This document shows positions 1-64,000 of a stretch of DNA of 64,000 bases, piece by piece (positions within the stretch are counted from its first letter, which is position 1; each line of letters opens with the position of its first letter). Position numbers and translations under genes: made by a program. Under the pieces are notes generated by a model. It was not told where the DNA came from. It ran no database searches and worked only from the letters and a program-made list of their open reading frames with translations. The DNA is from Thermoleophilia bacterium (lineage in GTDB: Bacteria; Actinomycetota; Thermoleophilia; Miltoncostaeales; Miltoncostaeaceae), in the NCBI GenBank assembly GCA_028285405.1, contig JANQPH010000049.1:48671-112670 (forward strand), read 5' to 3'.

Positions 1-412
1 GTTTCCGGCGGTCCGGCTCTCGGCCAGCGGCTTCGCCGACGACCAGGTCACGATCGTCACCTACGGCCCGGCGGCACCGATCGCCATGGACGCGGCGACC
101 GAGATGCTTCTGGAGGACGAGGTCTTCTCCGAGGTGCTCGTGCTCGGGCGGGTGCACCCGCTCGATCTGGCGCCGATCACCGATTCCCTCGCGCGCACCG
201 GAGCGCTCGTCACCGTCGAGGAGGGGGGCGTGACGGGGGGCTTCGGCGCCGAGATCGCGGCGCAGGTGCAGTCCACGTCGTGGTCCGACCTGCGGCATCC
301 GGTCGTTCGCATCGGCGCCCGGGACGGGATCATCCCGTCGGCGCCCGGCTTGGAGGACGAGGCGCTTCCGAGCGTGGCCGACGTTGTCGGCGCCGTGGAG
401 CGGCTCGTCTAG
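1..412 (+). CDS. 2-oxoacid (pyruvate/acetoin-type) dehydrogenase E1 component beta subunit, C-terminal fragment (5' end lies outside the window)
   Basis: The frame is open from the window edge (codons from nt 2) to TAG at 410-412. The translation ...DQVTIVTYGPAAPIAMDAATEMLLEDEVFSEVLVLGRVHPLDLAPITDSLARTGALVTVEEGGVTGGFGAEIAAQV...RIGARDGIIPSAP matches the transketolase-C domain of E1-beta subunits. Confidence 0.8.
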   Translation, partial: FPAVRLSASGFADDQVTIVTYGPAAPIAMDAATEMLLEDEVFSEVLVLGRVHPLDLAPITDSLARTGALVTVEEGGVTGGFGAEIAAQVQSTSWSDLRHPVVRIGARDGIIPSAPGLEDEALPSVADVVGAVERLV

Positions 413-1554
413 CTCCGTCCGCTCAGCCGGGATGGCTGCCGGTCGCTCGGCGGCCACACGGTTCCCGACGGCACGATCGTCCCGTCGGGGACGTCGTCGT
501 TGACGACGACACCGTTTCCGACGATCGCGCCCGACCCGATCCTGGCGCCGACTCGGGTCGTGACGCCCATCCCGACGAGCGTGCCCTCGCCGACCGTCGT
601 CTCGCCGGCCAGGACGGCGCCGGGCGCGAGGTGCACGTTCGGCCCGATCACGCAGTCGTGCGAGACGACGACGTTGGTGTTGAGGAGCGTGTTGGCGCCG
701 ACGGTGGCGAGCGACCAGACGACCGCCCCGGGCATCACGTGAACACCAGGCTCCAGGACCGCTGACGGCGAGATCACCGCGCTCGGGTCGATGATCGTCG
801 TCGACCCGAGGCCGGCCGACTCGAGGACCTCGAAGACGTCGATGCGGCTCCGCATGCGGCCGATTCCCCCGACCGCGTTGACCCCGTACGGCACGCCGGC
901 GTCGTGGAGCTGCTCGAGGAGACCGCGCCCACCGATGATCGGGACGCCGAGGACGTCGCCCGAGTCGGCCGCGTCGTCGAGCACGCACAGCACCTCGAGC
1001 TCGCCGGCGCGATGGATGACCTCGATCAGCGACCGCGCGAGGCCACCGGCGCCGAAGAGGACGACGCTCCGCTCGCCCGCCCTCGCCGCAACGGATGCCG
1101 GGAGCTCCTCCGTCACGCCGGACTGCGGCGCGAAGGCGGCGATGTCCCGCTCGGTCAGGATCCGATCGGTCGGGAGCGCAGCGAGGTCGACCCCGAGCTC
1201 GTTCGCCTTCGCCTCGGCCTTCTTGGTGAGTCGGGGCGCCGCGCCGCTCGGGGCGGCCGCCGCGGCCGCCTCGTCCTCGGTCGGCGGGCGATCGAGCACC
1301 TCGACGAGCAGGTCGCCGGCCATGATCCGGTCGTCGAGCGCGACCGCGAACGGGCCCAGGTAGCCCGCGACCTCGATCTCGACGTCGACGGTGGACTTGC
1401 TCGTCTCGAGCGTGCAGACGACGTCACCCGGCTCCACATGAGCGCCGACGGCACCCTGGATCTCGATCACCTGGGCCTCGGGCTCGTTGTTGTTGACGAG
1501 CGGGGCCAGCACCCGTGCCAGCACCGTGGCCGGCGTTGTCGACTCCTCGCTCAC
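409..1554 (-). CDS. E2-like fusion protein: lipoyl-attachment domain, peripheral-subunit-binding-like segment and NeuD/PglD-type hexapeptide (LbH) acyltransferase
   Basis: The lipoyl-type hybrid motif is GDVVCTLETSKSTVDVEIEVAGY. An Ala/Pro linker follows, then the PSBD-like segment PRLTKKAEAKANELGVDLAALPTDRILTERDIAAF. Next comes a NeuD-like N-domain (VVLFGAGGLARSLIEVI...VLGVPIIGG) and hexapeptide repeats (IDPSAVISPSAVLEPGVHVMPGAVV...HDCVIGPNVHLAPGAVLAGETTVGEGTLVGMGV). I place the start at GTG 1554 because it forms a GTGA overlap with the upstream stop; the ORF track extends to 1608. Confidence 0.8.
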   Translation of the reverse strand: MSEESTTPATVLARVLAPLVNNNEPEAQVIEIQGAVGAHVEPGDVVCTLETSKSTVDVEIEVAGYLGPFAVALDDRIMAGDLLVEVLDRPPTEDEAAAAAAPSGAAPRLTKKAEAKANELGVDLAALPTDRILTERDIAAFAPQSGVTEELPASVAARAGERSVVLFGAGGLARSLIEVIHRAGELEVLCVLDDAADSGDVLGVPIIGGRGLLEQLHDAGVPYGVNAVGGIGRMRSRIDVFEVLESAGLGSTTIIDPSAVISPSAVLEPGVHVMPGAVVWSLATVGANTLLNTNVVVSHDCVIGPNVHLAPGAVLAGETTVGEGTLVGMGVTTRVGARIGSGAIVGNGVVVNDDVPDGTIVPSGTVWPPSDRQPSRLSGRS

Positions 1555-2594
1555 GCTGGTCCTTCCGCTCGTGGTCGTGCGGCCGCACGCGATCCGACGT
1601 GCCGCCACTCATCCGGGCCCAGCTCGCCAAGCTCGGCGAGGGCGCGATCGACGTGCGCCCCGAACTCCTCCTCGAGCCCGGAGCCGCCGCCCCTCGGGAA
1701 CGTCTCCGGGATCCCGCCCGCGCGCAAGGCCGGCTCGAAGCCGGCGTGTGCGAGCAGCTCCCGGGTGTCTGCGACGACCGCCCGTGGCTCGCGGCACAGC
1801 CGATCGTACGAGACCTCGAGCACCCGCTCCGGACCGAGGCGGCTCGTCGCCTGGGAGATCGCGTGCTCGATCAGCAGCGCTTGTGCGACGACCTGCCAGG
1901 ACGGGGCCGCCCCCTCGAAGTCCCCGCGCGGCCGCAGCGACGCCCATTGGTCGACCGAGCCTCGCAGTGACCGACGCATCCCCAGCAGCGAGAGCGCGGT
2001 CTCGCGCGGCGGGCGGCTGATCCGGACGAACCGGCTCGACGGCATCGCCTCGACGAGGTGCCCGAGGTGCCAGACGAGGATCATCGGCTTGAACACCATC
2101 GGCGCGCCGGCGGCCGCCGCCATGTTGGTCACGACGCGTCGCAGCCGACCCCAGTCGATCTCGTCGGCGTGCTCGGCGCCGCGCTCGGCGAGATCCGGGT
2201 ACCGCAGGGCGTCGTTCCAGAAGTAGCCGAACTCGTGCGGCTCGCTCACGCCGGCCGTGCGGCCGAACGTCGACGAGAAGTCCGACTCGAGCCGATCGAC
2301 GCCGAGCGCCTTGGCGAGGCGCACGCCGTAGACGGGGGCGCGCCAGAACGCCGCGATCAGGTTGTTGACGTAGCCGACGTCGAGCGCCGAGGCGATCACC
2401 TGGTAGAGCAGCGTGGTGCCCGAGCGCGGGACCCCGATCACGTGCAGCGTCGGGTACGTCTCGCCGATCTCCTCGAGCTCGCCGTCGGCGGGATCGGCGA
2501 GCAGGGCGTTCAGGTGCTCGAGGAAGCCCTCTTGCACGGGGTCCTTCGCGAACTTCGGTGCGAGCTCGGGGTCTCGTCTGCGCGTGTACGTCAC
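1551..2594 (-). CDS. PAPS-dependent sulfotransferase family protein
   Basis: It carries a 5'-PSB loop (HVIGVPRSGTTLLYQ) and a 3'-PB-like segment (FVRISRPPRETALSLL). The GTG start at 2594 overlaps the upstream stop (GTGA), and its own stop overlaps the downstream GTG start. Confidence 0.8.
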   Translation of the reverse strand: MTYTRRRDPELAPKFAKDPVQEGFLEHLNALLADPADGELEEIGETYPTLHVIGVPRSGTTLLYQVIASALDVGYVNNLIAAFWRAPVYGVRLAKALGVDRLESDFSSTFGRTAGVSEPHEFGYFWNDALRYPDLAERGAEHADEIDWGRLRRVVTNMAAAAGAPMVFKPMILVWHLGHLVEAMPSSRFVRISRPPRETALSLLGMRRSLRGSVDQWASLRPRGDFEGAAPSWQVVAQALLIEHAISQATSRLGPERVLEVSYDRLCREPRAVVADTRELLAHAGFEPALRAGGIPETFPRGGGSGLEEEFGAHVDRALAELGELGPDEWRHVGSRAAARPRAEGPA

Positions 2595-3091
2595 GATGCG
2601 TCACCGACGAACGCGCCTGTGCCCGGCGCGAGCTTGCTCCAGCGCCAGAAGACCATCGCGTGCCAGCCGAAGGTCTCCCCGACGCCGAAGGTGAGCAGGA
2701 CCGTCAGCACGAACTGCAGGGAGCTGTCGCTGTCGGCGGCGAAGTTGGCGAGGTAGTGCAGGGCGAAGATGACGAGCAGGAGGATGATCCCGACGATGTT
2801 GGGGCGGTACGCGACTCTGCCGTCGGGCTCCGATCCCACGAGGGTGAAGCGCGCGGATCCGCGCAGCGCCCCTGCGCCGAGGCCGATCACGGCACCGAGG
2901 GCCAGCCACCCGATCCGGGCTGGTGAGTCGACCTCGCTCGCCGGGATCGCGATCACGATCGCCAGGGCCGCGATGATCGGGATCGTCCAGAATCGCCGGG
3001 GCGAGCGCCTCCAGACGTGGTGGGGTCGGACGAACAGGAACAGCAGGACGACGATGACGACGGCGCCGGTGATGACGTACTGGAAGTCCAA
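2591..3091 (-). CDS. Integral membrane protein (about 4 TM helices), function unknown
   Basis: Four hydrophobic segments are visible (VITGAVVIVVLLFLFV, IPIIAALAIVIAIPA, IGWLALGAVIGLGAGAL, IVGIILLLVIFALHYL/LTVLLTFGV). The start is TTG at 3091. It is the first gene of a three-gene operon linked by translational coupling. Confidence 0.6.
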   Translation of the reverse strand: MDFQYVITGAVVIVVLLFLFVRPHHVWRRSPRRFWTIPIIAALAIVIAIPASEVDSPARIGWLALGAVIGLGAGALRGSARFTLVGSEPDGRVAYRPNIVGIILLLVIFALHYLANFAADSDSSLQFVLTVLLTFGVGETFGWHAMVFWRWSKLAPGTGAFVGDAS

Positions 3092-3234
3092 CCCTGCTCC
3101 CGCTCCGGGGTCGCCAGATCCTTTCGGGAGATTAGGGGAGCCCCCACGCCACGGCCGTGCGGGCAGGCGACGGTCGAGTCGTGCTCCACAACTGGGATGG
3201 CGGTGGGTGGCCCGGAACGATTCGCGTCCGTAGG

Positions 3235-3804
3235 GTGTCGCTCGTGAGCATCCGGATCCGGCGAGCCAGGCTTGCGATCGGCGCGGTGGCCATCGCCGGC
3301 GCGGTGGGACTCCTCGCTGCCTGCAGCTCGGACTTCGACGAGGAGCAGGCCGAGGTCGAGGTACGGGAGACCTTCGACCTCTTCACGGCGGCGGTGTTTG
3401 CCGGAGACGGACCGGTGGCCTGCGCGCTCATGACTGAGAACCTCAAGGAGGATCTCTTCACCGTCGGCCCGACGATGGCAACGCCCGAAGGCGGCAGCTG
3501 CGAGGGCAGGATGGGCCAGCAGGGCTCAGTGATCCGCGACGCGAACGGGGGCAAGGACCCCACGGTCGAGCTCCAGGTGGACGAGATCGCGACGGTTGCC
3601 GACGACGGCTCGCAGCCGTTTGCGCCCGGCGGCCTGGTGGCGTGGGCCGACACACAGGCGGTCGTCGACGGCGAGCCCGAGCCGATGCGGTTCTTCCTGC
3701 TCCGGGAGGACTGGCTCATCGGGAGCCTGCCGCCGACCTTCACCCCCCCGCCGGTGCTGGGCGGCGCGCCGGCCGAGCAGCAGCAGAGCCAGGCGCCACA
3801 GTGA
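3235..3804 (+). CDS. Putative lipoprotein, function unknown
   Basis: The signal peptide ends in a lipobox (RLAIGAVAIAGAVGLLAAC SSD). GC3 is high. The start could be GTG 3235 or GTG 3244; the ORF track extends to 3157. Confidence 0.55.
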   Translation: MSLVSIRIRRARLAIGAVAIAGAVGLLAACSSDFDEEQAEVEVRETFDLFTAAVFAGDGPVACALMTENLKEDLFTVGPTMATPEGGSCEGRMGQQGSVIRDANGGKDPTVELQVDEIATVADDGSQPFAPGGLVAWADTQAVVDGEPEPMRFFLLREDWLIGSLPPTFTPPPVLGGAPAEQQQSQAPQ

Positions 3805-3878
3805 GCCGGAGCCGCCGACACAGGAACTGAGTCGCGCGCGGGGGTCCCCCGCGAACCCGAGAGAACGGAGCGTCGCTC

Positions 3879-5828
3879 ATGAGTCGGACCGGATCGTCCT
3901 TCACCACGTCCCGGGGCGGAGACGAGCGACGCAGACGCGTGCGCCGTCGCGCGGTCGGGGCCACGATCGCGGCCCTTGCGGTCGGCGCGCTCGTTCCCGC
4001 GGCCGCGAGCGCGAACTGGACGGAGCCTCAGACCGTCTGCACGAACTGCTCCGAGGGCGACGGGATCGTGAGCTACGCAGAGGCGCCGAACGGCGCCGCG
4101 GTCGCCGCGTGGAACGGAGATCGCAAGGCGCTCGCCGCCTACCGCGGCCCGAACGACGACGAGTTCGGCACGCCGTTCACGGTGGCCACGGGCGGCAAGC
4201 CGAGCTACGTGCGCGCGGCGATCAACTCCACCGGGACCGCCGCGGTCATGTCGAGCGCGGGCACCCAGAGCGTCGTCGCCCGCCGCGGCCCGAGCGACAG
4301 CAGCTGGAGCACGGCGTCCAGCCCGGGCGAGTGGCCCGCGGTCGCACCCGACGGCTCCGTCCTCGTGCTCGGCTGGGTCGCTCCCCTCAACGGGAGCCAG
4401 TCTGCCCAGATCTTCACCTGGCCGGCGAACGGCACCGCCTTCGGTGGCGGTACGACGCTCGGGACCCTCGCGGCGCCGTTCACCTTCCAGGAAGGCATCT
4501 ACCTGTCGAGCAACGGCCAGGGCGACTACGTCGCGACCTGGAACGCGCAGACGGGGACCCAGAGCACGGACCAGGCGTTCGCCTCGTACTCCTCGGACGG
4601 GACGACCTGGACCGCGCCCGAGGCGGTCGGCACCGGCTCAGCGGTCGAGACGACGGCCGTCGATCCGATGGGCAACGCCCTGGCGTTCTACGGCAACCCG
4701 GGGACGCCCGTGTATCGCTGGTACACGAACACGAGCTGGGGGAGCCCCGAGAGCATCCCGTTCGGCTCGTACCCGGCCCGAAACGGTGAGCTCGCTCCGT
4801 TGCCGTCGGCAGGGTTCGACCTCGTCGGCAACGCCGCAGCGCTGGGGCAGACGCCGAACGGTGCCGGGTGGGGCTACGCCGTCCGCCGCTACACGGACGG
4901 CACATGGACGACCAAGACGCTGCCCTCCTCCGGCACCTGGAAGCTCGGCGTCGGTCAGTCCGGCGACACGATCCTCGTTCGCTCGAACGGATCGAGCCTG
5001 ACCTCGCAGTGGGGCTCCTCGATCAACCCCAACGGCTTCAAGAACCAGGACGATCTGCCCGGCAGCGGCGTGCGCTCGCTGATCGGGGTCGGCCTCGACA
5101 TGAACAGCAACGCGACGGCTGTCTACTCCACGGCGCCCTCGGGCAGCCGTCTGGGGAGCGTGTTCGCGACGACCCGTCGTCCGGGCGCGGGCGGTGAGAT
5201 CCAGCTGACCGCCGGGCAGCTCGAGACCAACCAGAAGATCTCCCAGGCGGCGGTGTTGCGCTCGAACGGGGCGCTGTCGGCGCTCGAGGGCGGTCTCCCG
5301 GCGTCGGCATTCCGGGGAGCGGCCTTCGGGGCGCCGGCCTTCGGGTCGAGCGTTCCGATCACGGGGACCGCGGGGCCGTCGACACCGTCGAACGCGCCCG
5401 GCTACCAGGTTCCGGTTCCGTCGAAGACCGGCGGCGGGGGAACCGTGACGCTGTCGGCGGCCCAGCTCGAGACGAACCAGAAGATCTCCCAGGCGGCGGT
5501 GTTGCGCTCGAATGCGGTGCGGGATCGGCTCGCGGCCGGCCTCACGGCCGCGCAGATCGGCGCCGGGGCGATCTCGAGCGCGAGCCTGCTCCCGGGTCTC
5601 GGCTTCGGGGCCCTCGGGGCCGGGAGTCCGGGGACGCCGATCACCGTCCCGACCGGCGGCGGATCGGGCGGAACCGTGACGCTGTCGCAGCAGCAGCTCG
5701 AGACCAACCAGGCGATCTCTCAGGCCGCGGTGCGCCGGTCCAATCTGAACATCGCCCTCCTGGAGGCGGGGCTGACCCAGGACGGGATCGCGGCCGGGGG
5801 GATCTCGAGCCAGAACGTCAGTCCGTAG
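3879..5828 (+). CDS. Secreted protein with a propeller-like N-terminal region (one BNR/Asp-box) and three C-terminal helical repeats
   Basis: The signal peptide is RRAVGATIAALAVGALVPAAASA-NW, with RBS acggag upstream of ATG 3879. One Asp-box is present (SYSSDGTTWTAP). Three modules contain TVTLSxxQLETNQxISQAAVxRSN. Confidence 0.75.
   Translation: MSRTGSSFTTSRGGDERRRRVRRRAVGATIAALAVGALVPAAASANWTEPQTVCTNCSEGDGIVSYAEAPNGAAVAAWNGDRKALAAYRGPNDDEFGTPFTVATGGKPSYVRAAINSTGTAAVMSSAGTQSVVARRGPSDSSWSTASSPGEWPAVAPDGSVLVLGWVAPLNGSQSAQIFTWPANGTAFGGGTTLGTLAAPFTFQEGIYLSSNGQGDYVATWNAQTGTQSTDQAFASYSSDGTTWTAPEAVGTGSAVETTAVDPMGNALAFYGNPGTPVYRWYTNTSWGSPESIPFGSYPARNGELAPLPSAGFDLVGNAAALGQTPNGAGWGYAVRRYTDGTWTTKTLPSSGTWKLGVGQSGDTILVRSNGSSLTSQWGSSINPNGFKNQDDLPGSGVRSLIGVGLDMNSNATAVYSTAPSGSRLGSVFATTRRPGAGGEIQLTAGQLETNQKISQAAVLRSNGALSALEGGLPASAFRGAAFGAPAFGSSVPITGTAGPSTPSNAPGYQVPVPSKTGGGGTVTLSAAQLETNQKISQAAVLRSNAVRDRLAAGLTAAQIGAGAISSASLLPGLGFGALGAGSPGTPITVPTGGGSGGTVTLSQQQLETNQAISQAAVRRSNLNIALLEAGLTQDGIAAGGISSQNVSP
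5193..5750 (+). repeat. Three intragenic repeat modules (about 230-250 nt apart) with near-identical ~50-nt cores
   Basis: The cores cagctcgagaccaaccagaagatctcccaggcggcggtgttgcgctcgaa (about 5216-5266) and cagctcgagacgaaccagaagatctcccaggcggcggtgttgcgctcgaa (about 5463-5513) differ at one position. A third, more diverged copy lies at about 5693-5745. Confidence 0.85.
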
Positions 5829-5919
5829 AGGGACGGAGCGGGCCGGCCGCCGGTCGGCCCGTTCGGCATCCGGTCGGCCGCTAGGCTCGGGTCGACCTCG
5901 GGCGACGACGGGAGGGCAT

Positions 5920-6411
5920 GTGGCGATCCAGAGCCAGGGAACGCAGATCGGCGTCGTGAGATCCCGGATCACGAGGGCGCGGCCGCCGGTCCGCCAGGCG
6001 ACGTTCGAGGCGACCGGTGAGACGTCGACCTACGGCGTCCCCGGCGAGCAGGCCGAGTTCTACGGGATGCCGGCGACGGGGCCGCATCAGGAGCACGCGA
6101 GCACCTTCGACCACGTCCTCGGGGCATTGGCGGCGTGCCTGACCGGGACGTTCGGGCAGGCGCTCGCCGCCCGCGACATCGACGCGACCGGTGACCGACT
6201 GTCGGCGGTGGCGGAGGGCGATGTCGAGATCGACGACGACGGGGTGATGGTCATGCACCACGTCCGTGTCGCGTATCGCCTCGTTGCACCGGACGACAAG
6301 CGTGCCGCGGCCGAGCGGGCCCACGAGCACCACGTCAACGCGTGCGGGGTCGCCCGCTCGCTTCGCGCTGCACTCGACATCTCGACCGAGCTCGAGATCG
6401 TCGGCCCCTGA
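5920..6411 (+). CDS. OsmC/Ohr family peroxiredoxin-like protein
   Basis: Length of about 160 aa and the segments HVLGALAACLTGTFGQALAARDI and ERAHEHHVNACGVARSL fit the OsmC fold with its two conserved Cys. The GTG start follows gggaggg. Confidence 0.75.
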   Translation: MAIQSQGTQIGVVRSRITRARPPVRQATFEATGETSTYGVPGEQAEFYGMPATGPHQEHASTFDHVLGALAACLTGTFGQALAARDIDATGDRLSAVAEGDVEIDDDGVMVMHHVRVAYRLVAPDDKRAAAERAHEHHVNACGVARSLRAALDISTELEIVGP

Positions 6412-6416
6412 CACGC

Positions 6417-6629
6417 GTGGCGGTGCCCTCCGGCCGCGACTACGACCGTGGTCAGCGAATCGCCGGCGTCGTGTTCGTCGCGATCCTCGGCGTGGCGCTC
6501 ATCGGGGCAGCACTCGCCTACGGGGCGTCGGGGCGGTGGGAGCTCGCGGTACTGGTTGGCGGCGCGCTCGCGCTTCTTGCGTTCTTCGGCGGCGGCATCG
6601 TCGCCGCATCGCTCGCGCGCCAGCGCTGA
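6417..6629 (+). CDS. Small membrane protein (2 TM), hypothetical
   Basis: Two hydrophobic helices are present (IAGVVFVAILGVALIGAALA and LAVLVGGALALLAFFGGGIVAA). GC3 is high. The start could be GTG 6417 or 6423. No homology was recognised. Confidence 0.45.
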   Translation: MAVPSGRDYDRGQRIAGVVFVAILGVALIGAALAYGASGRWELAVLVGGALALLAFFGGGIVAASLARQR

Positions 6630-6822
6630 ACCCCTCGCCTCGCACCGGTCGCGGCTCCGTCCTGACGGAGCTCGTTCCCATCGGGATATTGCGCAAAGTG
6701 CCCGGGTGAGCAAGCGCCGGGCCGAAACGCGCGCGTAACGCTCAAGTCCAACGCTCAGGTGTCGATAGACGCGCAGGTTCTCCCCAGCCTGTCTCGGCTG
6801 CCACCTTCTGAAAGGGACTTGC

Positions 6823-7407
6823 ATGGGCTTCGTCCACCGAAAAGGCGTGCGCCTTGGAGTTGCCGCGATGGCGTCGCTCGTCGCCGTCAGCGCGCTCGTC
6901 TACCAGACGTCGACCGCGGCGTTCAGCGACACCACCGACAACGCCGGCAACAGCTGGGCCGCCGGGTCGGTGACGCTGACCGACAACGACGGTGGATCGG
7001 CGATGTTCACCTCGGCCAACATGGTTCCGGGTGATGTCGTCGAGAACTGCATCACAGTCGACTACACCGGGAGCACCTTCGATCTCGCGGCCGTGAAGCT
7101 CTACGGATCCGTCACCGACGGCGGGCTCGGGGGTGATCTGGATGTCGTCGTCGACGAGGGCACCGGCGGCGGCTTCGGAAACTGCACGGGCTTCACGGTG
7201 GGCCAGACGGTCTTCGCCAGCAACACCCTCAACGCGTTCGCCACCGCGCACAGCTCGTACGCCAACGGCGCGACCGGCTACACGCCGGCGGGCGGCTCGA
7301 CGTCCCGCACCTATCGGTTCCGGGTCACGCTCGGCTCGGACACGCCGAACTCTTCCCAGGGGACCAACGCCACGGCGACGTTCACCTGGGAGGTCCAGAG
7401 CGCCTAG
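6823..7407 (+). CDS. TasA/camelysin-like exported protein with a SipW-cognate-type signal peptide
   Basis: The N-terminus KGVRLGVAAMASLVAVSALVYQTSTAAFSDTTDNAGNSWAAGSVTL fits the T-x-A-x-F-S-D-T...N-x-x-x-A-G pattern of SipW-dependent substrates. The rest is a beta-rich mature domain of about 160 aa. A SipW-like peptidase gene lies directly downstream. Confidence 0.8.
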   Translation: MGFVHRKGVRLGVAAMASLVAVSALVYQTSTAAFSDTTDNAGNSWAAGSVTLTDNDGGSAMFTSANMVPGDVVENCITVDYTGSTFDLAAVKLYGSVTDGGLGGDLDVVVDEGTGGGFGNCTGFTVGQTVFASNTLNAFATAHSSYANGATGYTPAGGSTSRTYRFRVTLGSDTPNSSQGTNATATFTWEVQSA

Positions 7408-7479
7408 GCGCTCGCAGGAGCTCACCGCGCTCGGCCCGGCCCGCCCGCTCGGCGCGCCGGGCCGTGGCGTCGTCGCGCC

Positions 7480-9513
7480 ATGACCCCGACTCCGGCGCCG
7501 ATACCGCCCGCTCGCCCTCCGCCGCGTCGCAGGCTGGCGTGGACCTCGCGCGCGCACCACCTCGCCGAGTTCGCCGCGGTGACCTACTTCCTGGCGCTGC
7601 TCTGGTTGACCGTCTGGACGTTCGCGCCGTCGGTCTTCGGCCTGAGCCCGATCGCGATCTACGGCGGCTCGATGGAGCCGGCGATCGATCGCGGCGACAT
7701 CGTTCTCCTGGACCGCAGTCCGCCCGAGGCGGCCTTCGGGCCGGGCGGCATCGTCACCTACCGCGACCCCGCCATGCCGGACAGGGTGGTGACCCACCGC
7801 ATCGTCGACGTCGCCGACGGCGGTCGCTTCGTCACCAAGGGCGACGCCAACCGGGACCGGGACTCCACCCCCCTCGCTCGGGACGAGGTCATCGGCGCGG
7901 GCCGGATCGTCGTCCCCGCGCTCGGACTCCCTCGAGTCTGGCTGACGAGCGGGGACTGGCTTCGCCTGGGCGTGTGGGGCGCCGTGACGGCCGGGGCGCT
8001 CCTGATGGTGCTGTTCCCCGCGCGCACCCGCCGTCGTGCCGGGTTGGTCGAGAACGACACGCCGCGTCCCAGGCGGGCCGGCGTGCCCAAGCCGGCAACG
8101 GTCGGCGTGTTCGCCGGCCTCGGCGTCGCGGCCGCCGCCATCGCGATCATCGGCGTGAGCGCGGCGTTCTTCAGCGGCACGACGGCCACCGCCACGTCGT
8201 TCGAGGCATCCAAGAGCCTCTACAACCCGTACCGCGACGAGGCCCTCGCCGACCTGCCGGTGGCCTACTGGCGGCTCGGAGAGCAACCACCCGCCGGCGG
8301 GTCGGTCAACTTCTTCGACGACTTCGAGACCTTCTCGGGCTGGACCAACTATCTCGCCGGCACGTTTGCCGGGTCGAGCGATGTCGCCCGGAGTGGGAGC
8401 CAGAGCGGCATCAAGACGTCCAACAACGACCCCAACGGTGGCTGGAAGAGCATCGGGGGGACCGTCGGCAACGACTGGACGCTCGAGCTCTGGACCTATC
8501 GGCCCACCGGCTGGGTGGGCGGGAACCAGACCCGGGTCGGTGTCGAGAGCGGCGCCTTCAGCGGGTACTCGTTCGGCATCGACCACAACTCCAACAGCAT
8601 CTTCATCGACCGCCGACTCGCCGGCGCGGCGACCCGCATCACCACGGCCGTGCCGATGAACCCGCCCGAGGACGCGTGGTACCGCGTGACGCTCGTGCGC
8701 AACGGGAGCTCGATCGTCGCGACGGCCTACGACTCGTTGGGCACCCAGCTCGGCCAGGCGAGCGCGACCGACGCCACGTTCGCCAGCTACGACCGGGTCG
8801 TCGTCCACGGTGGCCACCAGTTCTACGTCGACGATCTCAGCGTCGTCGGGACGGGCGGCGGTGGTGGTGCCTACCCGCCGGCGGCGGACGAGCTGCTCAC
8901 CCATTCCGGGACCTATCAGGGCTCGCCCACCCTCGGGGTGCCGGGGCTCCTCGTCGGCGATCCGAACACCGCCGTCGACCTCGATGGCGCCAATGACTGG
9001 GTCAGCATCCCGGACTCGAGCGACATCAACACCTCGACTCAGGCCCAGCGATCCGTCGAGCTCTGGTTCTCGGCCGATTCGCTGAGCGGTCGCCAGGTGC
9101 TCTGGGAGGAGGGCGGCGGCACGAACGGCCTCGCGATCTACCTGGACGGCGCGACGCTCTACGGGCGCGCCTGGTCGAAGGGCAACAACTGGAGCAATCC
9201 CCTCCAGATCACCGCGCCCGTCACCACCGGGACGCGGTTCCACGTTGTCGTGGCTCTCGACGCAACCGGCAACCTGATGACGATGTACGTCGACGGGACT
9301 GCCGTCGGGACCGCCACCAAGACGGACGGCCTCGTCCTGGCCTCCCACGGCGGCGACATCGGCATCGGGGCGCTCAACGGAGGCACCGAGTTCCACGACG
9401 GCGTCGCGTCGGGCAGCGGGCGCCAGTTCGACGGCGTCGTCGACGAGGTGGCGGTCTACAACTCCGTCCTGAGCGCCGCGCGCGTCGAGACCCACTGGGC
9501 CGCCGCCAGCTAG
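7480..9513 (+). CDS. SipW-type (S26B, ER/archaeal-type) signal peptidase I fused to a second signal-like segment and two LamG/concanavalin-like domains
   Basis: Peptidase motifs are YGGSMEPAIDRGDIV, VTHRIV and TKGDANRDRD, flanked by TM helices. At aa ~205-242, VGVFAGLGVAAAAIAIIGVSAAFFSGTTATATSFEA mimics the TasA-like signal. Two LamG-like domains follow (AYWRLGE...; DLDGANDWVSIPD...VELWF...HVVVALD...MYVDG...FDGVVDEVAVYN). No stop codon occurs anywhere in the 677 codons. Confidence 0.85.
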   Translation: MTPTPAPIPPARPPPRRRLAWTSRAHHLAEFAAVTYFLALLWLTVWTFAPSVFGLSPIAIYGGSMEPAIDRGDIVLLDRSPPEAAFGPGGIVTYRDPAMPDRVVTHRIVDVADGGRFVTKGDANRDRDSTPLARDEVIGAGRIVVPALGLPRVWLTSGDWLRLGVWGAVTAGALLMVLFPARTRRRAGLVENDTPRPRRAGVPKPATVGVFAGLGVAAAAIAIIGVSAAFFSGTTATATSFEASKSLYNPYRDEALADLPVAYWRLGEQPPAGGSVNFFDDFETFSGWTNYLAGTFAGSSDVARSGSQSGIKTSNNDPNGGWKSIGGTVGNDWTLELWTYRPTGWVGGNQTRVGVESGAFSGYSFGIDHNSNSIFIDRRLAGAATRITTAVPMNPPEDAWYRVTLVRNGSSIVATAYDSLGTQLGQASATDATFASYDRVVVHGGHQFYVDDLSVVGTGGGGGAYPPAADELLTHSGTYQGSPTLGVPGLLVGDPNTAVDLDGANDWVSIPDSSDINTSTQAQRSVELWFSADSLSGRQVLWEEGGGTNGLAIYLDGATLYGRAWSKGNNWSNPLQITAPVTTGTRFHVVVALDATGNLMTMYVDGTAVGTATKTDGLVLASHGGDIGIGALNGGTEFHDGVASGSGRQFDGVVDEVAVYNSVLSAARVETHWAAAS

Positions 9514-9545
9514 GGGTCGGAGGGCGGGACCGAACCCATCTGGAC

Positions 9546-10889
9546 CTACTTCGGCTCTGGCACCACCGGCGGCGGCTCCCAGGGTCCATCGAGGGCCGCC
9601 GGCTCGGGCCAGTAGATCCGGAGCGCGAGGTAGAAGGGCCCGGTCGGCGCAGGCAACCAGTTCGCCGCGGCGACGGCGTCGTCGGGTCGCGTGTTCTGGA
9701 TGTGGATCGTCAACGATCCGTCGTCGCCGAGGACGAGGCCTTGGGTCGTCGAGTTGATCAGGTATCGGTCGATCGGGTTGTCGACGAGGTACCCGGCGAC
9801 CCCGTCGTAGGACGTGTCGTAGAGCGTGACCGACCAGAAGGCCTTCGCCGGCGGTGGGGTGGCAAACCGAAGCGTGTAGCGGCGACTGCCATCGAGCTGT
9901 TGCTCCTTCGAGTCGATTCGGGTGAGTGGGTACGACGCCTCGGCGCGATCGTTGCCCCCCCAGCCCGCCATGGCACCCGCTGCCCGCAACAGGTAGTCGC
10001 CACCGAAGAAGACGCGATCTCCGAAGGCGTCCGATGCGGTCCACCCGTTGACCGTCCGACCCAGGTGCTTGGCACGATCGGCGATCTTGCTCCGCGCCGA
10101 CTCGACTCCCGAGCGGATGGCGTCACGACTCTCTGCCCCGAGCGCCTCGGCCTCGAAGGGACGCCTCGGCCCGATCCCGATCCTCGAGAACCGCTCCAGC
10201 AGCTCCTGCTCAGATTGCGGTGGCGGTCGGCACCAGTCGAGCAGGACGTTCAAGTACCCGATGAACCGCTCGTCGCGTGACGCGGCATCGTCCCAGGCGG
10301 GCCAGTCCACGAGTGCTGCCGGGCTCGGTGCACCTGCTCCCGTGAGCGCGGACAGCGGCGTCAGCCGGTAGCCGCTCATGACGTCGCCCAAGCGGTCGTC
10401 GTCGGGCCCGAGGAGCTGCGTGCGACCGATGACGAAGGCGAGGTTGGTCTCGAGAGGGAGCACGCGGTCGACCTGGCTCGGGACTTCTCCACTCCACGCG
10501 GGTCCGGCGAGCGCGTAACGCCCGGCCTCCTGGCCCGTTGCCCGAGAGCCGACGTAGTGTGCGTTCTGCCCGAAGAGATCCTCGATCTGCATGACGTAGT
10601 ACCGGTCTCGGACCGCGGGGACCTCGAGGACGATCGGCTCGGCGCGTAGGTCGACAGTTGCGAGTGAGTACGGCGTATCGGCGTTCGGTGTGATGACGTC
10701 CCGAAAGCTCGGGCCGAGGGTGATGGGCTCTCCCGTGAATGTGTTGAGTGGTCCGCGGTAGCCGGGAGAGGTGGGGACGATGAACGCACCGAACGCGTAG
10801 CGGTAACCCATGAGCATCGGGAACGCGTAGACGTAGGCGTCCTCGGCGATGGCCGAGATCTCTTCGAGGATTGGGGCGGAGTCCGTCAC
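9546..10889 (-). CDS. DUF1254/DUF1214 domain-containing protein
   Basis: The N-terminus AEDAYVYAFPMLMGYRY...NADTPYSLATVDLRAEPIVLEVPAVRDRYYVMQIEDLF is typical of DUF1254. The C-terminal half (GGDYLLRAAGAMAGWGGN...FWSVTLYD...NWLPAP) is typical of DUF1214. The start is GTG. Confidence 0.8.
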   Translation of the reverse strand: MTDSAPILEEISAIAEDAYVYAFPMLMGYRYAFGAFIVPTSPGYRGPLNTFTGEPITLGPSFRDVITPNADTPYSLATVDLRAEPIVLEVPAVRDRYYVMQIEDLFGQNAHYVGSRATGQEAGRYALAGPAWSGEVPSQVDRVLPLETNLAFVIGRTQLLGPDDDRLGDVMSGYRLTPLSALTGAGAPSPAALVDWPAWDDAASRDERFIGYLNVLLDWCRPPPQSEQELLERFSRIGIGPRRPFEAEALGAESRDAIRSGVESARSKIADRAKHLGRTVNGWTASDAFGDRVFFGGDYLLRAAGAMAGWGGNDRAEASYPLTRIDSKEQQLDGSRRYTLRFATPPPAKAFWSVTLYDTSYDGVAGYLVDNPIDRYLINSTTQGLVLGDDGSLTIHIQNTRPDDAVAAANWLPAPTGPFYLALRIYWPEPAALDGPWEPPPVVPEPK

Positions 10890-11116
10890 CGATTCCCCTC
10901 GTGGCTGGTGTCAGGGGTGGCGATAGCTGGGTTCCCCGAGAGGCTATCGACGCTCGTCGCCGACTCGTGCGGCTCGCCATCAAGCTCTTGGAGGCGACCT
11001 CTGGGTATCGCGTGCGCCAGGGTGGTGGCGAACACGGCGAGGATCGCGCACCGTCGGCGGTAGAGGCGCGAGAGCCGGTAGCGACGACGGCCTCTCGTAG
11101 AACGGCTTCTCGAGAA

Positions 11117-11189
<73 letters not shown>

Positions 11190-11247
11190 ACGGGCATCTT
11201 AGCCAGCTGTCGCAAGACCCCGAGCCCGCAGGGGCTCGGGAGGGACG

Positions 11248-11832
11248 CTAGCCCCCGTCCGCCTGTGTGGGCGCGGCGGCTGGGGGTGGCTCTCCGTCGG
11301 CGATGCCCTCGAGCCGGTCTCGCACGTCGGCGGCGAGGACGCCGTCCGGCGAGAGCTGGAGATATCGCTGGTACGCCAGCCGTGCCTGGTTGGTCTGGCC
11401 GGCCTGATCTGCGAACTGCCCGAGGACCACGAAGCCGTCGGCGTTCTGCGGGTTGGCCTTCGTGAAGGCCTGGAGCGACTCGACGGCCCCCGGCAGGTCT
11501 CCGGCGTTGCGCTGGGCGACCACGAGCGTCTGCGTGAGGTCGAAGTCGTTCGGATCGAGCTTGACCGCCTGCTGGGCGGCCTCGACCGCCTCCTCAGTGT
11601 TGCCGTCCTGGATCTCCGCGGTGGCGAGGGCGGCCCACCCTTGAGGGTTCTGCGGATCTGCGTCGATCTGCTCCTGGGCGATCTCGCGCAGATCCGGGTT
11701 CTGGGAGCTGCTCCCGCCCCCGCCGAAGACGATGAAGCCGACCACGATGAAGATGACGCCGATGAAGGCGATCGAGGTCAGGATGGCCACAACCTGGACC
11801 ATGCGCTTGGTTCGCTTCTGATCCAGCAGCAC
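11248..11832 (-). CDS. Membrane-anchored tetratricopeptide (TPR) repeat protein
   Basis: An N-terminal TM helix (VQVVAILTSIAFIGVIFIVVGFIVF) is followed by TPR-like helices (GWAALATAEIQDGNTEEAVEAAQQAVKLDPND...; AVESLQAFTKANPQNADGFVVLGQFADQAGQTNQARLAYQRYLQLSP). Confidence 0.75.
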   Translation of the reverse strand: MLLDQKRTKRMVQVVAILTSIAFIGVIFIVVGFIVFGGGGSSSQNPDLREIAQEQIDADPQNPQGWAALATAEIQDGNTEEAVEAAQQAVKLDPNDFDLTQTLVVAQRNAGDLPGAVESLQAFTKANPQNADGFVVLGQFADQAGQTNQARLAYQRYLQLSPDGVLAADVRDRLEGIADGEPPPAAAPTQADGG

Positions 11833-11841
11833 GAGGTGATG

Positions 11842-13179
11842 CTAGCGGAGCCCTGCCCGCTCCCGATCGGCCTCGGAGACGATGGAACAGGCGTCGAGCG
11901 CGACGGGACCGGAGCGCTCGAGCAGCGTCCTGCCGGCGACGGCAACCCGCACGACTGGGGCGTCGGCGTCGAAGAGCGAGCGGGCCGGGTCGGCATCGGT
12001 TCGGCTGTCGCCCGGTGGCTCGATCGCAACGAGATCGGCGGCCGCACCCACCTCCAGCGCTCCGACGTCTGTGAGGCCGAGTGCGCGGGCGCCGGCGTGT
12101 GTCGCCATCTCGAGCAGCTGGTCCCAGCTCGGCGGGGAGCTCGAGTCCGCGGTGGCGCCGGCCCGGGCCGCTCTGGCCTCCGCGCGGATGTCGTAGGCGC
12201 CGCCGCTTGCGGGGCTGTCGCTGCCGAGCCCGACCACGACGCCGGCGTCCGCGAGCGTGCGCAGCGGCGCCGCGCCGCACTCGAGAAACGCGTTGGAGCG
12301 CGGGCAGTGGGCGACGGCGACGTCGTGGTCCGCCAGCGTCGCCGCGTCGCCTGTCGCGAGCTGCACGCCGTGCGCCGCCAGGTCGAGCTGATCGAGCGCT
12401 CCGTGTGCGTCCAGACGAGCGACCGGCGAGCTTCCGGGCGGCGCGGACCACCGTCCCGGCTCGATGCCGGCCGAGTCGAACAGCTCTGCCATCGGGCCCG
12501 ATCCGTCGTCGAGGAGCCGCACCTCCGCGGCCGACTCGGCGACGTGGCTCGTCCACCAGCGCCCTGCCGCGGTCGCGTCTGCCGCCAGCGCCTCCCAGAG
12601 CCCGGGACCGACCGAATACGGGGCGTGCGGCGCCAGGCCGATCGAGACGCGCTCGTTCGATGCGCGCTCCAGCTCGGCAAGCCGCTCCGCCGTCCGTTCC
12701 GCGGAGGCCGTGGCGTCGGGTCCGACCTCGCGCCCGACCACCTCGAGCGCCACGACCCCGCGCAGGCCGGCCTCGTGCAGGGCGCCGACGCCAGCGCCGG
12801 TCGGGCCGCTGTCGGCCACCGTCGTCGTTCCGTGCTCGAGGCAGCGAAGTGCTCCGAGCTGCGCGGCGATCGTGTGCGTATCGTCCCCATAGCGCCCCCG
12901 GATCGGGAGCATCTGCGCGAGCCAGTCGGTGAACGCTCCCGCGCGGAGCAGCCCACCGAGCAGGCTCCACTCCAGGTGGCAGTGGCAGTCGACGAACCCC
13001 GGGCAGATCACGGCGTCGCCGAGGTCCACCTGAGGGATGTCCCGGTGCGCTCGCGCGACGTCCTCCGCGGGGCCGCACGCGACGATCGTCCCGTCGCGGA
13101 ACGCGACCGCGCCATCGCGGATGGGGTCAGCGGTGACGGGCAGCACCCAACGTGCCCGCCAGCATTCGGTTCTCGCCAC
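11842..13179 (-). CDS. Amidohydrolase-superfamily deaminase (MtaD/aminofutalosine-deaminase-like)
   Basis: The start WVLPVTADPIRDGAVAFRDGTIVACG...VICPGFVDCHCHLEWS carries the HxH metal motif. Later segments LGSDSPAS and AHCPRSN are also present. The specific substrate cannot be assigned from sequence alone. Confidence 0.8.
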   Translation of the reverse strand: MARTECWRARWVLPVTADPIRDGAVAFRDGTIVACGPAEDVARAHRDIPQVDLGDAVICPGFVDCHCHLEWSLLGGLLRAGAFTDWLAQMLPIRGRYGDDTHTIAAQLGALRCLEHGTTTVADSGPTGAGVGALHEAGLRGVVALEVVGREVGPDATASAERTAERLAELERASNERVSIGLAPHAPYSVGPGLWEALAADATAAGRWWTSHVAESAAEVRLLDDGSGPMAELFDSAGIEPGRWSAPPGSSPVARLDAHGALDQLDLAAHGVQLATGDAATLADHDVAVAHCPRSNAFLECGAAPLRTLADAGVVVGLGSDSPASGGAYDIRAEARAARAGATADSSSPPSWDQLLEMATHAGARALGLTDVGALEVGAAADLVAIEPPGDSRTDADPARSLFDADAPVVRVAVAGRTLLERSGPVALDACSIVSEADRERAGLR

Positions 13180-13217
13180 GCGCTCGGTCAGCTCACCCGG
13201 GGAGGGCGATCGGCCGA

Positions 13218-13496
13218 CTAGGTCTTGGTTTCCTGTTTCTCGCGCTCGGCCGCGTGGTCAGCGCCGGAGGTGGAGCCGGTGTCTCCGTCTCCCAGCTCCT
13301 CGACGCTCTCGACCTCAGCCTTGGCTGAGTCGGACGGGGGCTCGTTCGCCTTGCCGTCACCCGTGATTCCGTCCTTGAACTCGCGGGCGCTCGATCCCAG
13401 CGACCGCCCGATCTCGGGCAACCGCTTGGCGCCGAAGATCACCAGCAGGATCAGCAGGATCAGAACGAGCTGTAGCGGCCCGATGTTGAAGGGCAC
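13218..13496 (-). CDS. tatA: Twin-arginine translocase subunit TatA/E
   Basis: VPFNIGPLQLVLILLILLVIFGAKRLPEIGRSLGSSAREFKDG is the canonical TatA TM helix plus amphipathic helix, followed by an acidic tail. GTG 13496 is preceded by GGAGG with a 7-nt spacer. The ORF track extends further upstream, which I consider spurious. Confidence 0.85.
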   Translation of the reverse strand: MPFNIGPLQLVLILLILLVIFGAKRLPEIGRSLGSSAREFKDGITGDGKANEPPSDSAKAEVESVEELGDGDTGSTSGADHAAEREKQETKT

Positions 13497-13614
13497 GAAT
13501 GGACCTCCGAATCGGCCTTCCGTGCGCACGGTAGCATGGCCAAGTGGGAGGGTCGGCCGCCGATGAGCATCGGCGGACGCGGCACGCCCGTAGCTCCTCC
13601 TGGCAGATCTTGCT

Positions 13615-14025
13615 GTGACAGAAACGGCGCTGGCCGCCCCCCCACGTTCTCTCAGCTTCCTCGCTTCGGCCTGGGGTGGGCTGGCGGGCGCGATCGGCCT
13701 CATGATCGGGCTTGCGCTGGGCTCGACGGCCCGAGACGTCGTCGTGGGAATCGCGTTCGTCGTCGCCGGCGCGATCGCCGCGACCCGAGCTCCGCGTCGG
13801 CCGGTCCTGCATGCCGTGCTGGGAGCGGCGTTCGGCTACGCGATCTTCGCGGTCTTCATCCTGTTGGCGAACGTCATCTCGCAGCTCGGCGGCCCCGATG
13901 CCCCCGAGTTCTCGGAGTCGGGATCGCAAGCGGGGGTGATCACCGCAGTTTGGGCCGTCGGCGGCTGCGTGGTCGGAGGCGTCGCGGGGATCTGGCTGAG
14001 CCCGAGGCGCCCACGTCGGCGCTGA
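13615..14025 (+). CDS. Hypothetical membrane protein (about 4 TM)
   Basis: Hydrophobic helices are present (GGLAGAIGLMIGLALG, VVVGIAFVVAGAIAA, LGAAFGYAIFAVFILLANVI, VITAVWAVGGCVVGGVAGIWL) with a basic C-terminus. GC3 is high. No homology was recognised. Confidence 0.5.
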   Translation: MTETALAAPPRSLSFLASAWGGLAGAIGLMIGLALGSTARDVVVGIAFVVAGAIAATRAPRRPVLHAVLGAAFGYAIFAVFILLANVISQLGGPDAPEFSESGSQAGVITAVWAVGGCVVGGVAGIWLSPRRPRRR

Positions 14026-14037
14026 CGCCCGGAGCGA

Positions 14038-15099
14038 TCAGGCGAGGAGGGGGCGTGCCGCCGCGTCGGCGACCCGATCGGCCTCGAAGCTCGACCGCAC
14101 GAGTGGTCCGGCCTCGACGTGGCCGAGCCCGAGCCGCTCACCGTCGGCCGCAAGCGCGGGGTACTCGGCCGGCGCGTAGTAGCGGGTGACGGGGAGGTGG
14201 GCCGGCGAGGGGCGCAGGTACTGCCCAACCGTCACGAGCTCGCAGCCGACCCCCGCGAGATCGCTGAAGACCTCGCGGATCTCCCCCAGCTCCTCGCCGA
14301 GCCCGACCATGATGCCGCTCTTGGTCGGAAGGCCGCTCGACGCCGAGCGGGCCAGCAGCTCGAGCGTCCGCTCGTAGCGGGCTCCCGGGCGAACGAGCTG
14401 GTAGAGCCGCGGCACGGTCTCCGTGTTGTGGTTCAGCACGTCGGGGCGGGCATCGAGGATGGCGTCGAGCGCGTCCCAGGATCCGCGAAGGTCCGGGATC
14501 AGGACCTCGACCCGGCACTCGGGAAGCCGCTCGCGGATCGCCCGGATGGTCGCCGCGAAGTGGGCGGCCCCGCCGTCAGGCATGTCATCGCGGGCGACCG
14601 CGGTGACGACCACGAACGAGAGCCCCATCTCGGCCGCTGCCTCGGCCACTCGGCGGGGCTCGTCGGGATCGGGCGGACCCACCGGGCGCGCGGTAGCCAC
14701 GTTGCAGAACCTGCAGCCCCGGGTGCAGTTGGCTCCGGCGATCATGAACGTCGCGGTCCCGCGGGCCCAGCACCGGCCGATGTTCGGGCAGGCGGCCTCC
14801 TCGCACACGGTGGTGAGGCTCGAGTCGCGCATCAGCGCCTTGGTCTGGACGAACCCGTCCGACAGGGGGTTCTTGGCGATCACCCAGCGCGGCAGCCGCG
14901 TTCCGGACGTCAGCTGGGCGAGCTCGGACGGGGTCACGTCGACCACGTCGAGCGCGTCGATCGGGCCGTCCCCGACGAGGAGATCGCCGATCAGGACGTC
15001 GGGCACCGCCCCACGAGCTCTCGCGTCGGAGACCTCGGCCACCAGCTCGTCCGTCTGCTCGATGTCAACCGCAAAGGCGCGGGCGTCGCTCACTGCCAC
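14038..15099 (-). CDS. lipA: Lipoyl synthase
   Basis: Both cluster motifs are present: VCEEAACPNIGRCW and ANCTRGCRFCNV (radical SAM CxxxCxxC). The C-terminal segment is SGIMVGLGE...VTVGQYLRPS. The start is uncertain: GTG 15099 gives about 65 aa ahead of the usual RLPRWV (KPEWL-like) segment. Confidence 0.9.
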   Translation of the reverse strand: MAVSDARAFAVDIEQTDELVAEVSDARARGAVPDVLIGDLLVGDGPIDALDVVDVTPSELAQLTSGTRLPRWVIAKNPLSDGFVQTKALMRDSSLTTVCEEAACPNIGRCWARGTATFMIAGANCTRGCRFCNVATARPVGPPDPDEPRRVAEAAAEMGLSFVVVTAVARDDMPDGGAAHFAATIRAIRERLPECRVEVLIPDLRGSWDALDAILDARPDVLNHNTETVPRLYQLVRPGARYERTLELLARSASSGLPTKSGIMVGLGEELGEIREVFSDLAGVGCELVTVGQYLRPSPAHLPVTRYYAPAEYPALAADGERLGLGHVEAGPLVRSSFEADRVADAAARPLLA

Positions 15100-15167
15100 A
15101 CCGTAGCCGAGAAGGCGATCGTCGAGCCTCCGAGGACGCCCGTCGAATGGGATAGCCTCGGCCGGCG

Positions 15168-15722
15168 ATGGTCCTCTCCGACCGAACTATCCGCGAGCAG
15201 CTCGCCGCCGGGCGGCTCGTCATCGACCCGTACGACAGCAGCCTGGTCCAGCCGTCGTCGGTGGACGTCCGCGTCAGCAACGCGTTCCGCGTCTTCCACA
15301 ACAGCCGGCAGCCCTACATCGACGTGCGCCAGCCGGCCGACGACCTCACCGAGCTGGTCGAGGTCGCCGAGGGCGAGGCGTTCATGCTCCACCCGGGAGA
15401 GTTCGTCCTCGGCTCGACCCTCGAGCGCATCGTCATCCCCGACGATCTCGTGGCTCGGCTCGAGGGCAAGTCGAGCCTGGGTCGCCTCGGGCTCCTGATC
15501 CACTCGACCGCCGGCTACATCGACCCGGGTTGGGACGGGATGATCACGCTCGAGCTGTCGAACGTGGCCAACCTGCCGATCACCATCTATCCGGGCATGC
15601 CCATCGGGCAGATCTCGTTCCTGCAGCTCACGACCGCGGTCGACGAGGCGTACTCAGGGAAGTACCTGGGTCAGGACGGTCCCACGGCGAGCGCGTTCCA
15701 CCGCGAGTTCGAGAAAAAGTGA
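15168..15722 (+). CDS. dcd: dCTP deaminase
   Basis: [23 protein letters not shown]...[10 protein letters not shown]...[33 protein letters not shown] is a canonical Dcd sequence. Confidence 0.9.
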
Positions 15723-15849
15723 GCGCCCACCGAGAGCGGTTGGCGCCGAGCGCCAACCGGTCGCAGGTGTTGGCGCGAGAGGACGCAGCTGGGTCCGGAC
15801 GACCCAGACCGTCCGGTTGTCCGTGAAGTGAGCGCCCACCGAGAGCGGT
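15717..15849 (+). repeat. Perfect 24-nt direct repeat flanking an 85-nt hairpin-rich insert at the dcd stop codon
   Basis: aagtgagcgcccaccgagagcggt occurs at 15717-15740 (this copy contains the dcd TGA) and again at 15826-15849. The sequence between them contains the hairpin ggttggcgc-cga-gcgccaacc and other short inverted repeats. Confidence 0.85.
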
Positions 15850-15858
15850 CTGCTCTCG
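15840..15858. terminator. Candidate bidirectional terminator hairpin between the convergent dcd gene and the zinc-ribbon gene
   Basis: cgagagc-ggtct-gctctcg forms a 7-bp stem with a 5-nt loop. There is no U-tract, which is common in high-GC genomes. Confidence 0.3.
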
Positions 15859-15868
15859 AAGATCGGGC

Positions 15869-16279
15869 TTAGAAATCCATGGGCTCGATCTCGCCGCCGT
15901 TCATCGCCGTGATGAACCGCTCGACATCGGCCTCCATGTTGGCCCGCGAGGCTGAGCGCAGGGCGTTGAGCATCGCCTCCGTGCCGTCGTTCAGGACGTC
16001 GTCGAACGCCTCGACGATGCGCTGACCGAACTCACCGGAGCCACGCCACTCGCAGTCGGGGCAGCGGAGGTTGAGCTTCCACGTGTCACCGACGCGCTCC
16101 TCCCACGACACCGGGTAGACGAGCTGTCCGCTGCAGCTCGGACAGACCTGGGGCGTGTCCTCGCAGGGCGGAGGCTCCTCGATCCCCGGGTGCTCGGGTC
16201 GAGCCGGCTGGCTCGCCGGGAAGACCCGCACCACTCGGCCGTCTGGCAGCGTGAAGTGCTCTGTGGACTCGTCGCTCAT
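15869..16279 (-). CDS. Hypothetical zinc-ribbon protein
   Basis: The start is ATG at 16279 (MSDESTEHFTL...). Two CxxC pairs are present (CPSCSG...CPDCEW). No family was recognised. The upstream extension in the ORF track is R/P/A-rich and probably spurious. Confidence 0.6.
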   Translation of the reverse strand: MSDESTEHFTLPDGRVVRVFPASQPARPEHPGIEEPPPCEDTPQVCPSCSGQLVYPVSWEERVGDTWKLNLRCPDCEWRGSGEFGQRIVEAFDDVLNDGTEAMLNALRSASRANMEADVERFITAMNGGEIEPMDF

Positions 16280-16461
16280 CTGCTCGCTTCTCGTGTGGGC
16301 GCCCGCCGCAGGTCGGGGCGGGACTGCCCTCTCTATCGGCGGGGAGCGCTGACCCTTGAGCGACTTCGCCCTTGTCTTTGCGGTGGCAATCGGCGCCTCG
16401 AGCGCGCTCGCCGGTCGCCTGGCCACCTCCGATCCCGATCCCGCTGCTAGCCTCGGCGCCG

Positions 16462-16788
16462 ATGGCGGTCGACTACTCACCGAAGGAGGCCCACGCGAAG
16501 TGGGTCGCCGGCGAGGTCGTGATCATCGACGTGCGCGAGCAGCTCGAGCACGACACGACTCGGATCGACGGAGTCCCCCTGATTCCCATGTCGGAGCTGC
16601 TCGAGCGGATCGACGAGCTGCCGACCGACACCGAGCTCGTGATGCTGTGTCGAAGCGGTGGCCGCAGCGCGCGCGTCGCCGATCACCTGAACGCCCAGGG
16701 TGAGCACGGCGAGGTCGCCAACCTCGAGGGCGGGATCATCGGGTGGGCCGCTGAGGGCCTCCCCTACGAGGGCGAGACGCCGAGCTAG
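16462..16788 (+). CDS. Rhodanese-like sulfurtransferase domain protein
   Basis: MAVDYSPKEAHAKWVAGEVVIIDVRE..E is followed by the active-site loop MLCRSGGRSARVA. It is a single rhodanese domain of about 108 aa. Confidence 0.85.
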   Translation: MAVDYSPKEAHAKWVAGEVVIIDVREQLEHDTTRIDGVPLIPMSELLERIDELPTDTELVMLCRSGGRSARVADHLNAQGEHGEVANLEGGIIGWAAEGLPYEGETPS

Positions 16789-17876
16789 AAGCGCTTGACG
16801 GGGCGGTACAGCGTGTCGCGCTGGACCGCGCGGCGGCCGGTCGCCTCGATCGCGGCGACCATCCGCTCGGTGTCGAGGCGGAATGCGGTGCCGGCGGCGC
16901 GCACCACGTTCTCCTCGATCATGATCGAGCCCATGTCGTCGCAGCCGAAGGCCAGCGCGAGCTGGCCGATGCGAAGGCCCTGAGTGACCCACGACGACTG
17001 GAAGTGCTCGAAGTTGTCGAGGTAGATCCGGCTGACCGCCAGCATCATCAGGTAGTCCGCCGACGTCGTCGGGACGTGGTCGTCACCCCGCGCGCTGCCC
17101 CCACCGGACTGGTAGCTCCAGCAGACGAATGCGCGAAAGCCCCCGGTGTCGTCCTGCACCTCGCGGAGGCGGCGCAGGTGCTCGATCCGGTCCTCCCAGG
17201 TGTCCACGGTGCCGTACATCATCGTGGCCGTGCTGCTCATGCCCTGCTCGTGAGCCGCGCGCATGACGCCGAGCCACTCGTCGCTCGTGGTTTTGCGCGG
17301 TGCGATCTCCTCCCGCACCCGGTCGACCAGGATCTCGGCGCCGCCCCCGGGGATGGAGTCGTGCCCGGCGGCGCGCAGGCGACCGATCGTCTCGTCCAGG
17401 TCGAGCTTCGAGACGTGCGCGATGTGGAGCACCTCGGAGGGCGAGAGCGCGTGCAGGTGGATCGGGTAGCGCGCCTTGATGTCGGAGAAGAGGTCCTCGT
17501 ACCACTCGATCCGCAGCCCCGGGTGGTGCCCGCCCTGCAGGAGCAGCGCGGTGCCGCCCAGCTCGAGGGTCTCCTCGATCTTGCGGAAGATCACCGTCTT
17601 GGGAAGGACATATCCCTCCGGGTCCATCGGCCGCCGGTAGAACGCGCAGAAGTCGCAGTCCGTCACGCAGAAGTTCGTGTAGTTCACGTTCCGATCGATG
17701 ATGAACGTGACCTCGCCGTCGTCGGTCTGGCGCGCCCGCTGTGCCGCGGCCGCCTGGCCCACCCGGATCAGGTCGCGCGAGGCGAGCAGCTCGACGGCCT
17801 CCTCGTCGGTGATGCGCGCTCCTTGGCCCGCGCGCTCGAGGATGTCGTCGACTCGGTTGGGTGCGACCGTCGCCAT
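16785..17876 (-). CDS. mqnC: Radical SAM enzyme of the futalosine pathway, most like cyclic dehypoxanthinyl futalosine synthase
   Basis: VTFIIDRNVNYTNFCVTDCDFCAFYRRP contains the CxxxCxxC motif. Also present are LLLQGGHHPGL, HLHALSPSEV and MMYGTVDTWEDRIEHLRRLREVQDDTGGFRAFVCW. The FCAFYR context favours MqnC over MqnE, but that is my judgement only. Confidence 0.75.
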   Translation of the reverse strand: MATVAPNRVDDILERAGQGARITDEEAVELLASRDLIRVGQAAAAQRARQTDDGEVTFIIDRNVNYTNFCVTDCDFCAFYRRPMDPEGYVLPKTVIFRKIEETLELGGTALLLQGGHHPGLRIEWYEDLFSDIKARYPIHLHALSPSEVLHIAHVSKLDLDETIGRLRAAGHDSIPGGGAEILVDRVREEIAPRKTTSDEWLGVMRAAHEQGMSSTATMMYGTVDTWEDRIEHLRRLREVQDDTGGFRAFVCWSYQSGGGSARGDDHVPTTSADYLMMLAVSRIYLDNFEHFQSSWVTQGLRIGQLALAFGCDDMGSIMIEENVVRAAGTAFRLDTERMVAAIEATGRRAVQRDTLYRPVKRF

Positions 17877-17886
17877 GACGCCGATC

Positions 17887-18687
17887 TTACGCCGCGACCG
17901 GAACGACGTCGTCGAGCAGCCCGATCTGCCGACATTCGTCCAGGAAGCGCACCAGGCCCGCGCGCTCGTCGTGTCCGAAGCCGAAGCGCAGCCGTCCCAG
18001 GTACTCGCGGACGTAGTCCTCTGCGAACGGGTAGCGATCCGCGGCGGCGACCACGACCGGCTCGGGATCGGCGGCGAACCGCTCGTGGGCGTCGGTCAGC
18101 ACCGCGCTGAGCGCCGCCAGATCCTCCGTGCGCGTGGCGGCCGTCTCGGCCCGGGCCGCCCAGACGGCGAAGACCATGGGAAGGTCGGTCCACTCTCGCC
18201 AGCGCTGCGCGAGGTCGGTCGCGTAGGGCGCGACACCGGAGCGGAGTCCGAGCAGGGCGTCGTCGCCGATCAGGAGCACCCCGTCGTACCTGGTGAGCGC
18301 GTCGGGGAGATCGCTGTCGAGCTCGTCGAACGGTGGCAGCTCGGGCCCGAGGAGGATGCGCAGCAGCGCGACGGATGTCGCGCTGTGGGTCGTGACGGCG
18401 ACCGAGCGGACGTCCGAGAACGGGACGCGCGAGAAGAGCTGGATCGAGTCGACGGCACCCGCTGCCGTGATCGACGCAACCGGAAGCAGCGAGAGCGCCT
18501 TGGCGTTTCGGGCCCACTCGATGCTCGAGACCGCCGACACGTCGAGCGCTCCGTCGAGCAGCGCCCGGTTGAGCGCCGCGGGGCGCCCGTCCGTGAACGC
18601 CAGCCGTGGCGTGACCGCCCGCTCGAGCCCGTGGTAGAGCGGGTACATGTTGAGGTCGGCGATTCGGCCGACGCGCAGCGCGGTCAT
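17887..18687 (-). CDS. mqnA: Chorismate dehydratase (futalosine pathway MqnA)
   Basis: MTALRVGRIADLNMYPLYHGL...SSIEWARN...LPMVFAVWAAR is typical of the MqnA periplasmic-binding-like fold family. The ATG at 18687 overlaps the upstream stop (ATGA). Confidence 0.85.
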   Translation of the reverse strand: MTALRVGRIADLNMYPLYHGLERAVTPRLAFTDGRPAALNRALLDGALDVSAVSSIEWARNAKALSLLPVASITAAGAVDSIQLFSRVPFSDVRSVAVTTHSATSVALLRILLGPELPPFDELDSDLPDALTRYDGVLLIGDDALLGLRSGVAPYATDLAQRWREWTDLPMVFAVWAARAETAATRTEDLAALSAVLTDAHERFAADPEPVVVAAADRYPFAEDYVREYLGRLRFGFGHDERAGLVRFLDECRQIGLLDDVVPVAA

Positions 18688-19238
18688 CGCGCCACCGCCT
18701 CGGCGCCAACCGCCCCGGCGAGCAGCGACGGGTCCGCCGGATCGTCGGGCGGGATGAGCCAGTCGGTGGCGCCGAAGGCGACCGCGACCTGGCAGGCGTG
18801 GCGGCCGAGCGTGCGCCAGTCCGGGCGAATCCACGGGACCTCGGGTGCCGCCAGCCGGGCGGCCGTGACGACGGACAGGTCCTCGTACCCCCACGAGGCT
18901 GGGCGTGCGGATCCGCCGCCTTCCGGTCGCAACACGATTGCTTTGAGCAGGCCGGTCTCGGCGGCGAGCGCCCCCAGCGCGATCAGGCGGTCCGCGACGA
19001 CGCCGGGCTCGCGCGCGTCGCCGTAGATCACGAGCGCCTCGCTCGGCCGTCCCTTCGCGTGTGCCTCGGCGTGGGCCGAGATGGCGCCCTCGGTCTCGTG
19101 GTCGATCAGCCAATCGCTCGGCGCTGGAGTGCGCGACCACGTGATCACCCGCGGGCCCGTGCTCGGGACCCGGGCGGCGGCGCTCACGGGGTCGGTTGCC
19201 GCCACGATGGCGGCCAGATCGGATGCGGCGATGCTCAT
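18684..19238 (-). CDS. Hypothetical protein resembling the C-terminal half of MqnC/MqnE-type radical SAM enzymes, with no CxxxCxxC motif
   Basis: ALVIYGDAREPGVVADRLIALGALAAETGLLKAIVLRPEGGGSAR...QVAVAFGATDW aligns by eye with ATMMYGTVDTWEDRIEHLRRLREVQDDTGGFRAFVCW..GGGSAR...QLALAFGCDDM of the mqnC product in this window. ATGA overlaps occur at both ends. Confidence 0.6.
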   Translation of the reverse strand: MSIAASDLAAIVAATDPVSAAARVPSTGPRVITWSRTPAPSDWLIDHETEGAISAHAEAHAKGRPSEALVIYGDAREPGVVADRLIALGALAAETGLLKAIVLRPEGGGSARPASWGYEDLSVVTAARLAAPEVPWIRPDWRTLGRHACQVAVAFGATDWLIPPDDPADPSLLAGAVGAEAVAR

Positions 19239-20401
19239 TGGTAGCGGTCGACCACCGCGTCGGCGACCGCGAGCATGGCCACACCATCGGCGCCGCCGAT
19301 GTCGCCGTCGAGCGAGTCTCGGGCCGCGGCCACGAACTCGAGCGCGCGCGTCCGGGCCAGCTCGAGCCCACGGTGCTGAGCGAGCCGGTCGCACAGCGCC
19401 TCCAGGTCGGATCCCGCGCGAGCGGCCTCGACCTCGCGCGCGAGCCGGGGCTCGATCCCCAGCGCGAGGATCACGGGGAGGGTGACCGTGCCATCGCGAA
19501 GGTCCGCGCCGCGCCGCTTTCCGGTCGTGGCGGGTGCCCCCGCCAGATCGAGGATGTCGTCGAAGATCTGAAATGCCAGGCCGACGTTCTCGCCGAACGC
19601 GGTGAGCCGCTCCGTCGCCTCGGGGCTCGCTCCGGTGACGACGGCGCCGAGCCGGCAGGCCACCGCGAACAGCGCCGCGGTCTTCCGCCGGCACCGCTCG
19701 ATGTACGCATCCTCGCCGAGCGAGAGGTCGAAGGCCGCGCGCTGCTGGTCCATCTCGCCCTGCGACAGGGCGAGGGCCGCCTGCGCGAGTGCGCGGACCG
19801 CCGGGGGCGAGCCCGTCCGCGTGAGCTCGGCGAAGGCGCAGGCGAACAGGAAGTCCCCGGTCTGGATCGCCGCCTCGGCACCGCGCGAGTCGACGATGGT
19901 GGGCAGTCCCCGCCGCATCGTGGCCCCGTCGATCAGGTCGTCGTGAACGAGGGTGGCCATGTGCACCAGCTCGACGGCGGTGGCGGCCGAGACCAGGTGC
20001 TCCTCGTTCGCGTCCGAGCCGGCGCCGGCGCAGAAGACGAGCAGCGGTCGAACGCGCTTGCCGCCCGCGGCCAGCGTCTCGAGCGCGGGCTCGGCCACCT
20101 CGGGAACGCCACCGGCGACGGCCTCGGTGAGGCGTCGCTCGCAGGCGCCCAGCAGGGGCCGGAAGGTGCGAAGGCGGGCCGGTGTGGGGGCGGTCGACGC
20201 TATCGGACTCGTCCCCAGTGCAGCGTCACGATCCCGCCGGCGAGCGGCCTCCAGTGGACGTCGCCGAGACCGGAGTCGTGCATTCGCTCGGCCAGCGTGG
20301 CCGGATCGGGGAACCGTCGCACGGACGCGGGAAGGTAGCTGTAGGCGGCGCCATCCCGCCCGAGCGTCGCGCCGAGCGCGGGGACCAGCCGGTCGAACCA
20401 C
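19235..20401 (-). CDS. Long-chain trans-polyprenyl diphosphate synthase (hepta/octaprenyl type)
   Basis: Both Asp-rich motifs are present (LVHDDLIDGATMRRG and FQIFDDILD), along with GKRVRPLL and KTAALF. The only canonical start in frame is GTG 20401, which overlaps menG by 202 nt. The homology-expected N-terminus lies near 20203 (see findings). Confidence 0.85.
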   Translation of the reverse strand: MVRPAGPRARRDARAGWRRLQLPSRVRATVPRSGHAGRANARLRSRRRPLEAARRRDRDAALGTSPIASTAPTPARLRTFRPLLGACERRLTEAVAGGVPEVAEPALETLAAGGKRVRPLLVFCAGAGSDANEEHLVSAATAVELVHMATLVHDDLIDGATMRRGLPTIVDSRGAEAAIQTGDFLFACAFAELTRTGSPPAVRALAQAALALSQGEMDQQRAAFDLSLGEDAYIERCRRKTAALFAVACRLGAVVTGASPEATERLTAFGENVGLAFQIFDDILDLAGAPATTGKRRGADLRDGTVTLPVILALGIEPRLAREVEAARAGSDLEALCDRLAQHRGLELARTRALEFVAAARDSLDGDIGGADGVAMLAVADAVVDRYQ

Positions 20402-20922
20402 AGCCGGTAGAAGTGCTGAAGCCGCCGCGGAGTGCTGATCTCGAGGACCACCATGCGTCCGCCCGGACGGACGACGCGGGCCATCTCGGCCAGTCCGCGA
20501 TCGAGCGACGCCAGGTTGCGGACGCCGAACGCGACGGTCACGGCATCGAAGGCGTCGTCGGCGTAGGGCAGGTCGGTCGCGTCTCCGACCTCGAAGCGCA
20601 CGTCGTCGCCGCGGGCGCTCGCCTTCTCGCGGGCCCGTTCGAGCATCTCGGGGCTGACGTCGAGTCCGACGACCTGACCTTTCGCCGTCGTCCGCGCCGC
20701 CAGCTCGAGCGCGAGGTCACCCGTACCGGTGCAGACGTCGAGCGCCCGATCACCGGCTGCGAGGTCGGCGAGGGCGGCCGCCTGACGGCGCCAGCTGCGA
20801 TCGAGCCCCATCGTCATCGCGCGGTTCAGCAGGTCGTAGCGCGGCGCGATGCGATCGAACATCGCCCGCACCTGGTCTGGCGGGAGCTCCCCGGACCGTG
20901 CGTCCGCGAGATCGGTGCTCAC
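20200..20922 (-). CDS. menG: Demethylmenaquinone methyltransferase (UbiE/MenG family)
   Basis: MFDRIAPRYDLLNRAMTMGLDRSWRR...ALDVCTGTGDLA...GLDVSPEML...FDAVTVAFGVRN...RPGGRMVVLE is the canonical UbiE/MenG SAM-methyltransferase sequence. The GTG at 20922 overlaps the ubiX stop (GTGA). Confidence 0.9.
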   Translation of the reverse strand: MSTDLADARSGELPPDQVRAMFDRIAPRYDLLNRAMTMGLDRSWRRQAAALADLAAGDRALDVCTGTGDLALELAARTTAKGQVVGLDVSPEMLERAREKASARGDDVRFEVGDATDLPYADDAFDAVTVAFGVRNLASLDRGLAEMARVVRPGGRMVVLEISTPRRLQHFYRLWFDRLVPALGATLGRDGAAYSYLPASVRRFPDPATLAERMHDSGLGDVHWRPLAGGIVTLHWGRVR

Positions 20923-21548
20923 GACGCCAGCCCCGGTTGCTGCTCGCCCCATCGCTCGAGCAGGTCGTGCTCGACCCCGAGATGGTCGAGCGCCTTGCCG
21001 ACGACGAAGTTCACGAGGTCGTCGATGCGGTCCGGCAGGTGGTAGAAGCCCGGCGCCGCCGGAAGGACCACCGCGCCGGCTCGGGTCAGCGTGAGCATGC
21101 TCTCGAGCTGGATCGAGCTCACGGGCGTCTCGCGCGGAACCAGCACCAGCGGCCGGCGCTCCTTCAGCATCACGTCCGCGGCGCGATGGATCAGGTTGCG
21201 TCCGGTTCCGTGTGCGATCGCGCCGAGCGTGCTCCCCGAGCACGGCACGATCAGCGCGCCCTTGGTCCTGGCCGACCCCGATGCGAACGGGCTGGTCATC
21301 TCCTGCAGTCCGAGCAGCCGCACGTCGCCTGCGGGGTCCGCGTGCGCGCGGACGAACTCGTCGACGACGACGCCGGCGTTCGGCGGCTCGTCGGGCCCGT
21401 TTCGCTGAAGCTCGTGGCTGATGACATGCGCGCCGGCGTGCGAGACACAGAGTCCGACCTCGTACCCGGCACGCGTCAGCCCGCGCAGAGCGACCGCCGC
21501 GTACGGAGCCCCGCTCGCGCCCGTCACCCCGAGGAAGACGCGTTCCAT
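20919..21548 (-). CDS. ubiX: Flavin prenyltransferase UbiX
   Basis: MERVFLGVTGASGAPYA...LIVPCSGSTLGAIAHG...RPLVLVPRETP...GAVVLPAAPGFY is a canonical UbiX/Pad1 sequence. Confidence 0.9.
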   Translation of the reverse strand: MERVFLGVTGASGAPYAAVALRGLTRAGYEVGLCVSHAGAHVISHELQRNGPDEPPNAGVVVDEFVRAHADPAGDVRLLGLQEMTSPFASGSARTKGALIVPCSGSTLGAIAHGTGRNLIHRAADVMLKERRPLVLVPRETPVSSIQLESMLTLTRAGAVVLPAAPGFYHLPDRIDDLVNFVVGKALDHLGVEHDLLERWGEQQPGLAS

Positions 21549-21626
21549 AGAGGGGACTCTAGTGCGGTGTGGCGACCGAGCCCACAGGCACCCGAGGAGC
21601 CCTGCCGGCTGGGCTCCCGGCGCGGA

Positions 21627-22388
21627 TCAATTGAAGTCGGTTCCGAGACCGTTCAGGAAGACCGCGAGCTCCTGGTACTGCTGATCGGTGAAGTTCGTGA
21701 ACGCCGGCATCGAGGATCCGGGCACGAACTCGGGCGGGTTCTTGAGGTGGCCGATCTGCCACTCGTCGGTCCTGCCCTTCTCGCCTTCCTTGGAGAGATC
21801 CGGCCCCGGTCCGGGCGCACCGACCCCGTTGATCATGTGGCAGCTCGCGCAGCCATTGAGCAGATAGAGCTCGAAACCGGCCTCGGCTTCGGGGAAGTTC
21901 TCGATCCCGGGTATCTCGAGCTCGTCCGCGGCAACCGCGCCACCCGGCGAGTTGGCGCCCTCCTCGGTGAGGTAGGCGAGCATGAAGATCACCACGATGG
22001 CGGTCACGACCGACACGGGCCGGCGCCAGATCCTGCGCTCCGGTCCGCGATCGATGAACGGCCAGATGATCAGGAGCACCATCAGGAGGTTCGGGACGAT
22101 GAACGTCGCCATGATCACCGGCGTCAGCGCGTCCTCGCCCTCGAAGATCTTGAGGAGCTCGAAGAGGAAGAAGAAGTACCACTCGGGCCGCGGCACGAAG
22201 TCGGTGGTCGCGGGGTTGACCGGCTCGCCGATCTCCACCCGGAAGATCACCGCGAAGGCGATCACCACGCCGAGCGTCGCGGTGGCGACGATCAGGTCGT
22301 GGGCGACCGCGTATGGGAAGAACGGCTTGCCGTCCTTCTTGGAGGCCTCGAACTCCCGCTTGTAGGCGAGCTTCTGAGAGCGCTTCAC
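21627..22388 (-). CDS. qcrC: Menaquinol:cytochrome c reductase cytochrome b/c subunit (subunit IV-like domain fused to a mono-heme cytochrome c)
   Basis: PRPEWYFFFLFELLK is the cytochrome b C-terminal/subunit IV motif, followed by 3 TM helices and a C-terminal heme c site (GCASCHMINGVG...MPAF). The architecture matches Bacillus-type QcrC. The GTG start overlaps the qcrB stop. Confidence 0.85.
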   Translation of the reverse strand: MKRSQKLAYKREFEASKKDGKPFFPYAVAHDLIVATATLGVVIAFAVIFRVEIGEPVNPATTDFVPRPEWYFFFLFELLKIFEGEDALTPVIMATFIVPNLLMVLLIIWPFIDRGPERRIWRRPVSVVTAIVVIFMLAYLTEEGANSPGGAVAADELEIPGIENFPEAEAGFELYLLNGCASCHMINGVGAPGPGPDLSKEGEKGRTDEWQIGHLKNPPEFVPGSSMPAFTNFTDQQYQELAVFLNGLGTDFN

Positions 22389-23275
22389 GAGGAGCCTCCA
22401 CCGTCGGCGGTGACCGGCTCACGCTGCGGCGTCGTACCCGGCGCCGGCACGGGCTTGCGGCCGTGCGGCAGCTGCTCCCGTGCGGCTCTGCGTCGCGCGT
22501 CCTCTTCCTCGCGCCGGGCCTTCATGAGCCGCTTGGAGTAGGGCGGCTCCGAGATCCCGAGGCGCGCGATCAGGTAGAGGTGAATCCCGATCAGCGTCGC
22601 GATTGCACCGGGTATCACGAGCATATGGAGCGAATAGAAGCGCGAGAGCGTATTCGGCCCGAACTCGGGTCCGGCGCGCAGGATGTCGGCGACGTAGGGA
22701 CCGAGGATCGGTGCGCTCGCGGTGATGTTGACCGCCACGACCGTCGCCCAGTAGGCCTTCTGGTCCCAGATCAGGAGGTACCCGGTGAGCGCCATGAACA
22801 TGGTCAGGACCAGGAGCAGGGCTCCGGTGACCCAGGTGAGCTCCCGCGGGTACTTGTAGGAGCCGAAGAAGAAGACCCGGCCCATGTGCAGGAACACCAC
22901 GATCACCATGGCGCTGGCGCCCCACTTGTGCATCCCGCGGACGAGCCAGCCCCAGGTCACCTCGTCGGTGATGACCTCGATGCTGTTGAACGCGGTGGCG
23001 GGGTCCGGCTTGTAGAACATCGCGAGGACGATCCCGGTGACGGCCTGCATCGCGAAGATCACGAGCGCCGTGAAGCCGAGCGTCTGGAACCAGCTCGTCT
23101 CCTTCGGGATCTTCCGGAACATCATCCACTTGACGTCCGGGACCACCTTCGTCCGCTCGTCGACGTACTCGAGCGTCATGTCGGTCGCCTTGGTGATCGG
23201 ACCGGTCGGCCCGATGTCCTTGGCTGCCCGCGCGGTGCGGTCTTCCTGATCCTGGGGTGTGGCCTCGGTGCTCAT
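22385..23275 (-). CDS. qcrB: Cytochrome b6-type subunit of menaquinol:cytochrome c reductase
   Basis: WFQTLGFTALVIFAMQAVTGIVLAMFY...VRGMHKWGASAMVIVVFLHMGRVFFFGSYKYPRELTWVTG...FYSLHMLVIPG carries the heme-ligating His pairs of the cytochrome b N-terminal domain. Confidence 0.9.
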   Translation of the reverse strand: MSTEATPQDQEDRTARAAKDIGPTGPITKATDMTLEYVDERTKVVPDVKWMMFRKIPKETSWFQTLGFTALVIFAMQAVTGIVLAMFYKPDPATAFNSIEVITDEVTWGWLVRGMHKWGASAMVIVVFLHMGRVFFFGSYKYPRELTWVTGALLLVLTMFMALTGYLLIWDQKAYWATVVAVNITASAPILGPYVADILRAGPEFGPNTLSRFYSLHMLVIPGAIATLIGIHLYLIARLGISEPPYSKRLMKARREEEDARRRAAREQLPHGRKPVPAPGTTPQREPVTADGGGSS

Positions 23276-23279
23276 GGGG

Positions 23280-24017
23280 TCATCCGAGCGGGTAGAGGTT
23301 CTTCAGCACGCCATCGAGCGGCTCTCCAGGCGCCTTCAGCTTGAAGATCTCGAGGCTGTCGTTCAGGGAGTACGGCACGCCGATCAGGAGGCGATCGTCC
23401 GGTGAGACGTCGCGCAGGCCGGAGGGGTCGAGACGGGTCGCCACGTCCTCGCCATCGGCGGTCACGACCTTCCAGTCGAAGCGATCGAGCGGGCGGACCG
23501 GCGGGCCCGCCGTGACCTGGCCGACGCTGTTGTAGGCGCCACCGTGGCACGGGCACGCGAAGACGTCTCCACCCGGCGAGTAGGACACCGGGCATCCGAG
23601 GTGCGTGCACCGGTTCCAGATGCAGACGATCTCGCCGTCGCGGAACCGGACGAACGCGCGGCGGTCGGCTTCGGGGTCGGGGCCCGAGATCGCGATCGAC
23701 GAGGTCTCGCCCTCGGGGAAGTCGCTCATCGGGCCGGCATCCACCCAACGCGCCGGCTCGGAGTCGAAGTTGTCGGCGACCGCGAAGCCGACGACCGGAA
23801 CCAGGATCGCCGCGGTCATCACGCCGCCGGCGGCGATCGCCACGCCGGTCATGAACCGCGTCCGCGTGATGTAGCTCGGGTCCTTCTCGGGATCCTTCGC
23901 TGGAGCCTCGACCTCGGTCGCGCGCGGGCCCTGGTAGCGAGCGGCGCCCTCGGGGCTCGCGTCGTCGCCGGGTGGCACGCCTCCGTCTTCGGGCTTGCGC
24001 CCATCGCCCTCAGGCAC
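23280..24017 (-). CDS. qcrA: Rieske [2Fe-2S] subunit of menaquinol:cytochrome c reductase
   Basis: Rieske box CTHLGCPV...CPCHGGAY, preceded by a TM anchor (FMTGVAIAAGGVMTAAILVPVVGFAV). The start is GTG at 24017. Confidence 0.9.
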   Translation of the reverse strand: MPEGDGRKPEDGGVPPGDDASPEGAARYQGPRATEVEAPAKDPEKDPSYITRTRFMTGVAIAAGGVMTAAILVPVVGFAVADNFDSEPARWVDAGPMSDFPEGETSSIAISGPDPEADRRAFVRFRDGEIVCIWNRCTHLGCPVSYSPGGDVFACPCHGGAYNSVGQVTAGPPVRPLDRFDWKVVTADGEDVATRLDPSGLRDVSPDDRLLIGVPYSLNDSLEIFKLKAPGEPLDGVLKNLYPLG

Positions 24018-24178
24018 TCACTGGACCTCCGGGTCGGTCGCAGCGGGCCCATTGCCCCCTGCGATCGGGGATTCAATCCGACGGGCCCCGCAGGTTCAAC
24101 GTGGGCCGTGGTGTCGGATGTCCCGATGTGCGGACAATCTCGACGGATATCGCCTTCAAATGGGCCGCCGAGAGGCCG

Positions 24179-25642
24179 TCAATCGGTCCGTCGAGTGTCC
24201 CCGAGCCGGATGCCGAGCTCGGGCCAGCGCCGGTCGACCTGGGCCCTGATCTCGTCGCTCATGCGGATCTCGTCGGGCCATGGGCGCACCACGCCCTCGC
24301 CGTCCCACTTGCGGGTGGCGTCGAAGCCGACCTTCGATCCGTATGCGAAGTACGGGGCGGCGTGGTCGAGGGCGTCGACCGGACCTTCGACGACGAGCAT
24401 GTCGCGACCGACATCGACGTTCGAGAAGGCGTGGAACGCGACCGCCGACAGATCCTGGACGTCGACGTCGTGGTCGACCACCACGACGCATCGGCTGAGC
24501 GAGAGCAGGCCCATCCCCCAGATCGCCGACATCAGCTTCTTGGCGTGGCCGGGGTAGCGCTTCTCGACCGACACGATCGCGCAGTTGTGGAACACCCCCT
24601 CCAGCGGGAGGTTCATGTCGACGAGGTCGGGCAGGGTGGTCTTGATCAGCGGGAGGAAGATCCGCTCGGTCGCCTTGCCCAGCTGGAAGTCCTCCATCGG
24701 GGGCAGTCCGACGATCGTCGTCGCGTAGGTCGGCTGCTTGCGCATCGACATGCCCGTCAGGTGGAATGTCGGGTAGTCGTCGACCGGCGTGTAGAAGCCG
24801 GTGTGGTCGCCGAAGGGTCCCTCGGGCCGAAGGTCGTTCGCGTCCACGTAGCCCTCGAGCACGATCTCGGCGGTCGCGGGCACCTCGACGTCGACGGTCC
24901 GGCACCTCACCATCTCGACCTGCTTGCCGCGGAGGAACCCGGCGAACGCCATCTCGTCGATTCCCGGCGGCAGCGGCGCGCTGGCCGAGTACGTCACGGC
25001 GGGGTCGCTGCCGATCGCGACCGCGACCGGCACGCGGCCACTCGAGTCACGCAGGTGCGCGGCGCCGTCCTTGTGGATCTGCCAATGCATGAGCGCCGTG
25101 CGGCCGTCGAGCTTCTGGATGCGGTACATGCCGCAGTTGCGGGCACCGGTTCGCGGGTCGGTGCTGAAGACGAGCGGCAGCGTGATGAACGGGCCGCCGT
25201 CGTCGGGCCAGCAGGTCAGGATCGGGACGCGGTCGAGGTCGGCCGGCTCGACCCACACCTCCTGGCAGGGCCCGGTGCGCACGGTCTTGGCGCCGAACGA
25301 GGCCAGCTCGCGGAGCTTGCCGAGGGCCTTCACCTTGTCGACGATCCCCTGGGGCGGCTGCAGGTCGATGAGCTCGCCGATGCGCTCGCCGACCTCGTCG
25401 TAGCCGTCCACGCCGAGCGCCATGCACATCCGCCGGTGCGAGCCGAACTGGTTGATCAGGACGGGCATGTCCGAGCCGGTGACGTTCTCGAAGAGCAACG
25501 CCGGGCCCTGCGCCTTCACGACCCGGTCCGCGATCTCGGTGATCTCGAGCGCGGGGTCGACCTGCGCGCTGACGCGGACGAGCTCGCCGGCTTTCTCGAG
25601 GGCCGCGATCCACTCACCGAGGTCCTTGAACGCGCGGCTCAT
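24179..25642 (-). CDS. UbiD-family (prenylated-FMN-dependent) decarboxylase, menaquinone-biosynthesis type
   Basis: MSRAFKDLGEWIAALEKAGELVRV...GPALLFENV...NCGMYRIQ...WQIHKDGA...FGDHTGFY is a typical UbiD sequence. The gene sits in a menaquinone context with ubiX. Confidence 0.9.
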   Translation of the reverse strand: MSRAFKDLGEWIAALEKAGELVRVSAQVDPALEITEIADRVVKAQGPALLFENVTGSDMPVLINQFGSHRRMCMALGVDGYDEVGERIGELIDLQPPQGIVDKVKALGKLRELASFGAKTVRTGPCQEVWVEPADLDRVPILTCWPDDGGPFITLPLVFSTDPRTGARNCGMYRIQKLDGRTALMHWQIHKDGAAHLRDSSGRVPVAVAIGSDPAVTYSASAPLPPGIDEMAFAGFLRGKQVEMVRCRTVDVEVPATAEIVLEGYVDANDLRPEGPFGDHTGFYTPVDDYPTFHLTGMSMRKQPTYATTIVGLPPMEDFQLGKATERIFLPLIKTTLPDLVDMNLPLEGVFHNCAIVSVEKRYPGHAKKLMSAIWGMGLLSLSRCVVVVDHDVDVQDLSAVAFHAFSNVDVGRDMLVVEGPVDALDHAAPYFAYGSKVGFDATRKWDGEGVVRPWPDEIRMSDEIRAQVDRRWPELGIRLGDTRRTD

Positions 25643-26136
25643 GCTGCGAGCACCTCCGACAGCTGGTCGATCCGATCGAACCGTTGCCCGAGCGAGACGA
25701 GCGGCGCCGAGTCCCCGGCCCGCTGCGCCGCGATGGCGGCGGACAGGGACGGCGCGAGCCCGGGATCGGCGATCGCCTGCGTGGTCCCGGCCCAGATGTG
25801 CGGGAGCGGCTCCCGCTCTCCGCGGGCGACCAGCCCGGAGCCCTCCGAGATCAGCGCTGACAGCAGGTCGATCACGAACAGGTCGCCCGCCTCGGTCACG
25901 CGAGCGAGGCCCTGGGCGTAGCAGTAGTCGCCGGCGAGCACGCGCCGGCCCCCGTCTGGGATGTCGAGCAGCCTCGGCGAGCCGTGGTGCAGCAGGAACC
26001 CCTCCAGGATCAGGTCGAGGCCCTCGGCCTCCCGCTCTCGCAGCGGGGGAATGACCGCCGTCGCGAGCAGCGGGGGCGGCGCCGGTGAGACCAGGTGCGG
26101 GGCGAGCTGTGGCTCGCTGGCGATCGCCTCGCTCAC
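25639..26136 (-). CDS. Hypothetical protein (166 aa) coupled between hemL and the UbiD-family gene
   Basis: GTG 26136 overlaps the hemL stop (GTGA) and its own stop overlaps the UbiD ATG (ATGA). It contains LEGFLLHHG...VLAGDYCYAQGLARV, which is reminiscent of polyprenyl-synthase helices but lacks the DDxxD motifs. The 624-aa ORF in the track is an out-of-frame shadow over hemL. Confidence 0.5.
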   Translation of the reverse strand: MSEAIASEPQLAPHLVSPAPPPLLATAVIPPLREREAEGLDLILEGFLLHHGSPRLLDIPDGGRRVLAGDYCYAQGLARVTEAGDLFVIDLLSALISEGSGLVARGEREPLPHIWAGTTQAIADPGLAPSLSAAIAAQRAGDSAPLVSLGQRFDRIDQLSEVLAA

Positions 26137-27404
26137 GCCGCCGCCTCGGCCAGGGCCCGCCGGGTCAGCTCGAGATCCGCCTCCTCGTGAGCCAGCGAGA
26201 CCATCCACGCCTCGAACTGGCTCGGCGGCGGGTACACGCCGCGCTCGAGCAGCGCGCGCGCAAACGCGCCGAAGGCATCCGTGTCGGCTCGCGTCGCCGA
26301 GGCGTAGTCGGTGATCGGGCCCGGCGCGAAGAACGGCGTCAGCATCGAGCCGACCCGGTTGACGACGACCGGTGCTCCGGAGTCCTCGATCGCGGCCTCG
26401 AGCGCCGCACCCGTCGCCTCGAGTCGTTCGTAGGTCCCGGGGCGAGCGAGCTCGGCCAGCGCGGCGAGCCCGGCCGCCGTCGCCAGCGGGTTCCCCGACA
26501 GGGTTCCGGCCTGGTAGGTCGGCCCCTCCGGCGCGAGCACGGACATGACGGCTCTGGGTCCTCCGAACGCCCCGACCGGAAGGCCGGCGCCGATCACCTT
26601 GCCGAGGCAGGTCAGGTCGGGGGTGACCCCGTAGCGCTCCTGCGCGCCGCCGGGTGCGACCCGAAACCCGGTCATGACCTCGTCGAAGATCAGGAGCGCT
26701 CCCGTGCGGTCGCACGCGGCGCGCAGTCCCTGCAGATAGCCGTCGGCGGGCGGGATGACGCCCATGTTCCCGGCCACGGGCTCCACGATCATCGCGGCGG
26801 CCCCGTCGAGCGCGGCCTCGGCCGACAGCACGTCGTTGAAGGGAACCAGCCTCGTCGCCGCGGTCGCGCCCGCCGGGACGCCCGGGCTGGTCGGCACGCC
26901 CAGGGTGGTCGCGCCGCTTCCGGCCTGCGCCAGCAGTCCGTCGAGCGCGCCGTGGTAGCCGCCCTCGACCTTCACGATCGGATCCCGACCGGTTGCCGCC
27001 CGCGCGACCCGGATCGCGCCCATGACCGCCTCGCTGCCCGAGCTGGTCATCCGCAGCTGCTCGATGCTCGGGACGGCGGCGCCGACGACCTGGGCGAACC
27101 TGACCTCGCGCTCGGTCGGCGCGCCGAAGGACGTGCCGTCGGGCAGCGTCGCGGCGATCGCGTCGAGGACCGCCGGGTGCGAGTGGCCGAGGATCGCCGG
27201 ACCCCACGTCCCCAGGTAGTCCACGTAGTCGTTGCCGTCGACGTCCGTGAGGTGCGCGCCCGTGGCGGACGCGATGAAGATCGGGTCGCGCCCGATCGAT
27301 CGCATCGCGCGTACCGGCGAGTTCACCCCGCCGACGAGCACCTCCTGGGCTTCCGAGTAGATCCGGGCGCTCTGGTCGGTTCCCCGACCGGAGACGGTGG
27401 TCAC
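26133..27404 (-). CDS. hemL: Glutamate-1-semialdehyde 2,1-aminomutase
   Basis: GGVNSPVRAMRSIG...DVDGNDYVDYLGTWGPAILGHSHP...IFDEVMTGFR...LGKVIGAGLPVGAFGG is canonical HemL. I prefer GTG 27404 (GTGA overlap) over ATG 27425. Confidence 0.9.
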   Translation of the reverse strand: MTTVSGRGTDQSARIYSEAQEVLVGGVNSPVRAMRSIGRDPIFIASATGAHLTDVDGNDYVDYLGTWGPAILGHSHPAVLDAIAATLPDGTSFGAPTEREVRFAQVVGAAVPSIEQLRMTSSGSEAVMGAIRVARAATGRDPIVKVEGGYHGALDGLLAQAGSGATTLGVPTSPGVPAGATAATRLVPFNDVLSAEAALDGAAAMIVEPVAGNMGVIPPADGYLQGLRAACDRTGALLIFDEVMTGFRVAPGGAQERYGVTPDLTCLGKVIGAGLPVGAFGGPRAVMSVLAPEGPTYQAGTLSGNPLATAAGLAALAELARPGTYERLEATGAALEAAIEDSGAPVVVNRVGSMLTPFFAPGPITDYASATRADTDAFGAFARALLERGVYPPPSQFEAWMVSLAHEEADLELTRRALAEAAA

Positions 27405-28513
27405 TCGCTTCCCGACCTGTTCCACCGCGGCAGTGGGTTCCCCGCGAGCGCCGCCTGCTCCCAGCGCTCGTATTCGGGCGTGAAGTACTCGAGCCGGATC
27501 TTCTTGAACTCATAGGTCGAGTAGAGGATCGCGCGGTCGTCGGGCTCCGTCAGGCCCGTCTCGGTCGCGATCGCCTCGATCGTCGCCTCGCACTGCTCGC
27601 GGTCGCGCGCGTGCACCATCGTGAACACCGAGTACGGCCAGTCCGGGTAGGTCGGCCGCCGGTAGCAGTGCGACACATGACGGAACGCCGCCATGCGAGG
27701 GCCGAGCTCGTCGAGCTGATCCTCGGGGGCACGCCACACGGCCATCCCGTTCGCGCCGAAGCCCGCCCGCCGATGGTTGAGGATCGCGGCGAAGCGGCGC
27801 ATGAAGCCCTGCTCCTGGAAGCGCGCGAGCGCGTCGAGGAGCGTCACGACATCCGTGCCAGCCGCTTCGGCCATGGGGGCGAACGGCTGCGACACGAGCG
27901 GCAGGTCGCCCTGCAGCACCCGGATCAGGTGACGGTCCGCCTCGTCGGGCGGCGGCGGTGGCTCGCTGCGGCGGTCCTCGGGCTCGCGCCCGGGCGACTC
28001 CTTCTTGTCGCGCTCGTCACCACCGCGCATGTCGAGCTGGACGGCGATCTTGTAGAGGTCGAGGGTCGGCAGGAGGCGCATCGACTCCGCCTCGGTGGCC
28101 TCGGCCAAGATGTCCACGGTTCGCTCGAGGCCCAGCTGCGAGTCGGGCGCGACCGCGACCGTGAACCAGAGATTGAAGTCGTGCGTGCGCCGGTAGTTGT
28201 GGCTCACGCCCGGGTGACCGCTGACGAGGTCCGCGGCGTCGAACAGCCGCTCCTGCGGGTACTTGGCGGCGACCAGGCTCGACCGGTAGCCGAGCGTGCG
28301 GGTGTCGAAGATCGGCGAGATCTGTCGCACGATCCCGCCCTCGCGCAGCCGAGCTGTCCGGGCGATCACCTCGTCCTCGGGGATGTCGAGCTGCTTGGCG
28401 ACCTCCGCGAACGGGGTCTCCGACAGGGTCAGGCCCGCCTGCAGCGCGTCGAGGAGGGCGCGGTCGACATCGTCCGGACGGGGCCGCCGTGCGGCCTGTT
28501 GCTCCGTGCTCAT
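27401..28513 (-). CDS. Tandem Lrp/AsnC-like protein resembling a fused siroheme decarboxylase (AhbA/AhbB, NirDLGH family)
   Basis: It has two halves, each with an HTH-like N-terminus plus the motifs HPGVSHNYRRTHDFNLWFTVA and FRHVSHCYRRP...WPYSVFTMVHA. The halves are joined by a charged linker. ATG 28513 follows AGGAG; the alternative start is GTG 28519. Confidence 0.7.
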   Translation of the reverse strand: MSTEQQAARRPRPDDVDRALLDALQAGLTLSETPFAEVAKQLDIPEDEVIARTARLREGGIVRQISPIFDTRTLGYRSSLVAAKYPQERLFDAADLVSGHPGVSHNYRRTHDFNLWFTVAVAPDSQLGLERTVDILAEATEAESMRLLPTLDLYKIAVQLDMRGGDERDKKESPGREPEDRRSEPPPPPDEADRHLIRVLQGDLPLVSQPFAPMAEAAGTDVVTLLDALARFQEQGFMRRFAAILNHRRAGFGANGMAVWRAPEDQLDELGPRMAAFRHVSHCYRRPTYPDWPYSVFTMVHARDREQCEATIEAIATETGLTEPDDRAILYSTYEFKKIRLEYFTPEYERWEQAALAGNPLPRWNRSGSE

Positions 28514-28594
28514 CCGCACCTCCTGGAGTCTCCGTCGATCCGAGCGCGGGTATCGGCTCGTGAATGAGTGTAGTGCGCACCCGCGCGAACGCGG

Positions 28595-29332
28595 ATGCGA
28601 ACATTGGGCGCGATGGCCGATCGTCCCTCAGTCGCGGTGGTCTTCGGCGCTCGCAACGTGGGCCGGGCGATCGCGACCGAGCGCCGGGAGCGCGGATGGG
28701 AGGTGCTCGCCCTCGCGCGCACCGAGGAGACCCTCGCCGCCCTCGCGGCCGACGTGCCCGGGGTGCGGACACGTGTCGCGGACGCGACCGACCCGGCCGT
28801 GGTCGAGCGGGTCCTGCTCGAGGCCGGCGGGATCGGCGACCTCGAGCTCGTCGTAAACGCGGTCACGGCGCCACCACGAGGGGGCCCGTTCGGGGGAGGG
28901 CCGATCAGCGACGCCCCGCCCGAGGCGCTCGACGCGTGGCTCGCCGGCTTCGTTCCCGCCGCATGGGCGATTCAGCGTGCCGCCGGGCGGCTGATGGCGC
29001 CCCGCGGCGGCGGCACGATCGTCCAGGTCGCGGGGGGATCGGCCCGCCGGGCGATGCCCAACCGCGGGATGTGGGCCGCCGCGCAGTTCGCCGCCCGGGC
29101 GTTGACGCTCGCGATGGCCCAGGAGCTGCGACCCGCGGGGGTCCACGTCGCGCTGCTCGTGGCCGACGGGATGATCGAGACCGAGCGGCGTCCGCTCGGC
29201 GACTCGGATCCCGACGAGCTGCTGCACCCGGAGGACGTCGCCGACGCGGTGGCGTTCCTCGCCGGCCAGCGGGCACGGGCGTGGACGCACGAGCTGACGA
29301 TCACCCCGCGGCTCGACAACTGGGTGCCCTAG
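28595..29332 (+). CDS. Short-chain dehydrogenase/reductase (SDR) family oxidoreductase
   Basis: A Rossmann-type N-terminus (VAVVFGARNVGRAIA) is present, and the 245-aa length and layout fit an SDR, although the canonical YxxxK catalytic motif was not located. The start could be ATG 28595 or ATG 28613. Confidence 0.8.
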   Translation: MRTLGAMADRPSVAVVFGARNVGRAIATERRERGWEVLALARTEETLAALAADVPGVRTRVADATDPAVVERVLLEAGGIGDLELVVNAVTAPPRGGPFGGGPISDAPPEALDAWLAGFVPAAWAIQRAAGRLMAPRGGGTIVQVAGGSARRAMPNRGMWAAAQFAARALTLAMAQELRPAGVHVALLVADGMIETERRPLGDSDPDELLHPEDVADAVAFLAGQRARAWTHELTITPRLDNWVP

Positions 29333-29346
29333 CGGCGGCCCGCGCG

Positions 29347-29997
29347 ATGGACCTGCTCTCGCCCTCGGTGCTGTTGCGGGCGTATCGAGCCGGCCTCTTC
29401 CCGATGGCCGACGCCGAGCGGGGCGGTCACATCGGCCTCTACCGTGCCGACCCGCGAGCGATCATCCCGATCGAGCGCTTCCGGGTTCCCCGGTCGGTGG
29501 CGCGAGCGATGCGCACCAGGCCCTTCGAGGTCAGGCTCGACACCGCGTTCGCCGAGGTCGTTCGGGCATGCGCCGAGGGGCGCGAGGACGGCGTGTGGCT
29601 GACCGAGGAGCTCGCGGGCGCCTACGAGCGACTCCATCGGGCGGGCATCGCCCACAGCGTCGAGTGCTGGACGCACGACCGGCTCGTCGGCGGCCTGTTC
29701 GGCGTCGCCCTCGGCGGGCTCTTCACCTCGGAGTCGATGTTCCATCGCGCCGACGACGCCGGCAATCAGGCACTCGTCGCCGCGGGTCGCCACCTGGTCT
29801 CACGCGGGTTCGTGCTGTGGGACATCCAGATGGCCTCGCCGCACACCGAGCGGTTCGGGGCGAGGCTGATCAGCGCCGACGACTACGACCGACGGCTCGA
29901 GGCGGCGCTGGCGGTGGAGTGCAGCTTCGGTCCCGATGCCCTGGGACCGGAGACCCGGCGAGCCGAGGATCGGCCCGCCGGGCGCTCGGACGGCTAG
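29347..29997 (+). CDS. aat: Leucyl/phenylalanyl-tRNA--protein transferase
   Basis: LLRAYRAGLFPMAD...IGLYRADPRAIIPIERFRVPRS...HSVECW...LVGGLFGVALGGLFTSESMF is canonical Aat. Only the last 216 codons of the 477-aa ORF in the track are real. Confidence 0.85.
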   Translation: MDLLSPSVLLRAYRAGLFPMADAERGGHIGLYRADPRAIIPIERFRVPRSVARAMRTRPFEVRLDTAFAEVVRACAEGREDGVWLTEELAGAYERLHRAGIAHSVECWTHDRLVGGLFGVALGGLFTSESMFHRADDAGNQALVAAGRHLVSRGFVLWDIQMASPHTERFGARLISADDYDRRLEAALAVECSFGPDALGPETRRAEDRPAGRSDG

Positions 29998-30953
29998 CCC
30001 TTTCGGGCCTTCACCAGCTCGGTCAGCTGGGGAACGATCGTGTTCAGGTCACCGACGACCCCGAAGTCGCTGAACTCGAAGATCGGGGCGTTCGCGTCCT
30101 TGTTGATCGACACGATGGTCAGCGAGCTCTGCATGCCGACCTTGTGCTGGATCGCCCCGGACACGCCGGCGCCGATGTAGAGCTTCGGCGAGACGACCTT
30201 TCCGGTCTGTCCGATCTGCGTCGGGTACGGGTACCAGCCCGAGTCGACCACCGCTCGGGTCGAGGCGACCGCCCCGCCCAGCGCCGCCGCGAGCTCCTCG
30301 AGGATCGAGAAGTTCTCGGGCGAGCCGAGACCACGACCGCCGGTGACGAGGATGTCGGCCTCGTCGATCGACGGGCCGCTCGACTCCTCCTTGGTCTGGT
30401 CGACCATGGTGGCCTTCGTCGAGAAGTCCTCGACGTTGGCCGGGATCGACTCGACCGCCGCATCGCCGCCGCTCTCGTTCGGATCGAACGATCCGGCCCG
30501 GACCAGCCCGATCTTGATCGGCGACGACCAGCCACAGTCGACGACGATCGAGTCCCCGAGCGCGGAGCGCTTGCCGATCAGGCCGGCACCGCTGCCCTCG
30601 AGGTCGGTCAGGTCCCAGTTGAGGCCCGCGTCCAGGCGCGAGGCGAGGCCCGCGGCCGTGTCGGATGCGAGCACCGAGGCGCCGAACAGCACGGTGTCGA
30701 AGCCCTTGTCCTGAACGAGCTGGGCGATGACGTCGACACGGGGCTGCGGCAGTGGTGCCTCGAGCGCAGCGTCATCCGCGACGTAGACGTTCTTGGCGCC
30801 GAACTTGCCGGCCTGAGCCGCCGCGTCGGCCACACCGGATCCGATGACCACGCCGCTCGTGTCCGGATCGAGCTGTGCGGCCTTTCCGAGCACGCCCAGG
30901 GCACCCCGCTGGATCTGGGAGCCGTGGTGCTCGAGGAAGACGAGTGTGCTCAT
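29994..30953 (-). CDS. etfA: Electron transfer flavoprotein, alpha subunit
   Basis: MSTLVFLEHHG... is followed by the C-terminal FAD-binding segment ILVTGGRGLG...RAVVDSGWYP...QIGQTGKVVSPKLYIGAGVSGAIQH. The ATG overlaps the etfB stop (ATGA). Confidence 0.9.
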   Translation of the reverse strand: MSTLVFLEHHGSQIQRGALGVLGKAAQLDPDTSGVVIGSGVADAAAQAGKFGAKNVYVADDAALEAPLPQPRVDVIAQLVQDKGFDTVLFGASVLASDTAAGLASRLDAGLNWDLTDLEGSGAGLIGKRSALGDSIVVDCGWSSPIKIGLVRAGSFDPNESGGDAAVESIPANVEDFSTKATMVDQTKEESSGPSIDEADILVTGGRGLGSPENFSILEELAAALGGAVASTRAVVDSGWYPYPTQIGQTGKVVSPKLYIGAGVSGAIQHKVGMQSSLTIVSINKDANAPIFEFSDFGVVGDLNTIVPQLTELVKARKG

Positions 30954-31729
30954 ACGAGCTTCCTTTCCACAAGGAAGTCGAGGATCTTCTGGGCACCGTC
31001 GCCTTCGTCCTCGATCTTGATGGTCTCGCCGCGGGAGGCAGGCGGGCTGAGGGCGCTCACCGTGGTCCGCGAGCCAGCCTCGCCGGCGCTCGAGGCGTCG
31101 ACACCCACGTCCGCGAGGCTCTTGACGTCCTGCGGCTTCTTCTTGGCGCCCATGATCCCCTTGAGCGAGGGATAGCGCGGCTCGTTGATCGAGTCGGCCA
31201 CCGCGAGCACCGCCGGAAGCGGCGCGGCGATCGTGTCGTAGCCGAACTCGGTCTGGCGCTTGGCCGTCGCGGTTCCACCGGCGATGTCGAGCTCGGCGAT
31301 CTGCGAGATCACCGGCATCCGCAGCTTGTCCGCCACGGCCGCCCAGAGCACGGCGCCGTCACCGTCCGTGGCCTGCTGGCCGAACAGCACGAGGTCCGGC
31401 GACTCGGCCGACAGCGCGGCGGCGAGGACCTTCGCCGTCGCGACCATGTCCGATCCGGCCGCGGCGTCGTCGGCGACGAGCACGGCTCGGTCGGCGCCCA
31501 TCCCCAGACCCTTGCGGATCGAGTCGAGGGCCTTTGCGGATCCCATCGAGACGAGGACGACCTCGCCGTCCCCGTTTGCCTCCTTGAGGCGCAGTCCCTG
31601 CTCGATGGCGTTCAGGTCGTACTGGTTGAGAGACCGATCACCCGAGCGGTCCATCCTCTTGGTGTCCGGATCGATACGCCGGTTCGGGCTCGGGTCCGGA
31701 ACCTCTTTCACACAGACCGCGATCTTCAC
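30950..31729 (-). CDS. etfB: Electron transfer flavoprotein, beta subunit
   Basis: MKIAVCVKEVPD...LNQYDLNAIEQGLRLKE...DLVLFGQQATDGD is a canonical EtfB sequence. Confidence 0.9.
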   Translation of the reverse strand: MKIAVCVKEVPDPSPNRRIDPDTKRMDRSGDRSLNQYDLNAIEQGLRLKEANGDGEVVLVSMGSAKALDSIRKGLGMGADRAVLVADDAAAGSDMVATAKVLAAALSAESPDLVLFGQQATDGDGAVLWAAVADKLRMPVISQIAELDIAGGTATAKRQTEFGYDTIAAPLPAVLAVADSINEPRYPSLKGIMGAKKKPQDVKSLADVGVDASSAGEAGSRTTVSALSPPASRGETIKIEDEGDGAQKILDFLVERKLV

Positions 31730-31842
31730 TCGGCCCCCTGTTCACTTGCTGATGCGTTCGGCGGGATCGTACCGGTGGCGCGTGGTCTTTCAGGAGACAC
31801 CGACGCGCGAGGGAGAAACGTCCCGTCGGGCGCGAGGGCGAC

Positions 31843-33177
31843 CTACTGGGGTCTGCGCCAGAGCACGAGCGTCGCCGCGGCGGCGAACGCGACGGCGAGA
31901 CCGGCGGCGTGAGCGAGGTCGACGGCGAACGAGGCGGGGACCGTCGGCTCGGCCAGCAGTGACTGGAACGCCGAGAGCGCCGGCCCGAACGGCACGGCGG
32001 CGGCGATGCCGCCGGCGATGTCTCCCGGGATGAGGCCGATGAAGAGCAGGGGCAGGGTCAGCATCAGCGCCGCGAGCAGGGCGCTCCGGGTCTCGCGGGC
32101 GGCTGCGCCGATCAGCGCGCCGAAGGACGCAAAGCCGAGTCCGGTCACCAGCAGCGCCGTGACCCACAGCCCCCATCGTCCGACCGCCAGCGAGCTCGCG
32201 CCGGCGACGACGGCAAGGAGCGCGAGCCCGATCACGAGCGTTGCCGCCGTCGCGAACACGATCTTCTCGGTGGTGATGGACATCGGCGAGACGAGCCCGC
32301 GGCGCAGCCGCGACAGGACGTGCTCCTCGCGCTCGCCTGCGATGCCTGCGGCCGCGAGCAGCACGCCGGCCAGGCCGAGGCTGACGAGCAGCGCCGCGGC
32401 GACTCCGAGGGCCGAGAGCGGCTCACGTCCGTCGTCGGACTCCTGGATCGACAGCTCGATCGGGCTGGCGAGCGCTGTCGCGGCTGGGCGAGCGAGGCCC
32501 AGGTTGCCCTCGGTCTGGTCGACGAACAGCAACAGGGGGTCGAGCTCGTCCGCGAGCTGGTCGTCGCCCTGGGCGCGGAGCGCCTCCTGGACGCCGAGGA
32601 TGATGTCGCGGGTGCTGTCGAGGCCGAGCGCGACGCCGGTGCGGCCAAAGACGCCGATCGTCCCCCCGTCGATCACCAGGTCGACGAGCTGCAGCACCTG
32701 GGTGACGTAGTCGGCCGCGAGCGCCTGGTTGAAGCGGAAGACCGCGGCCTCGAGCCGGCGCGCGATCTCCTCGGACTCGATCGGGTCCCGACGGCTCGTC
32801 TCGAGCTCGAGCGTGGGCGGGGTGAACCCCGACTGCAGGTTGCCGATGAAGCCGTCGGGGATGGTCAGGATCGCGCTGACGCGACCCGCCTCGAGCGCGT
32901 CCTGGGCCTCGTCCGGCCCGAGCTCGATGACGTCGACCTCCTCGTCCAGGCGAGCGACGTAGTCGTCGACCGAGAACCGCTCCCCGCCGACGCTCACCGT
33001 TCTGCCCGGGTCGTCGAGGTTGACCACGGCGACGGCGGGCTGCTCACCACCGCCCTGCAGGGCGAGGGCGACCAGCGCGGCGACGACGACCGGATACGCG
33101 ATGAGCGCCACGATCTGCACCGGGCTGCGCGCGAGCAGGCGCAGGTCCTTCCCGAGGAGAAGCAGGATCGATCTCAT
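31843..33177 (-). CDS. ABC-2 type transporter permease
   Basis: After the N-terminal TM helix (LLLGKDLRLLARSPVQIVALIAYPVVVAALVAL) there is a large extracytoplasmic loop and then 5 C-terminal TM helices. The ATG overlaps the ATPase stop (ATGA). Confidence 0.8.
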   Translation of the reverse strand: MRSILLLLGKDLRLLARSPVQIVALIAYPVVVAALVALALQGGGEQPAVAVVNLDDPGRTVSVGGERFSVDDYVARLDEEVDVIELGPDEAQDALEAGRVSAILTIPDGFIGNLQSGFTPPTLELETSRRDPIESEEIARRLEAAVFRFNQALAADYVTQVLQLVDLVIDGGTIGVFGRTGVALGLDSTRDIILGVQEALRAQGDDQLADELDPLLLFVDQTEGNLGLARPAATALASPIELSIQESDDGREPLSALGVAAALLVSLGLAGVLLAAAGIAGEREEHVLSRLRRGLVSPMSITTEKIVFATAATLVIGLALLAVVAGASSLAVGRWGLWVTALLVTGLGFASFGALIGAAARETRSALLAALMLTLPLLFIGLIPGDIAGGIAAAVPFGPALSAFQSLLAEPTVPASFAVDLAHAAGLAVAFAAAATLVLWRRPQ

Positions 33178-33893
33178 TCGGCGTCCACGAGGTCGAGGAA
33201 CGCCTGCTCGGCGGCGAGCGGACCGGCTGCGTCATCGGCACGGGCGGTCAGGTCGTCTCCCGTTCCCGAGAAGACCGGCGCGCCTCCGGCGAGGACGAGC
33301 AGGCGGTCCGCTTCTGCGACCGCCTCGCCCACGAGCTGGGTCGAGAACACGAGGGCGAGGCCGTCCTCCTCCTGCAGGGCGCCGAGCCACGACCAGATGC
33401 GCCGGCGCTGGTCCGGGCTGAGCGTCGCGGTGGGCTCGTCGAGCAGCAGGACCCGCGGTGCGCCCGCCAGCGCCACGCACATGTTGAGGCGCGCCAGCGT
33501 GCCGGTCGAGAGGGTCGCGGCCCGCCGGTTGGCGAACTCGGTCAGGTCGGCGCGCTCGATCAGCTCCGCGGCGACCGCGTCCGGCTCGTCCCGTCGCTCG
33601 AGCTTCGCGAAGAGCTCGAGGTTCTCGCGCGTCGACAGGCGGCCGTACAGCGCGGGTCGCTGCGGGACCCAGCCGATCCGGTCGACGTCGGCTCGCCACT
33701 CCAGCTGGCCCTCGTACCCCTCCGCAAGACCCGCGAGGATCGAGAGCAGCGTGGTCTTACCGGCGCCGTTGGGGCCCAGCAGCGCAAGCGCCTCGCCCGA
33801 GCCGAGCTCCAGGTCCACGCCCCCGAGGGCTCTGAGGCGCCTGAAGCGTCGACCGAGACCGCTCGCACGCAGAAGCGGGCCGTCGCCGGTCAT
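33174..33893 (-). CDS. ABC transporter ATP-binding protein
   Basis: Walker A is GPNGAGKTT, the signature is LSTGTLARL, and Walker B is VLLLDEPT. The start is ATG 33893 (MTGDGPLLRASGL). Confidence 0.85.
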   Translation of the reverse strand: MTGDGPLLRASGLGRRFRRLRALGGVDLELGSGEALALLGPNGAGKTTLLSILAGLAEGYEGQLEWRADVDRIGWVPQRPALYGRLSTRENLELFAKLERRDEPDAVAAELIERADLTEFANRRAATLSTGTLARLNMCVALAGAPRVLLLDEPTATLSPDQRRRIWSWLGALQEEDGLALVFSTQLVGEAVAEADRLLVLAGGAPVFSGTGDDLTARADDAAGPLAAEQAFLDLVDAE

Positions 33894-34084
33894 CTCGTCT
33901 GCGCGCAGCGGCCCCGGATCGGCGGGCGCGGCGTTTGCGCCGAAGCGGACGGGTGCCACGACATCGCTGGCGATGGTAGCCCTGCCGGAACGGGCGGACG
34001 ACCGCCGGAGGCCGAGTTGGCCAGACCGTAATCCGCCGCTTCTGGTTCGCGATCCGGGGGCCCTCCGCTAGGCTCACGCGCCAA

Positions 34085-34837
34085 ATGCCCAGGCATTCGC
34101 GCGACAGGCTCGCTGCGCGCCGGGCGAAGCGCCGGTACCAGGATCGGGCCTCTCAGCGACGGGCGACCATCGCGACGCTGTCGTTCGCTGCGCTGCTCGG
34201 GGTCGTGGCACTCGTCGTCGGTTTGGTCAGCTCGGGCAGCTCGAGCCCATCCGAGGACGGTCCGGTCGCCGAGCCCGTCCCCGCGGCATCGCTGGCAGGC
34301 GGAGACCGCCCGCCCGACCTCACGCTGGCAAACGCGGAGCAGCTCGAGCTGCGACTCCCGCTCGACCCCGAGCTGATCACCGCCGTCGCCTTCCATGCGG
34401 TGAGCAACCCCGAGCTGGTCGCGCTCGATCCGGTCGACGACGTCGACTACGAGACGGCGCCGCGCGGCGACCGAAGCGGCCCCGCCACGGCCGCCGTCGA
34501 CGTCGGTGCCCCGGCCGAGACGGTCGTGTACGCGCCGATCGACGGGACGGTCGCGGCCGTCGCCGACTATCGCGTGGCCGGAGAGGTCGAGGGCTTCGAG
34601 CTGGTGATCGACCCCTCGGACGCCGCAGGCGAGCTGATCGTCAAGGTGAGTCACCTCGATCCGATGGAGTCCGGCCCTCCGTCGGTGGGATCCGCCGTGA
34701 CCGCCGGCGAGACGGTGATCGGACGGATCCGTGACTTCTCGGGCGTCGCCGACCAGGAGCTGGCGCAGTTCACGTCGGATGCCGGCAACCACGTCGGGAT
34801 CGAGGTGGCGCGAACCGGCTCCCAGTTCGCGCCGTGA
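34085..34837 (+). CDS. Membrane-anchored M23/LytM-like protein, probably catalytically degenerate
   Basis: A basic N-terminus and TM helix (IATLSFAALLGVVALVVGLV) are followed by AVDVGAPAETVVYAPIDGTVAAV...GFELVI...VSHLD...VGSAVTAGETIG...GNHVGIEV, which follows the M23 fold pattern. The HxxxD and HxH metal ligands are not intact. Confidence 0.55.
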   Translation: MPRHSRDRLAARRAKRRYQDRASQRRATIATLSFAALLGVVALVVGLVSSGSSSPSEDGPVAEPVPAASLAGGDRPPDLTLANAEQLELRLPLDPELITAVAFHAVSNPELVALDPVDDVDYETAPRGDRSGPATAAVDVGAPAETVVYAPIDGTVAAVADYRVAGEVEGFELVIDPSDAAGELIVKVSHLDPMESGPPSVGSAVTAGETVIGRIRDFSGVADQELAQFTSDAGNHVGIEVARTGSQFAP

Positions 34838-34862
34838 CCGACGTTCGCGTCGGACTGGTGCG

Positions 34863-35657
34863 TTGAGCCTGCGCATCGTCGCCATCGGCGACGTGGTCGG
34901 AGGGGTCGGCCACCGGGCCCTGCTCGCGTGCCTGCCCGACATCCGTGCGCAGCTCGACCCCGACCTGGTCGTCGTCAACGCCGAGAACGCGGCGTCCGGG
35001 GTCGGCACGAGCCCGCGCCAGGTGGACGATCTGCTCGCCGCGGGGGTCGATGTGATCACCGGCGGCAACCACACGCTGCACCGTCGGGAGCTGTTTCCGA
35101 CGCTCGCGAACGAGCCCCGTCTGCTGCGGCCCGACAACATCGCGCGCACGGCTCCGGGGCGCGGCACGACCGAGGTCGTCGCGCGCGGCGGCGCCCGTGT
35201 GGGCATCGTCAACCTGCTCGGGTCGGTGTTCATCGACTCGGCCGCGAGCCCGTTCCTGGTGATCGACGACCTCCTCGCCGGCTTCGGCGGGGGCACGGCC
35301 CATGTACTGGTCGACATCCACGCCGAGGCGACCAGCGAGAAGATCGCCCTGGCGCGATACCTCGACGGGCGTGTCACGGCGGTCGTCGGCACCCACACCC
35401 ACGTGCAGACCGCGGATGCCCGGGTCTTCGCCGGGGGCACGGCCTACGTCACGGACCTCGGCATGACCGGCCCCCACGATTCGGTGATCGGCGTGCGCAG
35501 CCAGATCGTGATCGAGCGATTCCTCAAGGCGAGCTCGGGCCGGTTCGAGCCGGCCGACGGCGAGGTGCTCGTGCAGGGAGCCGTGATCGACGCGAGCGAG
35601 GGCGGGCGCGCGACCGCGATCGAGACGTTCAGCTACCCCGCCGAGTCCGGGTTGTAG
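34863..35657 (+). CDS. YmdB-like metallophosphoesterase (2',3'-cyclic-nucleotide phosphodiesterase family)
   Basis: LRIVAIGDVVG...VVVNAENAASGVG...ITGGNH...VDIHAEATSEK...VVGTHTHVQTAD...YVTDLGMTG is the canonical TIGR00282/YmdB-type sequence. The start is TTG 34863. Confidence 0.85.
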   Translation: MSLRIVAIGDVVGGVGHRALLACLPDIRAQLDPDLVVVNAENAASGVGTSPRQVDDLLAAGVDVITGGNHTLHRRELFPTLANEPRLLRPDNIARTAPGRGTTEVVARGGARVGIVNLLGSVFIDSAASPFLVIDDLLAGFGGGTAHVLVDIHAEATSEKIALARYLDGRVTAVVGTHTHVQTADARVFAGGTAYVTDLGMTGPHDSVIGVRSQIVIERFLKASSGRFEPADGEVLVQGAVIDASEGGRATAIETFSYPAESGL

Positions 35658-36430
35658 TACCGAATGTGCAGGTGGTTGTCGTGGTTGACCAGCGCCTGCA
35701 CGATTCCCGGGGGCCCCGTCAGGCCGAGGCTCGGCCCCGTGAACACGAACTGGGGCTCCGTCGCGACGAACGCGTCGACGAGCCACTGGGCGATGCGCGG
35801 GTTGACCTGTGACGGCGTGGTGGGCCCCAGCAGCTTGCGGTCGGTGCGCGGGTAGTAGACGTCCACGTCAAGCCCGTTCTGGTGCGAGGCGTGGCCGAGC
35901 GATCCCCACTGCGGCCCGAAGTCGCCACCCCGCGGACGGCTGAGGTCGCCGATGAGCAGCGGGGGAGCGTTCGGGAACTCCTCGCGGTAGCGGTCGACGA
36001 CGTTCAGGACGGTCCGGACGACGTCGTCGTGCCCGTATCGGCGCCAGTGCCGGTTGGGAACCTCCTTCAGGACGGGATCCCAGGTCACGAAGCCGGGGCC
36101 GCTCGAGGGCAGCTGGACGCCGTCGACCAGCCTGCCCCCCGACATCGGAAGGCCGAGCGCGGTGGACTGCCGCCAGGTGATCGACTCGCGAATGTCCGCT
36201 GGCTCCGGTGGGGGAGTCGGCGGGCCGGTCGGAACCTTCTCCTGAAGTGACTCCGGGGTCGTCCGGGGCGACTCCGCGGCGGCATCGGCGTCGGCGGTCG
36301 CTGAGGGTGACGGGTCGGGAGCGTCCCGGTCGGGAAGGAGGCTCCGGCCGGCACCGGTGCTGATCGCGACGACGGCGATCAGCGCGACAGCGCTGACCAA
36401 CCACACGAGGGTTCGCGGACGAACGGGCAC
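35633..36430 (-). CDS. Penicillin-insensitive murein endopeptidase (MepA, peptidase M74)-like protein
   Basis: A signal/anchor (LVWLVSAVALIAVVAIS) and a Pro-rich linker are followed by IGDLSRPRGG...GHASHQNGLDVDVYYP...NHDNHLHI, which matches the M74/LAS zinc-ligand pattern. The 3' end overlaps the convergent ymdB-like gene by 25 nt. Confidence 0.7.
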   Translation of the reverse strand: MPVRPRTLVWLVSAVALIAVVAISTGAGRSLLPDRDAPDPSPSATADADAAAESPRTTPESLQEKVPTGPPTPPPEPADIRESITWRQSTALGLPMSGGRLVDGVQLPSSGPGFVTWDPVLKEVPNRHWRRYGHDDVVRTVLNVVDRYREEFPNAPPLLIGDLSRPRGGDFGPQWGSLGHASHQNGLDVDVYYPRTDRKLLGPTTPSQVNPRIAQWLVDAFVATEPQFVFTGPSLGLTGPPGIVQALVNHDNHLHIRYYNPDSAG

Positions 36431-36509
36431 GCCTCGCGACGGTAGGTGGCGACCGGCATGTCCACTGGTCCGGCGGTTGCACCAAACCCGACCGTTCCGC
36501 CGCGACCGC

Positions 36510-37772
36510 TCAGTCGAGGATGTACCGAGCGGGCAGCGGACTCGGCGAGCCGCGCGTCACGTCGCTCATCGACGGGGAGCGGGCGATCCTCGGCCGCGGC
36601 CACGCCATGACCAGGAGCGCGATCAGCGTCAGATCCCGGACCACGAGGATGCTGATCGGCACGGTCTCGAGGTCGACCAGGTCCCAGTACATCCCCGGGA
36701 AGTACGCCTGCGTCAGGATCAGCGCTCCCGCGGTCACCCCGATCGCGGTCCAGCCGGTGGGCCCCGCGATCAGCAGCATCACCGGCAGCAGCCAGAGCAG
36801 GAACTGCGGCGAGAGCACCTTGCCGGCGACCAGCAGCGCGACGATCGTGGCGGCGGTGGCCGCGACGAAGAGGCGCGCGTCGCCCGGAGGGCGGGTGCCG
36901 CGCAGCGCGAGCGCCAGCGCGACCGCGATCGCGACGACGAGCACGATCAGCACCGCGGTCGAGATCGCCGAGATGGCGTCGGGTCCGGCGCCCACGAGGT
37001 TCTGGCTGCCGAACGAGGTCTCGACCGAGAGCCCGATGTCGGCGAGCGCGTGCAGGCCGAGCATGTACGCCGCACCCGTCGACTCGATCTGGAGCGGTCG
37101 GTCGAGGTGGTACTGCGCGAAGTCGAGCGTGCCGCTGGGCGACAGCGCGATGAAGGGCACCCACACGAGGACGAACGCCGCCACCGCGCCGCCGGCACCG
37201 GCGACCGCGCGCCTCGGCCCATCCCGATGCCAGTGGTAGACGAGCAGGATGGGGATCAGGGCGAGCGGCACGAGCTTGACCAGCGCGCCGATCGCGAGTG
37301 CTCCCCACGCAACCGTGAAGCGACCGGACGCCGCGCCGTAGAGCAGGGCGGCGAGCGCGACGGCCAGTACGAGGTCGAAACGCGTCTCGACCAGGCTTCC
37401 GACCAGGAGCGGCGCGACCACGACCCCAACGCCGGCGGTGATCACCCGCGCCTCCCCCAGGTCGAGCGCGCGCGCGGTCGCGACGGCGAGCAGCGCGGTC
37501 GCAAGGAGCGCGGCGAGCATCAGCGCCGAGAAGCTGGTGCCGTAGCTGAGCGGCCACGGCCAGGCCAGCAGGAAGATCCCGGCCGCGCCCGGTGGGTACT
37601 CGAACTCGAAGTCGAGGTAGGGAACGGCGCCGGACGCCATCTGCTCCGCCGCCTCCCGGTACACGGGGATGTCCGTGATGGCTCCGTCCTGGTACCAGCC
37701 CAGCTGGAGGGGGACCATCCACAGCAGCACCCCCAGCGCGACGAGGCCCGCCAGCGGCAGCGCTCCCCTCAT
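36510..37772 (-). CDS. GT-C fold membrane glycosyltransferase (GT87/DUF2029-like)
   Basis: The protein has about 10 TM helices. The N-terminal loop DIPVYREAAEQMASGAVPYLDFEFEYPPGA is typical of DUF2029 mannosyltransferase-like proteins. ATG 37772 overlaps the upstream stop (ATGA). The 691-aa ORF in the track is an over-extension. Confidence 0.7.
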   Translation of the reverse strand: MRGALPLAGLVALGVLLWMVPLQLGWYQDGAITDIPVYREAAEQMASGAVPYLDFEFEYPPGAAGIFLLAWPWPLSYGTSFSALMLAALLATALLAVATARALDLGEARVITAGVGVVVAPLLVGSLVETRFDLVLAVALAALLYGAASGRFTVAWGALAIGALVKLVPLALIPILLVYHWHRDGPRRAVAGAGGAVAAFVLVWVPFIALSPSGTLDFAQYHLDRPLQIESTGAAYMLGLHALADIGLSVETSFGSQNLVGAGPDAISAISTAVLIVLVVAIAVALALALRGTRPPGDARLFVAATAATIVALLVAGKVLSPQFLLWLLPVMLLIAGPTGWTAIGVTAGALILTQAYFPGMYWDLVDLETVPISILVVRDLTLIALLVMAWPRPRIARSPSMSDVTRGSPSPLPARYILD

Positions 37773-39601
37773 GCCTCCACGAGCTCCCGCGCCGATGCCT
37801 CGTCTGTCACCTCGCGCTCTGCGTCGGCCGGTGTCGCGGGCGGTGACGGCGCGGGCGGCTCCGGTCGCTGCCAGACGGGGACGAACGCGAGCAGCGCGAA
37901 CGGGAGGAACCAGGGGATGTAGAGATAGAACCAGTGCGTCATGGTCAGCTGGAAGCCGACGATCAGCGCACCGGACAGCGCGGCCGCTCCGAGGAGATCG
38001 AGCCGTCGGGGCCAGCGCAGCACCGCGAGCGCGGCCACCGCCACGATTCCCATCAGCGCGAGCTGGAGCGGGCGCAGCTCGGGGTTCTGGCCCCAGATCG
38101 AGAACGGCGAGTCCCGCCCGAGCTGGTAGAGCACGGTGCGCTCCGGGAACGCCGTGATTCCCCGCAGGCCGTCCAGCGCGATCGCCCAGAAGACGAGCAG
38201 GACGCCGATCACGACCCCGAGGAGGTACTTGGAGAGCCGGCGTCTGGGCGCGCCGTCGGGAAACGGATGTCGGCTCCAGAGCGGTAGGAGCAGCGCCGGC
38301 GCGATCTTCGCCGCGACGGCGAGCGACACCATCGCGCCCCGACCGATCGCGTGGCGTGCGAGCACCATTCCCCAGATGAGCGTCGCGGCGACGAGGGTGT
38401 CGTTGGCGTTCGTCTCGAGGGCGTAGGCGGTGAACGGAAAGGCCGCCCACGCGAGCGCCATGAGCAGGCCGAGGCGGGTGCCGCCGAGCTGCCAGCCGAG
38501 GACCCCCATGCCGACCACGGCGAGGATGTCGAAGGCGGTGGCGGCCCCGTGCGCTGCCGGGAGCGAGTCCCACTCGCCGCTCCACGGCTGTGTCCAGACG
38601 AACGGGACGTAGGCGATGTAGTTGAGCGGGCCGTACGTGTCGCAGTGGCCGCAGTCGCTCGGGAAGTCACCGTAGGGCGCCCGCCCCTCGAGGATCCGAT
38701 CGGCCCCGATCACCCCGGCGTAGCCGACATCGATCACGTTCGAGTCGAAGGCGTTCAGGCCGTACCGGACGGCGAGGACGATCGCGAGCAGCGCCGTGAG
38801 CAGCCAGGGCGGACACAGCGTCACCGCTCGCGGAAGCCGGGACGTGGCGCCGCGTGCCGGCGCGGGCGTCGCGTCCGCCGGGGCCGGGGGTGGATCTGGT
38901 GCTCGGCGCATCAGGCGGGAGAGCCAGCGCTGTCCGGGTGCCCGCGTGCCGAGGCCGATCCAGGTCAGCCGCAGCGCGAGATAGGCCAGCGGGGGATAGA
39001 CGAGCGGCACCGACGTGAAAATCTCGCCTCGGTTGAACCAGACGAGCGAGACGCTGAACGACAGGAGCACCAGCAGGTCCAGGGTCCTGATCGAGAACAG
39101 GCGACGCGGGGTCAGGAGCGGCAGCAGGAAGATCGCCGCGAGGCTGAGCCAGATCACGGGGCGGTTGATCTCGCGCCCGAACGACCCGTCGTAGCCGCGC
39201 GCCATCATCCACCCGACCTGGGGCCCGGTCCGGACCTCCTCGATCTGCCCGGTGTCGTCGTCGACGAACACCTGTGTCTCGACCTTCTCGGTGCCGTCAG
39301 AGCGCTCCGACATGAACGACACCTTCCACCGATCGAGCGGCTTCTCGAGCTCGGCCGCGGTGCGGGTGATCGAGTGGTCCGAGTTCCAGTCGCGTGCCTT
39401 GCCGTTGCCCTCGGCGATCTCGATCGCCTCGCGGGAGGTGAGCTTCGGCGGAGGTCCGCTCGTCTCATCCCCGCTCGTCGCACCCGCGCCCGTCGTCTGT
39501 GCGCCGGCTGTCGCGGCCGCCACCACCAGCAGCGCGATCGTGAGCGTGAGCAGGACCCCGCGGCCGAGCCGGGTGCTCACGCCGGCCCGCCTGGAGGTCA
39601 C
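37769..39601 (-). CDS. Membrane protein with an N-terminal PepSY-like domain and a GT87/DUF2029-like glycosyltransferase domain
   Basis: The PepSY-like segment is LTSREAIEIAEGN...WKVSFMSE...VFVDDDTGQIEEV. A polytopic domain follows, with DVGYAGVIGADRILEGRAPYGDF...GPLNYIAYVPF. GTG 39601 overlaps the gtrA-like stop (GTGA). Confidence 0.7.
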   Translation of the reverse strand: MTSRRAGVSTRLGRGVLLTLTIALLVVAAATAGAQTTGAGATSGDETSGPPPKLTSREAIEIAEGNGKARDWNSDHSITRTAAELEKPLDRWKVSFMSERSDGTEKVETQVFVDDDTGQIEEVRTGPQVGWMMARGYDGSFGREINRPVIWLSLAAIFLLPLLTPRRLFSIRTLDLLVLLSFSVSLVWFNRGEIFTSVPLVYPPLAYLALRLTWIGLGTRAPGQRWLSRLMRRAPDPPPAPADATPAPARGATSRLPRAVTLCPPWLLTALLAIVLAVRYGLNAFDSNVIDVGYAGVIGADRILEGRAPYGDFPSDCGHCDTYGPLNYIAYVPFVWTQPWSGEWDSLPAAHGAATAFDILAVVGMGVLGWQLGGTRLGLLMALAWAAFPFTAYALETNANDTLVAATLIWGMVLARHAIGRGAMVSLAVAAKIAPALLLPLWSRHPFPDGAPRRRLSKYLLGVVIGVLLVFWAIALDGLRGITAFPERTVLYQLGRDSPFSIWGQNPELRPLQLALMGIVAVAALAVLRWPRRLDLLGAAALSGALIVGFQLTMTHWFYLYIPWFLPFALLAFVPVWQRPEPPAPSPPATPADAEREVTDEASARELVEA

Positions 39602-40053
39602 CGAAAGGACCAGCGGCGGTTGAGCAAGAAGTTGGGGGGCATGACCAGCACCACGGCGATCGCCTGGGACGGCACCGCCGGGAGGCCGAACCAGAGGAAC
39701 ATCTGCAGGAACAGGACGTTCCCGGTCAGCGTTCCGAGGCTCACCAGCAGGTTGCGCCACCCCTGCGCAACCGCGGATCGCTCATGTCGTCGGAAGGTCC
39801 AGTACTTGTTGAGGAAGAAGTTGGACGTCCAGGCGACGATGAAGGCGATCACCGCAGAGGACGCGTAGTGGCCGCCCAGCAGCGTGATCATGCCCGTGAA
39901 CACGGCGAGGTTGAGCAGGTAGCCGGAGCCGCCTACCACGCAGTAGCGCACGAGCTGTGCCCAGTCCTCCCCTCCCGCGGAACGCGGATCCGGGACCCTC
40001 AGGATGGTTCGGGCGGGCGCGCGTGCGACTGACGGTGCCTGCCTCGTCGCCAC
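39598..40053 (-). CDS. GtrA-family membrane protein
   Basis: LVRYCVVGGSGYLLNLAVF...AWTSNFFLNKYWTFR...MPPNFLLNRRWSF is the canonical GtrA pattern with 4 TM helices. The start is uncertain (GTG 40053 or TTG 40071). The rest of the 781-aa ORF in the track is antisense to the aminotransferase gene. Confidence 0.75.
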   Translation of the reverse strand: MATRQAPSVARAPARTILRVPDPRSAGGEDWAQLVRYCVVGGSGYLLNLAVFTGMITLLGGHYASSAVIAFIVAWTSNFFLNKYWTFRRHERSAVAQGWRNLLVSLGTLTGNVLFLQMFLWFGLPAVPSQAIAVVLVMPPNFLLNRRWSFR

Positions 40054-40116
40054 GGGCGGCGATCGTACCAAGGCGATATTCTCGGCGCTTGTCTTTCGGG
40101 TGCCCGAGCGCCTGAC

Positions 40117-41430
40117 ATGACAGGAGTCGACGTGCAAGCCGAAAGCGACACGCAGCGCGGGCACGGGGCACCGGGCATCGGCCCCCGCGACGCGAGCCGG
40201 TACGACCGACTGTTCGCGAACCGCGCCGCCGCGGTGAAGTCCTCGGCGATGCGGGACCTGATGGCCCTCTCGGAGCAGCCCGAGATCATCTCGCTGGCGG
40301 GGGGATTCCCCGATACCGAGAGCTTCCCGATCGACATCTACGCCGAGGTCGTGGCGGCGGTGCAGACCGGGTTTCGGGCGAGCTCGCTGCAGTACGGCCC
40401 CACGGAGGGCCTGTGGGAGCTGCGCGAGAAGATCGTCGAGGTGATGGCGCACGAGGGCGCCTTCACCCGGCCGGACGACGTCCTCATCACGACCGGCGGC
40501 CAGCAGGCCATCGACCTCTCGGTCCGCACGTTCGTCGATCCGGGCGACGTCGTCCTCGCCGAGGGACCGACATATCCCGGCGCGGTGCCGTGCTTCACGA
40601 CCTACGAGGCCGAGGTCGAGCACGTCCCGATGGACGAGGACGGCCTCCGGATCGATCTCCTCGAGGAGCGGCTCGACACGCTCGACCGCCGCGGCGTGCG
40701 GCCGAAGCTGCTCTACACGATCCCGAACTTCCACAATCCCGCCGGCGTGACGATGTCGCTCGAGCGGCGCGAGCGCCTCGTCCGGATCGCGCACGAGCGC
40801 GAGCTGCTCGTCGTCGAGGACAACCCGTACGGTCAGATCCGCTTCGAGGGCGAGAACCTGCCCAGCCTGTGGGAGCTGGACGACGGCGAGGGCTGGGTGA
40901 TCTATCTCTCGACGTTCAGCAAGATCCTCGCCCCGGGCGTGCGGGTGGGGTGGGTCGCGGCGCCGCCGCCGGTCCTGCGCAAGATGAACCTCGGAAAGCA
41001 GGCGGCCGACCTCTGCTCCTCGACGTTCACCCAGCGGTTCATCGTCGAGTACATGCGCCGTTTCGACTGGCGGGAGCACGTCGCCCGGCTGAACGACGTC
41101 TACCGGAACCGACGCGACACGATGCTGCGCGCCCTCGACGAGGAGATGCCCGCCGAGGTCGAGTGGAGCCACCCCAAGGGCGGCCTGTTCCTGTGGGCGA
41201 CCCTCCCGGAGCCGCTCGATACGACCGAGCTGCTGGCCGAGGCGACCCGCGACGAGCGGGTTGCCTTCGTGCCGGGGCGGGGGGCGTTCCTCGACGGTCA
41301 GGGCGGCCGGAGCATGCGCCTCAACTTCTCCGGTGCGTCGGAGCCGCTGATCGCGGAGGGCATCGCGCGCCTGGGACGATCCGTCACCCGCCAGCTCGAG
41401 CTCGCGCGGCAGCTGTTCGGCGACCAGTGA
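40117..41430 (+). CDS. PLP-dependent aminotransferase, class I/II (2-aminoadipate/aromatic aminotransferase-like)
   Basis: MRDLMALSEQPEIISLAGGFPD...LQYGPTEG...TTGGQQAIDL...PTYPGA...IPNFHNPAGV...YLSTFSKILAPGVRVGW contains the PLP lysine in SKI. The alternative start is GTG 40132, which follows caggag. Confidence 0.85.
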   Translation: MTGVDVQAESDTQRGHGAPGIGPRDASRYDRLFANRAAAVKSSAMRDLMALSEQPEIISLAGGFPDTESFPIDIYAEVVAAVQTGFRASSLQYGPTEGLWELREKIVEVMAHEGAFTRPDDVLITTGGQQAIDLSVRTFVDPGDVVLAEGPTYPGAVPCFTTYEAEVEHVPMDEDGLRIDLLEERLDTLDRRGVRPKLLYTIPNFHNPAGVTMSLERRERLVRIAHERELLVVEDNPYGQIRFEGENLPSLWELDDGEGWVIYLSTFSKILAPGVRVGWVAAPPPVLRKMNLGKQAADLCSSTFTQRFIVEYMRRFDWREHVARLNDVYRNRRDTMLRALDEEMPAEVEWSHPKGGLFLWATLPEPLDTTELLAEATRDERVAFVPGRGAFLDGQGGRSMRLNFSGASEPLIAEGIARLGRSVTRQLELARQLFGDQ

Positions 41431-41440
41431 GGCGAGGTCG

Positions 41441-42382
41441 GTGATGCGGGTCGCGGTCCTGAAAGGTGGTCGCTCGTTCGAGCGCGAGGTCAGCCTGCAC
41501 TCGGGCACGAACGTCGAGGCGGCGCTCACGCGGCTCGGCCACGACGTCCTGTCGATCGACGTCGACTCGGGCCTGGTGCGCACGCTGAAGGCCGAGCGCC
41601 CGGACGTCGCGTTCATCGCCCTCCACGGGATCGGAGGCGAGGACGGGACGGTCCAGGAGCTGCTCGAGATCCTCGAGATCCCGTACACCGGCTCGGGTGT
41701 CCTCGCGTGCCGTCGCTCGATGGACAAGGTCGTCGCCAAGTCCTTCTTCGTGGGCGCGAGCATCCCGACCCCCGCGTTCATCGCCTTCAGCCAAGAGGCG
41801 TTTCGTGAGCTCGGCGCCGCGGACGCCCTCGCCGAGGTCGAGGCACGCCTCGGGCTTCCGATCGTGGTCAAGCCGGCCAAGCAGGGCTCGGCGCTCGGCA
41901 TCTCGATCGTGCGCGACCCGGCGCGGCTGCCGTCCGCGCTCATGACGGCGCTGTCCTTCGACGACCGGGTGCTCCTCGAGCAGTTCGTCCCGGGGCGCGA
42001 GCTCGCGATCTCGATCCTCGGTGACCCCGAGCCGACGACGCTCCCGCCCGTCGAGCCGGTGCCGATCGACCGGGACTTCTACGACTTCGAGGCGCGCTAC
42101 ACGCCCGGGCTGACTGAGCTGCGCGCTCCGGCGGACCTTCCCGCCGACACGCGTTCGGAGGCGGAGCGCCTCGCGTTGGCCTGCTTCTCGGCGATCGGGT
42201 GCCGCGGGCTCGGGCGCGTCGACATGATCCTCGACAGCGACGGCCGGCTGTGGGTGCTCGAGCTGAACGCGATCCCCGGCATGACCGACACGAGCCTGCT
42301 GCCGGCCGCGGCGGAGGCGGCTGGGCTCACCTTCGACGACGTCGTCGCGAGGGTCCTCGCGGAGGCCGCGCTCGGCGCCTGA
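41441..42382 (+). CDS. ddl: D-alanine--D-alanine ligase
   Basis: RVAVLKGGRSFEREVSLHSG...VAFIALHGIGGEDGTVQELLEILEIPYTGSG...VVKPAKQGSALGI...GRVDMILD...VLELNAIPGMT is canonical Ddl. ATG 41444 is probably the true start. Confidence 0.9.
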   Translation: MMRVAVLKGGRSFEREVSLHSGTNVEAALTRLGHDVLSIDVDSGLVRTLKAERPDVAFIALHGIGGEDGTVQELLEILEIPYTGSGVLACRRSMDKVVAKSFFVGASIPTPAFIAFSQEAFRELGAADALAEVEARLGLPIVVKPAKQGSALGISIVRDPARLPSALMTALSFDDRVLLEQFVPGRELAISILGDPEPTTLPPVEPVPIDRDFYDFEARYTPGLTELRAPADLPADTRSEAERLALACFSAIGCRGLGRVDMILDSDGRLWVLELNAIPGMTDTSLLPAAAEAAGLTFDDVVARVLAEAALGA

Positions 42383-42440
42383 GGCGGCGGGAAGCGACCC
42401 GGGGCGACGCATCCGCCGCCCGGGGCCGCGAGCCGCATGT

Positions 42441-43106
42441 CTAGTTCAGGTTGGTCTCGGTCGCGTCGTTGCACACGAGCTGCGCCGTGATCGGGTAGTC
42501 GGCGTCGGCGAGCGCGGTCTTCGCCGGGTCGTCCGACCACGTGCGGTAGCGCGTCGTCGTCTCGCTCCCCGACCAGCGGGACTGCGCCAGCCCGTGAGCG
42601 TTCGGCGGGTTGAAGGTGCCGATGTTCCCGATCGTGAGGTTCGAGCTGCACTGCACGACGTTCTTGTCCCAGGTCACGAGGTAGTTCCCCGCGCCCTGGC
42701 GGACCACGTTCGTCGCTCCACGTGAGATCCAGAACGTCGTGCCGCCCGTGTGCCAGATCTGGACCCAGTACGGGAAGTTCTCCTGGGTCTGCTCGCTGAG
42801 CGCGCTGGTGGGGAGCCCGCCCGAGCCGGTTCCCGCCAGCGGCCTGATCACCCCGGGCGGCTGGTTGGCCCCGATCTGGCCGCCCTTGGGGAGGAAGTAC
42901 CGTCCAAGCGAGTTCTGGATGGTGTTGGCCTTGCGGATCGCCGCCTGCGAGCGCTCGTTGGCGGCCTTCAGATCGCTCTGGGTGACGGCGCCGCCGCTCT
43001 GCGCCTCGGCGGTGTCGCTGGCGAGATCGATGGCGGCGATGCTGCCCGCGGCGATCGCAGCTCCCACTGCGATGCCGGTGGCGAGCGGCGTGAGTCGAAT
43101 GCGCAC
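42441..43106 (-). CDS. Secreted hypothetical protein, paralog A of a tandem pair
   Basis: The signal peptide is MRIRLTPLATGIAVGAAIAAGSIAAIDLASDTAEA. A helical segment follows (SDLKAANERSQAAIRKANTIQNSL), then a beta-rich domain with 2 Cys. The GTG start follows AGGAGA. It shares GGLP.S.LSE.TQ.NF..WV.I, G.Y.VTW.....QC and ADYP..AQ.VC with paralog B. Confidence 0.7.
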   Translation of the reverse strand: MRIRLTPLATGIAVGAAIAAGSIAAIDLASDTAEAQSGGAVTQSDLKAANERSQAAIRKANTIQNSLGRYFLPKGGQIGANQPPGVIRPLAGTGSGGLPTSALSEQTQENFPYWVQIWHTGGTTFWISRGATNVVRQGAGNYLVTWDKNVVQCSSNLTIGNIGTFNPPNAHGLAQSRWSGSETTTRYRTWSDDPAKTALADADYPITAQLVCNDATETNLN

Positions 43107-43170
43107 GGTGTCTCCTGGGTCGGGTTGGCCTGCGCGACCCTAACCCAGGAGTCCGGGCGCTCCCCAACGG

Positions 43171-43197
43171 GAACGGCCCGCACGAGGCGGGCCGTTC
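43171..43197 (-). terminator. Candidate intrinsic terminator hairpin between the tandem paralogs
   Basis: gaacggcccgc-acgag-gcgggccgttc forms a perfect 11-bp stem, about 60 nt downstream of the paralog B stop. There is no clear U-tract. Confidence 0.4.
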
Positions 43198-43255
43198 GTG
43201 TGACGCGTCGAGGCGCCGTGCTGGCGCGGCGGAGTCGCCGCGTCCCGATCGATCC

Positions 43256-43942
43256 CTAGCTGGCGCTGATCGCGCCGCTCTGGTTGATCGTCGGGGCCGA
43301 GCAGACGACCTGCGCCTGGACGGGGTAGTCGGCGGCCGGGGTCGCTCCGGTCGCGGTGTCGGCCTTCCAGGTCTTGATGTCGGCCTGGTTGTTCTGGCCG
43401 GGCACGTAGTAGACCTGGGTAACGGCGTACTTGTCCGGCTGGCCCATGTTCTTGTAGTAGGCGATCGACGCCTGGTAGTTGCACTGGGAGATGTCCATGT
43501 TCCAGGTGACACGGTAGTCGCCGGTGCCGGTGCGGCTGACTCCGGTGACGCCGTTGCCTTCCCACATCAGCTGAGCGCCGTTGTAGTAGATCTTGACCCA
43601 CTTGGCGAAGTTGGACTGCGTGCCCTCGCTCAGCGAGCTGGCGGGCAGACCACCGCCCTTGCCGCGGGTCTGGTTGACCTTGGGGCTGTTCACAGCGATC
43701 AGCTGCCCCGGCGGGAGCCAGTAGGACTGGACCTCCGAGTACGTGTTGACCTGCTTGATGGCCCGGATGTTCTGGCGCTGGATGATCGTCTGCTGCTGAC
43801 GGATCTCGTTCAGCTGCGCCTGGATCGAGCCGGGCTGGGCCTCGGCCGACTGGGTGCCGGCGTCGATCGCTGCGATGCCGCCTACGGCGAGGACTCCACC
43901 GGCGACGGCGCCGGCGACGAGGGGCTTGACCTTGAATCGCAC
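43256..43942 (-). CDS. Secreted hypothetical protein, paralog B of a tandem pair
   Basis: The signal peptide is MRFKVKPLVAGAVAGGVLAVGGIAAIDAGTQSAEA. The helical segment is IQAQLNEIRQQQTIIQRQNIRAIKQVN. The C-terminal domain is homologous to paralog A. The GTG start follows GGGAG. The gene is visibly richer in K/N/Q/Y codons than its neighbours. Confidence 0.7.
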   Translation of the reverse strand: MRFKVKPLVAGAVAGGVLAVGGIAAIDAGTQSAEAQPGSIQAQLNEIRQQQTIIQRQNIRAIKQVNTYSEVQSYWLPPGQLIAVNSPKVNQTRGKGGGLPASSLSEGTQSNFAKWVKIYYNGAQLMWEGNGVTGVSRTGTGDYRVTWNMDISQCNYQASIAYYKNMGQPDKYAVTQVYYVPGQNNQADIKTWKADTATGATPAADYPVQAQVVCSAPTINQSGAISAS

Positions 43943-44152
43943 GAGAGACTCCCTTTTTTGGTGGAGAGGAAGGGCGGCGCCAGCTTATGGCCGACCCCGG
44001 CTGTCGGCGCGCCGAGTTAACGGGAATCGGCGGAACCATCACGGAATCCATGCGAACGACGGCCCGGTCTTCGGCCGAAACGCCAATAACTGCAACGCAA
44101 TGGTCGGGCTCGGGCCGCACGCCGAGTCGCGTCGTTCGCAAGGATCTGCGCC

Positions 44153-44943
44153 GTGGAGGAGCGTCCCATCGCCGGTGAGGTGCTCGTGGAGCCCGCGACC
44201 GAGGGTGTCGCGGTCATTCGCCTGTCGAACCCGAGCCGCGCGAACGCCATCACCGGGGCGATGCTGCGCGACCTGGCCGGCGCCCTCGCTGGTCCGGCGG
44301 TTGCCGACGCCCGTTGCGTCCTTCTCGGCGGCGCCGGAGAGCGACACTTCTCCTCCGGCCTGGACCTGTCCGGCGTGGGCGCGCTCGACGAGCGGCTTCG
44401 CACGGGCGAGCGGTTGCTCGGCGCCGCCGCTCGGGCGATCGAGGGCTGCCCGAGGCCGGTCGTCGCCGTGCTCTCGGGCGCCGTGATGGGCGGCGCGCTC
44501 GAGCTGGCCGTGGCTTGCGATTGGAGGATCGCCGGGGCGAGCGCGCGGCTCGCCATGCCGGCGGGACGGCTCGGCGTCGTCTACACGGCCGACGGGCTCG
44601 AGCGCTTCGTCTCGGTACTGGGACCCGCTCGCACCAGGATGCTCTTCGCGACCGGTGAGCCGGTCACGGCGGCCAAGGGCCACGCCATCGGTCTGGTCGA
44701 CGAGGTCGTCGAGGACGACTCCTCGCTCTGGGCCCGGGCTCGCGAGAGCGCCGCCCAGGTGGCCCAGACCGCCCCGCTCTCGGTTCGGGGCATGCGCGAC
44801 ATCGTCGGCGCGCTCGCGCGGAACGACCGGTCACGCGCCGACGCGATCGCCGCCGAGCGCCGAGCCGAGGCGTTCGACTCGGCGGACTTCCAGGAGGGGC
44901 TCGCCGCGTTCGCCGCGCGCCGAGCCCCGGACTTCCGCGGTCG

Positions 44944-44947
<4 letters not shown>
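44153..44947 (+). CDS. Enoyl-CoA hydratase/isomerase (crotonase) family protein
   Basis: VAVIRLSNPSRANAI...FSSGLDL...PVVAVLSGAVMGGALELAVACDWRIA is the typical crotonase fold and oxyanion-hole context. Confidence 0.85.
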
Positions 44948-46509
<1,562 letters not shown>

Positions 46510-46773
46510 GGTGTTGCTCCTTCGCCGTGCCAGAGTTTGCGCCGGGGCGAGAGATCGCGGGGTGGAGTGCGACCTCGATGCGTCAACGGCGCTGCGTAGC
46601 CCTGGAGCCTGCCAGATCGGAAACGCTCGGGGACGGTGGGGCGTGACAATTGGGGACAACCGGACGGTTGGAGCCCTTGCGGACCTCGCGGTGACTCCCT
46701 TCGGGTCGGTGATCGCCCGATGCGCGGCACCTGGCCCTCCCGGGTTCGCCGCGCCGATGACATCGTTCATGTC

Positions 46774-47325
46774 GTGAGACGCGCAGATCTCGAGCGCATC
46801 GGAGTGCAGCTACCGGTCCTCCCGGTGATCGCCCTCGGCAGCTTGCCGGGCGATCCGGACTGGGCGGGCCGCCTTGCCTCGCTCGGCGTGGACGTCGTCC
46901 AGAGCGGCGCCGAGGTCGACTCGGTGGAGACGGTGGCCGCGGCCCGGGCTGCGGCGCCGTGGAGCGTCGTGAAGGCCCGGCCGGGTCCGAGCGAGCACCT
47001 CGTCGCGGCGGGCGCGCGCCTGCTCGAGACCGAGGACGACGTTCCCGAGGGCGCCTACCGGCTGCGGCTCGACGCCAGCGCGCTCGTCGGGATCGACTCG
47101 ACGCGAAGCGACGTCGAGGATCCGAACGACATCGCCGCGCGGATCATCGAGGTCGCCTGGAACGGCTCACCCGCTGACCTGTGGGTGGCTGCGCCCGCGG
47201 GCCTCGACGCGCTGCCCCGCGGAGTCGTCGAGGACAAGCTCACTGCCCTCGCGGAGGGCGCCCGCCAGGCGCGTCTGGCGATCGCGAAGGTCCAGTTCGA
47301 GGACGACGAGTTCTTCGCCAGGTGA
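46774..47325 (+). CDS. Hypothetical protein
   Basis: The frame is open with high GC3. The candidate start is GTG 46774 (VRRADLERIGVQLPVLPVIALGSL...). No recognisable family. It is divergent from pckA. Confidence 0.4.
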   Translation: MRRADLERIGVQLPVLPVIALGSLPGDPDWAGRLASLGVDVVQSGAEVDSVETVAAARAAAPWSVVKARPGPSEHLVAAGARLLETEDDVPEGAYRLRLDASALVGIDSTRSDVEDPNDIAARIIEVAWNGSPADLWVAAPAGLDALPRGVVEDKLTALAEGARQARLAIAKVQFEDDEFFAR

Positions 47326-47329
47326 GTAC

Positions 47330-51019
<3,690 letters not shown>

Positions 51020-51090
51020 GGGTCCTCCGGTGGGAGATCGTCGAGAGAGGCGGCCGGGGGCGCGTGTCGCGACCGGCCCAGCCCGGCGTG

Positions 51091-51288
51091 TCACCGATCG
51101 ATGCCGACGAGGCGGGTCACGATCGGCCCGATCAGGATCGCCACGAGAATGATAGCCACCGCGATGAAGCCGAGCACCTCGCTGTCGAGAACCACGGCGG
51201 CGATGCCGACGAACGCGGCGATGATGCACCCGGTCGTCAGCCGAATCGCCTTCTCGACCCGTGCGGACGGCCGGCGGCGCGATGGCAC
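51091..51288 (-). CDS. Possible small membrane protein (65 aa)
   Basis: The candidate start is GTG 51288. A basic N-terminus ([12 protein letters not shown]) is followed by two hydrophobic helices ([14 protein letters not shown] and [19 protein letters not shown]). No homology was recognised, and it could be a chance ORF. Confidence 0.35.
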
Positions 51289-51302
51289 TGCGCTCGAGCC
51301 GC

Positions 51303-52571
51303 TCACCCGGCCTCGACGAGGTCGGGACGGGCGATCGCGATCGCCGAGTTCTGGCCGCCGAGCCCGAACGACGTCGAGATGGCGGCGGGAACGTCGACGG
51401 CTCGCCCCGGGGCGCCGAGGACGTGCTCCATGCCGGCGCACTCGGCGTCGACCTCGGTCAGGTTGCGCGTCGCCGGGATCCACCCGTCGCCCATCGCCAT
51501 GACGGTGATCGCCGCCTCGAGGGCGCCCGCGGCGCCCATGCAGTGCCCGTGGATCGGCTTGGTGGTGCTGACCAGCACCTCCCTCGCGCGCTCCTCGCCA
51601 AGCGCCGCCCGCAGCGCGCGGATCTCCGCCGGGTCGCCGGGCTTGCTGGCGCCTCCATGGCTGTTGACGTAGTCGAAGGACTCGGCCGCCAGGCCCGAGT
51701 CGGCGATCGCCATGCTGACCGCAAGCGCCTGCGGAACGCCGTCCGGGTCGGGATCGGTGAGGTGGTAGGCGTCGGCGCTCGTTCCGTATCCGGCGATGGC
51801 CGCCAGCGGGGTGGCCCCCCTGGCGCGCGCATCCTCGGCGCGCTCGAGCACGAGGACCGCTCCGGCCTCACCGATCAGGAAGCCGTCGCGATCGGCCGAA
51901 TACGGCCGGGATGCCTCCGTCGGGTCGCCGTCGCGTCGTGAGAGGACGGTCATGGCGTCGAAGGCAGCGACCCAGAACGGGGTGACGAGCGCCTCCGCTC
52001 CCCCGGCGAGCACGGCGTCGGCGTCTCCGCGCCGAAGCGTGGCCGCGCCGAGCCCGATCGCGTCCGTTCCGGACGCGCACGCCGTGCAGGGAGCCGTCAC
52101 CGGGCCCCGGATCCCGAGATCCAGCGAGACCTGTGCGGCCGCCATGTTCGTGACGGTCGCGGGGATCGCCAGCGGCGAGACGCGGTCGGGCCCCCGCTCC
52201 ATCATCGTCAGCATCTGCTGCTCGCGCGTCGCCGCGCCCCCCGCGCCACTTCCGATCACCGCGCCGACGCGCTCGCCGTCGCCGATCTGGAGCCCGGCAT
52301 CCTCGACCGCGAGCCGGGCGGCCGCGACGCCGAACTGGGCGAACATGTCCATCCGGCGAGCGGCGCGAGCGGGCATGAAGTCGCCCGGCGAGAACTCCGT
52401 CGCCTCGCAGGCGACGTGGACGCGATGGTGGGTGCTGTCGAACCTCGTGATCGGTCCGGCTCCCGAGTGGCCGTCGCGCAGCGCGCGCCAGGTGTCGTCC
52501 TTGCCGATCCCGAGCGAGCTGACGAGCCCGATCCCGGTCACGACGACGGCCGGTCGACCGTTGTCGCTCAT
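51303..52571 (-). CDS. Beta-ketoacyl-ACP synthase II-like protein (divergent second copy)
   Basis: [13 protein letters not shown] and the active-site Cys in APCTACASG are present. The His motifs are retained but atypical ([11 protein letters not shown] instead of HGTSTPxGD; [13 protein letters not shown]), and the C-terminus reads [12 protein letters not shown]. The ATG at 52571 overlaps the upstream fabF stop (ATGA). Confidence 0.85.
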
Positions 52572-53836
52572 CTCGAGTCGACGCTCCGCAGCGCGATCAC
52601 GGCGTTGTGCCCACCGAACCCGAACGAGTTCGAGAGGGCGGCGACCGGATGAGCCGCTCGACCGGCGTTCGCGACGTGGTCGACGCCGGCGCACTCGGGG
52701 TCGAGCGAGTTCAGGTTGATCGTGGGCGGGAGCCAGCCGTCGGCGAGCGCCAGCGCCGTCAGCGCGCCCTCGATCCCGCCGGCGGCACCCATCGCGTGTC
52801 CGTGCATGGACTTCGTCGAGCTGACGGGCGTCGTGTCGGCGCGCTCGCCCAGCAGATCGCGGAGCGCGCGGATCTCGACGGGGTCGCCGGTCGGCGTGGA
52901 CGTGCCGTGCGCGTTCACGTACCCGACGTCGTCCGGCCCGAGGTCGCCGTCCTGCAGGGCCGAGAGCATCGCCGCTCGCTGCCGCGCCCCGTCGGGGGCG
53001 GGCTCGGTGATGTGATGGGCGTCGGCGCTCGCGCCGTAGCCGGCGAGCTCGCACAGCGGGCTCGCGCCCCGGGCCGCCGCGGCCCCGGCCTCCTCGAGGA
53101 CGAGGACCGCCGCGCCTTCTGCCGAGACGAAGCCGTCCCGGTCGATGTCGTAGGGCCGGCTCGCGTGCTCCGGATCGTCGTTGTTGCGCGAGAGCGCCCG
53201 TGTCGAGTCGAGCGTCGCCATGCAGAAGGGCGTGACACCGGCCTCGGTGCCCCCGGCCAGCATCAGGTCCGCCTCGCCTCGGCGGATCGTCTCGAGCGCC
53301 TCGCCGATGGAGTGCGTGCCCGAGGCGCAGGCGGTGACCTGCGTCGACAGCGGCCCGTGGATGCCGAGCGCCATCGAGACCGACGCCGCGGGCATGTTCA
53401 CGATCGATGCGGGCAGGTACACCGGCGAGATCCGCTCGGGGCCGCGCTCGACGAGCGCGCGAAACCCCGCCTCCCACATCTCGTTGCCGCCGTTCCCGCT
53501 CGCGATGTTGACGCCCGATCCGGCGGCGAGCTCATCCCGCGCGAGGCCCGCGTCCTCGAGCGCGAGCAGCGCCGCGGCGACGGCCATCTGGGACGCGCGA
53601 TCGAGCCGGCGGGCGTTCCGCTTGTCGACGTAGTCGAGCGGATCGAAGCCGTCGACCTCGCACGCGATCTTGCACGCGTGCTCGGAGGTGTCGAAGTGGG
53701 TGATCGGCCCCGCTCCCGATCGTCCGGAGCGGGCCGCCTCCCACGCGGCCGAACGCCCGATGCCGATCGGGGTCACGAGCCCGACACCGGTGATCAACAC
53801 GCGACGGGGCGATCGCCCGTTGGAAACCGCTGCCAT
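52568..53836 (-). CDS. fabF: Beta-ketoacyl-ACP synthase II
   Basis: RVLITGVGLVTPIG, QVTACASGTHSIG, NAHGTSTPTGD, STKSMHGHAMGAAG and SNSFGFGGHNA are canonical KAS II motifs. The start is ATG 53836. Confidence 0.9.
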   Translation of the reverse strand: MAAVSNGRSPRRVLITGVGLVTPIGIGRSAAWEAARSGRSGAGPITHFDTSEHACKIACEVDGFDPLDYVDKRNARRLDRASQMAVAAALLALEDAGLARDELAAGSGVNIASGNGGNEMWEAGFRALVERGPERISPVYLPASIVNMPAASVSMALGIHGPLSTQVTACASGTHSIGEALETIRRGEADLMLAGGTEAGVTPFCMATLDSTRALSRNNDDPEHASRPYDIDRDGFVSAEGAAVLVLEEAGAAAARGASPLCELAGYGASADAHHITEPAPDGARQRAAMLSALQDGDLGPDDVGYVNAHGTSTPTGDPVEIRALRDLLGERADTTPVSSTKSMHGHAMGAAGGIEGALTALALADGWLPPTINLNSLDPECAGVDHVANAGRAAHPVAALSNSFGFGGHNAVIALRSVDSR

Positions 53837-53883
53837 TCCAGGAAAATCTAGAGGAGGGGAGTGCCCCGCGGCCCGGAGGGGGC

Positions 53884-54726
53884 CTACAGCGACAGGCCGC
53901 CGTCGACCGCCAGCACCGAGCCCGTGACGAAGGACGAGGTGTCGGCGCACAGGAACGACACCGGCCCGGACACGTCCTCGGGCTGCCCGAGCCTGCCGAG
54001 CGCCGTCGCGGCGAGGATGCCCTCGCGCAGGTCGTCCGGGATCTCGTCGGTGAGCCGGGTCGTGATGTAGCCGGGCGCGACCGCGTTCACGCGGATCCCG
54101 TCGGGCCCGTGCGCACGGGCGAGGTCGCGGACGAGGCCGATCAGCCCGGCCTTCGACGCGGCGTAGTTCGCCTGCCCCGCGTTGCCCACCCGGCCGACGA
54201 TCGACGAGAGGACCACGATCGAGCCGCCCCCACCGGACCGCAGGCACGCGATCGCGTGATCGAGGATCCGGGCGGTGCCGATCAGGTTGGTCTCGATCGG
54301 ATCGCGCCATTGCTCGCTCGACATCCGTACCGCCAGCGTGTCTTGGGTGACACCGGCGTTCGCGACCACGGCGCGTGGCCGGCCCAGCCGCTGCTCACAC
54401 TCCTCGAGCAGCGCTCGTGCGCCGTCCTGATCGCGCTGCTCCGCTCGGAACACCTCGGCGTCACCGCCGTCGGCGCGGATCTCGTCGGCGACGGCCTCGG
54501 CCTCCTCGGCCGCGCGAGCGAACGTCAGGCCGACAGCCCAGCCGTCGGCGGCGAGGCGTCGGGCGCACGCGGCGCCGATGCCGCGGCTCGCCCCCGTGAC
54601 GAGGGCGACGTTCCCGCTAGGGAAGCTTCGCCCCGAGGGGAGCGAGGTCCGGCAGGTGCTCCGGCTCTCCCAGGTGGTACGTCTCGACGTCGTTGCGAAC
54701 GCGCAGGACGAGTCCCACGAGCACAC
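53884..54726 (-). CDS. fabG: 3-oxoacyl-ACP reductase
   Basis: ALVTGASRGIGAA, NAG, SS..G..G..GQANYAASKAG and VNAVAPGYI form a canonical FabG/SDR sequence. The start is unresolved: there is no ATG/GTG/TTG near the expected N-terminus (about 54620), and the nearest in-frame GTG (54726) overlaps fabD by 110 nt. Confidence 0.85.
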   Translation of the reverse strand: MCSWDSSCAFATTSRRTTWESRSTCRTSLPSGRSFPSGNVALVTGASRGIGAACARRLAADGWAVGLTFARAAEEAEAVADEIRADGGDAEVFRAEQRDQDGARALLEECEQRLGRPRAVVANAGVTQDTLAVRMSSEQWRDPIETNLIGTARILDHAIACLRSGGGGSIVVLSSIVGRVGNAGQANYAASKAGLIGLVRDLARAHGPDGIRVNAVAPGYITTRLTDEIPDDLREGILAATALGRLGQPEDVSGPVSFLCADTSSFVTGSVLAVDGGLSL

Positions 54727-55540
54727 GCTTCGGTCCGAACTCCACGAACTTGTCGACGCCGTGGTCGAGGGCGATCTTGACCGTCTGCGTGAAGCGCACC
54801 GGCGCGGTGAGCTGTTGCGCCAGGAGCGTGCGCAGCTGGTCCCCACGCTCGAAGGCCGCCGACGTCGCCGACAGGAACGGGATGCTGGGAGTCTCCTTGA
54901 GCTTGACGTGCTCGAGCGCACCCCGCAGCTTCTCGGCCGCCGGCGCCATGATCGACGAGTGGAACGCCCCGTCCACGTCCAGCAGGCGCGCCTTGATGCC
55001 GCGGGCCCGGGCGAGGTCGACCAGGCGGTCGATCCCGCGGTGCTGTCCGGACGCGACGACCTGTCCCGGGCAGTTGTAGTTCGCCGGCCACACGTCCCCG
55101 GCTTCCTCGCACAGCGCCTCGACGTCCTCTTCGCTCGCGCCGAGGATCGCCGCCATCCGTCCCGGGATCTGGTCGGCGACGTCGCGCGTGATGGATCCGC
55201 GCTCGGCGACGAGCCGCAGCGCCTCGGAGAACTCCAGGTTGCCGCTCGCGACCAAGGCGGAGTACTCGCCGAGCGAGTGACCCATCGTCAGGTCGCCGAC
55301 GACGCCGTGCTCGGCGGCGACGCGGTAGGCCGCGACGGAGGTCGTCAGTACGGCGGGCTGGCAGTGCCGGGTCGAGGTGAGCTCGTCCTCCGGTCCTTCG
55401 AAGCAGATCTTGGCGAGGTCGTAGCCGAGGGTGTCGTTGGCTTCCTCGAAGGCGAGGCGCGCGGAGGCGAAGTCCCGTGCGAGGGCCTGTCCCATGCCGA
55501 CCTTCTGTGCGCCTTGTCCAGGAAACAGCAGCGCGATCAC
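54617..55540 (-). CDS. fabD: Malonyl-CoA:ACP transacylase
   Basis: IALLFPGQGAQKVGMG is followed by the active-site motif GHSLGEYSAL and then NCPGQVVASG. GTG 55540 is preceded by AAGGAGGAGG. Confidence 0.9.
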   Translation of the reverse strand: MIALLFPGQGAQKVGMGQALARDFASARLAFEEANDTLGYDLAKICFEGPEDELTSTRHCQPAVLTTSVAAYRVAAEHGVVGDLTMGHSLGEYSALVASGNLEFSEALRLVAERGSITRDVADQIPGRMAAILGASEEDVEALCEEAGDVWPANYNCPGQVVASGQHRGIDRLVDLARARGIKARLLDVDGAFHSSIMAPAAEKLRGALEHVKLKETPSIPFLSATSAAFERGDQLRTLLAQQLTAPVRFTQTVKIALDHGVDKFVEFGPKRVLVGLVLRVRNDVETYHLGEPEHLPDLAPLGAKLP

Positions 55541-55810
55541 TGCGCCTCCTCCTTCGCCCAACGGGCGACTCGACCTGCCATTCGTCGCTCTCCTCGCACG
55601 CTCGGGCACGACTCTCTGCCGGGCACGGCGAGGCACGCGACGAAGTCAGCGTAGGACGGGAATGTTACGGGGGCATTGCGACCCGGGCAACACCCTGCGT
55701 GTCGGGTGCCCTCGAGGGCTTCGTGAGCGCCTCGGCCCGATTTCGCGGCGCTTTATACCCGCATGCCTACCGTCCGCTTCGAGAGACCCCCGAGACCTCG
55801 GAGGACGGGA

Positions 55811-56434
55811 ATGGCATTCAAGCTTCGAAGTGCGCGTGGCATCGCCGCGATCACCGGCGCCACGCTCGCGATCGGCGGTGCAGGCGCTGCGATCGGCCTG
55901 GCAGCCGGCGGCGGGTTCGGCGGCGGCGACGATGCGCGTCAGGCCTTCGCCGACGCGCTCAGCGACCGCGTCGGCGCCGACGTGACCGTCGAGGACATCG
56001 AGGCTGCCCGCCAGGAGGCGGCGAAGGCCACGCTCGATCGAGCGGTGCAGGAAGGGCGCCTCACCCAGGAGGAGGCGGACCGCATGCTCGAGCGGATCCA
56101 GCAGGCGCCGGAGCGTCGAGAGCAGCGGCGCGAGGCCAAGGAGGCGCTCGCCGAACCGGTCGCCGAGGCACTCGGGGTGTCCGTCGAGGAGCTCCGCGAG
56201 GCCAGGCGGGACGGAACGACCCTGCTCGATCTCGCCGAGCAGAACAACGTCAGTCGCGCCGACCTCGAGGCGGCCGTGAGGCGGGGGCTCGAGGCGTCCG
56301 CCGCGGCGACGGGCCGTGACCTTCCCGAGGGCGAGGAGCTCGAGGACCGGATCGATCGGATCGTCGAGTCGGACGGACCGCCTCGCGGTGGGCACGGTTT
56401 CCACGGTCGGCGGGGCTTCTTCGGGGGTCCCTAG
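55811..56434 (+). CDS. Secreted/anchored hypothetical protein with charged helical repeats
   Basis: ATG 55811 follows GGAGGA. The signal-like N-terminus is MAFKLRSARGIAAITGATLAIGGAGAAIGLAA. Helical E/R-rich repeats follow (VTVEDIEAARQEAAK...; VSVEELREARRDG...; VSRADLEAAVRRG). It lies directly upstream of the two-component system. Confidence 0.6.
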   Translation: MAFKLRSARGIAAITGATLAIGGAGAAIGLAAGGGFGGGDDARQAFADALSDRVGADVTVEDIEAARQEAAKATLDRAVQEGRLTQEEADRMLERIQQAPERREQRREAKEALAEPVAEALGVSVEELREARRDGTTLLDLAEQNNVSRADLEAAVRRGLEASAAATGRDLPEGEELEDRIDRIVESDGPPRGGHGFHGRRGFFGGP

Positions 56435-56502
56435 ACTCGGACCACCTCACGTTCGAGACGCGAGGCGCCGTCGCCCGGCGGCGCCGACGAGCTGGGAGGC
56501 GC

Positions 56503-57189
56503 ATGCGGGTCCTCATCGTCGAGGACGAGCCAGATCTCCGCGACGGCCTGCAGCGGGGCTTGCGCGGAGCCGGCTATGCCGTCGACGCGGTCGGAGACGG
56601 TCACGCCGCGGTCGGGCGCTGCGTGCACGTCCCGTACGACCTCGTCCTGCTCGATCTGACGCTGCCGGGGATGGACGGGCTCGAGGTCTGCGACGAGATC
56701 CGGCGCGCCGAGCAGCCGCCGCTGGTCCTGATGCTGACGGCTCGCGACGCGATCGAGGACCGGATCGGCGGCCTCGACGCCGGCGCGGACGACTACCTCG
56801 TCAAGCCGTTCGACTTTGGGGAGCTGCTCGCGCGCATGCGAGCGCTCATGCGACGTGAGACGCCCTCGCGTCCGAGCGTGCTCGCGTCGGGTGATCTGAC
56901 TCTCGATCCCGCCACCCGCGAGGTGGCGCTCGCGGGCCGACCCGTGCGGCTCACGGCCAAAGAGTGGTCGCTCCTTCACTATCTGTTGCGGCACGCTGGC
57001 GAGGTCGTCAGCACCGAGGAGCTCCTGGAGCACGTATGGGACGACAGGGTGGACCCCTTCACGAACACGGTTCGGGTGCAGGTGGGAACGCTCAGGAAGA
57101 AGATCGGTCCGGAGCGGATCGAGACGGTGATCGGGGCGGGGTACCGGCTGGTGGAGGCCGGCGCGGCCCCTCCATCCGTCTCAGGCTGA
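56503..57189 (+). CDS. OmpR-family response regulator
   Basis: The receiver domain reads MRVLIVEDEPDL...DLVLLDLTLPGMDG...MLTARD...GADDYLVKPF. The winged-helix domain reads LTAKEWSLLHYLLRH...RVQVGTLRKKI...IETVIGAGYRL. Confidence 0.9.
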   Translation: MRVLIVEDEPDLRDGLQRGLRGAGYAVDAVGDGHAAVGRCVHVPYDLVLLDLTLPGMDGLEVCDEIRRAEQPPLVLMLTARDAIEDRIGGLDAGADDYLVKPFDFGELLARMRALMRRETPSRPSVLASGDLTLDPATREVALAGRPVRLTAKEWSLLHYLLRHAGEVVSTEELLEHVWDDRVDPFTNTVRVQVGTLRKKIGPERIETVIGAGYRLVEAGAAPPSVSG

Positions 57190-58334
57190 CCCTCTGGTAC
57201 AGCGCGCTGCTGTTCATCGCCTCGGCGCTGCTGCTCGCCGGGGTGATCACCGTCGCCGCGGCCAGGGTGAACGACACGCCGCTGAGCGATCGCGAGGCGA
57301 TCGTCGAGGAGCTGATCGAGGCCGAGCGGGCGGGAGTCCCGCCGTTCGAGCTGCGTCGCCTGGCGCGGAGCATCGAGCGACAGCAGCGGTTCGAGCGCGA
57401 CGTCAACCGCGAGACGCTGGATCGTCTCAGGACCGCAGGCCTCGCCGGCCTCGGGGGCCTGGCGGTGATCTCGCTCGTGATCGGCTGGTTCGTGTCGGGC
57501 CGGCTTCTCTCGCCGGTCGCCCGGATCACGAGCCGCGCTCGCGAGCTCGGCGAGCGCACCCCCGACCTGTCGGGCCGGATCGACCTCGGCGGGCCGGACG
57601 ACGAGCTCAGGGAGCTCGCGGACACGCTCGACGCGTTCCTCGACCGAACCGAGGACGCCGTCGCCGGGCAGCGGCGCTTCCTGGCCGATGCCTCGCACGA
57701 GCTGCGCACGCCGCTTGCGGCCGCGCGGACGAACATCGAGGTCGTCCTCGCCGATCCCGACGCCACGCGAGAGGACTACCGGCACGCGGCCGAGGTGGCG
57801 AACCGCCAGCTGGTGCGCATGGGGCGAATCGTCGGCGACCTGCTCCTGCTCGAGCGCGGTCGGGCGGCCAGCGTCGGGATGGTCCCGCTGCGCGAGGTCG
57901 CTCGGGGTGTCGCGGCGGACCTCGAGCCCCGGGCCACCGAGCGCGAGGTGTCCGTGACCGTCGGGGGCGGTCCCGAGATCGGGGTCCGCACCGACCAGGA
58001 GAGCGTTCGCAGGATCGTGGCGAACCTGGTCGAGAACGCGATCATCTACAACCGGCCGGGTGGCAGCGTCGACATCTCGGTCGAGCGCAGGGACGGCCGC
58101 GTCGTGCTGTCGGTGTCGGACACCGGGCGGGGGATCCCGAAGGACCACGTGGACCACGTCTTCGATCGCTTCCACCGAGGGGTCCGGGACGTGCCCGGGA
58201 CCGGGCTCGGGCTGGCCATCGTGCGCGAGCTCGCCGAGGGGATCGGAGCGAAGGTCGACGTGGAGTCGGAGGTCGGCTCCGGATCTCGGTTCGAGGTGAG
58301 CTTCGCGTCTGCCGGGGAGGCGCCGGGGGCATAG
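57036..58334 (+). CDS. Sensor histidine kinase (TM, HAMP, HisKA and HATPase domains)
   Basis: IRLRLTLWYSALLFIASALLLAG is the first TM helix, followed by a second TM helix and a HAMP domain. The H-box is FLADASHELRTPL, the N-box is VENAIIYN, and the G-boxes are DTGRGI and GTGLGLAIV. The start is unresolved: the nearest canonical in-frame start (ATG 57036) overlaps the regulator gene by 154 nt. Confidence 0.85.
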   Translation: MGRQGGPLHEHGSGAGGNAQEEDRSGADRDGDRGGVPAGGGRRGPSIRLRLTLWYSALLFIASALLLAGVITVAAARVNDTPLSDREAIVEELIEAERAGVPPFELRRLARSIERQQRFERDVNRETLDRLRTAGLAGLGGLAVISLVIGWFVSGRLLSPVARITSRARELGERTPDLSGRIDLGGPDDELRELADTLDAFLDRTEDAVAGQRRFLADASHELRTPLAAARTNIEVVLADPDATREDYRHAAEVANRQLVRMGRIVGDLLLLERGRAASVGMVPLREVARGVAADLEPRATEREVSVTVGGGPEIGVRTDQESVRRIVANLVENAIIYNRPGGSVDISVERRDGRVVLSVSDTGRGIPKDHVDHVFDRFHRGVRDVPGTGLGLAIVRELAEGIGAKVDVESEVGSGSRFEVSFASAGEAPGA

Positions 58335-58422
58335 CAGGGCGCCCGCTGCCGACCCCGACCCTCATCCGAGCTTCATGGTCGTGCGACACGCTGGCTCGGA
58401 GCGAGCGACAGCGGAGTTGGCG

Positions 58423-59316
58423 ATGCACGGGTGGAGACGAGCGCGAGTGGCGGCGACGGGGGCGGTTGCGGTGGTTGCGAGCGGTCTGGTGCTCGCCGCG
58501 TGTGGCGGCTCGTCCAGCTCGAGCGGGGCGACGACCGCGGAGTCCGGCGACGGCGAGCCGCTCGCGGCGAGCGGGCTTCGGGTTGCCCCGCTACCCGCAT
58601 CCCTCGAGGCGCTGTCAGGGTCGTTCGCGAAGCACGTGGACGTCTTCGGCGTCGACATCGTCGCGACCGAGGCCACGCCCGACGAGAAGGTCCTGCACGC
58701 GGCGAACGTGATGGCCCAGTACCTCGACAACGACGCCGACGGGGCGCCTGACGACGACCGCGTGGTGCAGGCGATGAACGCCAACTCGGCCACGCTGGTG
58801 ATGGCCGCGACGCCGGAGGAGTTCGAGGCGCTCGACCAGGAGGCCGTGTTCTCGGTGGTCGGGTCCGGTGGACAGGATCTCTATGCCAGCGAGACGGATC
58901 CGAGCGAGGGGTTCGACGGATCGCTCGAGGAGGTCCACCACCTGATCCTGAACACCGGATGGTCAGAGGTGTTTCCGGACGTGCTCGCGCAGGAGCCGGG
59001 CTCGGAGCTCGCGGCGGCGATGGACATCGCTCGCGGCGGGAGCTTTGGGACCGTCCCCACCGCCTATCCGCCGGGTGCCTGGTTCACCTACGACGACACG
59101 ACCTGCGACTACCGCTGCCAGCTCAGCGAGTACGCGTACTGGGCGCACACCAGCCTGCTCGGCGGTCAGACGGGGCGGAGCGCTGAGATCGGCGAGGAGT
59201 GGCGTCTCGAGACACCGGAGAAGGTCCGAGCGGGCGACCCGGCGGCGACCGAGATCTTCACCGACCCCGCCAAGCGCCTGCCGACGGCGCTCCCGGACGG
59301 GGACTATCGCGGCTGA
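58423..59316 (+). CDS. Putative lipoprotein, function unknown
   Basis: ATG 58423 gives MHGWRRARVAATGAVAVVASGLVLAAC GGSSSS, which contains a lipobox. The acidic mature domain has no recognised family. Confidence 0.6.
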   Translation: MHGWRRARVAATGAVAVVASGLVLAACGGSSSSSGATTAESGDGEPLAASGLRVAPLPASLEALSGSFAKHVDVFGVDIVATEATPDEKVLHAANVMAQYLDNDADGAPDDDRVVQAMNANSATLVMAATPEEFEALDQEAVFSVVGSGGQDLYASETDPSEGFDGSLEEVHHLILNTGWSEVFPDVLAQEPGSELAAAMDIARGGSFGTVPTAYPPGAWFTYDDTTCDYRCQLSEYAYWAHTSLLGGQTGRSAEIGEEWRLETPEKVRAGDPAATEIFTDPAKRLPTALPDGDYRG

Positions 59317-59334
59317 CGCCGCTCTGCGAGCGGG

Positions 59335-59748
59335 TCAGCCCTGCCGACCGGGGCCGGCGCGCTCGGGAGTGATCCGGATCAGGACACGTTGCTCCCGTTG
59401 CATCCGCTCGTGGTAGTCGTCCCAGTTCATCCCGACCGCGTCGGCGAAGCGGCGCCGGTAGTCGACGAGCGGCTCCATCGCCTCGGGCAGCGACACGATC
59501 TCGGCCGTCCCCTCGATCCAGGCCCACGGACCGTAGAACCGCTCGCCGAACATGCAGACCTGGGCCCACGGATCCGCGCGCAGGTACCTGACCTTGTACG
59601 CGGTCTCCCGCGAGCTGATCACGACGAGGCCGGCGTCGTCCACCGCCGCGACGATCGGTGACTGACGGATGCCGCCGGTCGGATGCCGGGTGGCGAGGAT
59701 CCCCCAGCGGTTGTCACGGACGAACGCGCGCGCCTGATCGAGCTCCAT
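59335..59748 (-). CDS. PPOX-class (pyridoxamine 5'-phosphate oxidase-like) probable F420-dependent enzyme
   Basis: MELDQARAFVRDNRWGILATRHPTGGIRQSPIVAAVDDAGLVVISSRETAYKVRYLRADP is typical of the split-barrel FMN/F420-binding family. The protein is about 137 aa long. Confidence 0.75.
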   Translation of the reverse strand: MELDQARAFVRDNRWGILATRHPTGGIRQSPIVAAVDDAGLVVISSRETAYKVRYLRADPWAQVCMFGERFYGPWAWIEGTAEIVSLPEAMEPLVDYRRRFADAVGMNWDDYHERMQREQRVLIRITPERAGPGRQG

Positions 59749-59829
59749 CGCCCCTCCCGGCCTCGTTCGGCTCCATGATGGCGCGCGGGCGGTCCGCCGG
59801 CGACCCCGGGTCGCGAGCGAGGGTGCGGC

Positions 59830-61419
59830 TCAGGTGGCCTCGCCCATCGCGGTGACCAGGTCGACCGCGTCCTCTCGGGTGCCGGCGAGGACGACGTAGG
59901 CGCGCCCGTCGCTCTGGTACGTCGCGACGAAGGCGCCGCCTGCGAGCACCAGCTCGGCCTCCTCGCCGTTCGGGAGGTCGAGCGTGTCGAGCCGCTCTCC
60001 GCCGATGCTCGCTCGCAGGCGCCTGAGGATCGTCGAGGTCTCTCCGTCCCCCGACGGCGCAAGCCCCCAGACCTGCGCGACCTCCGAGCCCTGGCTCGCC
60101 TGAGCCGCCCGCTGGTCGACACCCGGACCCGGATCGATTCCGAGCACGCCGTCGCCGGCGACCTCGTCGAGCGTCCAACCGTCGACCGCGGGAGGAAGCA
60201 GCTGCTCGATGCCGCCCGGCCCGATCGGGCCGCTCTCGGTCGTCGAGCCGTCCGAGTCACCGCCGCCGATGAAGACGAGCGAGAGCACGATGGCGGCGAT
60301 GACGGCGACCGCGCCGGCGCCGGCGGGGACGAGGAACCTCGGTCGCTTCCAGAACGGCGTGGACTCGGTGCCCGGGTCGGTCGGTGGCGCGCCGGGCGGG
60401 CCCGGTCCGGCCGGCTGCGCCGGCTCGCCGGCATCCGTGGCGGCCTGGCCGCTCGGGGGCTCGGGGCCCGCGTCGCTCGTCACGGTCTCGCTCGTCGGTA
60501 CCTCGGGCGGCGGGCCCTCCCCGCCGGTGTCGGTGGAGGCGAGCGTCGCGGCCGCCGGGGCGGGAGGCGGAAGGGGTGCGTCCGCCGCTCCCGGTGTCGC
60601 GTCGACGGCGGCCTGCAGCGCCTCGACGAACGCGGTGGCGCTCGGGTAGCGATCCGCTGGCGCCTTCGCCAGCCCGCGTCCGATCACCTCGTCGACCTCG
60701 GTGCCGAGCCCCGGCCGCAGCGCCGACGGCGGGCTCGGGGCGTCGTTCAGGTGCGCGTAGAGCATCGCCGCCTTGCTGTCGCGCCGGAACGCGGGAGCCC
60801 CCGTCAGCATCTCCATGGCGACCATCGCGAGGGCGTAGCGGTCCGCGGCGGCGCTGATGTCCCCGCCCGAGATCTGCTCGGGCGCGACGTACTCGAGGGT
60901 GCCCAGCCAGGTGCCGCTCTCGGTGAGCCCGGCGGCCTCGATGGCGCGCGCGAGGCCGAAGTCCGACAGGTACGCGTGGTCCCCGGGCCCCAGGAGGATG
61001 TTCGCGGGCTTCACGTCTCGGTGGACGACCCCGAGTCGATCCGCGTGGTCGAGGGCCCCGGCGATCTGGCCGAGCACGTTCAGCGTCCTTCGGACCGGGA
61101 AGGCCCCGCCCGAGCGAACGACGACGTCGATGCTCGGTCCCTCGACGTACTTCATCGCCAGGAACGAGAGCCCGTCGGCGTCGCCGGCCTCGTACACCGG
61201 GACGATGTGCGGGTGCTCGAGGCGCGCCGCGCTGATGCCCTCGAGGCGGAAGCGCTCCCTGAAGCCGGGGTCGCTGGAGTACTGGCTCGAGACGACCTTC
61301 AGCGCGACGGTTCGCTGCAGGCTCAGCTGCGTCGCGCGGTACACGATCGCCTGGCCCCCTCGGCCGATCTCGTCGTCGATCCGGTACCCCTGGAGGGTCC
61401 GGCCGATCATGTCGCTCAA
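59830..61419 (-). CDS. Ser/Thr protein kinase with a single TM helix and an extracellular C-terminal domain
   Basis: Hanks-type motifs are present: IGRGGQAIVY, ALK, HRDVKPANILL, DFGLA and APE. A Pro-rich linker follows, then a TM helix (FLVPAGAGAVAVIAAIVLSLVFIG) and an ectodomain of about 170 aa. The start could be TTG 61419 or ATG 61410. Confidence 0.9.
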   Translation of the reverse strand: MSDMIGRTLQGYRIDDEIGRGGQAIVYRATQLSLQRTVALKVVSSQYSSDPGFRERFRLEGISAARLEHPHIVPVYEAGDADGLSFLAMKYVEGPSIDVVVRSGGAFPVRRTLNVLGQIAGALDHADRLGVVHRDVKPANILLGPGDHAYLSDFGLARAIEAAGLTESGTWLGTLEYVAPEQISGGDISAAADRYALAMVAMEMLTGAPAFRRDSKAAMLYAHLNDAPSPPSALRPGLGTEVDEVIGRGLAKAPADRYPSATAFVEALQAAVDATPGAADAPLPPPAPAAATLASTDTGGEGPPPEVPTSETVTSDAGPEPPSGQAATDAGEPAQPAGPGPPGAPPTDPGTESTPFWKRPRFLVPAGAGAVAVIAAIVLSLVFIGGGDSDGSTTESGPIGPGGIEQLLPPAVDGWTLDEVAGDGVLGIDPGPGVDQRAAQASQGSEVAQVWGLAPSGDGETSTILRRLRASIGGERLDTLDLPNGEEAELVLAGGAFVATYQSDGRAYVVLAGTREDAVDLVTAMGEAT

Positions 61420-61541
61420 GGGGCCACCGATCCGCGACAGCTCATCTGCCGGCTTATACCAGCGGCACCACCCGGCCGGGGGCCCTCGCCCGACCGAGGT
61501 CGGCGCACCCGTCGGCAGGCCCCGGGTACGCTTCTCGCCTC

Positions 61542-63383
61542 GTGACCGATCTGATCCCGCTCCCGCACTTCTTCGACAATCCGGAGCGGGCGCTCGCTCG
61601 GCTCAGCCCCGACGGCTCGAGGATGTCGTGGCTCGCTCCACGCGACGGCGTCCTGAACGTGTGGGTCGGCGACGCCACCGGCGGGGACGCGCGGCCGATC
61701 ACGAACGACGATCACCGCGGCATCCGGTCCTACGCATGGTCCCGGGACGGTCGCTACGTCCTCTATTCCCAGGACGAGGGCGGCGACGAGAACACGCACG
61801 TCTACGCCGTCGATCCGGACAAGCCGGACCATGCTCGGGATCTCACGCCCTTTCCCGGAGTCCGCGCGGGCCTGGTCGCGCTGCCGCGGAGCACGCCACG
61901 CGAGATCCTCGTCTCGCTCAACCTGCGCGACCGCTCGATGTTCGACGCCTACCGGCTGCGGCTCGCCAGCGGCAGGCTCGAGCTGGTCGGCGAGAACCCG
62001 GGTGATGTCATCGGTTGGGTCGCGGACCGCGCGGGGCGCGTGCGCGGCGCCTACTCGCAGACGCCCGAAGGCGACTATCGAGTCATGGCGCGGGCCGACG
62101 AGGCCGACGCGCTCGAGCTCGTCGCCGAGTACGACAACGAGGACGGCGGGGCGCCGTACGGCTTCACCGCCGACGGCGAGGGGCTCTGGGTCTCGAGCGC
62201 CCGCGGCGTCGATCTCAAGCGGCTCGTGCGGCTCGACATCGCGACCGGGGCCGAGACGGTCGTCGACGAGGACGAGGTGGTCGACATCGGCGGGCCGATC
62301 ATCTCGGACAAGACCGGCGAGCTGCTCGGCGCGGCGTACGTTCGCGACCGGCTCCAGGTCAGCGTCCACGACGAGCGGTTCGGGCGTGACTTCGCCCGGC
62401 TGCGCGAGCTGCACCACGGCGACCCGCGGATCTCCGGCCAGGACGCGCAGGAGCGCAGGTGGGTGGCCGCGTTCGACGACGATCGCGACCCCGGCGCCAC
62501 CTACGTCTTCGATCGCGCGACCGGTGACGGCGAGCTGCTCTTTCGGTCACGTCCGTGGCTCGACCCGGCGACGTTGGCCCCGATGGAGCCGGTCGTGATC
62601 CGCTCGCGGGACGGGTTCGACCTCTACAGCTACCTGACCCGTCCGATCGACGGGCCGCGCGACGGGCTTCCGATGGTGCTGGTCGTCCACGGTGGCCCGT
62701 GGGCCCGCGACTCGTGGGGCTACGACGCCGAGGCGCAGTTCCTCGCCAACCGGGGTTACGCGGTCCTCCAGGTGAACTACCGCGGCTCGAGCGGCTTCGG
62801 GAAGCGGTTCATGCACGCGGCCGAGCGCGAGTTCGCCGGCAAGATGCACGACGACCTGATCGACGCGGTCGCCTGGGCGACGGAGTCCGGGGTCGCGGAC
62901 CCGGCGCGGGTCGGGATCTACGGCGGCTCCTACGGGGGGTATGCGGCGTTGGTCGGCGCGACGTTCACCCCTGACGTCTTCGCGGCGGTGGTCAGCTACG
63001 TCGGGCCCTCCAGCCTCGTGACCCTCGTTCGCTCGTTTCCGGCCTACTGGCGCCCGTTCCTGGCGAGCACCTGGTTCCGCTACGTCGGAGATCCGGAGAA
63101 GCCGGAGGACGTCGAGGACATGCTCCGGCGCTCGCCGCTGGAGCGTGTCGATCGGATCCAGGCCCCGCTGCTCGTCATCCAGGGCGCCAACGATCCGCGC
63201 GTGACCCAGCAGGAGAGCGACCAGATCGTCGCCGCCCTGCGCGAGCGTGGCGTCGACGTCGAGTACATCGTCAAGGACGACGAGGGCCACGGCTTCGCCA
63301 GGCCCGAGAACCGGCTCGATGCGTACGCGGCGATGGAGCGCTTCTTCGCCAAGCATCTCGGCGGTCGCTCGGCCCAGGGCTGA
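61542..63383 (+). CDS. S9 family serine peptidase (prolyl oligopeptidase/dipeptidyl aminopeptidase-like)
   Basis: An N-terminal beta-propeller region (SPDGSRMSW...SRDGRYVLY) is followed by a C-terminal alpha/beta hydrolase domain with the nucleophile elbow GGSYGGY. Also present are QGANDPRV and EGHGF. The start is GTG. Confidence 0.9.
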
Positions 63384-63699
63384 GGGGGACCGCTCGCCGG
63401 CGACCGGGCGGAGGCTCCGGCCGACCGATTCTGCGACTCCGCCGATCGGCATGAGGGATGTGTGTGCCTGTGTGCGGACGATGAAGCCGCTGTGCAGTGG
63501 ATTCGGGGTCCTCCGGCCGCACTCGTGGTGCCCAGATAAGGCGCATATTGCAGGGATTTCATGCGACCGACGCCGACGCCTTTCGCCGCTGTTTATGAGT
63601 GCAAGCGTTCGTCAAGGGCGCGCCGCGGCGGGCCGACGGTGGGGAATGCTGGCCCCGCGTCCGGGAGGAGGTCCCGGCGTCGACTCGAGAGGAGCCCCG

Positions 63700-64000
63700 A
63701 TGATCAAGAGGCGATCCCGTTTGGTCGCCATCGCCGCGGCGACGGTCACCGTCGCCGGTGTCACCGCCGCGACCGCCGTCGCGCATCCGCATGGCAAGGG
63801 TCATGGAAAGCGCGCGCTGGCCGTTCAGTGCGAGATCTCCGACGCCGAGCGCGATGCGGCGCTCACGGACAGGCAGAAGGAGCGTCTCGAGCGGATCCAG
63901 CAGCGCCTGGACGAGCGGTCGTCCGAGGACGGCCTGACCGCACGCCAGACGCAGCGTCTGGAGCGGATCGAGAACCGCATGGTCATCCGCTCGGTGAGGC
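63700..64000 (+). CDS. Secreted hypothetical protein, N-terminal fragment (3' end lies outside the window)
   Basis: This ORF is absent from the track because no stop codon falls inside the window. ATG 63700 follows gagaggag. My translation is MIKRRSRLVAIAAATVTVAGVTAATAVAHPHGKGHGKRALAVQCEISDAERDAALTDRQKERLERIQQRLDERSSEDGLTARQTQRLERIENRMVIRSVR. That is a signal peptide followed by RQ..RLERI repeats, with no stops over 100 codons. Confidence 0.5.
   Translation, partial: MIKRRSRLVAIAAATVTVAGVTAATAVAHPHGKGHGKRALAVQCEISDAERDAALTDRQKERLERIQQRLDERSSEDGLTARQTQRLERIENRMVIRSVR

Follow-up and report, generated by a model that had tools for sequence, protein, structure and literature searches.

Gene layout and domain architecture

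The window, i.e., the whole stretch of 64,000 nucleotides that was analysed and to which all coordinates below refer, carries near its beginning an open reading frame at 409..1608 on the minus strand, which holds the gene studied here (the fusion gene hereafter). In the family alignment the N termini of the homologues coincide with the GTG at 1554, which supports a CDS at 409-1554(-) with a product of 381 aa; this start is also backed by a GTGA overlap with the upstream gene. The latter, at 1551..2594(-), encodes a PAPS-type sulfotransferase of 347 aa, and a DUF1453 multi-pass membrane protein of 166 aa (PF07301), encoded at 2591..3091(-), heads the local three-gene chain. As the initial annotation had described, the chain is linked by two GTGA start/stop overlaps, which are read in the sequence at 1551-1554 and 2591-2594, and a CTAG at 409-412 is common to the stops of the fusion gene and of a convergent E1-beta gene, of which the 3' part, cut by the window start, lies at 2..412(+) (Transketolase_C, 4.9e-22). 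Two other points of that annotation hold in part. The membrane protein to which it had coupled the fusion protein is present with its overlap, but it is not a conserved partner, being seen in this contig only; at none of the other loci compared does a DUF1453 homologue adjoin the fusion gene. The lipA gene lies within the window as noted, at 14038-15099(-) (Radical_SAM and LIAS_N), but its nearness carries no weight because it is 13 kb away from the fusion gene with unrelated genes between.

The fusion protein begins with a lipoyl-type hybrid-barrel domain (residues ~10-88, 1291..1527(-)), assigned by Pfam, profile and Foldseek matches, which is followed by an Ala/Pro-rich flexible linker (residues ~89-106, 1237..1290(-), PPTEDEAAAAAAPSGAAP), a weakly assigned PSBD-like two-helix segment (residues ~107-143, 1126..1236(-)), a PglD_N Rossmann-like domain (residues ~162-245, 820..1071(-); PF17836, E 1e-7) and a left-handed beta-helix (LbH) acyltransferase domain (residues ~246-368, 451..819(-); Hexapep, 3.7e-17). 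In Pfam the 381-aa protein matches Biotin_lipoyl over 26-85 (E 2.5e-7), PglD_N over 164-243 and Hexapep over 283-317, with no match to 2-oxoacid_dh, the CAT-like core, at E<=0.1, and in NCBIfam it matches NeuD_NnaD over 164-361 with 159 bits, slightly below the cutoff of 160.8. The mean pLDDT of the AlphaFold2 model is 90.4, with a lower block of 65-84 in the linker, of which the length and sequence differ among the family members. Thus, a lipoyl arm of the E2 type is joined to a PglD/PerB-type amino-sugar N-acyltransferase in one gene. The profile searches bear out the domain order proposed initially, and Pfam, the PDB profile comparison and Foldseek agree that a NeuD/PglD-type LbH stands where the CAT-like core would be; of the four parts then named, the lipoyl domain, the linker and the PglD_N/LbH part stand, while the PSBD stands only partly.

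For the PSBD-like segment there is no Pfam E3_binding match in the 381-aa protein. With a 40-column family profile, the top PDB match is the PSBD of Thermus thermophilus E2 (2eq8_C, E=0.0018), relative to which the loop is 4 residues shorter. AlphaFold2 places helices at 111-120 and 135-141, and residues T110, A113, A117, P128, T134 and E135 are invariant in the family alignment; the canonical arginines for contact with E1 or E3 are absent. A PSBD-like two-helix segment is thus weakly detectable by sequence comparison.

The fusion protein belongs to a large unnamed family that spans several phyla. At E<=1e-30 the family comprises 254 clusters (50% identity), about 120 of the best 150 being full-length fusions, down to 27% identity, and the 80 genome loci that rank highest are distributed over Thermoleophilia, Chloroflexota and others. 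Neither Pfam, NCBIfam and the PDB nor the searchable literature yielded a characterised family of the same architecture, in agreement with the earlier statement that no characterised example was known.

The lipoyl-type arm and its E1 partner

The candidate lipoyl-lysine is Lys53 in ETSKS (TSKST), with its codon at 1396-1398 as checked by translation. It is invariant in the family alignment, and all full-length members examined but one keep the lysine. The motif E[TS][ST]K was found in 181 of the 206 sequences scanned; inspection of 12 sequences without a match gave ETSKG in seven, ETSR in one and truncated or spurious ORFs in four. Because the lysine is near-invariant over a family reaching 27% identity, a role as a catalytic cofactor site is argued for, and the lipoyl module with a modifiable-type lysine that the initial annotation had read here is upheld. 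Foldseek matches the modelled domain with the human E2 L2 domain (1y8n_B, TMt 0.72). It might be supposed that the N-terminal domain is instead a barrel-sandwich that carries biotin or no cofactor and serves for structure or docking, since the Pfam model covers biotinyl and lipoyl domains alike, its single-sequence E-value is modest, and weak BCCP-type NCBIfam matches occur (8.8e-6 and 1.7e-5). We regard this as most improbable. Over positions 8-118 the family profile matches lipoyl domains of E. coli E2p with 7.8e-29, and lipoyl domains score 7.8e-29 and 1e-13 against 3e-8 for biotinyl ones; the lysine context ET[ST]K[SA] is like the lipoyl E[TS]DKA, with no flanking Met, unlike in biotin carriers, and the biotin MKM is never seen; a PSBD-like segment comes next, as in the E2 order; and the partner is an E1, of which the known protein substrate is the lipoyl domain.

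On the same contig, beyond the window, a full E1-beta (335 aa) and an E1-alpha (307 aa) are present. Among the non-Thermoleophilia loci with at least 3.5 kb of flank on each side, an E1 lies within 10 kb in 36 of 36 and within 3.5 kb in 35 of 36, and in 30 of the 42 loci with enough upstream sequence the E1-beta gene has the same orientation and stops no more than 200 nt before the fusion gene. In the distant members (27-33% identity) the E1 is directly upstream in all four sampled, and in two of these it is a fused E1 alpha-beta of 643-649 aa, the stop of which overlaps the start of the fusion gene. In Thermoleophilia an E1 lies within 3.5 kb in 12 of 21 loci, in convergent, divergent or co-directional arrangement. 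The adjacency thus persists despite changes of orientation and fusion of the E1 subunits. Occurring at nearly all non-Thermoleophilia loci and most Thermoleophilia loci, the E1 genes strongly support the functional link between the fusion protein and E1 that had been suggested from the single locus.

This E1 is a distinct divergent subfamily: it is 51% (alpha) and 45% (beta) identical between phyla, it scores 144 and 167 bits against the best PDB E1, and it is below both NCBIfam PDH cutoffs (234 versus 394 and 208 versus 321). Judging from its residues it looks catalytically competent, keeping the ThDP motif GDG...N and two histidines, one in alpha 'AHS' and one in beta 'THSQS', which have been implicated in the reductive acetylation of lipoate (PMC2663715).

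The acyltransferase domain, the gene neighbourhood and the proposed function

PglD_N is the nucleotide-sugar binding domain in PglD and PerB. Over residues 159-356 the family profile matches PerB, PglB-ATD and PglD in the PDB (4e-46 and weaker), the alignment of PglD_N to PerB and PglB-ATD starting at the N termini of these two, and its GxGG motif is invariant in the family alignment. For the LbH domain, Foldseek gives PerB (4ea7/4eaa) with TMt 0.87-0.88, 37% identity and an rmsd of 1.6 Å. The predicted catalytic His299-Asp300 lies in SHDC (His codon 658-660, checked by translation), which is also invariant; it aligns with His141-Asp142 of PerB, of which His141 is the residue mutated in structures 4eaa and 4eab, and His299 aligns also with the His of the PglD IEHEC motif.

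Based on these comparisons, we propose that the fusion protein is probably the subunit that both carries and transfers the acyl group in a small 2-oxoacid-dehydrogenase-like system, and that this system yields an N-acylated amino sugar instead of an acyl-CoA. Lys53 would be lipoylated by the LipB/LipA or LplA machinery of the cell. The dedicated ThDP-dependent E1 would then decarboxylate a 2-oxoacid and reductively acylate the lipoyl arm, a loading step that is suggested by the conserved linkage and the retained catalytic residues; by similarity the oxoacid may be pyruvate-like, while hydroxypyruvate or a ketose phosphate would be alternative donors giving glycolyl. The Ala/Pro linkers would let the S-acyl-dihydrolipoyl arm reach the thioester site of the LbH, presumably a trimer, where PglD_N would hold a nucleotide-linked 4-amino-4,6-dideoxyhexose and His299 would help its amino group to attack, so that the acyl group would move straight from lipoate to the sugar without CoA. 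The dihydrolipoyl arm would be reoxidised by a housekeeping E3, possibly docking via the PSBD-like segment. The joining of the two parts in one gene, and the fact that this gene travels with its own E1 across several phyla, suggest the CoA-free acylation. The domain architecture, the conservation of Lys53 and His299, the lack of a CAT-like core and the gene linkage are observed, and the chemistry is inferred from them throughout.

A different reading, which we consider rather unlikely, is that the LbH is an ordinary acetyl-CoA-dependent sugar N-acetyltransferase, and that the lipoyl and PSBD parts tether it to E1/E2/E3 for local acetyl-CoA supply, regulate it, or sense redox or acetyl state. 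Consistent with this, the LbH domain is 33-37% identical to the acetyl-CoA users PerB and PglB-ATD, with an intact C-terminal region and all hallmark residues present, and no degradation of its acyl-CoA site came to light. Moreover, of the 21 Thermoleophilia loci with enough flank, nine lack an E1 inside 10 kb; for just one of the nine (L031) a distant E1 pair was confirmed, on the same contig at a distance of about 250 kb. However, to make acetyl-CoA from an acylated arm a CAT-like E2 core is required, and a regular-expression search of the ORFs within 7 kb at 84 loci gave one isolated DHRxxDG match, while the unlinked E1 pair of L031 also has no E2 gene adjoining it. A dedicated divergent E1, even start/stop-overlapped with the fusion gene, is hard to explain unless the arm is its substrate, and the near-invariant lysine likewise stands against this reading.

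It would also be conceivable that the LbH replaces the E2 core non-homologously and loads CoA with the acyl group of the dihydrolipoyl arm, giving an alternative acyl-CoA-making 2-oxoacid dehydrogenase. LbH enzymes are trimers with a binding site for CoA thioesters, E2 cores are built of trimers, and the E1 pairs have no other E2 adjoining them. We consider it very unlikely, since PglD_N and the catalytic His-Asp of PerB/PglD are conserved family-wide, since no redox-disulfide motif of an E3, which is often co-encoded in catabolic complexes, was found by regular expression in any ORF within 7 kb at the 84 loci, and since the gene context is that of amino-sugar or nonulosonic-acid biosynthesis or of a sulfotransferase, not of central metabolism.

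As regards this context, the clusters that hold the module outside Thermoleophilia resemble those for bacillosamine or nonulosonic acids (DegT aminotransferase, Bac_transf, NeuB): 23 of 48 loci have a PseC/LegC-like DegT immediately downstream of the fusion gene, 19 of 38 have a small Bac_transf on its upstream side, and one locus (L087) carries NeuB, Epimerase_2 and DegT. In Chloroflexota and a low-GC lineage the module has as neighbours an aminotransferase like PseC/LegC and either a phosphoglycosyltransferase like PglC or NeuB, and so takes the place of PglD/LegH in pathways of the bacillosamine and legionaminic-acid type. No ACP gene was noticed adjoining the lipoyl-LbH module.

By contrast, 30 of 31 loci of the Thermoleophilia clade, to which the window belongs, have the sulfotransferase gene immediately before the fusion gene, against 0 of 47 others. 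The PAPS-type assignment of the enzyme is confirmed (Sulfotransfer_3, E 2.4e-14; GVPRSGTT invariant), and it could sulfate the same product or glycan. The subfamily is almost restricted to the neighbourhood of the lipoyl-LbH gene in Thermoleophilia. In this clade DegT is nearby in 0 of 27 loci and Bac_transf in 0 of 25, and no aminotransferase, dehydratase or glycosyltransferase adjoins the module, so that the acceptor is less certain here than in the Chloroflexota clade. The His of GGGGH, present in PglB, PerB and the Chloroflexota clade, is Leu or Phe in the Thermoleophilia clade, and the acceptor may therefore differ. It is thus possible, which we hold tentatively, that the arm works as proposed while the Thermoleophilia acceptor is not a nucleotide 4-amino-sugar but another amine or hydroxyl, which could be, for example, a cell-wall precursor or a small metabolite, sulfated after acylation or acylated when already sulfated. 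The constant sulfotransferase partner, the DegT and Bac_transf counts and the replaced His are in accord with this, as are the cell-envelope genes Amidase_2, BacA and MurT/GatD that adjoin the fusion gene at locus L002. On the other side, the window-clade protein keeps PglD_N, the DD motif and the catalytic His-Asp, and it is about 40% identical to Chloroflexota members in aminosugar operons.

If the CoA-free transfer that we propose is true, it suggests an undescribed route by which cell-surface sugars are acylated from a 2-oxoacid without coenzyme A; no description of CoA-free lipoyl-to-sugar acylation was found in the searchable literature.

Comparison with known systems

Compared with E2 (E. 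coli, Geobacillus E2p), the fusion protein has the same order of lipoyl domain, Ala/Pro linker, PSBD-like segment and acyltransferase, has the lipoyl lysine at a hairpin tip, and is also encoded with E1 alpha/beta keeping the reductive-acylation residues. It differs in that the CAT-like core (PF00198, DHRxxDG) is replaced by PglD_N and LbH, the acyl group is predicted to go to an amino sugar instead of CoA, the resemblance to a PSBD is weak, with the canonical arginines missing, E3 is not co-encoded, and the E1 is divergent, under the PDH equivalog cutoffs.

The C-terminal 220 residues are alike in sequence and fold to PglD, PerB, PglB-ATD, VioB and NeuD (TIGR03570), with the catalytic His-Asp in common and PerB the example at 37% identity and TMt 0.87, and in the Chloroflexota and low-GC lineage clusters the fusion gene holds the same position as PglD/LegH. 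The members of the PglD/PerB family are stand-alone, or in Neisseria PglB fused to a phosphoglycosyltransferase, and take acetyl from acetyl-CoA; to our knowledge none has a lipoyl arm or an E1 partner. The sulfotransferase (AlphaFold2 pLDDT 89) has mycobacterial Stf1/Stf9 and TPST2 as its best structural matches; with Stf1/Stf9 and other PAPS sulfotransferases it shares the Sulfotransfer_3 fold and the conserved PSB loop (PRSGTT), at only ~15% identity and a TM of ~0.45.

In LpxA and LpxD, the acyl group reaches the LbH trimer as a thioester on an ACP arm and is transferred to the hydroxyl or amine of a UDP-sugar, so that the LbH fold is able to use a carrier-bound donor. Their arm is the phosphopantetheine of an ACP, which is a separate protein and receives its acyl group from fatty-acid synthesis, whereas the arm proposed here is a lipoyl-lysine on the same polypeptide loaded by E1.

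The loading of a lipoyl arm for a non-CoA acceptor is found in the QncN/QncL/QncM and SclQ1-4 systems, where a dedicated E1 and a lipoyl-E2 pass on an acyl group, namely glycolyl (PMC6335953). The system proposed here is like them in the dedicated E1-like ThDP enzyme that loads the arm and in the similar size of the E1 halves (theirs being 305 and 338 aa), while they keep a CAT-like domain with an ACP as the acceptor (PMC6335953), in place of which we have an LbH and, likely, a sugar amine.

Gene layout and anatomy of the lipoyl-LbH protein

Four genes are present in window 1-3091, each with the GC3 signature typical of real coding sequence. Three of them are chained on the minus strand, in the order of a DUF1453 multi-pass membrane protein (166 aa, 2591-3091), a Sulfotransfer_3 protein (347 aa, 1551-2594, Pfam E 2.4e-14) and, as the last one, the fusion protein of a lipoyl domain with a left-handed beta-helix (LbH) transferase (381 aa, 409-1554). 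The fourth, assigned by Pfam, is the 3' end only of an E1-beta gene on the plus strand, which enters from the window edge and ends at 412. The initial annotation described GTGA start/stop overlaps joining the three chained genes and a CTAG common to the stops of the convergent E1-beta and fusion genes; both are seen in the sequence, with the overlaps at 2591-2594 and 1551-1554. A longer fusion ORF starting at 1608 is unsupported, because the homologues have their first residues where the GTG at 1554 would place them. In the identical public contig (L001) a complete E1-beta (335 aa) and E1-alpha (307 aa) are present, followed by unrelated genes.

Two other genes that had been associated with the fusion gene are incidental to the module. 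The membrane protein was taken to be a coupled component, which is not borne out: no DUF1453 counterpart is present at any other locus, and it is thus rejected as a member of the system. The lipoyl synthase gene lipA (14038-15099, minus strand, Radical_SAM + LIAS_N) is indeed in the window, but as evidence of linkage it is rejected because it is 13 kb distant with unrelated genes intervening. It is noted that lipA is solitary, its neighbours being an amidohydrolase and a dCTP deaminase, with no adjoining lipB, E2 or E3. Elsewhere in the window, a 649-aa protein (3879-5828, plus strand) has no Pfam match and was not selected by the GC3 filtering, though it is a long ORF; its C-terminal part has three copies of a ~70-aa repeat with QLETNQ(K/A)ISQAAV(L/R)RSN, clear in translation. 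The plus-strand stretch 6823-9513 encodes first a camelysin/TasA-like protein (a marginal Peptidase_M73 match, E 1.8e-4) and then a protein of 677 aa having an N terminus that reads as type-I signal peptidase-like (GGSMEPAIDRGD) and a C-terminal Laminin_G_3 domain, and the two could form a SipW/TasA-like secretion pair. By reading of the translations, 16785-25642 would encode a radical-SAM MqnC/E-like protein, a polyprenyl synthase, UbiX, UbiD and cytochrome bc-type subunits, and looks like a futalosine-route menaquinone or quinone-related cluster.

The four-part architecture that was read from the 381-aa protein holds at the levels of sequence and fold for the lipoyl domain with its attachment lysine and for the transferase half. 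Pfam gives Biotin_lipoyl at residues 26-85, PglD_N at 164-243 and Hexapep repeats, with Lys53 placed in ETSKS. NCBIfam gives weak E2 matches across the first ~120 residues and NeuD_NnaD (TIGR03570 family, NeuD/PglB/VioB) over 164-361 with 159.0 bits against a cutoff of 160.8, a model in which the homologue P0049 scores 160.9 bits. When a family profile built from 26 members was searched against all PDB sequences, positions 8-118 matched the E. coli E2p lipoyl domains (7.8e-29) and many other E2 lipoyl domains, with biotinyl domains reaching only about 3e-8, and positions 159-356 matched perosamine N-acetyltransferase PerB (4e-46), Neisseria PglB-ATD, PglD, VioB and WeeI. AlphaFold2 models the protein with high confidence (mean pLDDT 90.4), and Foldseek superposes the C-terminal half of the model on PerB (TMt 0.87-0.88, rmsd 1.6 A, 37% identity). 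For the N-terminal domain the structural match is 1y8n_B, the inner lipoyl domain of human E2 (TMt 0.72). The counterparts of His299 (SHDC) in the alignment are PerB His141, the position mutated in entries 4eaa and 4eab, and the histidine of the PglD IEHEC motif. The replacement of the CAT-like E2 core by a NeuD/PglD-type LbH transferase, as had been suggested, is also upheld: no 2-oxoacid_dh or CAT-like core (PF00198, DHRxxDG) was found in the protein by Pfam at E<=0.1, and the C-terminal 220 aa consist of PglD_N + LbH.

For the segment proposed to be like a peripheral-subunit-binding domain (PSBD), the claim stands in part. Residues 107-143 have the T. thermophilus E2 PSBD 2eq8_C as the best PDB match of the family profile, at the modest significance of E=0.0018, with a loop four residues shorter than in 2eq8_C, and two helices are predicted there by AlphaFold2. 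Against it, Pfam E3_binding has no match in the protein, and the arginines contacting E1 or E3 in canonical PSBDs, mapped onto the segment after the Geobacillus PSBD, are unconserved in the family alignment.

The fusion is not confined to the window. A word-indexed search gave 435 relatives, nearly all of 360-375 aa with an identical domain string, which, where they are named at all, are called 'NeuD/PglB/VioB family sugar acetyltransferase', 'EpsM' or 'biotin/lipoyl-containing protein'. When 1.84 billion cluster representatives were scanned exhaustively with HMMER, 254 clusters matched at E<=1e-30, with about 120 of the best 150 being end-to-end matches at identities down to 27%, and even for the most distant member tested (P0360) Pfam gives the lipoyl + PglD_N + Hexapep string. 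In a scan with one genome per species, which gave 467 stretches, the best 80 of the 467 all carry the whole fusion and are from MAGs of Thermoleophilia (Gaiellales, Miltoncostaeaceae), Chloroflexota (mostly Anaerolineales) and a few other phyla. Five longer proteins among the representatives (P0245, P0274, P0341, P0378, P0380) were rejected as further arm fusions, being tandem PglD-like repeats without a lipoyl domain; these proteins of 420-865 aa have two to four tandem PglD_N + LbH units, and are read as predicted multi-headed PglD-like acyltransferases. Note also that P0049 (L020:146-1297), a 600-aa Gaiellaceae protein, has the lipoyl-LbH architecture in full and, beyond it, a C-terminal extension of about 230 residues, for which no family match was found and which may be a read-through or a further fusion.

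The lysine occurs as E[TS][ST]K in 181 of the 206 sequences scanned; among the 25 others, 12 were inspected, comprising seven with ETSKG, one with ETSR and four truncated or spurious ORFs. The loop P-L-x-N-x-N-E-P-E ahead of strand 2 is invariant in the family alignment, and in E2 lipoyl domains this loop is beside the lipoyl-lysine turn and contributes to E1 recognition. A biotinyl or cofactor-less N-terminal domain is disfavoured, with the profile scores, the lysine motif and the E1 partner all against it: biotin carboxyl carrier proteins have (A/V)MKM, whereas the fusion family has ET[ST]K[SATG] and matches the lipoyl profile far more strongly, and among the sequences scanned for the lysine motif the biotin MKM motif is absent and no Met flanks the Lys.

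The E1 partner

The neighbours of 84 non-redundant fusion loci located by tblastn were surveyed, and the linkage to E1 genes expected from the window extends to most of the well-flanked loci. Outside the Thermoleophilia, E1 alpha/beta is within 10 kb in 36/36 loci having >=3.5 kb on both sides (within 3.5 kb in 35/36), and E1-beta ends <200 nt upstream on the same strand in 30 of the 42 loci with enough upstream sequence. Within the Thermoleophilia, E1 is within 3.5 kb at 12/21 well-flanked loci and none is within 10 kb at 9/21, with the orientation relative to the fusion gene being convergent (as in the window), divergent or co-directional. These varied arrangements argue for selection on proximity and against inheritance of a single operon. 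At one locus with no E1 within 10 kb (L031), whose contig is 591,841 bp long, an E1 pair is present on that contig at a distance of about 250 kb, with no adjoining E2 gene. Four very distant members (27-33% identity), individually checked, have E1 immediately upstream in 4/4, and in two distant members (L087:3603-5534, L088:180-2129) a fused alpha-beta E1 of 643-649 aa has a stop that overlaps the start of the lipoyl-LbH gene.

Several variants of this layout are noted. The orphan signature E1-alpha/E1-beta pair ~250 kb from L031 (L093:7084-9029, contig_30038) has among its neighbours a GT4 glycosyltransferase, a GCS2 carboxylate-amine ligase and a weak Hexapep protein, the sulfotransferase and lipoyl-LbH genes being elsewhere on the same contig. 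In Chloroflexota, a ~400-aa NHL-repeat protein can stand between E1 and the lipoyl-LbH gene (L003:8797-9990, L045, L056, L072), or two M28 peptidase genes can be inserted between E1-alpha and E1-beta (L091:6833-8967), and a UbiA prenyltransferase is often downstream in the operons with inserted genes.

The E1 scores are below the NCBIfam PDH equivalog cutoffs (234 vs 394 bits for alpha and 208 vs 321 bits for beta). Between phyla the identities are 51% (alpha, 269 bits) and 45% (beta, 265 bits), and the similarity to the best solved E1 is lower, with 144 bits (alpha) and 167 bits (beta). The signature motifs GYGPTHSQSLEK, DPYGGAF and AHSK(G/S)DD are common to the phyla, and GT(T/V)HT is in place of the canonical E1-alpha GF(C/L)HL. 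By these comparisons the partner E1 is a dedicated subfamily rather than a housekeeping PDH. It keeps the GDG...N ThDP/Mg motif and equivalents of alpha-H271 and beta-H128 of the Geobacillus E1, which are implicated in reductive acetylation of lipoate according to PMC2663715. A regex scan of the ORFs within 7 kb at the 84 loci gave no E3 redox-disulfide motif and only one isolated match to the E2-core motif DHRxxDG. If the fusion protein were an ordinary acetyl-CoA-dependent transferase, with the lipoyl arm only tethering or regulating, the dedicated E1 would be left without a product outlet, and we regard this reading as improbable.

As for the acyl group, acetyl is suggested by E1-alpha, whose nearest relatives are alpha subunits of the PDH type. 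A glycolyl or other group is also conceivable, because polar substitutions specific to the subfamily are present close to the ThDP site and the E1 halves are close in size to QncN/SclQ2-3 (305 and 338 aa).

Pathway context and clade-specific partners

In Chloroflexota and allies, the usual order is a small Bac_transf phosphoglycosyltransferase, E1-alpha, E1-beta, lipoyl-LbH and a DegT aminotransferase that scores highest against the PseC and LegC models, with DegT directly downstream at 23/48 loci and Bac_transf upstream at 19/38. This order follows the PglC/PglD/PglE logic of bacillosamine synthesis, the fusion taking the place of PglD. In the low-GC contig of L087, the fused E1 and lipoyl-LbH genes are beside NeuB, a NeuC-type epimerase (Epimerase_2), DegT and Wzi, a predicted nonulosonic-acid/capsule locus in which the fusion is placed where LegH or PglD would be. 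It is also conceivable that the LbH domain is an analogue of the E2 core, producing acyl-CoA; that reading conflicts with the conserved nucleotide-sugar domain and with this genomic context, and we give it very little weight.

The expected co-occurrence with glycan genes is thus seen outside the Thermoleophilia and not in that clade, where, the window included, DegT is adjacent at 0/27 loci and Bac_transf at 0/25. By contrast, the suspected coupling of the sulfotransferase to the fusion gene is borne out: a specific sulfotransferase subfamily is immediately upstream at 30/31 Thermoleophilia loci and at none of the other clade's by tblastn, and is a true partner, specific to the Thermoleophilia clade. 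Like the Sulfotransfer_3 PAPS sulfotransferases, it has the fold and the 5'-phosphosulfate-binding loop (PRSGTT), the loop being invariant over 24 aligned clade members of 52-77% identity. The window's sulfotransferase has no PDB sequence match, and its predicted fold gives generic PAPS-sulfotransferase matches by Foldseek (Stf1, Stf9, TPST2, TM about 0.45); since these are generic, the substrate is not revealed by the fold. Unbiased clustering of the neighbour ORFs gave E1, DegT, Bac_transf, UbiA, a GT4 transferase and local housekeeping synteny, and nothing further. The antisense ORFs of the high-GC DNA formed one large junk cluster that absorbed the sulfotransferase, and the sulfotransferase counts were therefore taken from tblastn.

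In the nucleotide-sugar domain (window 820-1071), residues 168-174 have GxGG(L/F) in the Thermoleophilia versus GGGGH in PglB, PerB and the Chloroflexota clade. The replacement of the His by Leu/Phe implies that the acceptor in the Thermoleophilia clade may differ. A different acceptor there is a real possibility, and is compatible with transfer from lipoyl to acceptor as the main mechanism. Note also that the change from His to Leu/Phe coincides with the partner switch from aminotransferase to sulfotransferase.

Proposed mechanism and comparison with known systems

We propose that E1 would reductively acylate the arm on lipoyl-Lys53, that the arm would then swing on the Ala/Pro linkers to reach the LbH domain's thioester site, that His299 would assist attack by the sugar amino group so that the acyl group passes from lipoate to sugar without CoA, and that a housekeeping E3 would reoxidise the arm. 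We infer every chemical step of this transfer, the four-step scheme being the most economical reading. It is proposed because the transferase is fused to a lipoyl fold bearing a Lys that looks catalytic and hardly varies, no other protein is a plausible substrate for the dedicated E1, the CAT-like core needed for acyl-CoA production is systematically absent, the module occupies the PglD/LegH slot in amino-sugar pathways, and two precedents exist in LpxA/LpxD and the Qnc/Scl systems. LpxA and LpxD are LbH enzymes that accept carrier-tethered acyl thioesters. The S-acyl-dihydrolipoamide thioester is roughly isoenergetic with the acyl-CoA thioester, the E2 reaction being freely reversible, and thus amide formation from S-acyl-dihydrolipoamide would be feasible. 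In Qnc/Scl, as described in PMC6335953, a dedicated E1 and a lipoyl-E2 hand glycolyl to ACP, not CoA.

The interpretation in the initial annotation, of a lipoyl arm fed by E1 that serves an LbH transferase with CoA bypassed, is substantially strengthened by the comparative genomics, yet unproven. We see an even chance that the module represents a widespread and hitherto unrecognised class of complexes of E1 alpha/beta with a lipoyl-armed LbH protein, in which oxidative 2-oxoacid decarboxylation (or transketolase-like ketose-phosphate cleavage) directly drives the N-acylation of nucleotide amino sugars and the acyl carrier is lipoate in place of CoA. If this is true, a lipoyl arm feeding an LbH sugar acyltransferase would be both a new catalytic partner and a new acceptor class for lipoate, giving a CoA-independent bridge from central oxoacid metabolism to cell-surface glycan decoration, and the Thermoleophilia module would help to make a sulfated N-acyl sugar. 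The module would be a testable candidate for N-acyl installation in some bacteria on 4-amino-4,6-dideoxyhexoses and their nonulosonic-acid derivatives; for at least one organism, PMC5378307 concedes that the genes behind such sugar N-acyl groups are not known. If the dedicated E1 does not use pyruvate, the module would be the missing source of unusual N-acyl groups (e.g. glycolyl) on bacillosamine, legionaminic and pseudaminic-type sugars. The hypothesis is specific, would be surprising for the lipoate and glycobiology fields, and can be tested with two or three recombinant proteins. The module itself is compact, with two or three genes, and suited to direct reconstitution, and it is abundant among uncultured members of the Chloroflexota and Thermoleophilia.

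To our knowledge, lipoyl arms occur in few systems, namely the 2-oxoacid and acetoin dehydrogenases, glycine cleavage, a sulfur-oxidation carrier and the Qnc-type loaders, and those that transfer acyl groups do so in every case with a CAT-like E2 core. The lipoyl + NeuD/PglD/LbH combination matches no curated model of NCBIfam or Pfam and no PDB entry, and no characterised family with this architecture, nor any lipoyl-armed sugar acyltransferase, is described in the searchable full-text literature, the coverage of which is incomplete so that a prior description is possible.

With the E2 of the 2-oxoacid dehydrogenases the fusion protein has in common the lipoyl domain and its lysine; it is predicted to be E2-like in working, but the CAT-like core that defines the E2 family is absent. 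With the NeuD/PglD/PerB family it has in common PglD_N, LbH and the catalytic His, the catalytic half being a member, or borderline by score; we know of no characterised member of that family with an appended lipoyl arm. With Qnc/Scl, a dedicated E1 encoded together with a lipoyl-bearing transferase is common to both, whereas their CAT-like acyltransferase domain and ACP acceptor were not found for the fusion module, no ACP being among the Pfam-annotated neighbours at the loci displayed (the window contig and selected homologue loci). From these comparisons we infer that the system is a swinging-arm machine of the 2-oxoacid-dehydrogenase type in which the catalytic core and, as predicted, the acceptor have been swapped.

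Follow-up and report, generated by a model that had tools for sequence, protein, structure and literature searches.

The stretch of DNA analysed here (the window: 64,000 nucleotides, Thermoleophilia bacterium, GCA_028285405.1 JANQPH010000049.1:48671-112670) carries on its + strand a TasA-like gene, followed by a single gene in which a SipW-like signal peptidase is joined in frame to an internal signal-like segment and a tandem LamG protein. We found that such a peptidase-cargo fusion beside a TasA-type gene is, as judged from the sequences compared, widespread in Actinomycetota, and the fused peptidase-substrate layout is apparently undescribed to date. The reading that we favour, and consider probable, is that the two genes form a minimal TasA-type fibre module, in which the peptidase releases its own donor-strand-mimicking LamG cargo, and this cargo may nucleate, cap or anchor the fibre.

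Both open reading frames had been picked out in an earlier sequence-only reading of the window, and both held up: 6823-7407 encodes 194 aa, and 7480-9513 is one 677-codon gene without an internal stop. The intergenic spacer between them (7408-7479) is GC-rich with predicted hairpins, and its fold of -51 kcal/mol is not significant (z = -1.84); the corresponding spacing in orthologous cassettes is shorter, at 0-15 nt. The genome is high in GC and yields long spurious ORFs, for instance an antisense ORF of 1100 aa at 6742-10044, and this would leave room for an assembly or frameshift artefact that fuses two genes. However, full-length homologs of the 677-aa protein were found at 37-76% protein identity in independent assemblies, and because it is kept full-length there, 7480-9513 is a true coding sequence and not a chance ORF of high-GC DNA. 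The in-frame fusion is present in 13 independent MAG assemblies, dozens of metagenomic representatives and one complete isolate genome, that of Saxibacter everestensis (CP090958), so that an artefact is effectively refuted and retains a negligible probability.

The product of 6823-7407, assigned to the TasA family (camelysin-like) by ORF prediction, profile and homolog searches, is TasA-like, with its own Pfam and NCBIfam scores just under the cutoffs (PF12389, Peptidase_M73, 21.8 bits against a gathering score of 22.5; TIGR04088, 13.6 bits against 19) and with weak structural matches. Several of its 370 homologs match PF12389 or bear the name 'TasA family protein' or 'Camelysin-like'. The AF2 model was an all-beta jelly-roll (pLDDT 80), and a Foldseek search with this model retrieved the TasA homolog AbpA (7ueg) at E 3e-3 with a probability of 0.92, a weak TM-score of ~0.3 and a rank below viral jelly-rolls, while the family profile matched TasA (8aur and 5of1) in the PDB at only E 0.07-0.1. 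On this evidence from PF12389, the homologs and AbpA, the TasA/camelysin-like identity suggested earlier was retained. A signal peptide is predicted at aa 1-32, with SipW-type cleavage at TSTA32↓A33-F34-SDTTDNAGNSW and a mature start at nt 6919; A32, A33 and F34 are invariant among orthologs, in the motif TSTA↓AFSDTTDNAGNSW. An HMM of the TasA N-terminus was built from 100 TasA-like N-termini (best decoy, 4.3 bits); the 68 bits that the subunit reached with it are a self-match, because the window protein (P0018) and close homologs were among the sequences used for building. Assembly of the subunit into donor-strand-exchanged fibres is putative, and its role as the major fibre subunit is proposed.

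The N-terminal part of the second gene had been described as an S26 signal peptidase with GGSMEP, THRIV and TKGDAN motifs between TM helices, and all of these elements were found. The cytoplasmic N-terminus (aa 1-27, with 5 K/R and no D/E) and TM1 (aa 28-46) occupy 7480-7617 according to hydropathy and charge count, and ATG 7480 is supported as the start since the ortholog P0002 has the same N-terminus. The extracytoplasmic catalytic domain (7618-7965) is of the archaeal/ER type (S26B, SipW-like): it scored 67.1 bits against TIGR02228 sigpep_I_arch (cutoff 51.85) over aa 46-154, and only 13.5 bits against Pfam Peptidase_S26. The catalytic residues are Ser64 in GGSMEP (nt 7669), His106 in THRIV (nt 7795) and Asp122 in TKGDAN (nt 7843), that is, Ser-His(-Asp) in place of the LepB-type Ser-Lys dyad. 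All 37 fused relatives keep the Ser, the His and the GDxN Asp, which also hardly vary among orthologs; proteolytic activity on cognate signals is putative. The Bacillus SipW equivalog NF046067 was not reached by the window peptidase (50.6 bits against a cutoff of 190), indicating that, by profile, the enzyme is SipW-like in kind, yet no ortholog of Bacillus SipW.

Behind the catalytic domain, TM2 (aa 163-181) and a basic cytoplasmic loop (aa 182-207, 8 K/R) were assigned to 7966-8100 from hydropathy and charges. This loop is the counterpart of the n-region of an internal SipW-type signal peptide, whose h-region is TM3 (aa 208-226; 8101-8157), the segment with the highest hydropathy of the protein (2.43). 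The three-TM pattern recurs in 14 of 14 orthologs. The predicted topology runs N-in, TM1, catalytic domain outside, TM2, basic loop, TM3 and remainder outside, in agreement with the positive-inside rule, and it brings the motif after TM3 to the side of the membrane where the active site lies. This motif, A-(A/F)-F-S...T...F, stands at the end of TM3. Alignment puts the predicted cleavage site and a donor-strand-like N-terminus, S227-A-A229↓F230-F231-SGTTATATSFEA, at 8158-8208, with A229 as P1 and F231 as P2'; a cut one residue earlier, VSA↓AFF, is just as possible. In 11 homologs, A229 and F231 do not vary, while the surrounding linker is poorly conserved.

We compared this segment with the signals of TasA-like proteins. 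At the aligned internal site, the TasA-N-terminus HMM gave 23.6 bits for P0003, 23.0 for P0007, 21.3 for P0008 and 15.4 for P0004. The window's own segment reached 2.8 bits, below the best decoy, and a TIGR04088 search returned no match to it; it departs from the consensus by F for A at P1' and lacks the consensus Asn residues. The TasA-N-terminus HMM was thus significant for the ortholog segments and not for the window's own copy, whose putative status as a signal is based on the 15-24 bits of the aligned orthologs and on the invariant A229 and F231. A second HMM restricted to the mature part (P3 to P24') also matched, with up to 23 bits, and the likeness therefore reaches well past the needs of a mere cleavage site. 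When the pilin and cargo motifs were compared side by side in 14 genomes, cargo and pilin N-termini shared 5.64 identities of 16 within a genome vs 5.10 between genomes, so that the motifs show no sign of co-evolution on a common acceptor groove. The basic stretch and the second hydrophobic segment with a cargo-like signal, as first noticed in the sequence-only reading, are accordingly present as loop, TM3 and motif, with the low profile score of the window's own copy as a qualification.

All 14 orthologs, together with at least 37 other fused representatives, keep the reading frame open across the peptidase-cargo junction, and the fusion is conserved full-length in P0002-P0010. The same two-gene cassette, with the TasA-like gene upstream of the fusion, occurs at 13 Acidimicrobiales MAG loci whose flanking genes differ, and a TasA-like gene also lies directly upstream in all three relatives examined (the Saxibacter everestensis genome, an Ilumatobacter MAG and a JGI contig). 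According to the TasA-N-terminus HMM, 37 of 99 long peptidase relatives have an internal TasA-type signal closely behind the peptidase, as against 0 of 50 short ones. The cargos of the fused relatives include CBM96, CBM_2, fn3, LamG, FG-GAP, RCC1 and beta-propellers, and such a combination of a constant enzyme and a changing distal module would be expected if that module were a tip or anchor protein. In L012, the cargo is encoded as a stand-alone 500-aa ortholog, which carries the same motif behind an ordinary N-terminal signal (19.1 bits with the TasA-N-terminus HMM); likewise, the non-peptidase homolog P0011 has an N-terminal signal of the TasA-like class. Homologs are thus fused at the 13 MAG loci and in wider relatives, and split in L012. 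The layout, which had been called an unusual variant, is not rare and belongs to a widespread class with varied cargos.

Given this arrangement, TM3 might also be a permanent anchor that is never cut and tethers the LamG part to the peptidase, in which case the A-A-F...F segment may serve as a pseudo-substrate or regulator of the active site. We consider this unlikely, although several observations are consistent with it: the direct succession of TM helix and jelly-roll is reminiscent of TafF, the proposed Tafi anchor (PMC12337348), the window motif is off consensus with F at P1' and its low HMM score, and AF2 is uninformative around the internal signal, where the low confidence for aa 180-248 (pLDDT < 50) leaves it silent on docking of the site into the active site. 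Against this stand the full n-h-c layout of the internal segment with small-x-small residues at P3/P1, as in the cleaved signal of the subunit, the stand-alone homologs, in which the identical motif comes after an ordinary N-terminal signal peptide, and the intact catalytic residues of the peptidase. Further, internal N-in/C-out signal sequences are cut by ER-type signal peptidases: the ER enzyme (Sec11 family), a homologous Ser-His peptidase, cuts viral polyproteins after such a segment and frees the lumenal/extracytoplasmic domain. This is a mechanistic analogy, in which enzyme and substrate are separate polypeptides there, whereas here the enzyme is the N-terminal part of the precursor. Taken together, the conserved fusion, the invariant A-A-F, the ortholog profile scores, the split form in L012 and the topology support the earlier proposal of a peptidase joined to a substrate-like protein.

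It had also been suggested that one ORF makes two products, with internal initiation, for example at GTG 8083, giving a separate LamG preprotein, and a peptidase-length product being made otherwise. An in-frame GTG is indeed present at 8083 (Val202), in the basic loop upstream of TM3, the cargo does occur in a stand-alone form in L012, and Actinobacteria tolerate non-SD and leaderless initiation. However, no Shine-Dalgarno-like sequence was found before GTG 8083 or before any other candidate start in the loop, the start codons there are not conserved in orthologs, and L004, L009 and L015 have no in-frame ATG, GTG or TTG between TM2 and TM3 at all; weak GGTG/GGGA/GGAG-type matches precede only candidate starts in or beside a TM segment. 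Moreover, two independent products would not need the open frame that orthologs and fused relatives keep across the junction. Initiation at GTG 8083 is therefore disfavoured by the sequence comparison, and we hold the two-product reading to be very improbable.

The cargo consists of two LamG-like domains, as had been proposed, the second supported by Pfam and the first by its fold. The first concanavalin/LamG-like jelly-roll (aa ~258-458; 8251-8853), delimited by AF2 and Foldseek, has conserved WRLGE, DDFETF and NNDPNGGW motifs and was modelled at a pLDDT of 75-93; searched alone against Pfam it gave no match, and its homologs are also found in archaeal and Bacteroidales MAGs. The second domain (aa ~470-677; 8887-9513 including the stop codon) matched PF13385 Laminin_G_3 with 72.8-78.7 bits (cutoff 27.6) and was modelled at a pLDDT of 85-96. 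In Foldseek, the AF2 model aligned to the tandem LG pairs laminin alpha2 LG4-5 and neurexin L2-L3 over ~380-450 columns (E 2e-11), so that the description as two LamG-like domains is true structurally. Since LamG, CBM96 and CBM_2 are carbohydrate-binding folds, the LamG part could alternatively be an accessory of the enzyme and not its substrate, which may bind a cell-wall glycopolymer and so place or regulate the peptidase, with the signal-like linker left as a functionless remnant of the fusion. We find this quite improbable, because a remnant would decay, whereas A229 and F231 stay invariant amid a poorly conserved linker and the motif is kept across unrelated cargos (FG-GAP, RCC1, fn3).

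In the favoured reading, in which the peptidase frees its own cargo, the first gene (6823-7407) would provide the major fibre subunit and the second (7480-9513) the dedicated SipW-like peptidase, whose internal signal (TM3) would be of the same special class as the signal of the subunit. Sec insertion would leave TM3 N-in/C-out, and the ...S-A-A↓F-F-S... site would thus emerge next to the active site on the outer face of the membrane. There it may be cleaved by the peptidase of its own chain (in cis) or by that of an adjacent one, which would free the lectin-like LamG cargo of ~448 residues. The new N-terminus of the cargo, (A/F)-F-S-x-T-T...aromatic, would copy the N-terminal donor strand of the TasA-like subunit, and as the cargo has no TasA-like acceptor domain, it would be able to supply the first subunit with a strand and would not be elongated in turn. 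Like TapA in the case of TasA, it may thereby act as the nucleator, cap or anchor of the fibre, and its LamG domains may bind carbohydrate or a surface ligand. The fusion would set one cargo copy per peptidase, scarce relative to the subunit. Going further, one might speculate that many Actinomycetota make TasA-type donor-strand fibres with a two-gene kit, in which the peptidase precursor includes the nucleator, tip or anchor protein of the fibre and the first act of each peptidase is a cis cut that frees one fibre-initiating adhesin; we rate this bolder version as tentative and rather doubtful. If it is true, maturation of the enzyme would be coupled to the release of exactly one such adhesin, and swappable distal domains (LamG, CBM96, FG-GAP, fn3, beta-propeller) would decide what the fibre sticks to.

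The closest comparison is the tapA-sipW-tasA operon of B. subtilis. In TasA, the donor strand comprises residues 28-38, F29 and F39 are hydrophobic anchors, and the TapA N-terminus resembles it (PMC9674648); TapA gives its N-terminus and is as scarce as SipW, and the stop and start codons of tapA and sipW overlap (PMC10151520). Because of its Phe at P2', TasA is a poor substrate for LepB and requires SipW (PMC10269814). Both systems encode together a dedicated archaeal/ER-type Ser-His peptidase, a TasA-type jelly-roll subunit with Phe at P2' of its signal, and a second scarce substrate that mimics the donor strand, the fold of the subunit being predicted and the second substrate being proposed for the present case. 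Translational coupling already links tapA with sipW in B. subtilis (PMC10151520, PMC9674648). Here, in contrast, an in-frame fusion adds the putative second substrate, preceded by an internal signal peptide, to the peptidase C-terminus; this substrate is a tandem LamG protein and no TapA homolog, the subunit gene comes first, and the hosts are Acidimicrobiia and other Actinomycetota. The TapA model TIGR04087 had no match in the window protein, and a weak match (E 0.096) was found in the distant fused relative P0250, over its signal region; the relation of the cargo to TapA is one of functional analogy only.

Pilus loci of the TasA superfamily encode a dedicated signal peptidase along with tip and anchor proteins that vary (PMC12337348). 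The archaeal Tafi (pilin TafA/E, tip TafC, anchor TafF, peptidase TafD) and the bundling pili (AbpA/AbpB) are donor-strand fibres of TasA-like jelly-rolls, and in their loci, too, a conserved dedicated peptidase is accompanied by varying tip or anchor proteins of several domains (PMC12337348, PMC9245690); the fused relatives P0257 and P0285 have weak TafC-like C-termini. Unlike the present fusion, peptidase, tip and anchor are separate genes there, with no peptidase-structural protein fusion reported, and the Tafi subunits use Tat. The TIGR04088 class and B. cereus sipW-calY1-calY2 resemble our cassette in the type of signal, a hydrophobic core followed by small-x-Ala↓Ala-Phe-(S/T/N)-D-x-T...N-x-F, and in having the substrates, predicted in our case, encoded beside the peptidase. 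However, TIGR04088 describes N-terminal signals of separate proteins, whereas in our cassette the second signal lies inside the peptidase polypeptide (residue ~200-230), and the copies in the window fall below the TIGR04088 cutoff.

Current labels of the fused proteins read only 'signal peptidase I' or 'hypothetical', and the enzyme annotation thus masks a secreted adhesin-like protein. An enzyme that carries its substrate is a clean system for asking whether type I signal peptidases act in cis, and the fusion also suits the study of P'-side specificity (Phe at P2') and of how the nucleator:subunit stoichiometry is controlled. The constant peptidase-plus-signal part with exchangeable cargos suggests a general export and attachment cassette, which could serve surface display. 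The fusion would be a built-in genetic label for the second substrate of a SipW-type peptidase, and it probably also marks the terminal protein of a TasA-like fibre in lineages without experimental work. This is relevant to aggregation and biofilms, because the Acidimicrobiia (Ilumatobacteraceae, Microthrixaceae) are mostly known from metagenome-assembled genomes.

Both open reading frames of the cassette were found at the coordinates that the sequence-only reading had assigned to them, and every motif quoted there was located. Gene 2, the peptidase-LamG fusion gene (7480-9513, + strand), encodes 677 aa with zero internal stops, and its translation carries GGSMEP with Ser64 (nt 7669, +), THRIV with His106 (nt 7795, +), TKGDAN with Asp122 (nt 7843, +), an in-frame GTG at 8083 (+, Val202) and the stretch ...IIGVSAAFFSGTTATATSFEA... 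at aa 222-243. The N-terminal third of the protein matched TIGR02228 (archaeal-type signal peptidase I) with 67.1 bits, above the cutoff of 51.85, in agreement with the ER/archaeal-type peptidase read from the motifs, while the score against the Bacillus SipW equivalog was 50.6 bits, far below the cutoff of 190, indicating a peptidase of the SipW-like kind that is not orthologous to Bacillus SipW. The two proposed LamG domains were likewise borne out: the C-terminus matched Pfam Laminin_G_3 with 78.7 bits, and the AlphaFold2 (AF2) model (11-sequence alignment, mean pLDDT 74) showed two well-predicted beta-sandwiches at ~260-458 and 470-677, with ~380-450 columns aligned by Foldseek with tandem LG pairs (laminin alpha2 LG4-5 and neurexin L2-L3) at E 2e-11. 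The domain preceding Laminin_G_3, taken alone, gave no Pfam match. The G+C content of the window is ~70%, and a 1100-aa antisense ORF across the cassette region was rejected as a high-GC artefact.

The topology of the gene 2 protein was read from hydropathy and charge distribution. The prediction comprises a cytoplasmic N-terminus before aa 28 (5 K/R, 0 D/E), TM1 (aa 28-46), an outside catalytic domain (aa 47-162), TM2 (aa 163-181), a basic loop (aa 182-207; 8 K/R, 2 D/E), TM3 as the most hydrophobic segment (aa 208-226), and an outside portion (aa 227-677) that holds the tandem LamG cargo. The loop, TM3 and the following V-S-A-A have the n-h-c layout of a signal peptide, and the end of this internal signal is predicted to lie on the same membrane face as the active site. 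All 14 orthologs examined show the same arrangement of three helices.

Gene 1 (6823-7407, + strand, 194 aa), which the sequence-only reading had described as TasA-like, scored slightly below threshold on its own: 21.8 bits against Pfam Peptidase_M73 (PF12389; gathering score 22.5) and 13.6 bits against TIGR04088, the SipW-dependent-type signal (cutoff 19). It has, however, 370 homologs, several of them with PF12389, among which are the names 'TasA family protein [Acidimicrobiales]', 'Camelysin-like' and 'peptide with SipW-like signal peptide'. Its AF2 model is an all-beta jelly-roll (pLDDT 80), for which Foldseek returned the archaeal TasA homolog AbpA (7ueg) at E 3e-3 with low TM-scores, and the family profile matched TasA itself in the PDB weakly, at E 0.07-0.1. 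Viral jelly-rolls and the MS2 coat ranked as high as AbpA and TasA or higher in these searches (viral jelly-rolls higher than AbpA in Foldseek); they look like generic or compositional matches. We accept gene 1 as encoding a TasA-family subunit mainly from the family-level evidence. A search of the 64-kb window for further SipW-type substrates found none apart from gene 1. The ortholog alignment favours ATG 6823 and ATG 7480 as the starts of genes 1 and 2; the database calls start late, that of gene 1 (P0018) giving 179 aa from Met16, which removes the charged n-region, and that of gene 2 (P0001) 644 aa from Val34.

Full-length homologs of the fusion protein were found as nine database proteins with 37-76% identity. 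Ser64, His106 and Asp122 are conserved in their alignment, and A229 and F231, right after TM3, are invariant, whereas the loop preceding them is poorly conserved. A scan of species-representative genomes identified 13 cassette loci in Acidimicrobiales MAGs (Ilumatobacteraceae, Microthrixaceae and unclassified), and at all 13 the peptidase and LamG parts share a reading frame and lie directly downstream of a TasA-like gene. The flanking genes vary among loci, so the conserved unit is the two-gene cassette. At the window, the neighbours are genes for an OsmC-like protein (5920-6411, +) and a DUF1254/DUF1214 protein (9546-10889, -), neither of which adjoins the cassette at other loci. The same holds for a 649-aa predicted secreted protein (3879-5828, +) with an ordinary AAASA|NW-type signal, no Pfam or NCBIfam match, and three C-terminal repeats of L(T/S)AxQLETNQ(K/A)ISQAAV(L/R)RSN. 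Divergent FtsX-permease and ABC-ATPase (MacB-like) genes lie upstream on the opposite strand at two Ilumatobacteraceae loci (L001, 4349-6653; L002, 4257-6963) and are absent at the window and at locus L003.

Between the two genes lies a GC-rich spacer of 72 nt (7408-7479) with predicted hairpins, compared with 0-15 nt in orthologous cassettes. It could tune the subunit-to-peptidase expression ratio; the folding energy of its hairpins (-51 kcal/mol for 86 nt) did not differ significantly from that of shuffled sequences (z = -1.84). Scanning of 6300-9700 revealed no sigma-70-like promoter, and the only terminator-like site, on the minus strand inside the gene, was at chance level. Readthrough from gene 1 into gene 2 was also considered and rejected: a shared frame with a single intervening stop occurs in 5 of 14 loci (the window, 7405-7407/7408, and loci L004, L008, L015 and L016), and about one-third is expected by chance.

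The sequence-only reading had also proposed a second SipW-type signal within gene 2. TIGR04088/NCBIfam scans gave no cognate_SipW match in the internal segment of the window protein nor in ten fused relatives; this 34-residue model seems too weak or filtered. Because of this null result, we built a TasA-N-terminus HMM from 100 TasA-like N-termini, spanning -22 to +24 around the A-A-F motif, and searched it against the fused proteins plus reversed and shuffled decoys, of which the best scored 4.3 bits. The internal signals of four orthologs scored 23.6 (P0003), 23.0 (P0007), 21.3 (P0008) and 15.4 bits (P0004), but the aligned position of the window copy reached only 2.8 bits, below the top decoy. 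The window copy has diverged: F occupies P1', Asn residues are lacking and the distal aromatic stands one residue nearer. It is not significant alone, and we assign it from orthology and from the invariant A229 and F231. A second HMM, covering the mature side alone (P3 to P24'), matched as well, with up to 23 bits, and the similarity therefore extends ~13 residues past the scissile bond.

Homologs are fused in the 13 Acidimicrobiales loci, and a split form was found in one Acidimicrobiales MAG (L012). Here the LamG protein is a separate 500-aa gene product with an ordinary N-terminal signal peptide ending ...ATLSMSLAAFGSTTANAGNTYSA, which carries the same motif as the fused form at the same placement relative to the first LamG-like domain, and its N-terminus scored 19.1 bits with the TasA-N-terminus HMM. 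A non-peptidase homolog (P0011) also has an N-terminal signal of this class, LTLASFSNTTQNPANSF. These two forms indicate that the segment lying inside the window protein corresponds by homology to a genuine N-terminal signal peptide in other proteins. The other option raised earlier, an internal start at GTG 8083, is unlikely: no SD-like sequence precedes it, start codons within the TM2-TM3 loop are not conserved among orthologs, and three fused orthologous loci (L004, L009 and L015) have zero in-frame ATG, GTG or TTG there. We therefore rejected it as a general mechanism. As judged from sequence comparison, the conserved product is the fusion polypeptide.

The first part of the proposed mechanism, predicted cleavage and release of the cargo, is fairly well supported. 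The precursor (~71 kDa for the window protein) would insert in the membrane with three helices, and the SipW-like active site would cut behind the small-x-small motif at the end of TM3. The alignment places this cut most likely at A229|F230, with the preceding bond as the alternative, and either the same molecule or an adjacent one might make it. The tandem LamG protein (~47 kDa) would thereby be released, with TM3 remaining on the enzyme. ER-type peptidases of the same family cut internal signal sequences of viral polyproteins. The strict Phe at P2' fits the published specificity of TasA for SipW, in which the aromatic P2' makes TasA a poor substrate of the general peptidase LepB, so that a dedicated SipW is needed (PMC10269814). 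The main rival explanation, in which TM3 would be a permanent anchor and the motif a tethered strand or pseudo-substrate in a fused TafF-like anchor, is disfavoured, as the comparative data speak against it.

By analogy, the released cargo may also take part in donor-strand exchange. In the TasA fibres of B. subtilis, each subunit contributes residues 28-38 as donor strand, with F29 and F39 as key hydrophobic contacts, and the N-terminus of TapA resembles this strand (PMC9674648). Donation of the TapA N-terminus triggers polymerisation; TapA is as scarce as SipW, and the stop and start codons of tapA and sipW overlap (PMC10151520). The mature N-termini of cargo and subunit agree in Phe at P2', in the Thr-Thr pair at P5'-P6' and in having a distal aromatic (P12'-P13'). 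Because the cargo N-terminus is not followed by a TasA-like acceptor domain, the cargo could donate a strand but not receive one. It might thus sit at one fibre end, as nucleator, tip or anchor, and the fusion would fix it at one copy per peptidase. In archaeal TasA-superfamily pili, tip or anchor proteins vary while the enzyme is conserved (PMC12337348), resembling the conserved enzyme and variable distal module of the fused class, although there the dedicated peptidase is a separate gene. The model is weakened by the divergent window motif, by AF2 being uninformative at aa 180-248 (pLDDT <50), by the lack of homology between TapA and the window cargo, and by the lack of a within-genome similarity excess: cargo-pilin N-terminus identity was 5.64/16 in the same genome versus 5.10/16 in other genomes, giving no co-variation signal.

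We further searched 1.84 billion cluster representatives by phmmer with the peptidase part (aa 1-200). Among the best 149 relatives besides the window protein, 99 exceed 260 aa and 62 exceed 400 aa (maximum 1503 aa), and the peptidase is N-terminal in most long ones. A significant internal TasA-type signal right after the peptidase, such as ...PRTAAAFSATTTNPANSWQAGS or ...HAAFSDSTVNSGNSLAAA, was found in 37 of the 99 long versus 0 of the 50 short relatives; 37 is a minimum, since the motif can be seen by eye in some low-scoring proteins, P0151 and P0158 among them. Across the 37, the catalytic Ser, His and GDxN do not vary. Cargos of the fused relatives include CBM96 (9 proteins), fn3 (5), Laminin_G_3 (3), FG-GAP (2), RCC1, CBM_2 and CARDB, to which NCBIfam adds DNRLRE, OmpL47-type and weak TafC-like matches. 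A TasA-like gene scoring 43-56 bits with the TasA-N-terminus HMM lies immediately upstream in all three relatives looked up: the complete genome of the cultured Saxibacter everestensis (fusion protein WP_349638927.1, locus L026), an Ilumatobacter MAG and a JGI contig (1502-aa beta-propeller cargo). The Saxibacter subunit reads ...SQA|AFTADTRNSGNAWSSG and its cargo ...ADA|AFTDRTSTSGNSWQVA.

A different kind of fusion occurs in the same clade: P0138 (364 aa), the closest peptidase relative outside the orthologs among those listed, is built of two SipW-like peptidase domains in a row, both complete and both carrying the motifs SGSM/SESM, HR and GDAN. Separately, the first jelly-roll of the window cargo, marked by DDFETF and NNDPNGGW, has homologs of 31-40% identity in archaea and distant phyla. 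Their loci (L017-L025) belong to MAGs of Bacteroidales, Archaeoglobus, Methanosarcinales, Chromatiaceae, Methyloprofundus and Eisenbacteria. Neither a TasA-like gene nor a peptidase gene was found near them, pointing to a mobile, uncharacterised LamG-like domain family.

The fused proteins carry no public name beyond 'signal peptidase I' or 'hypothetical protein', and a literature search for peptidase-cargo fusions found no description. Taken together, the observation of a SipW/TasA-type module whose peptidase is fused to a putative second substrate is confirmed, and its interpretation as a peptidase linked to a substrate of its own kind is supported. It had been regarded as an unusual variant; the arrangement is widespread, and more than a single oddity it is a broad, modular and apparently unannotated class in Actinomycetota.
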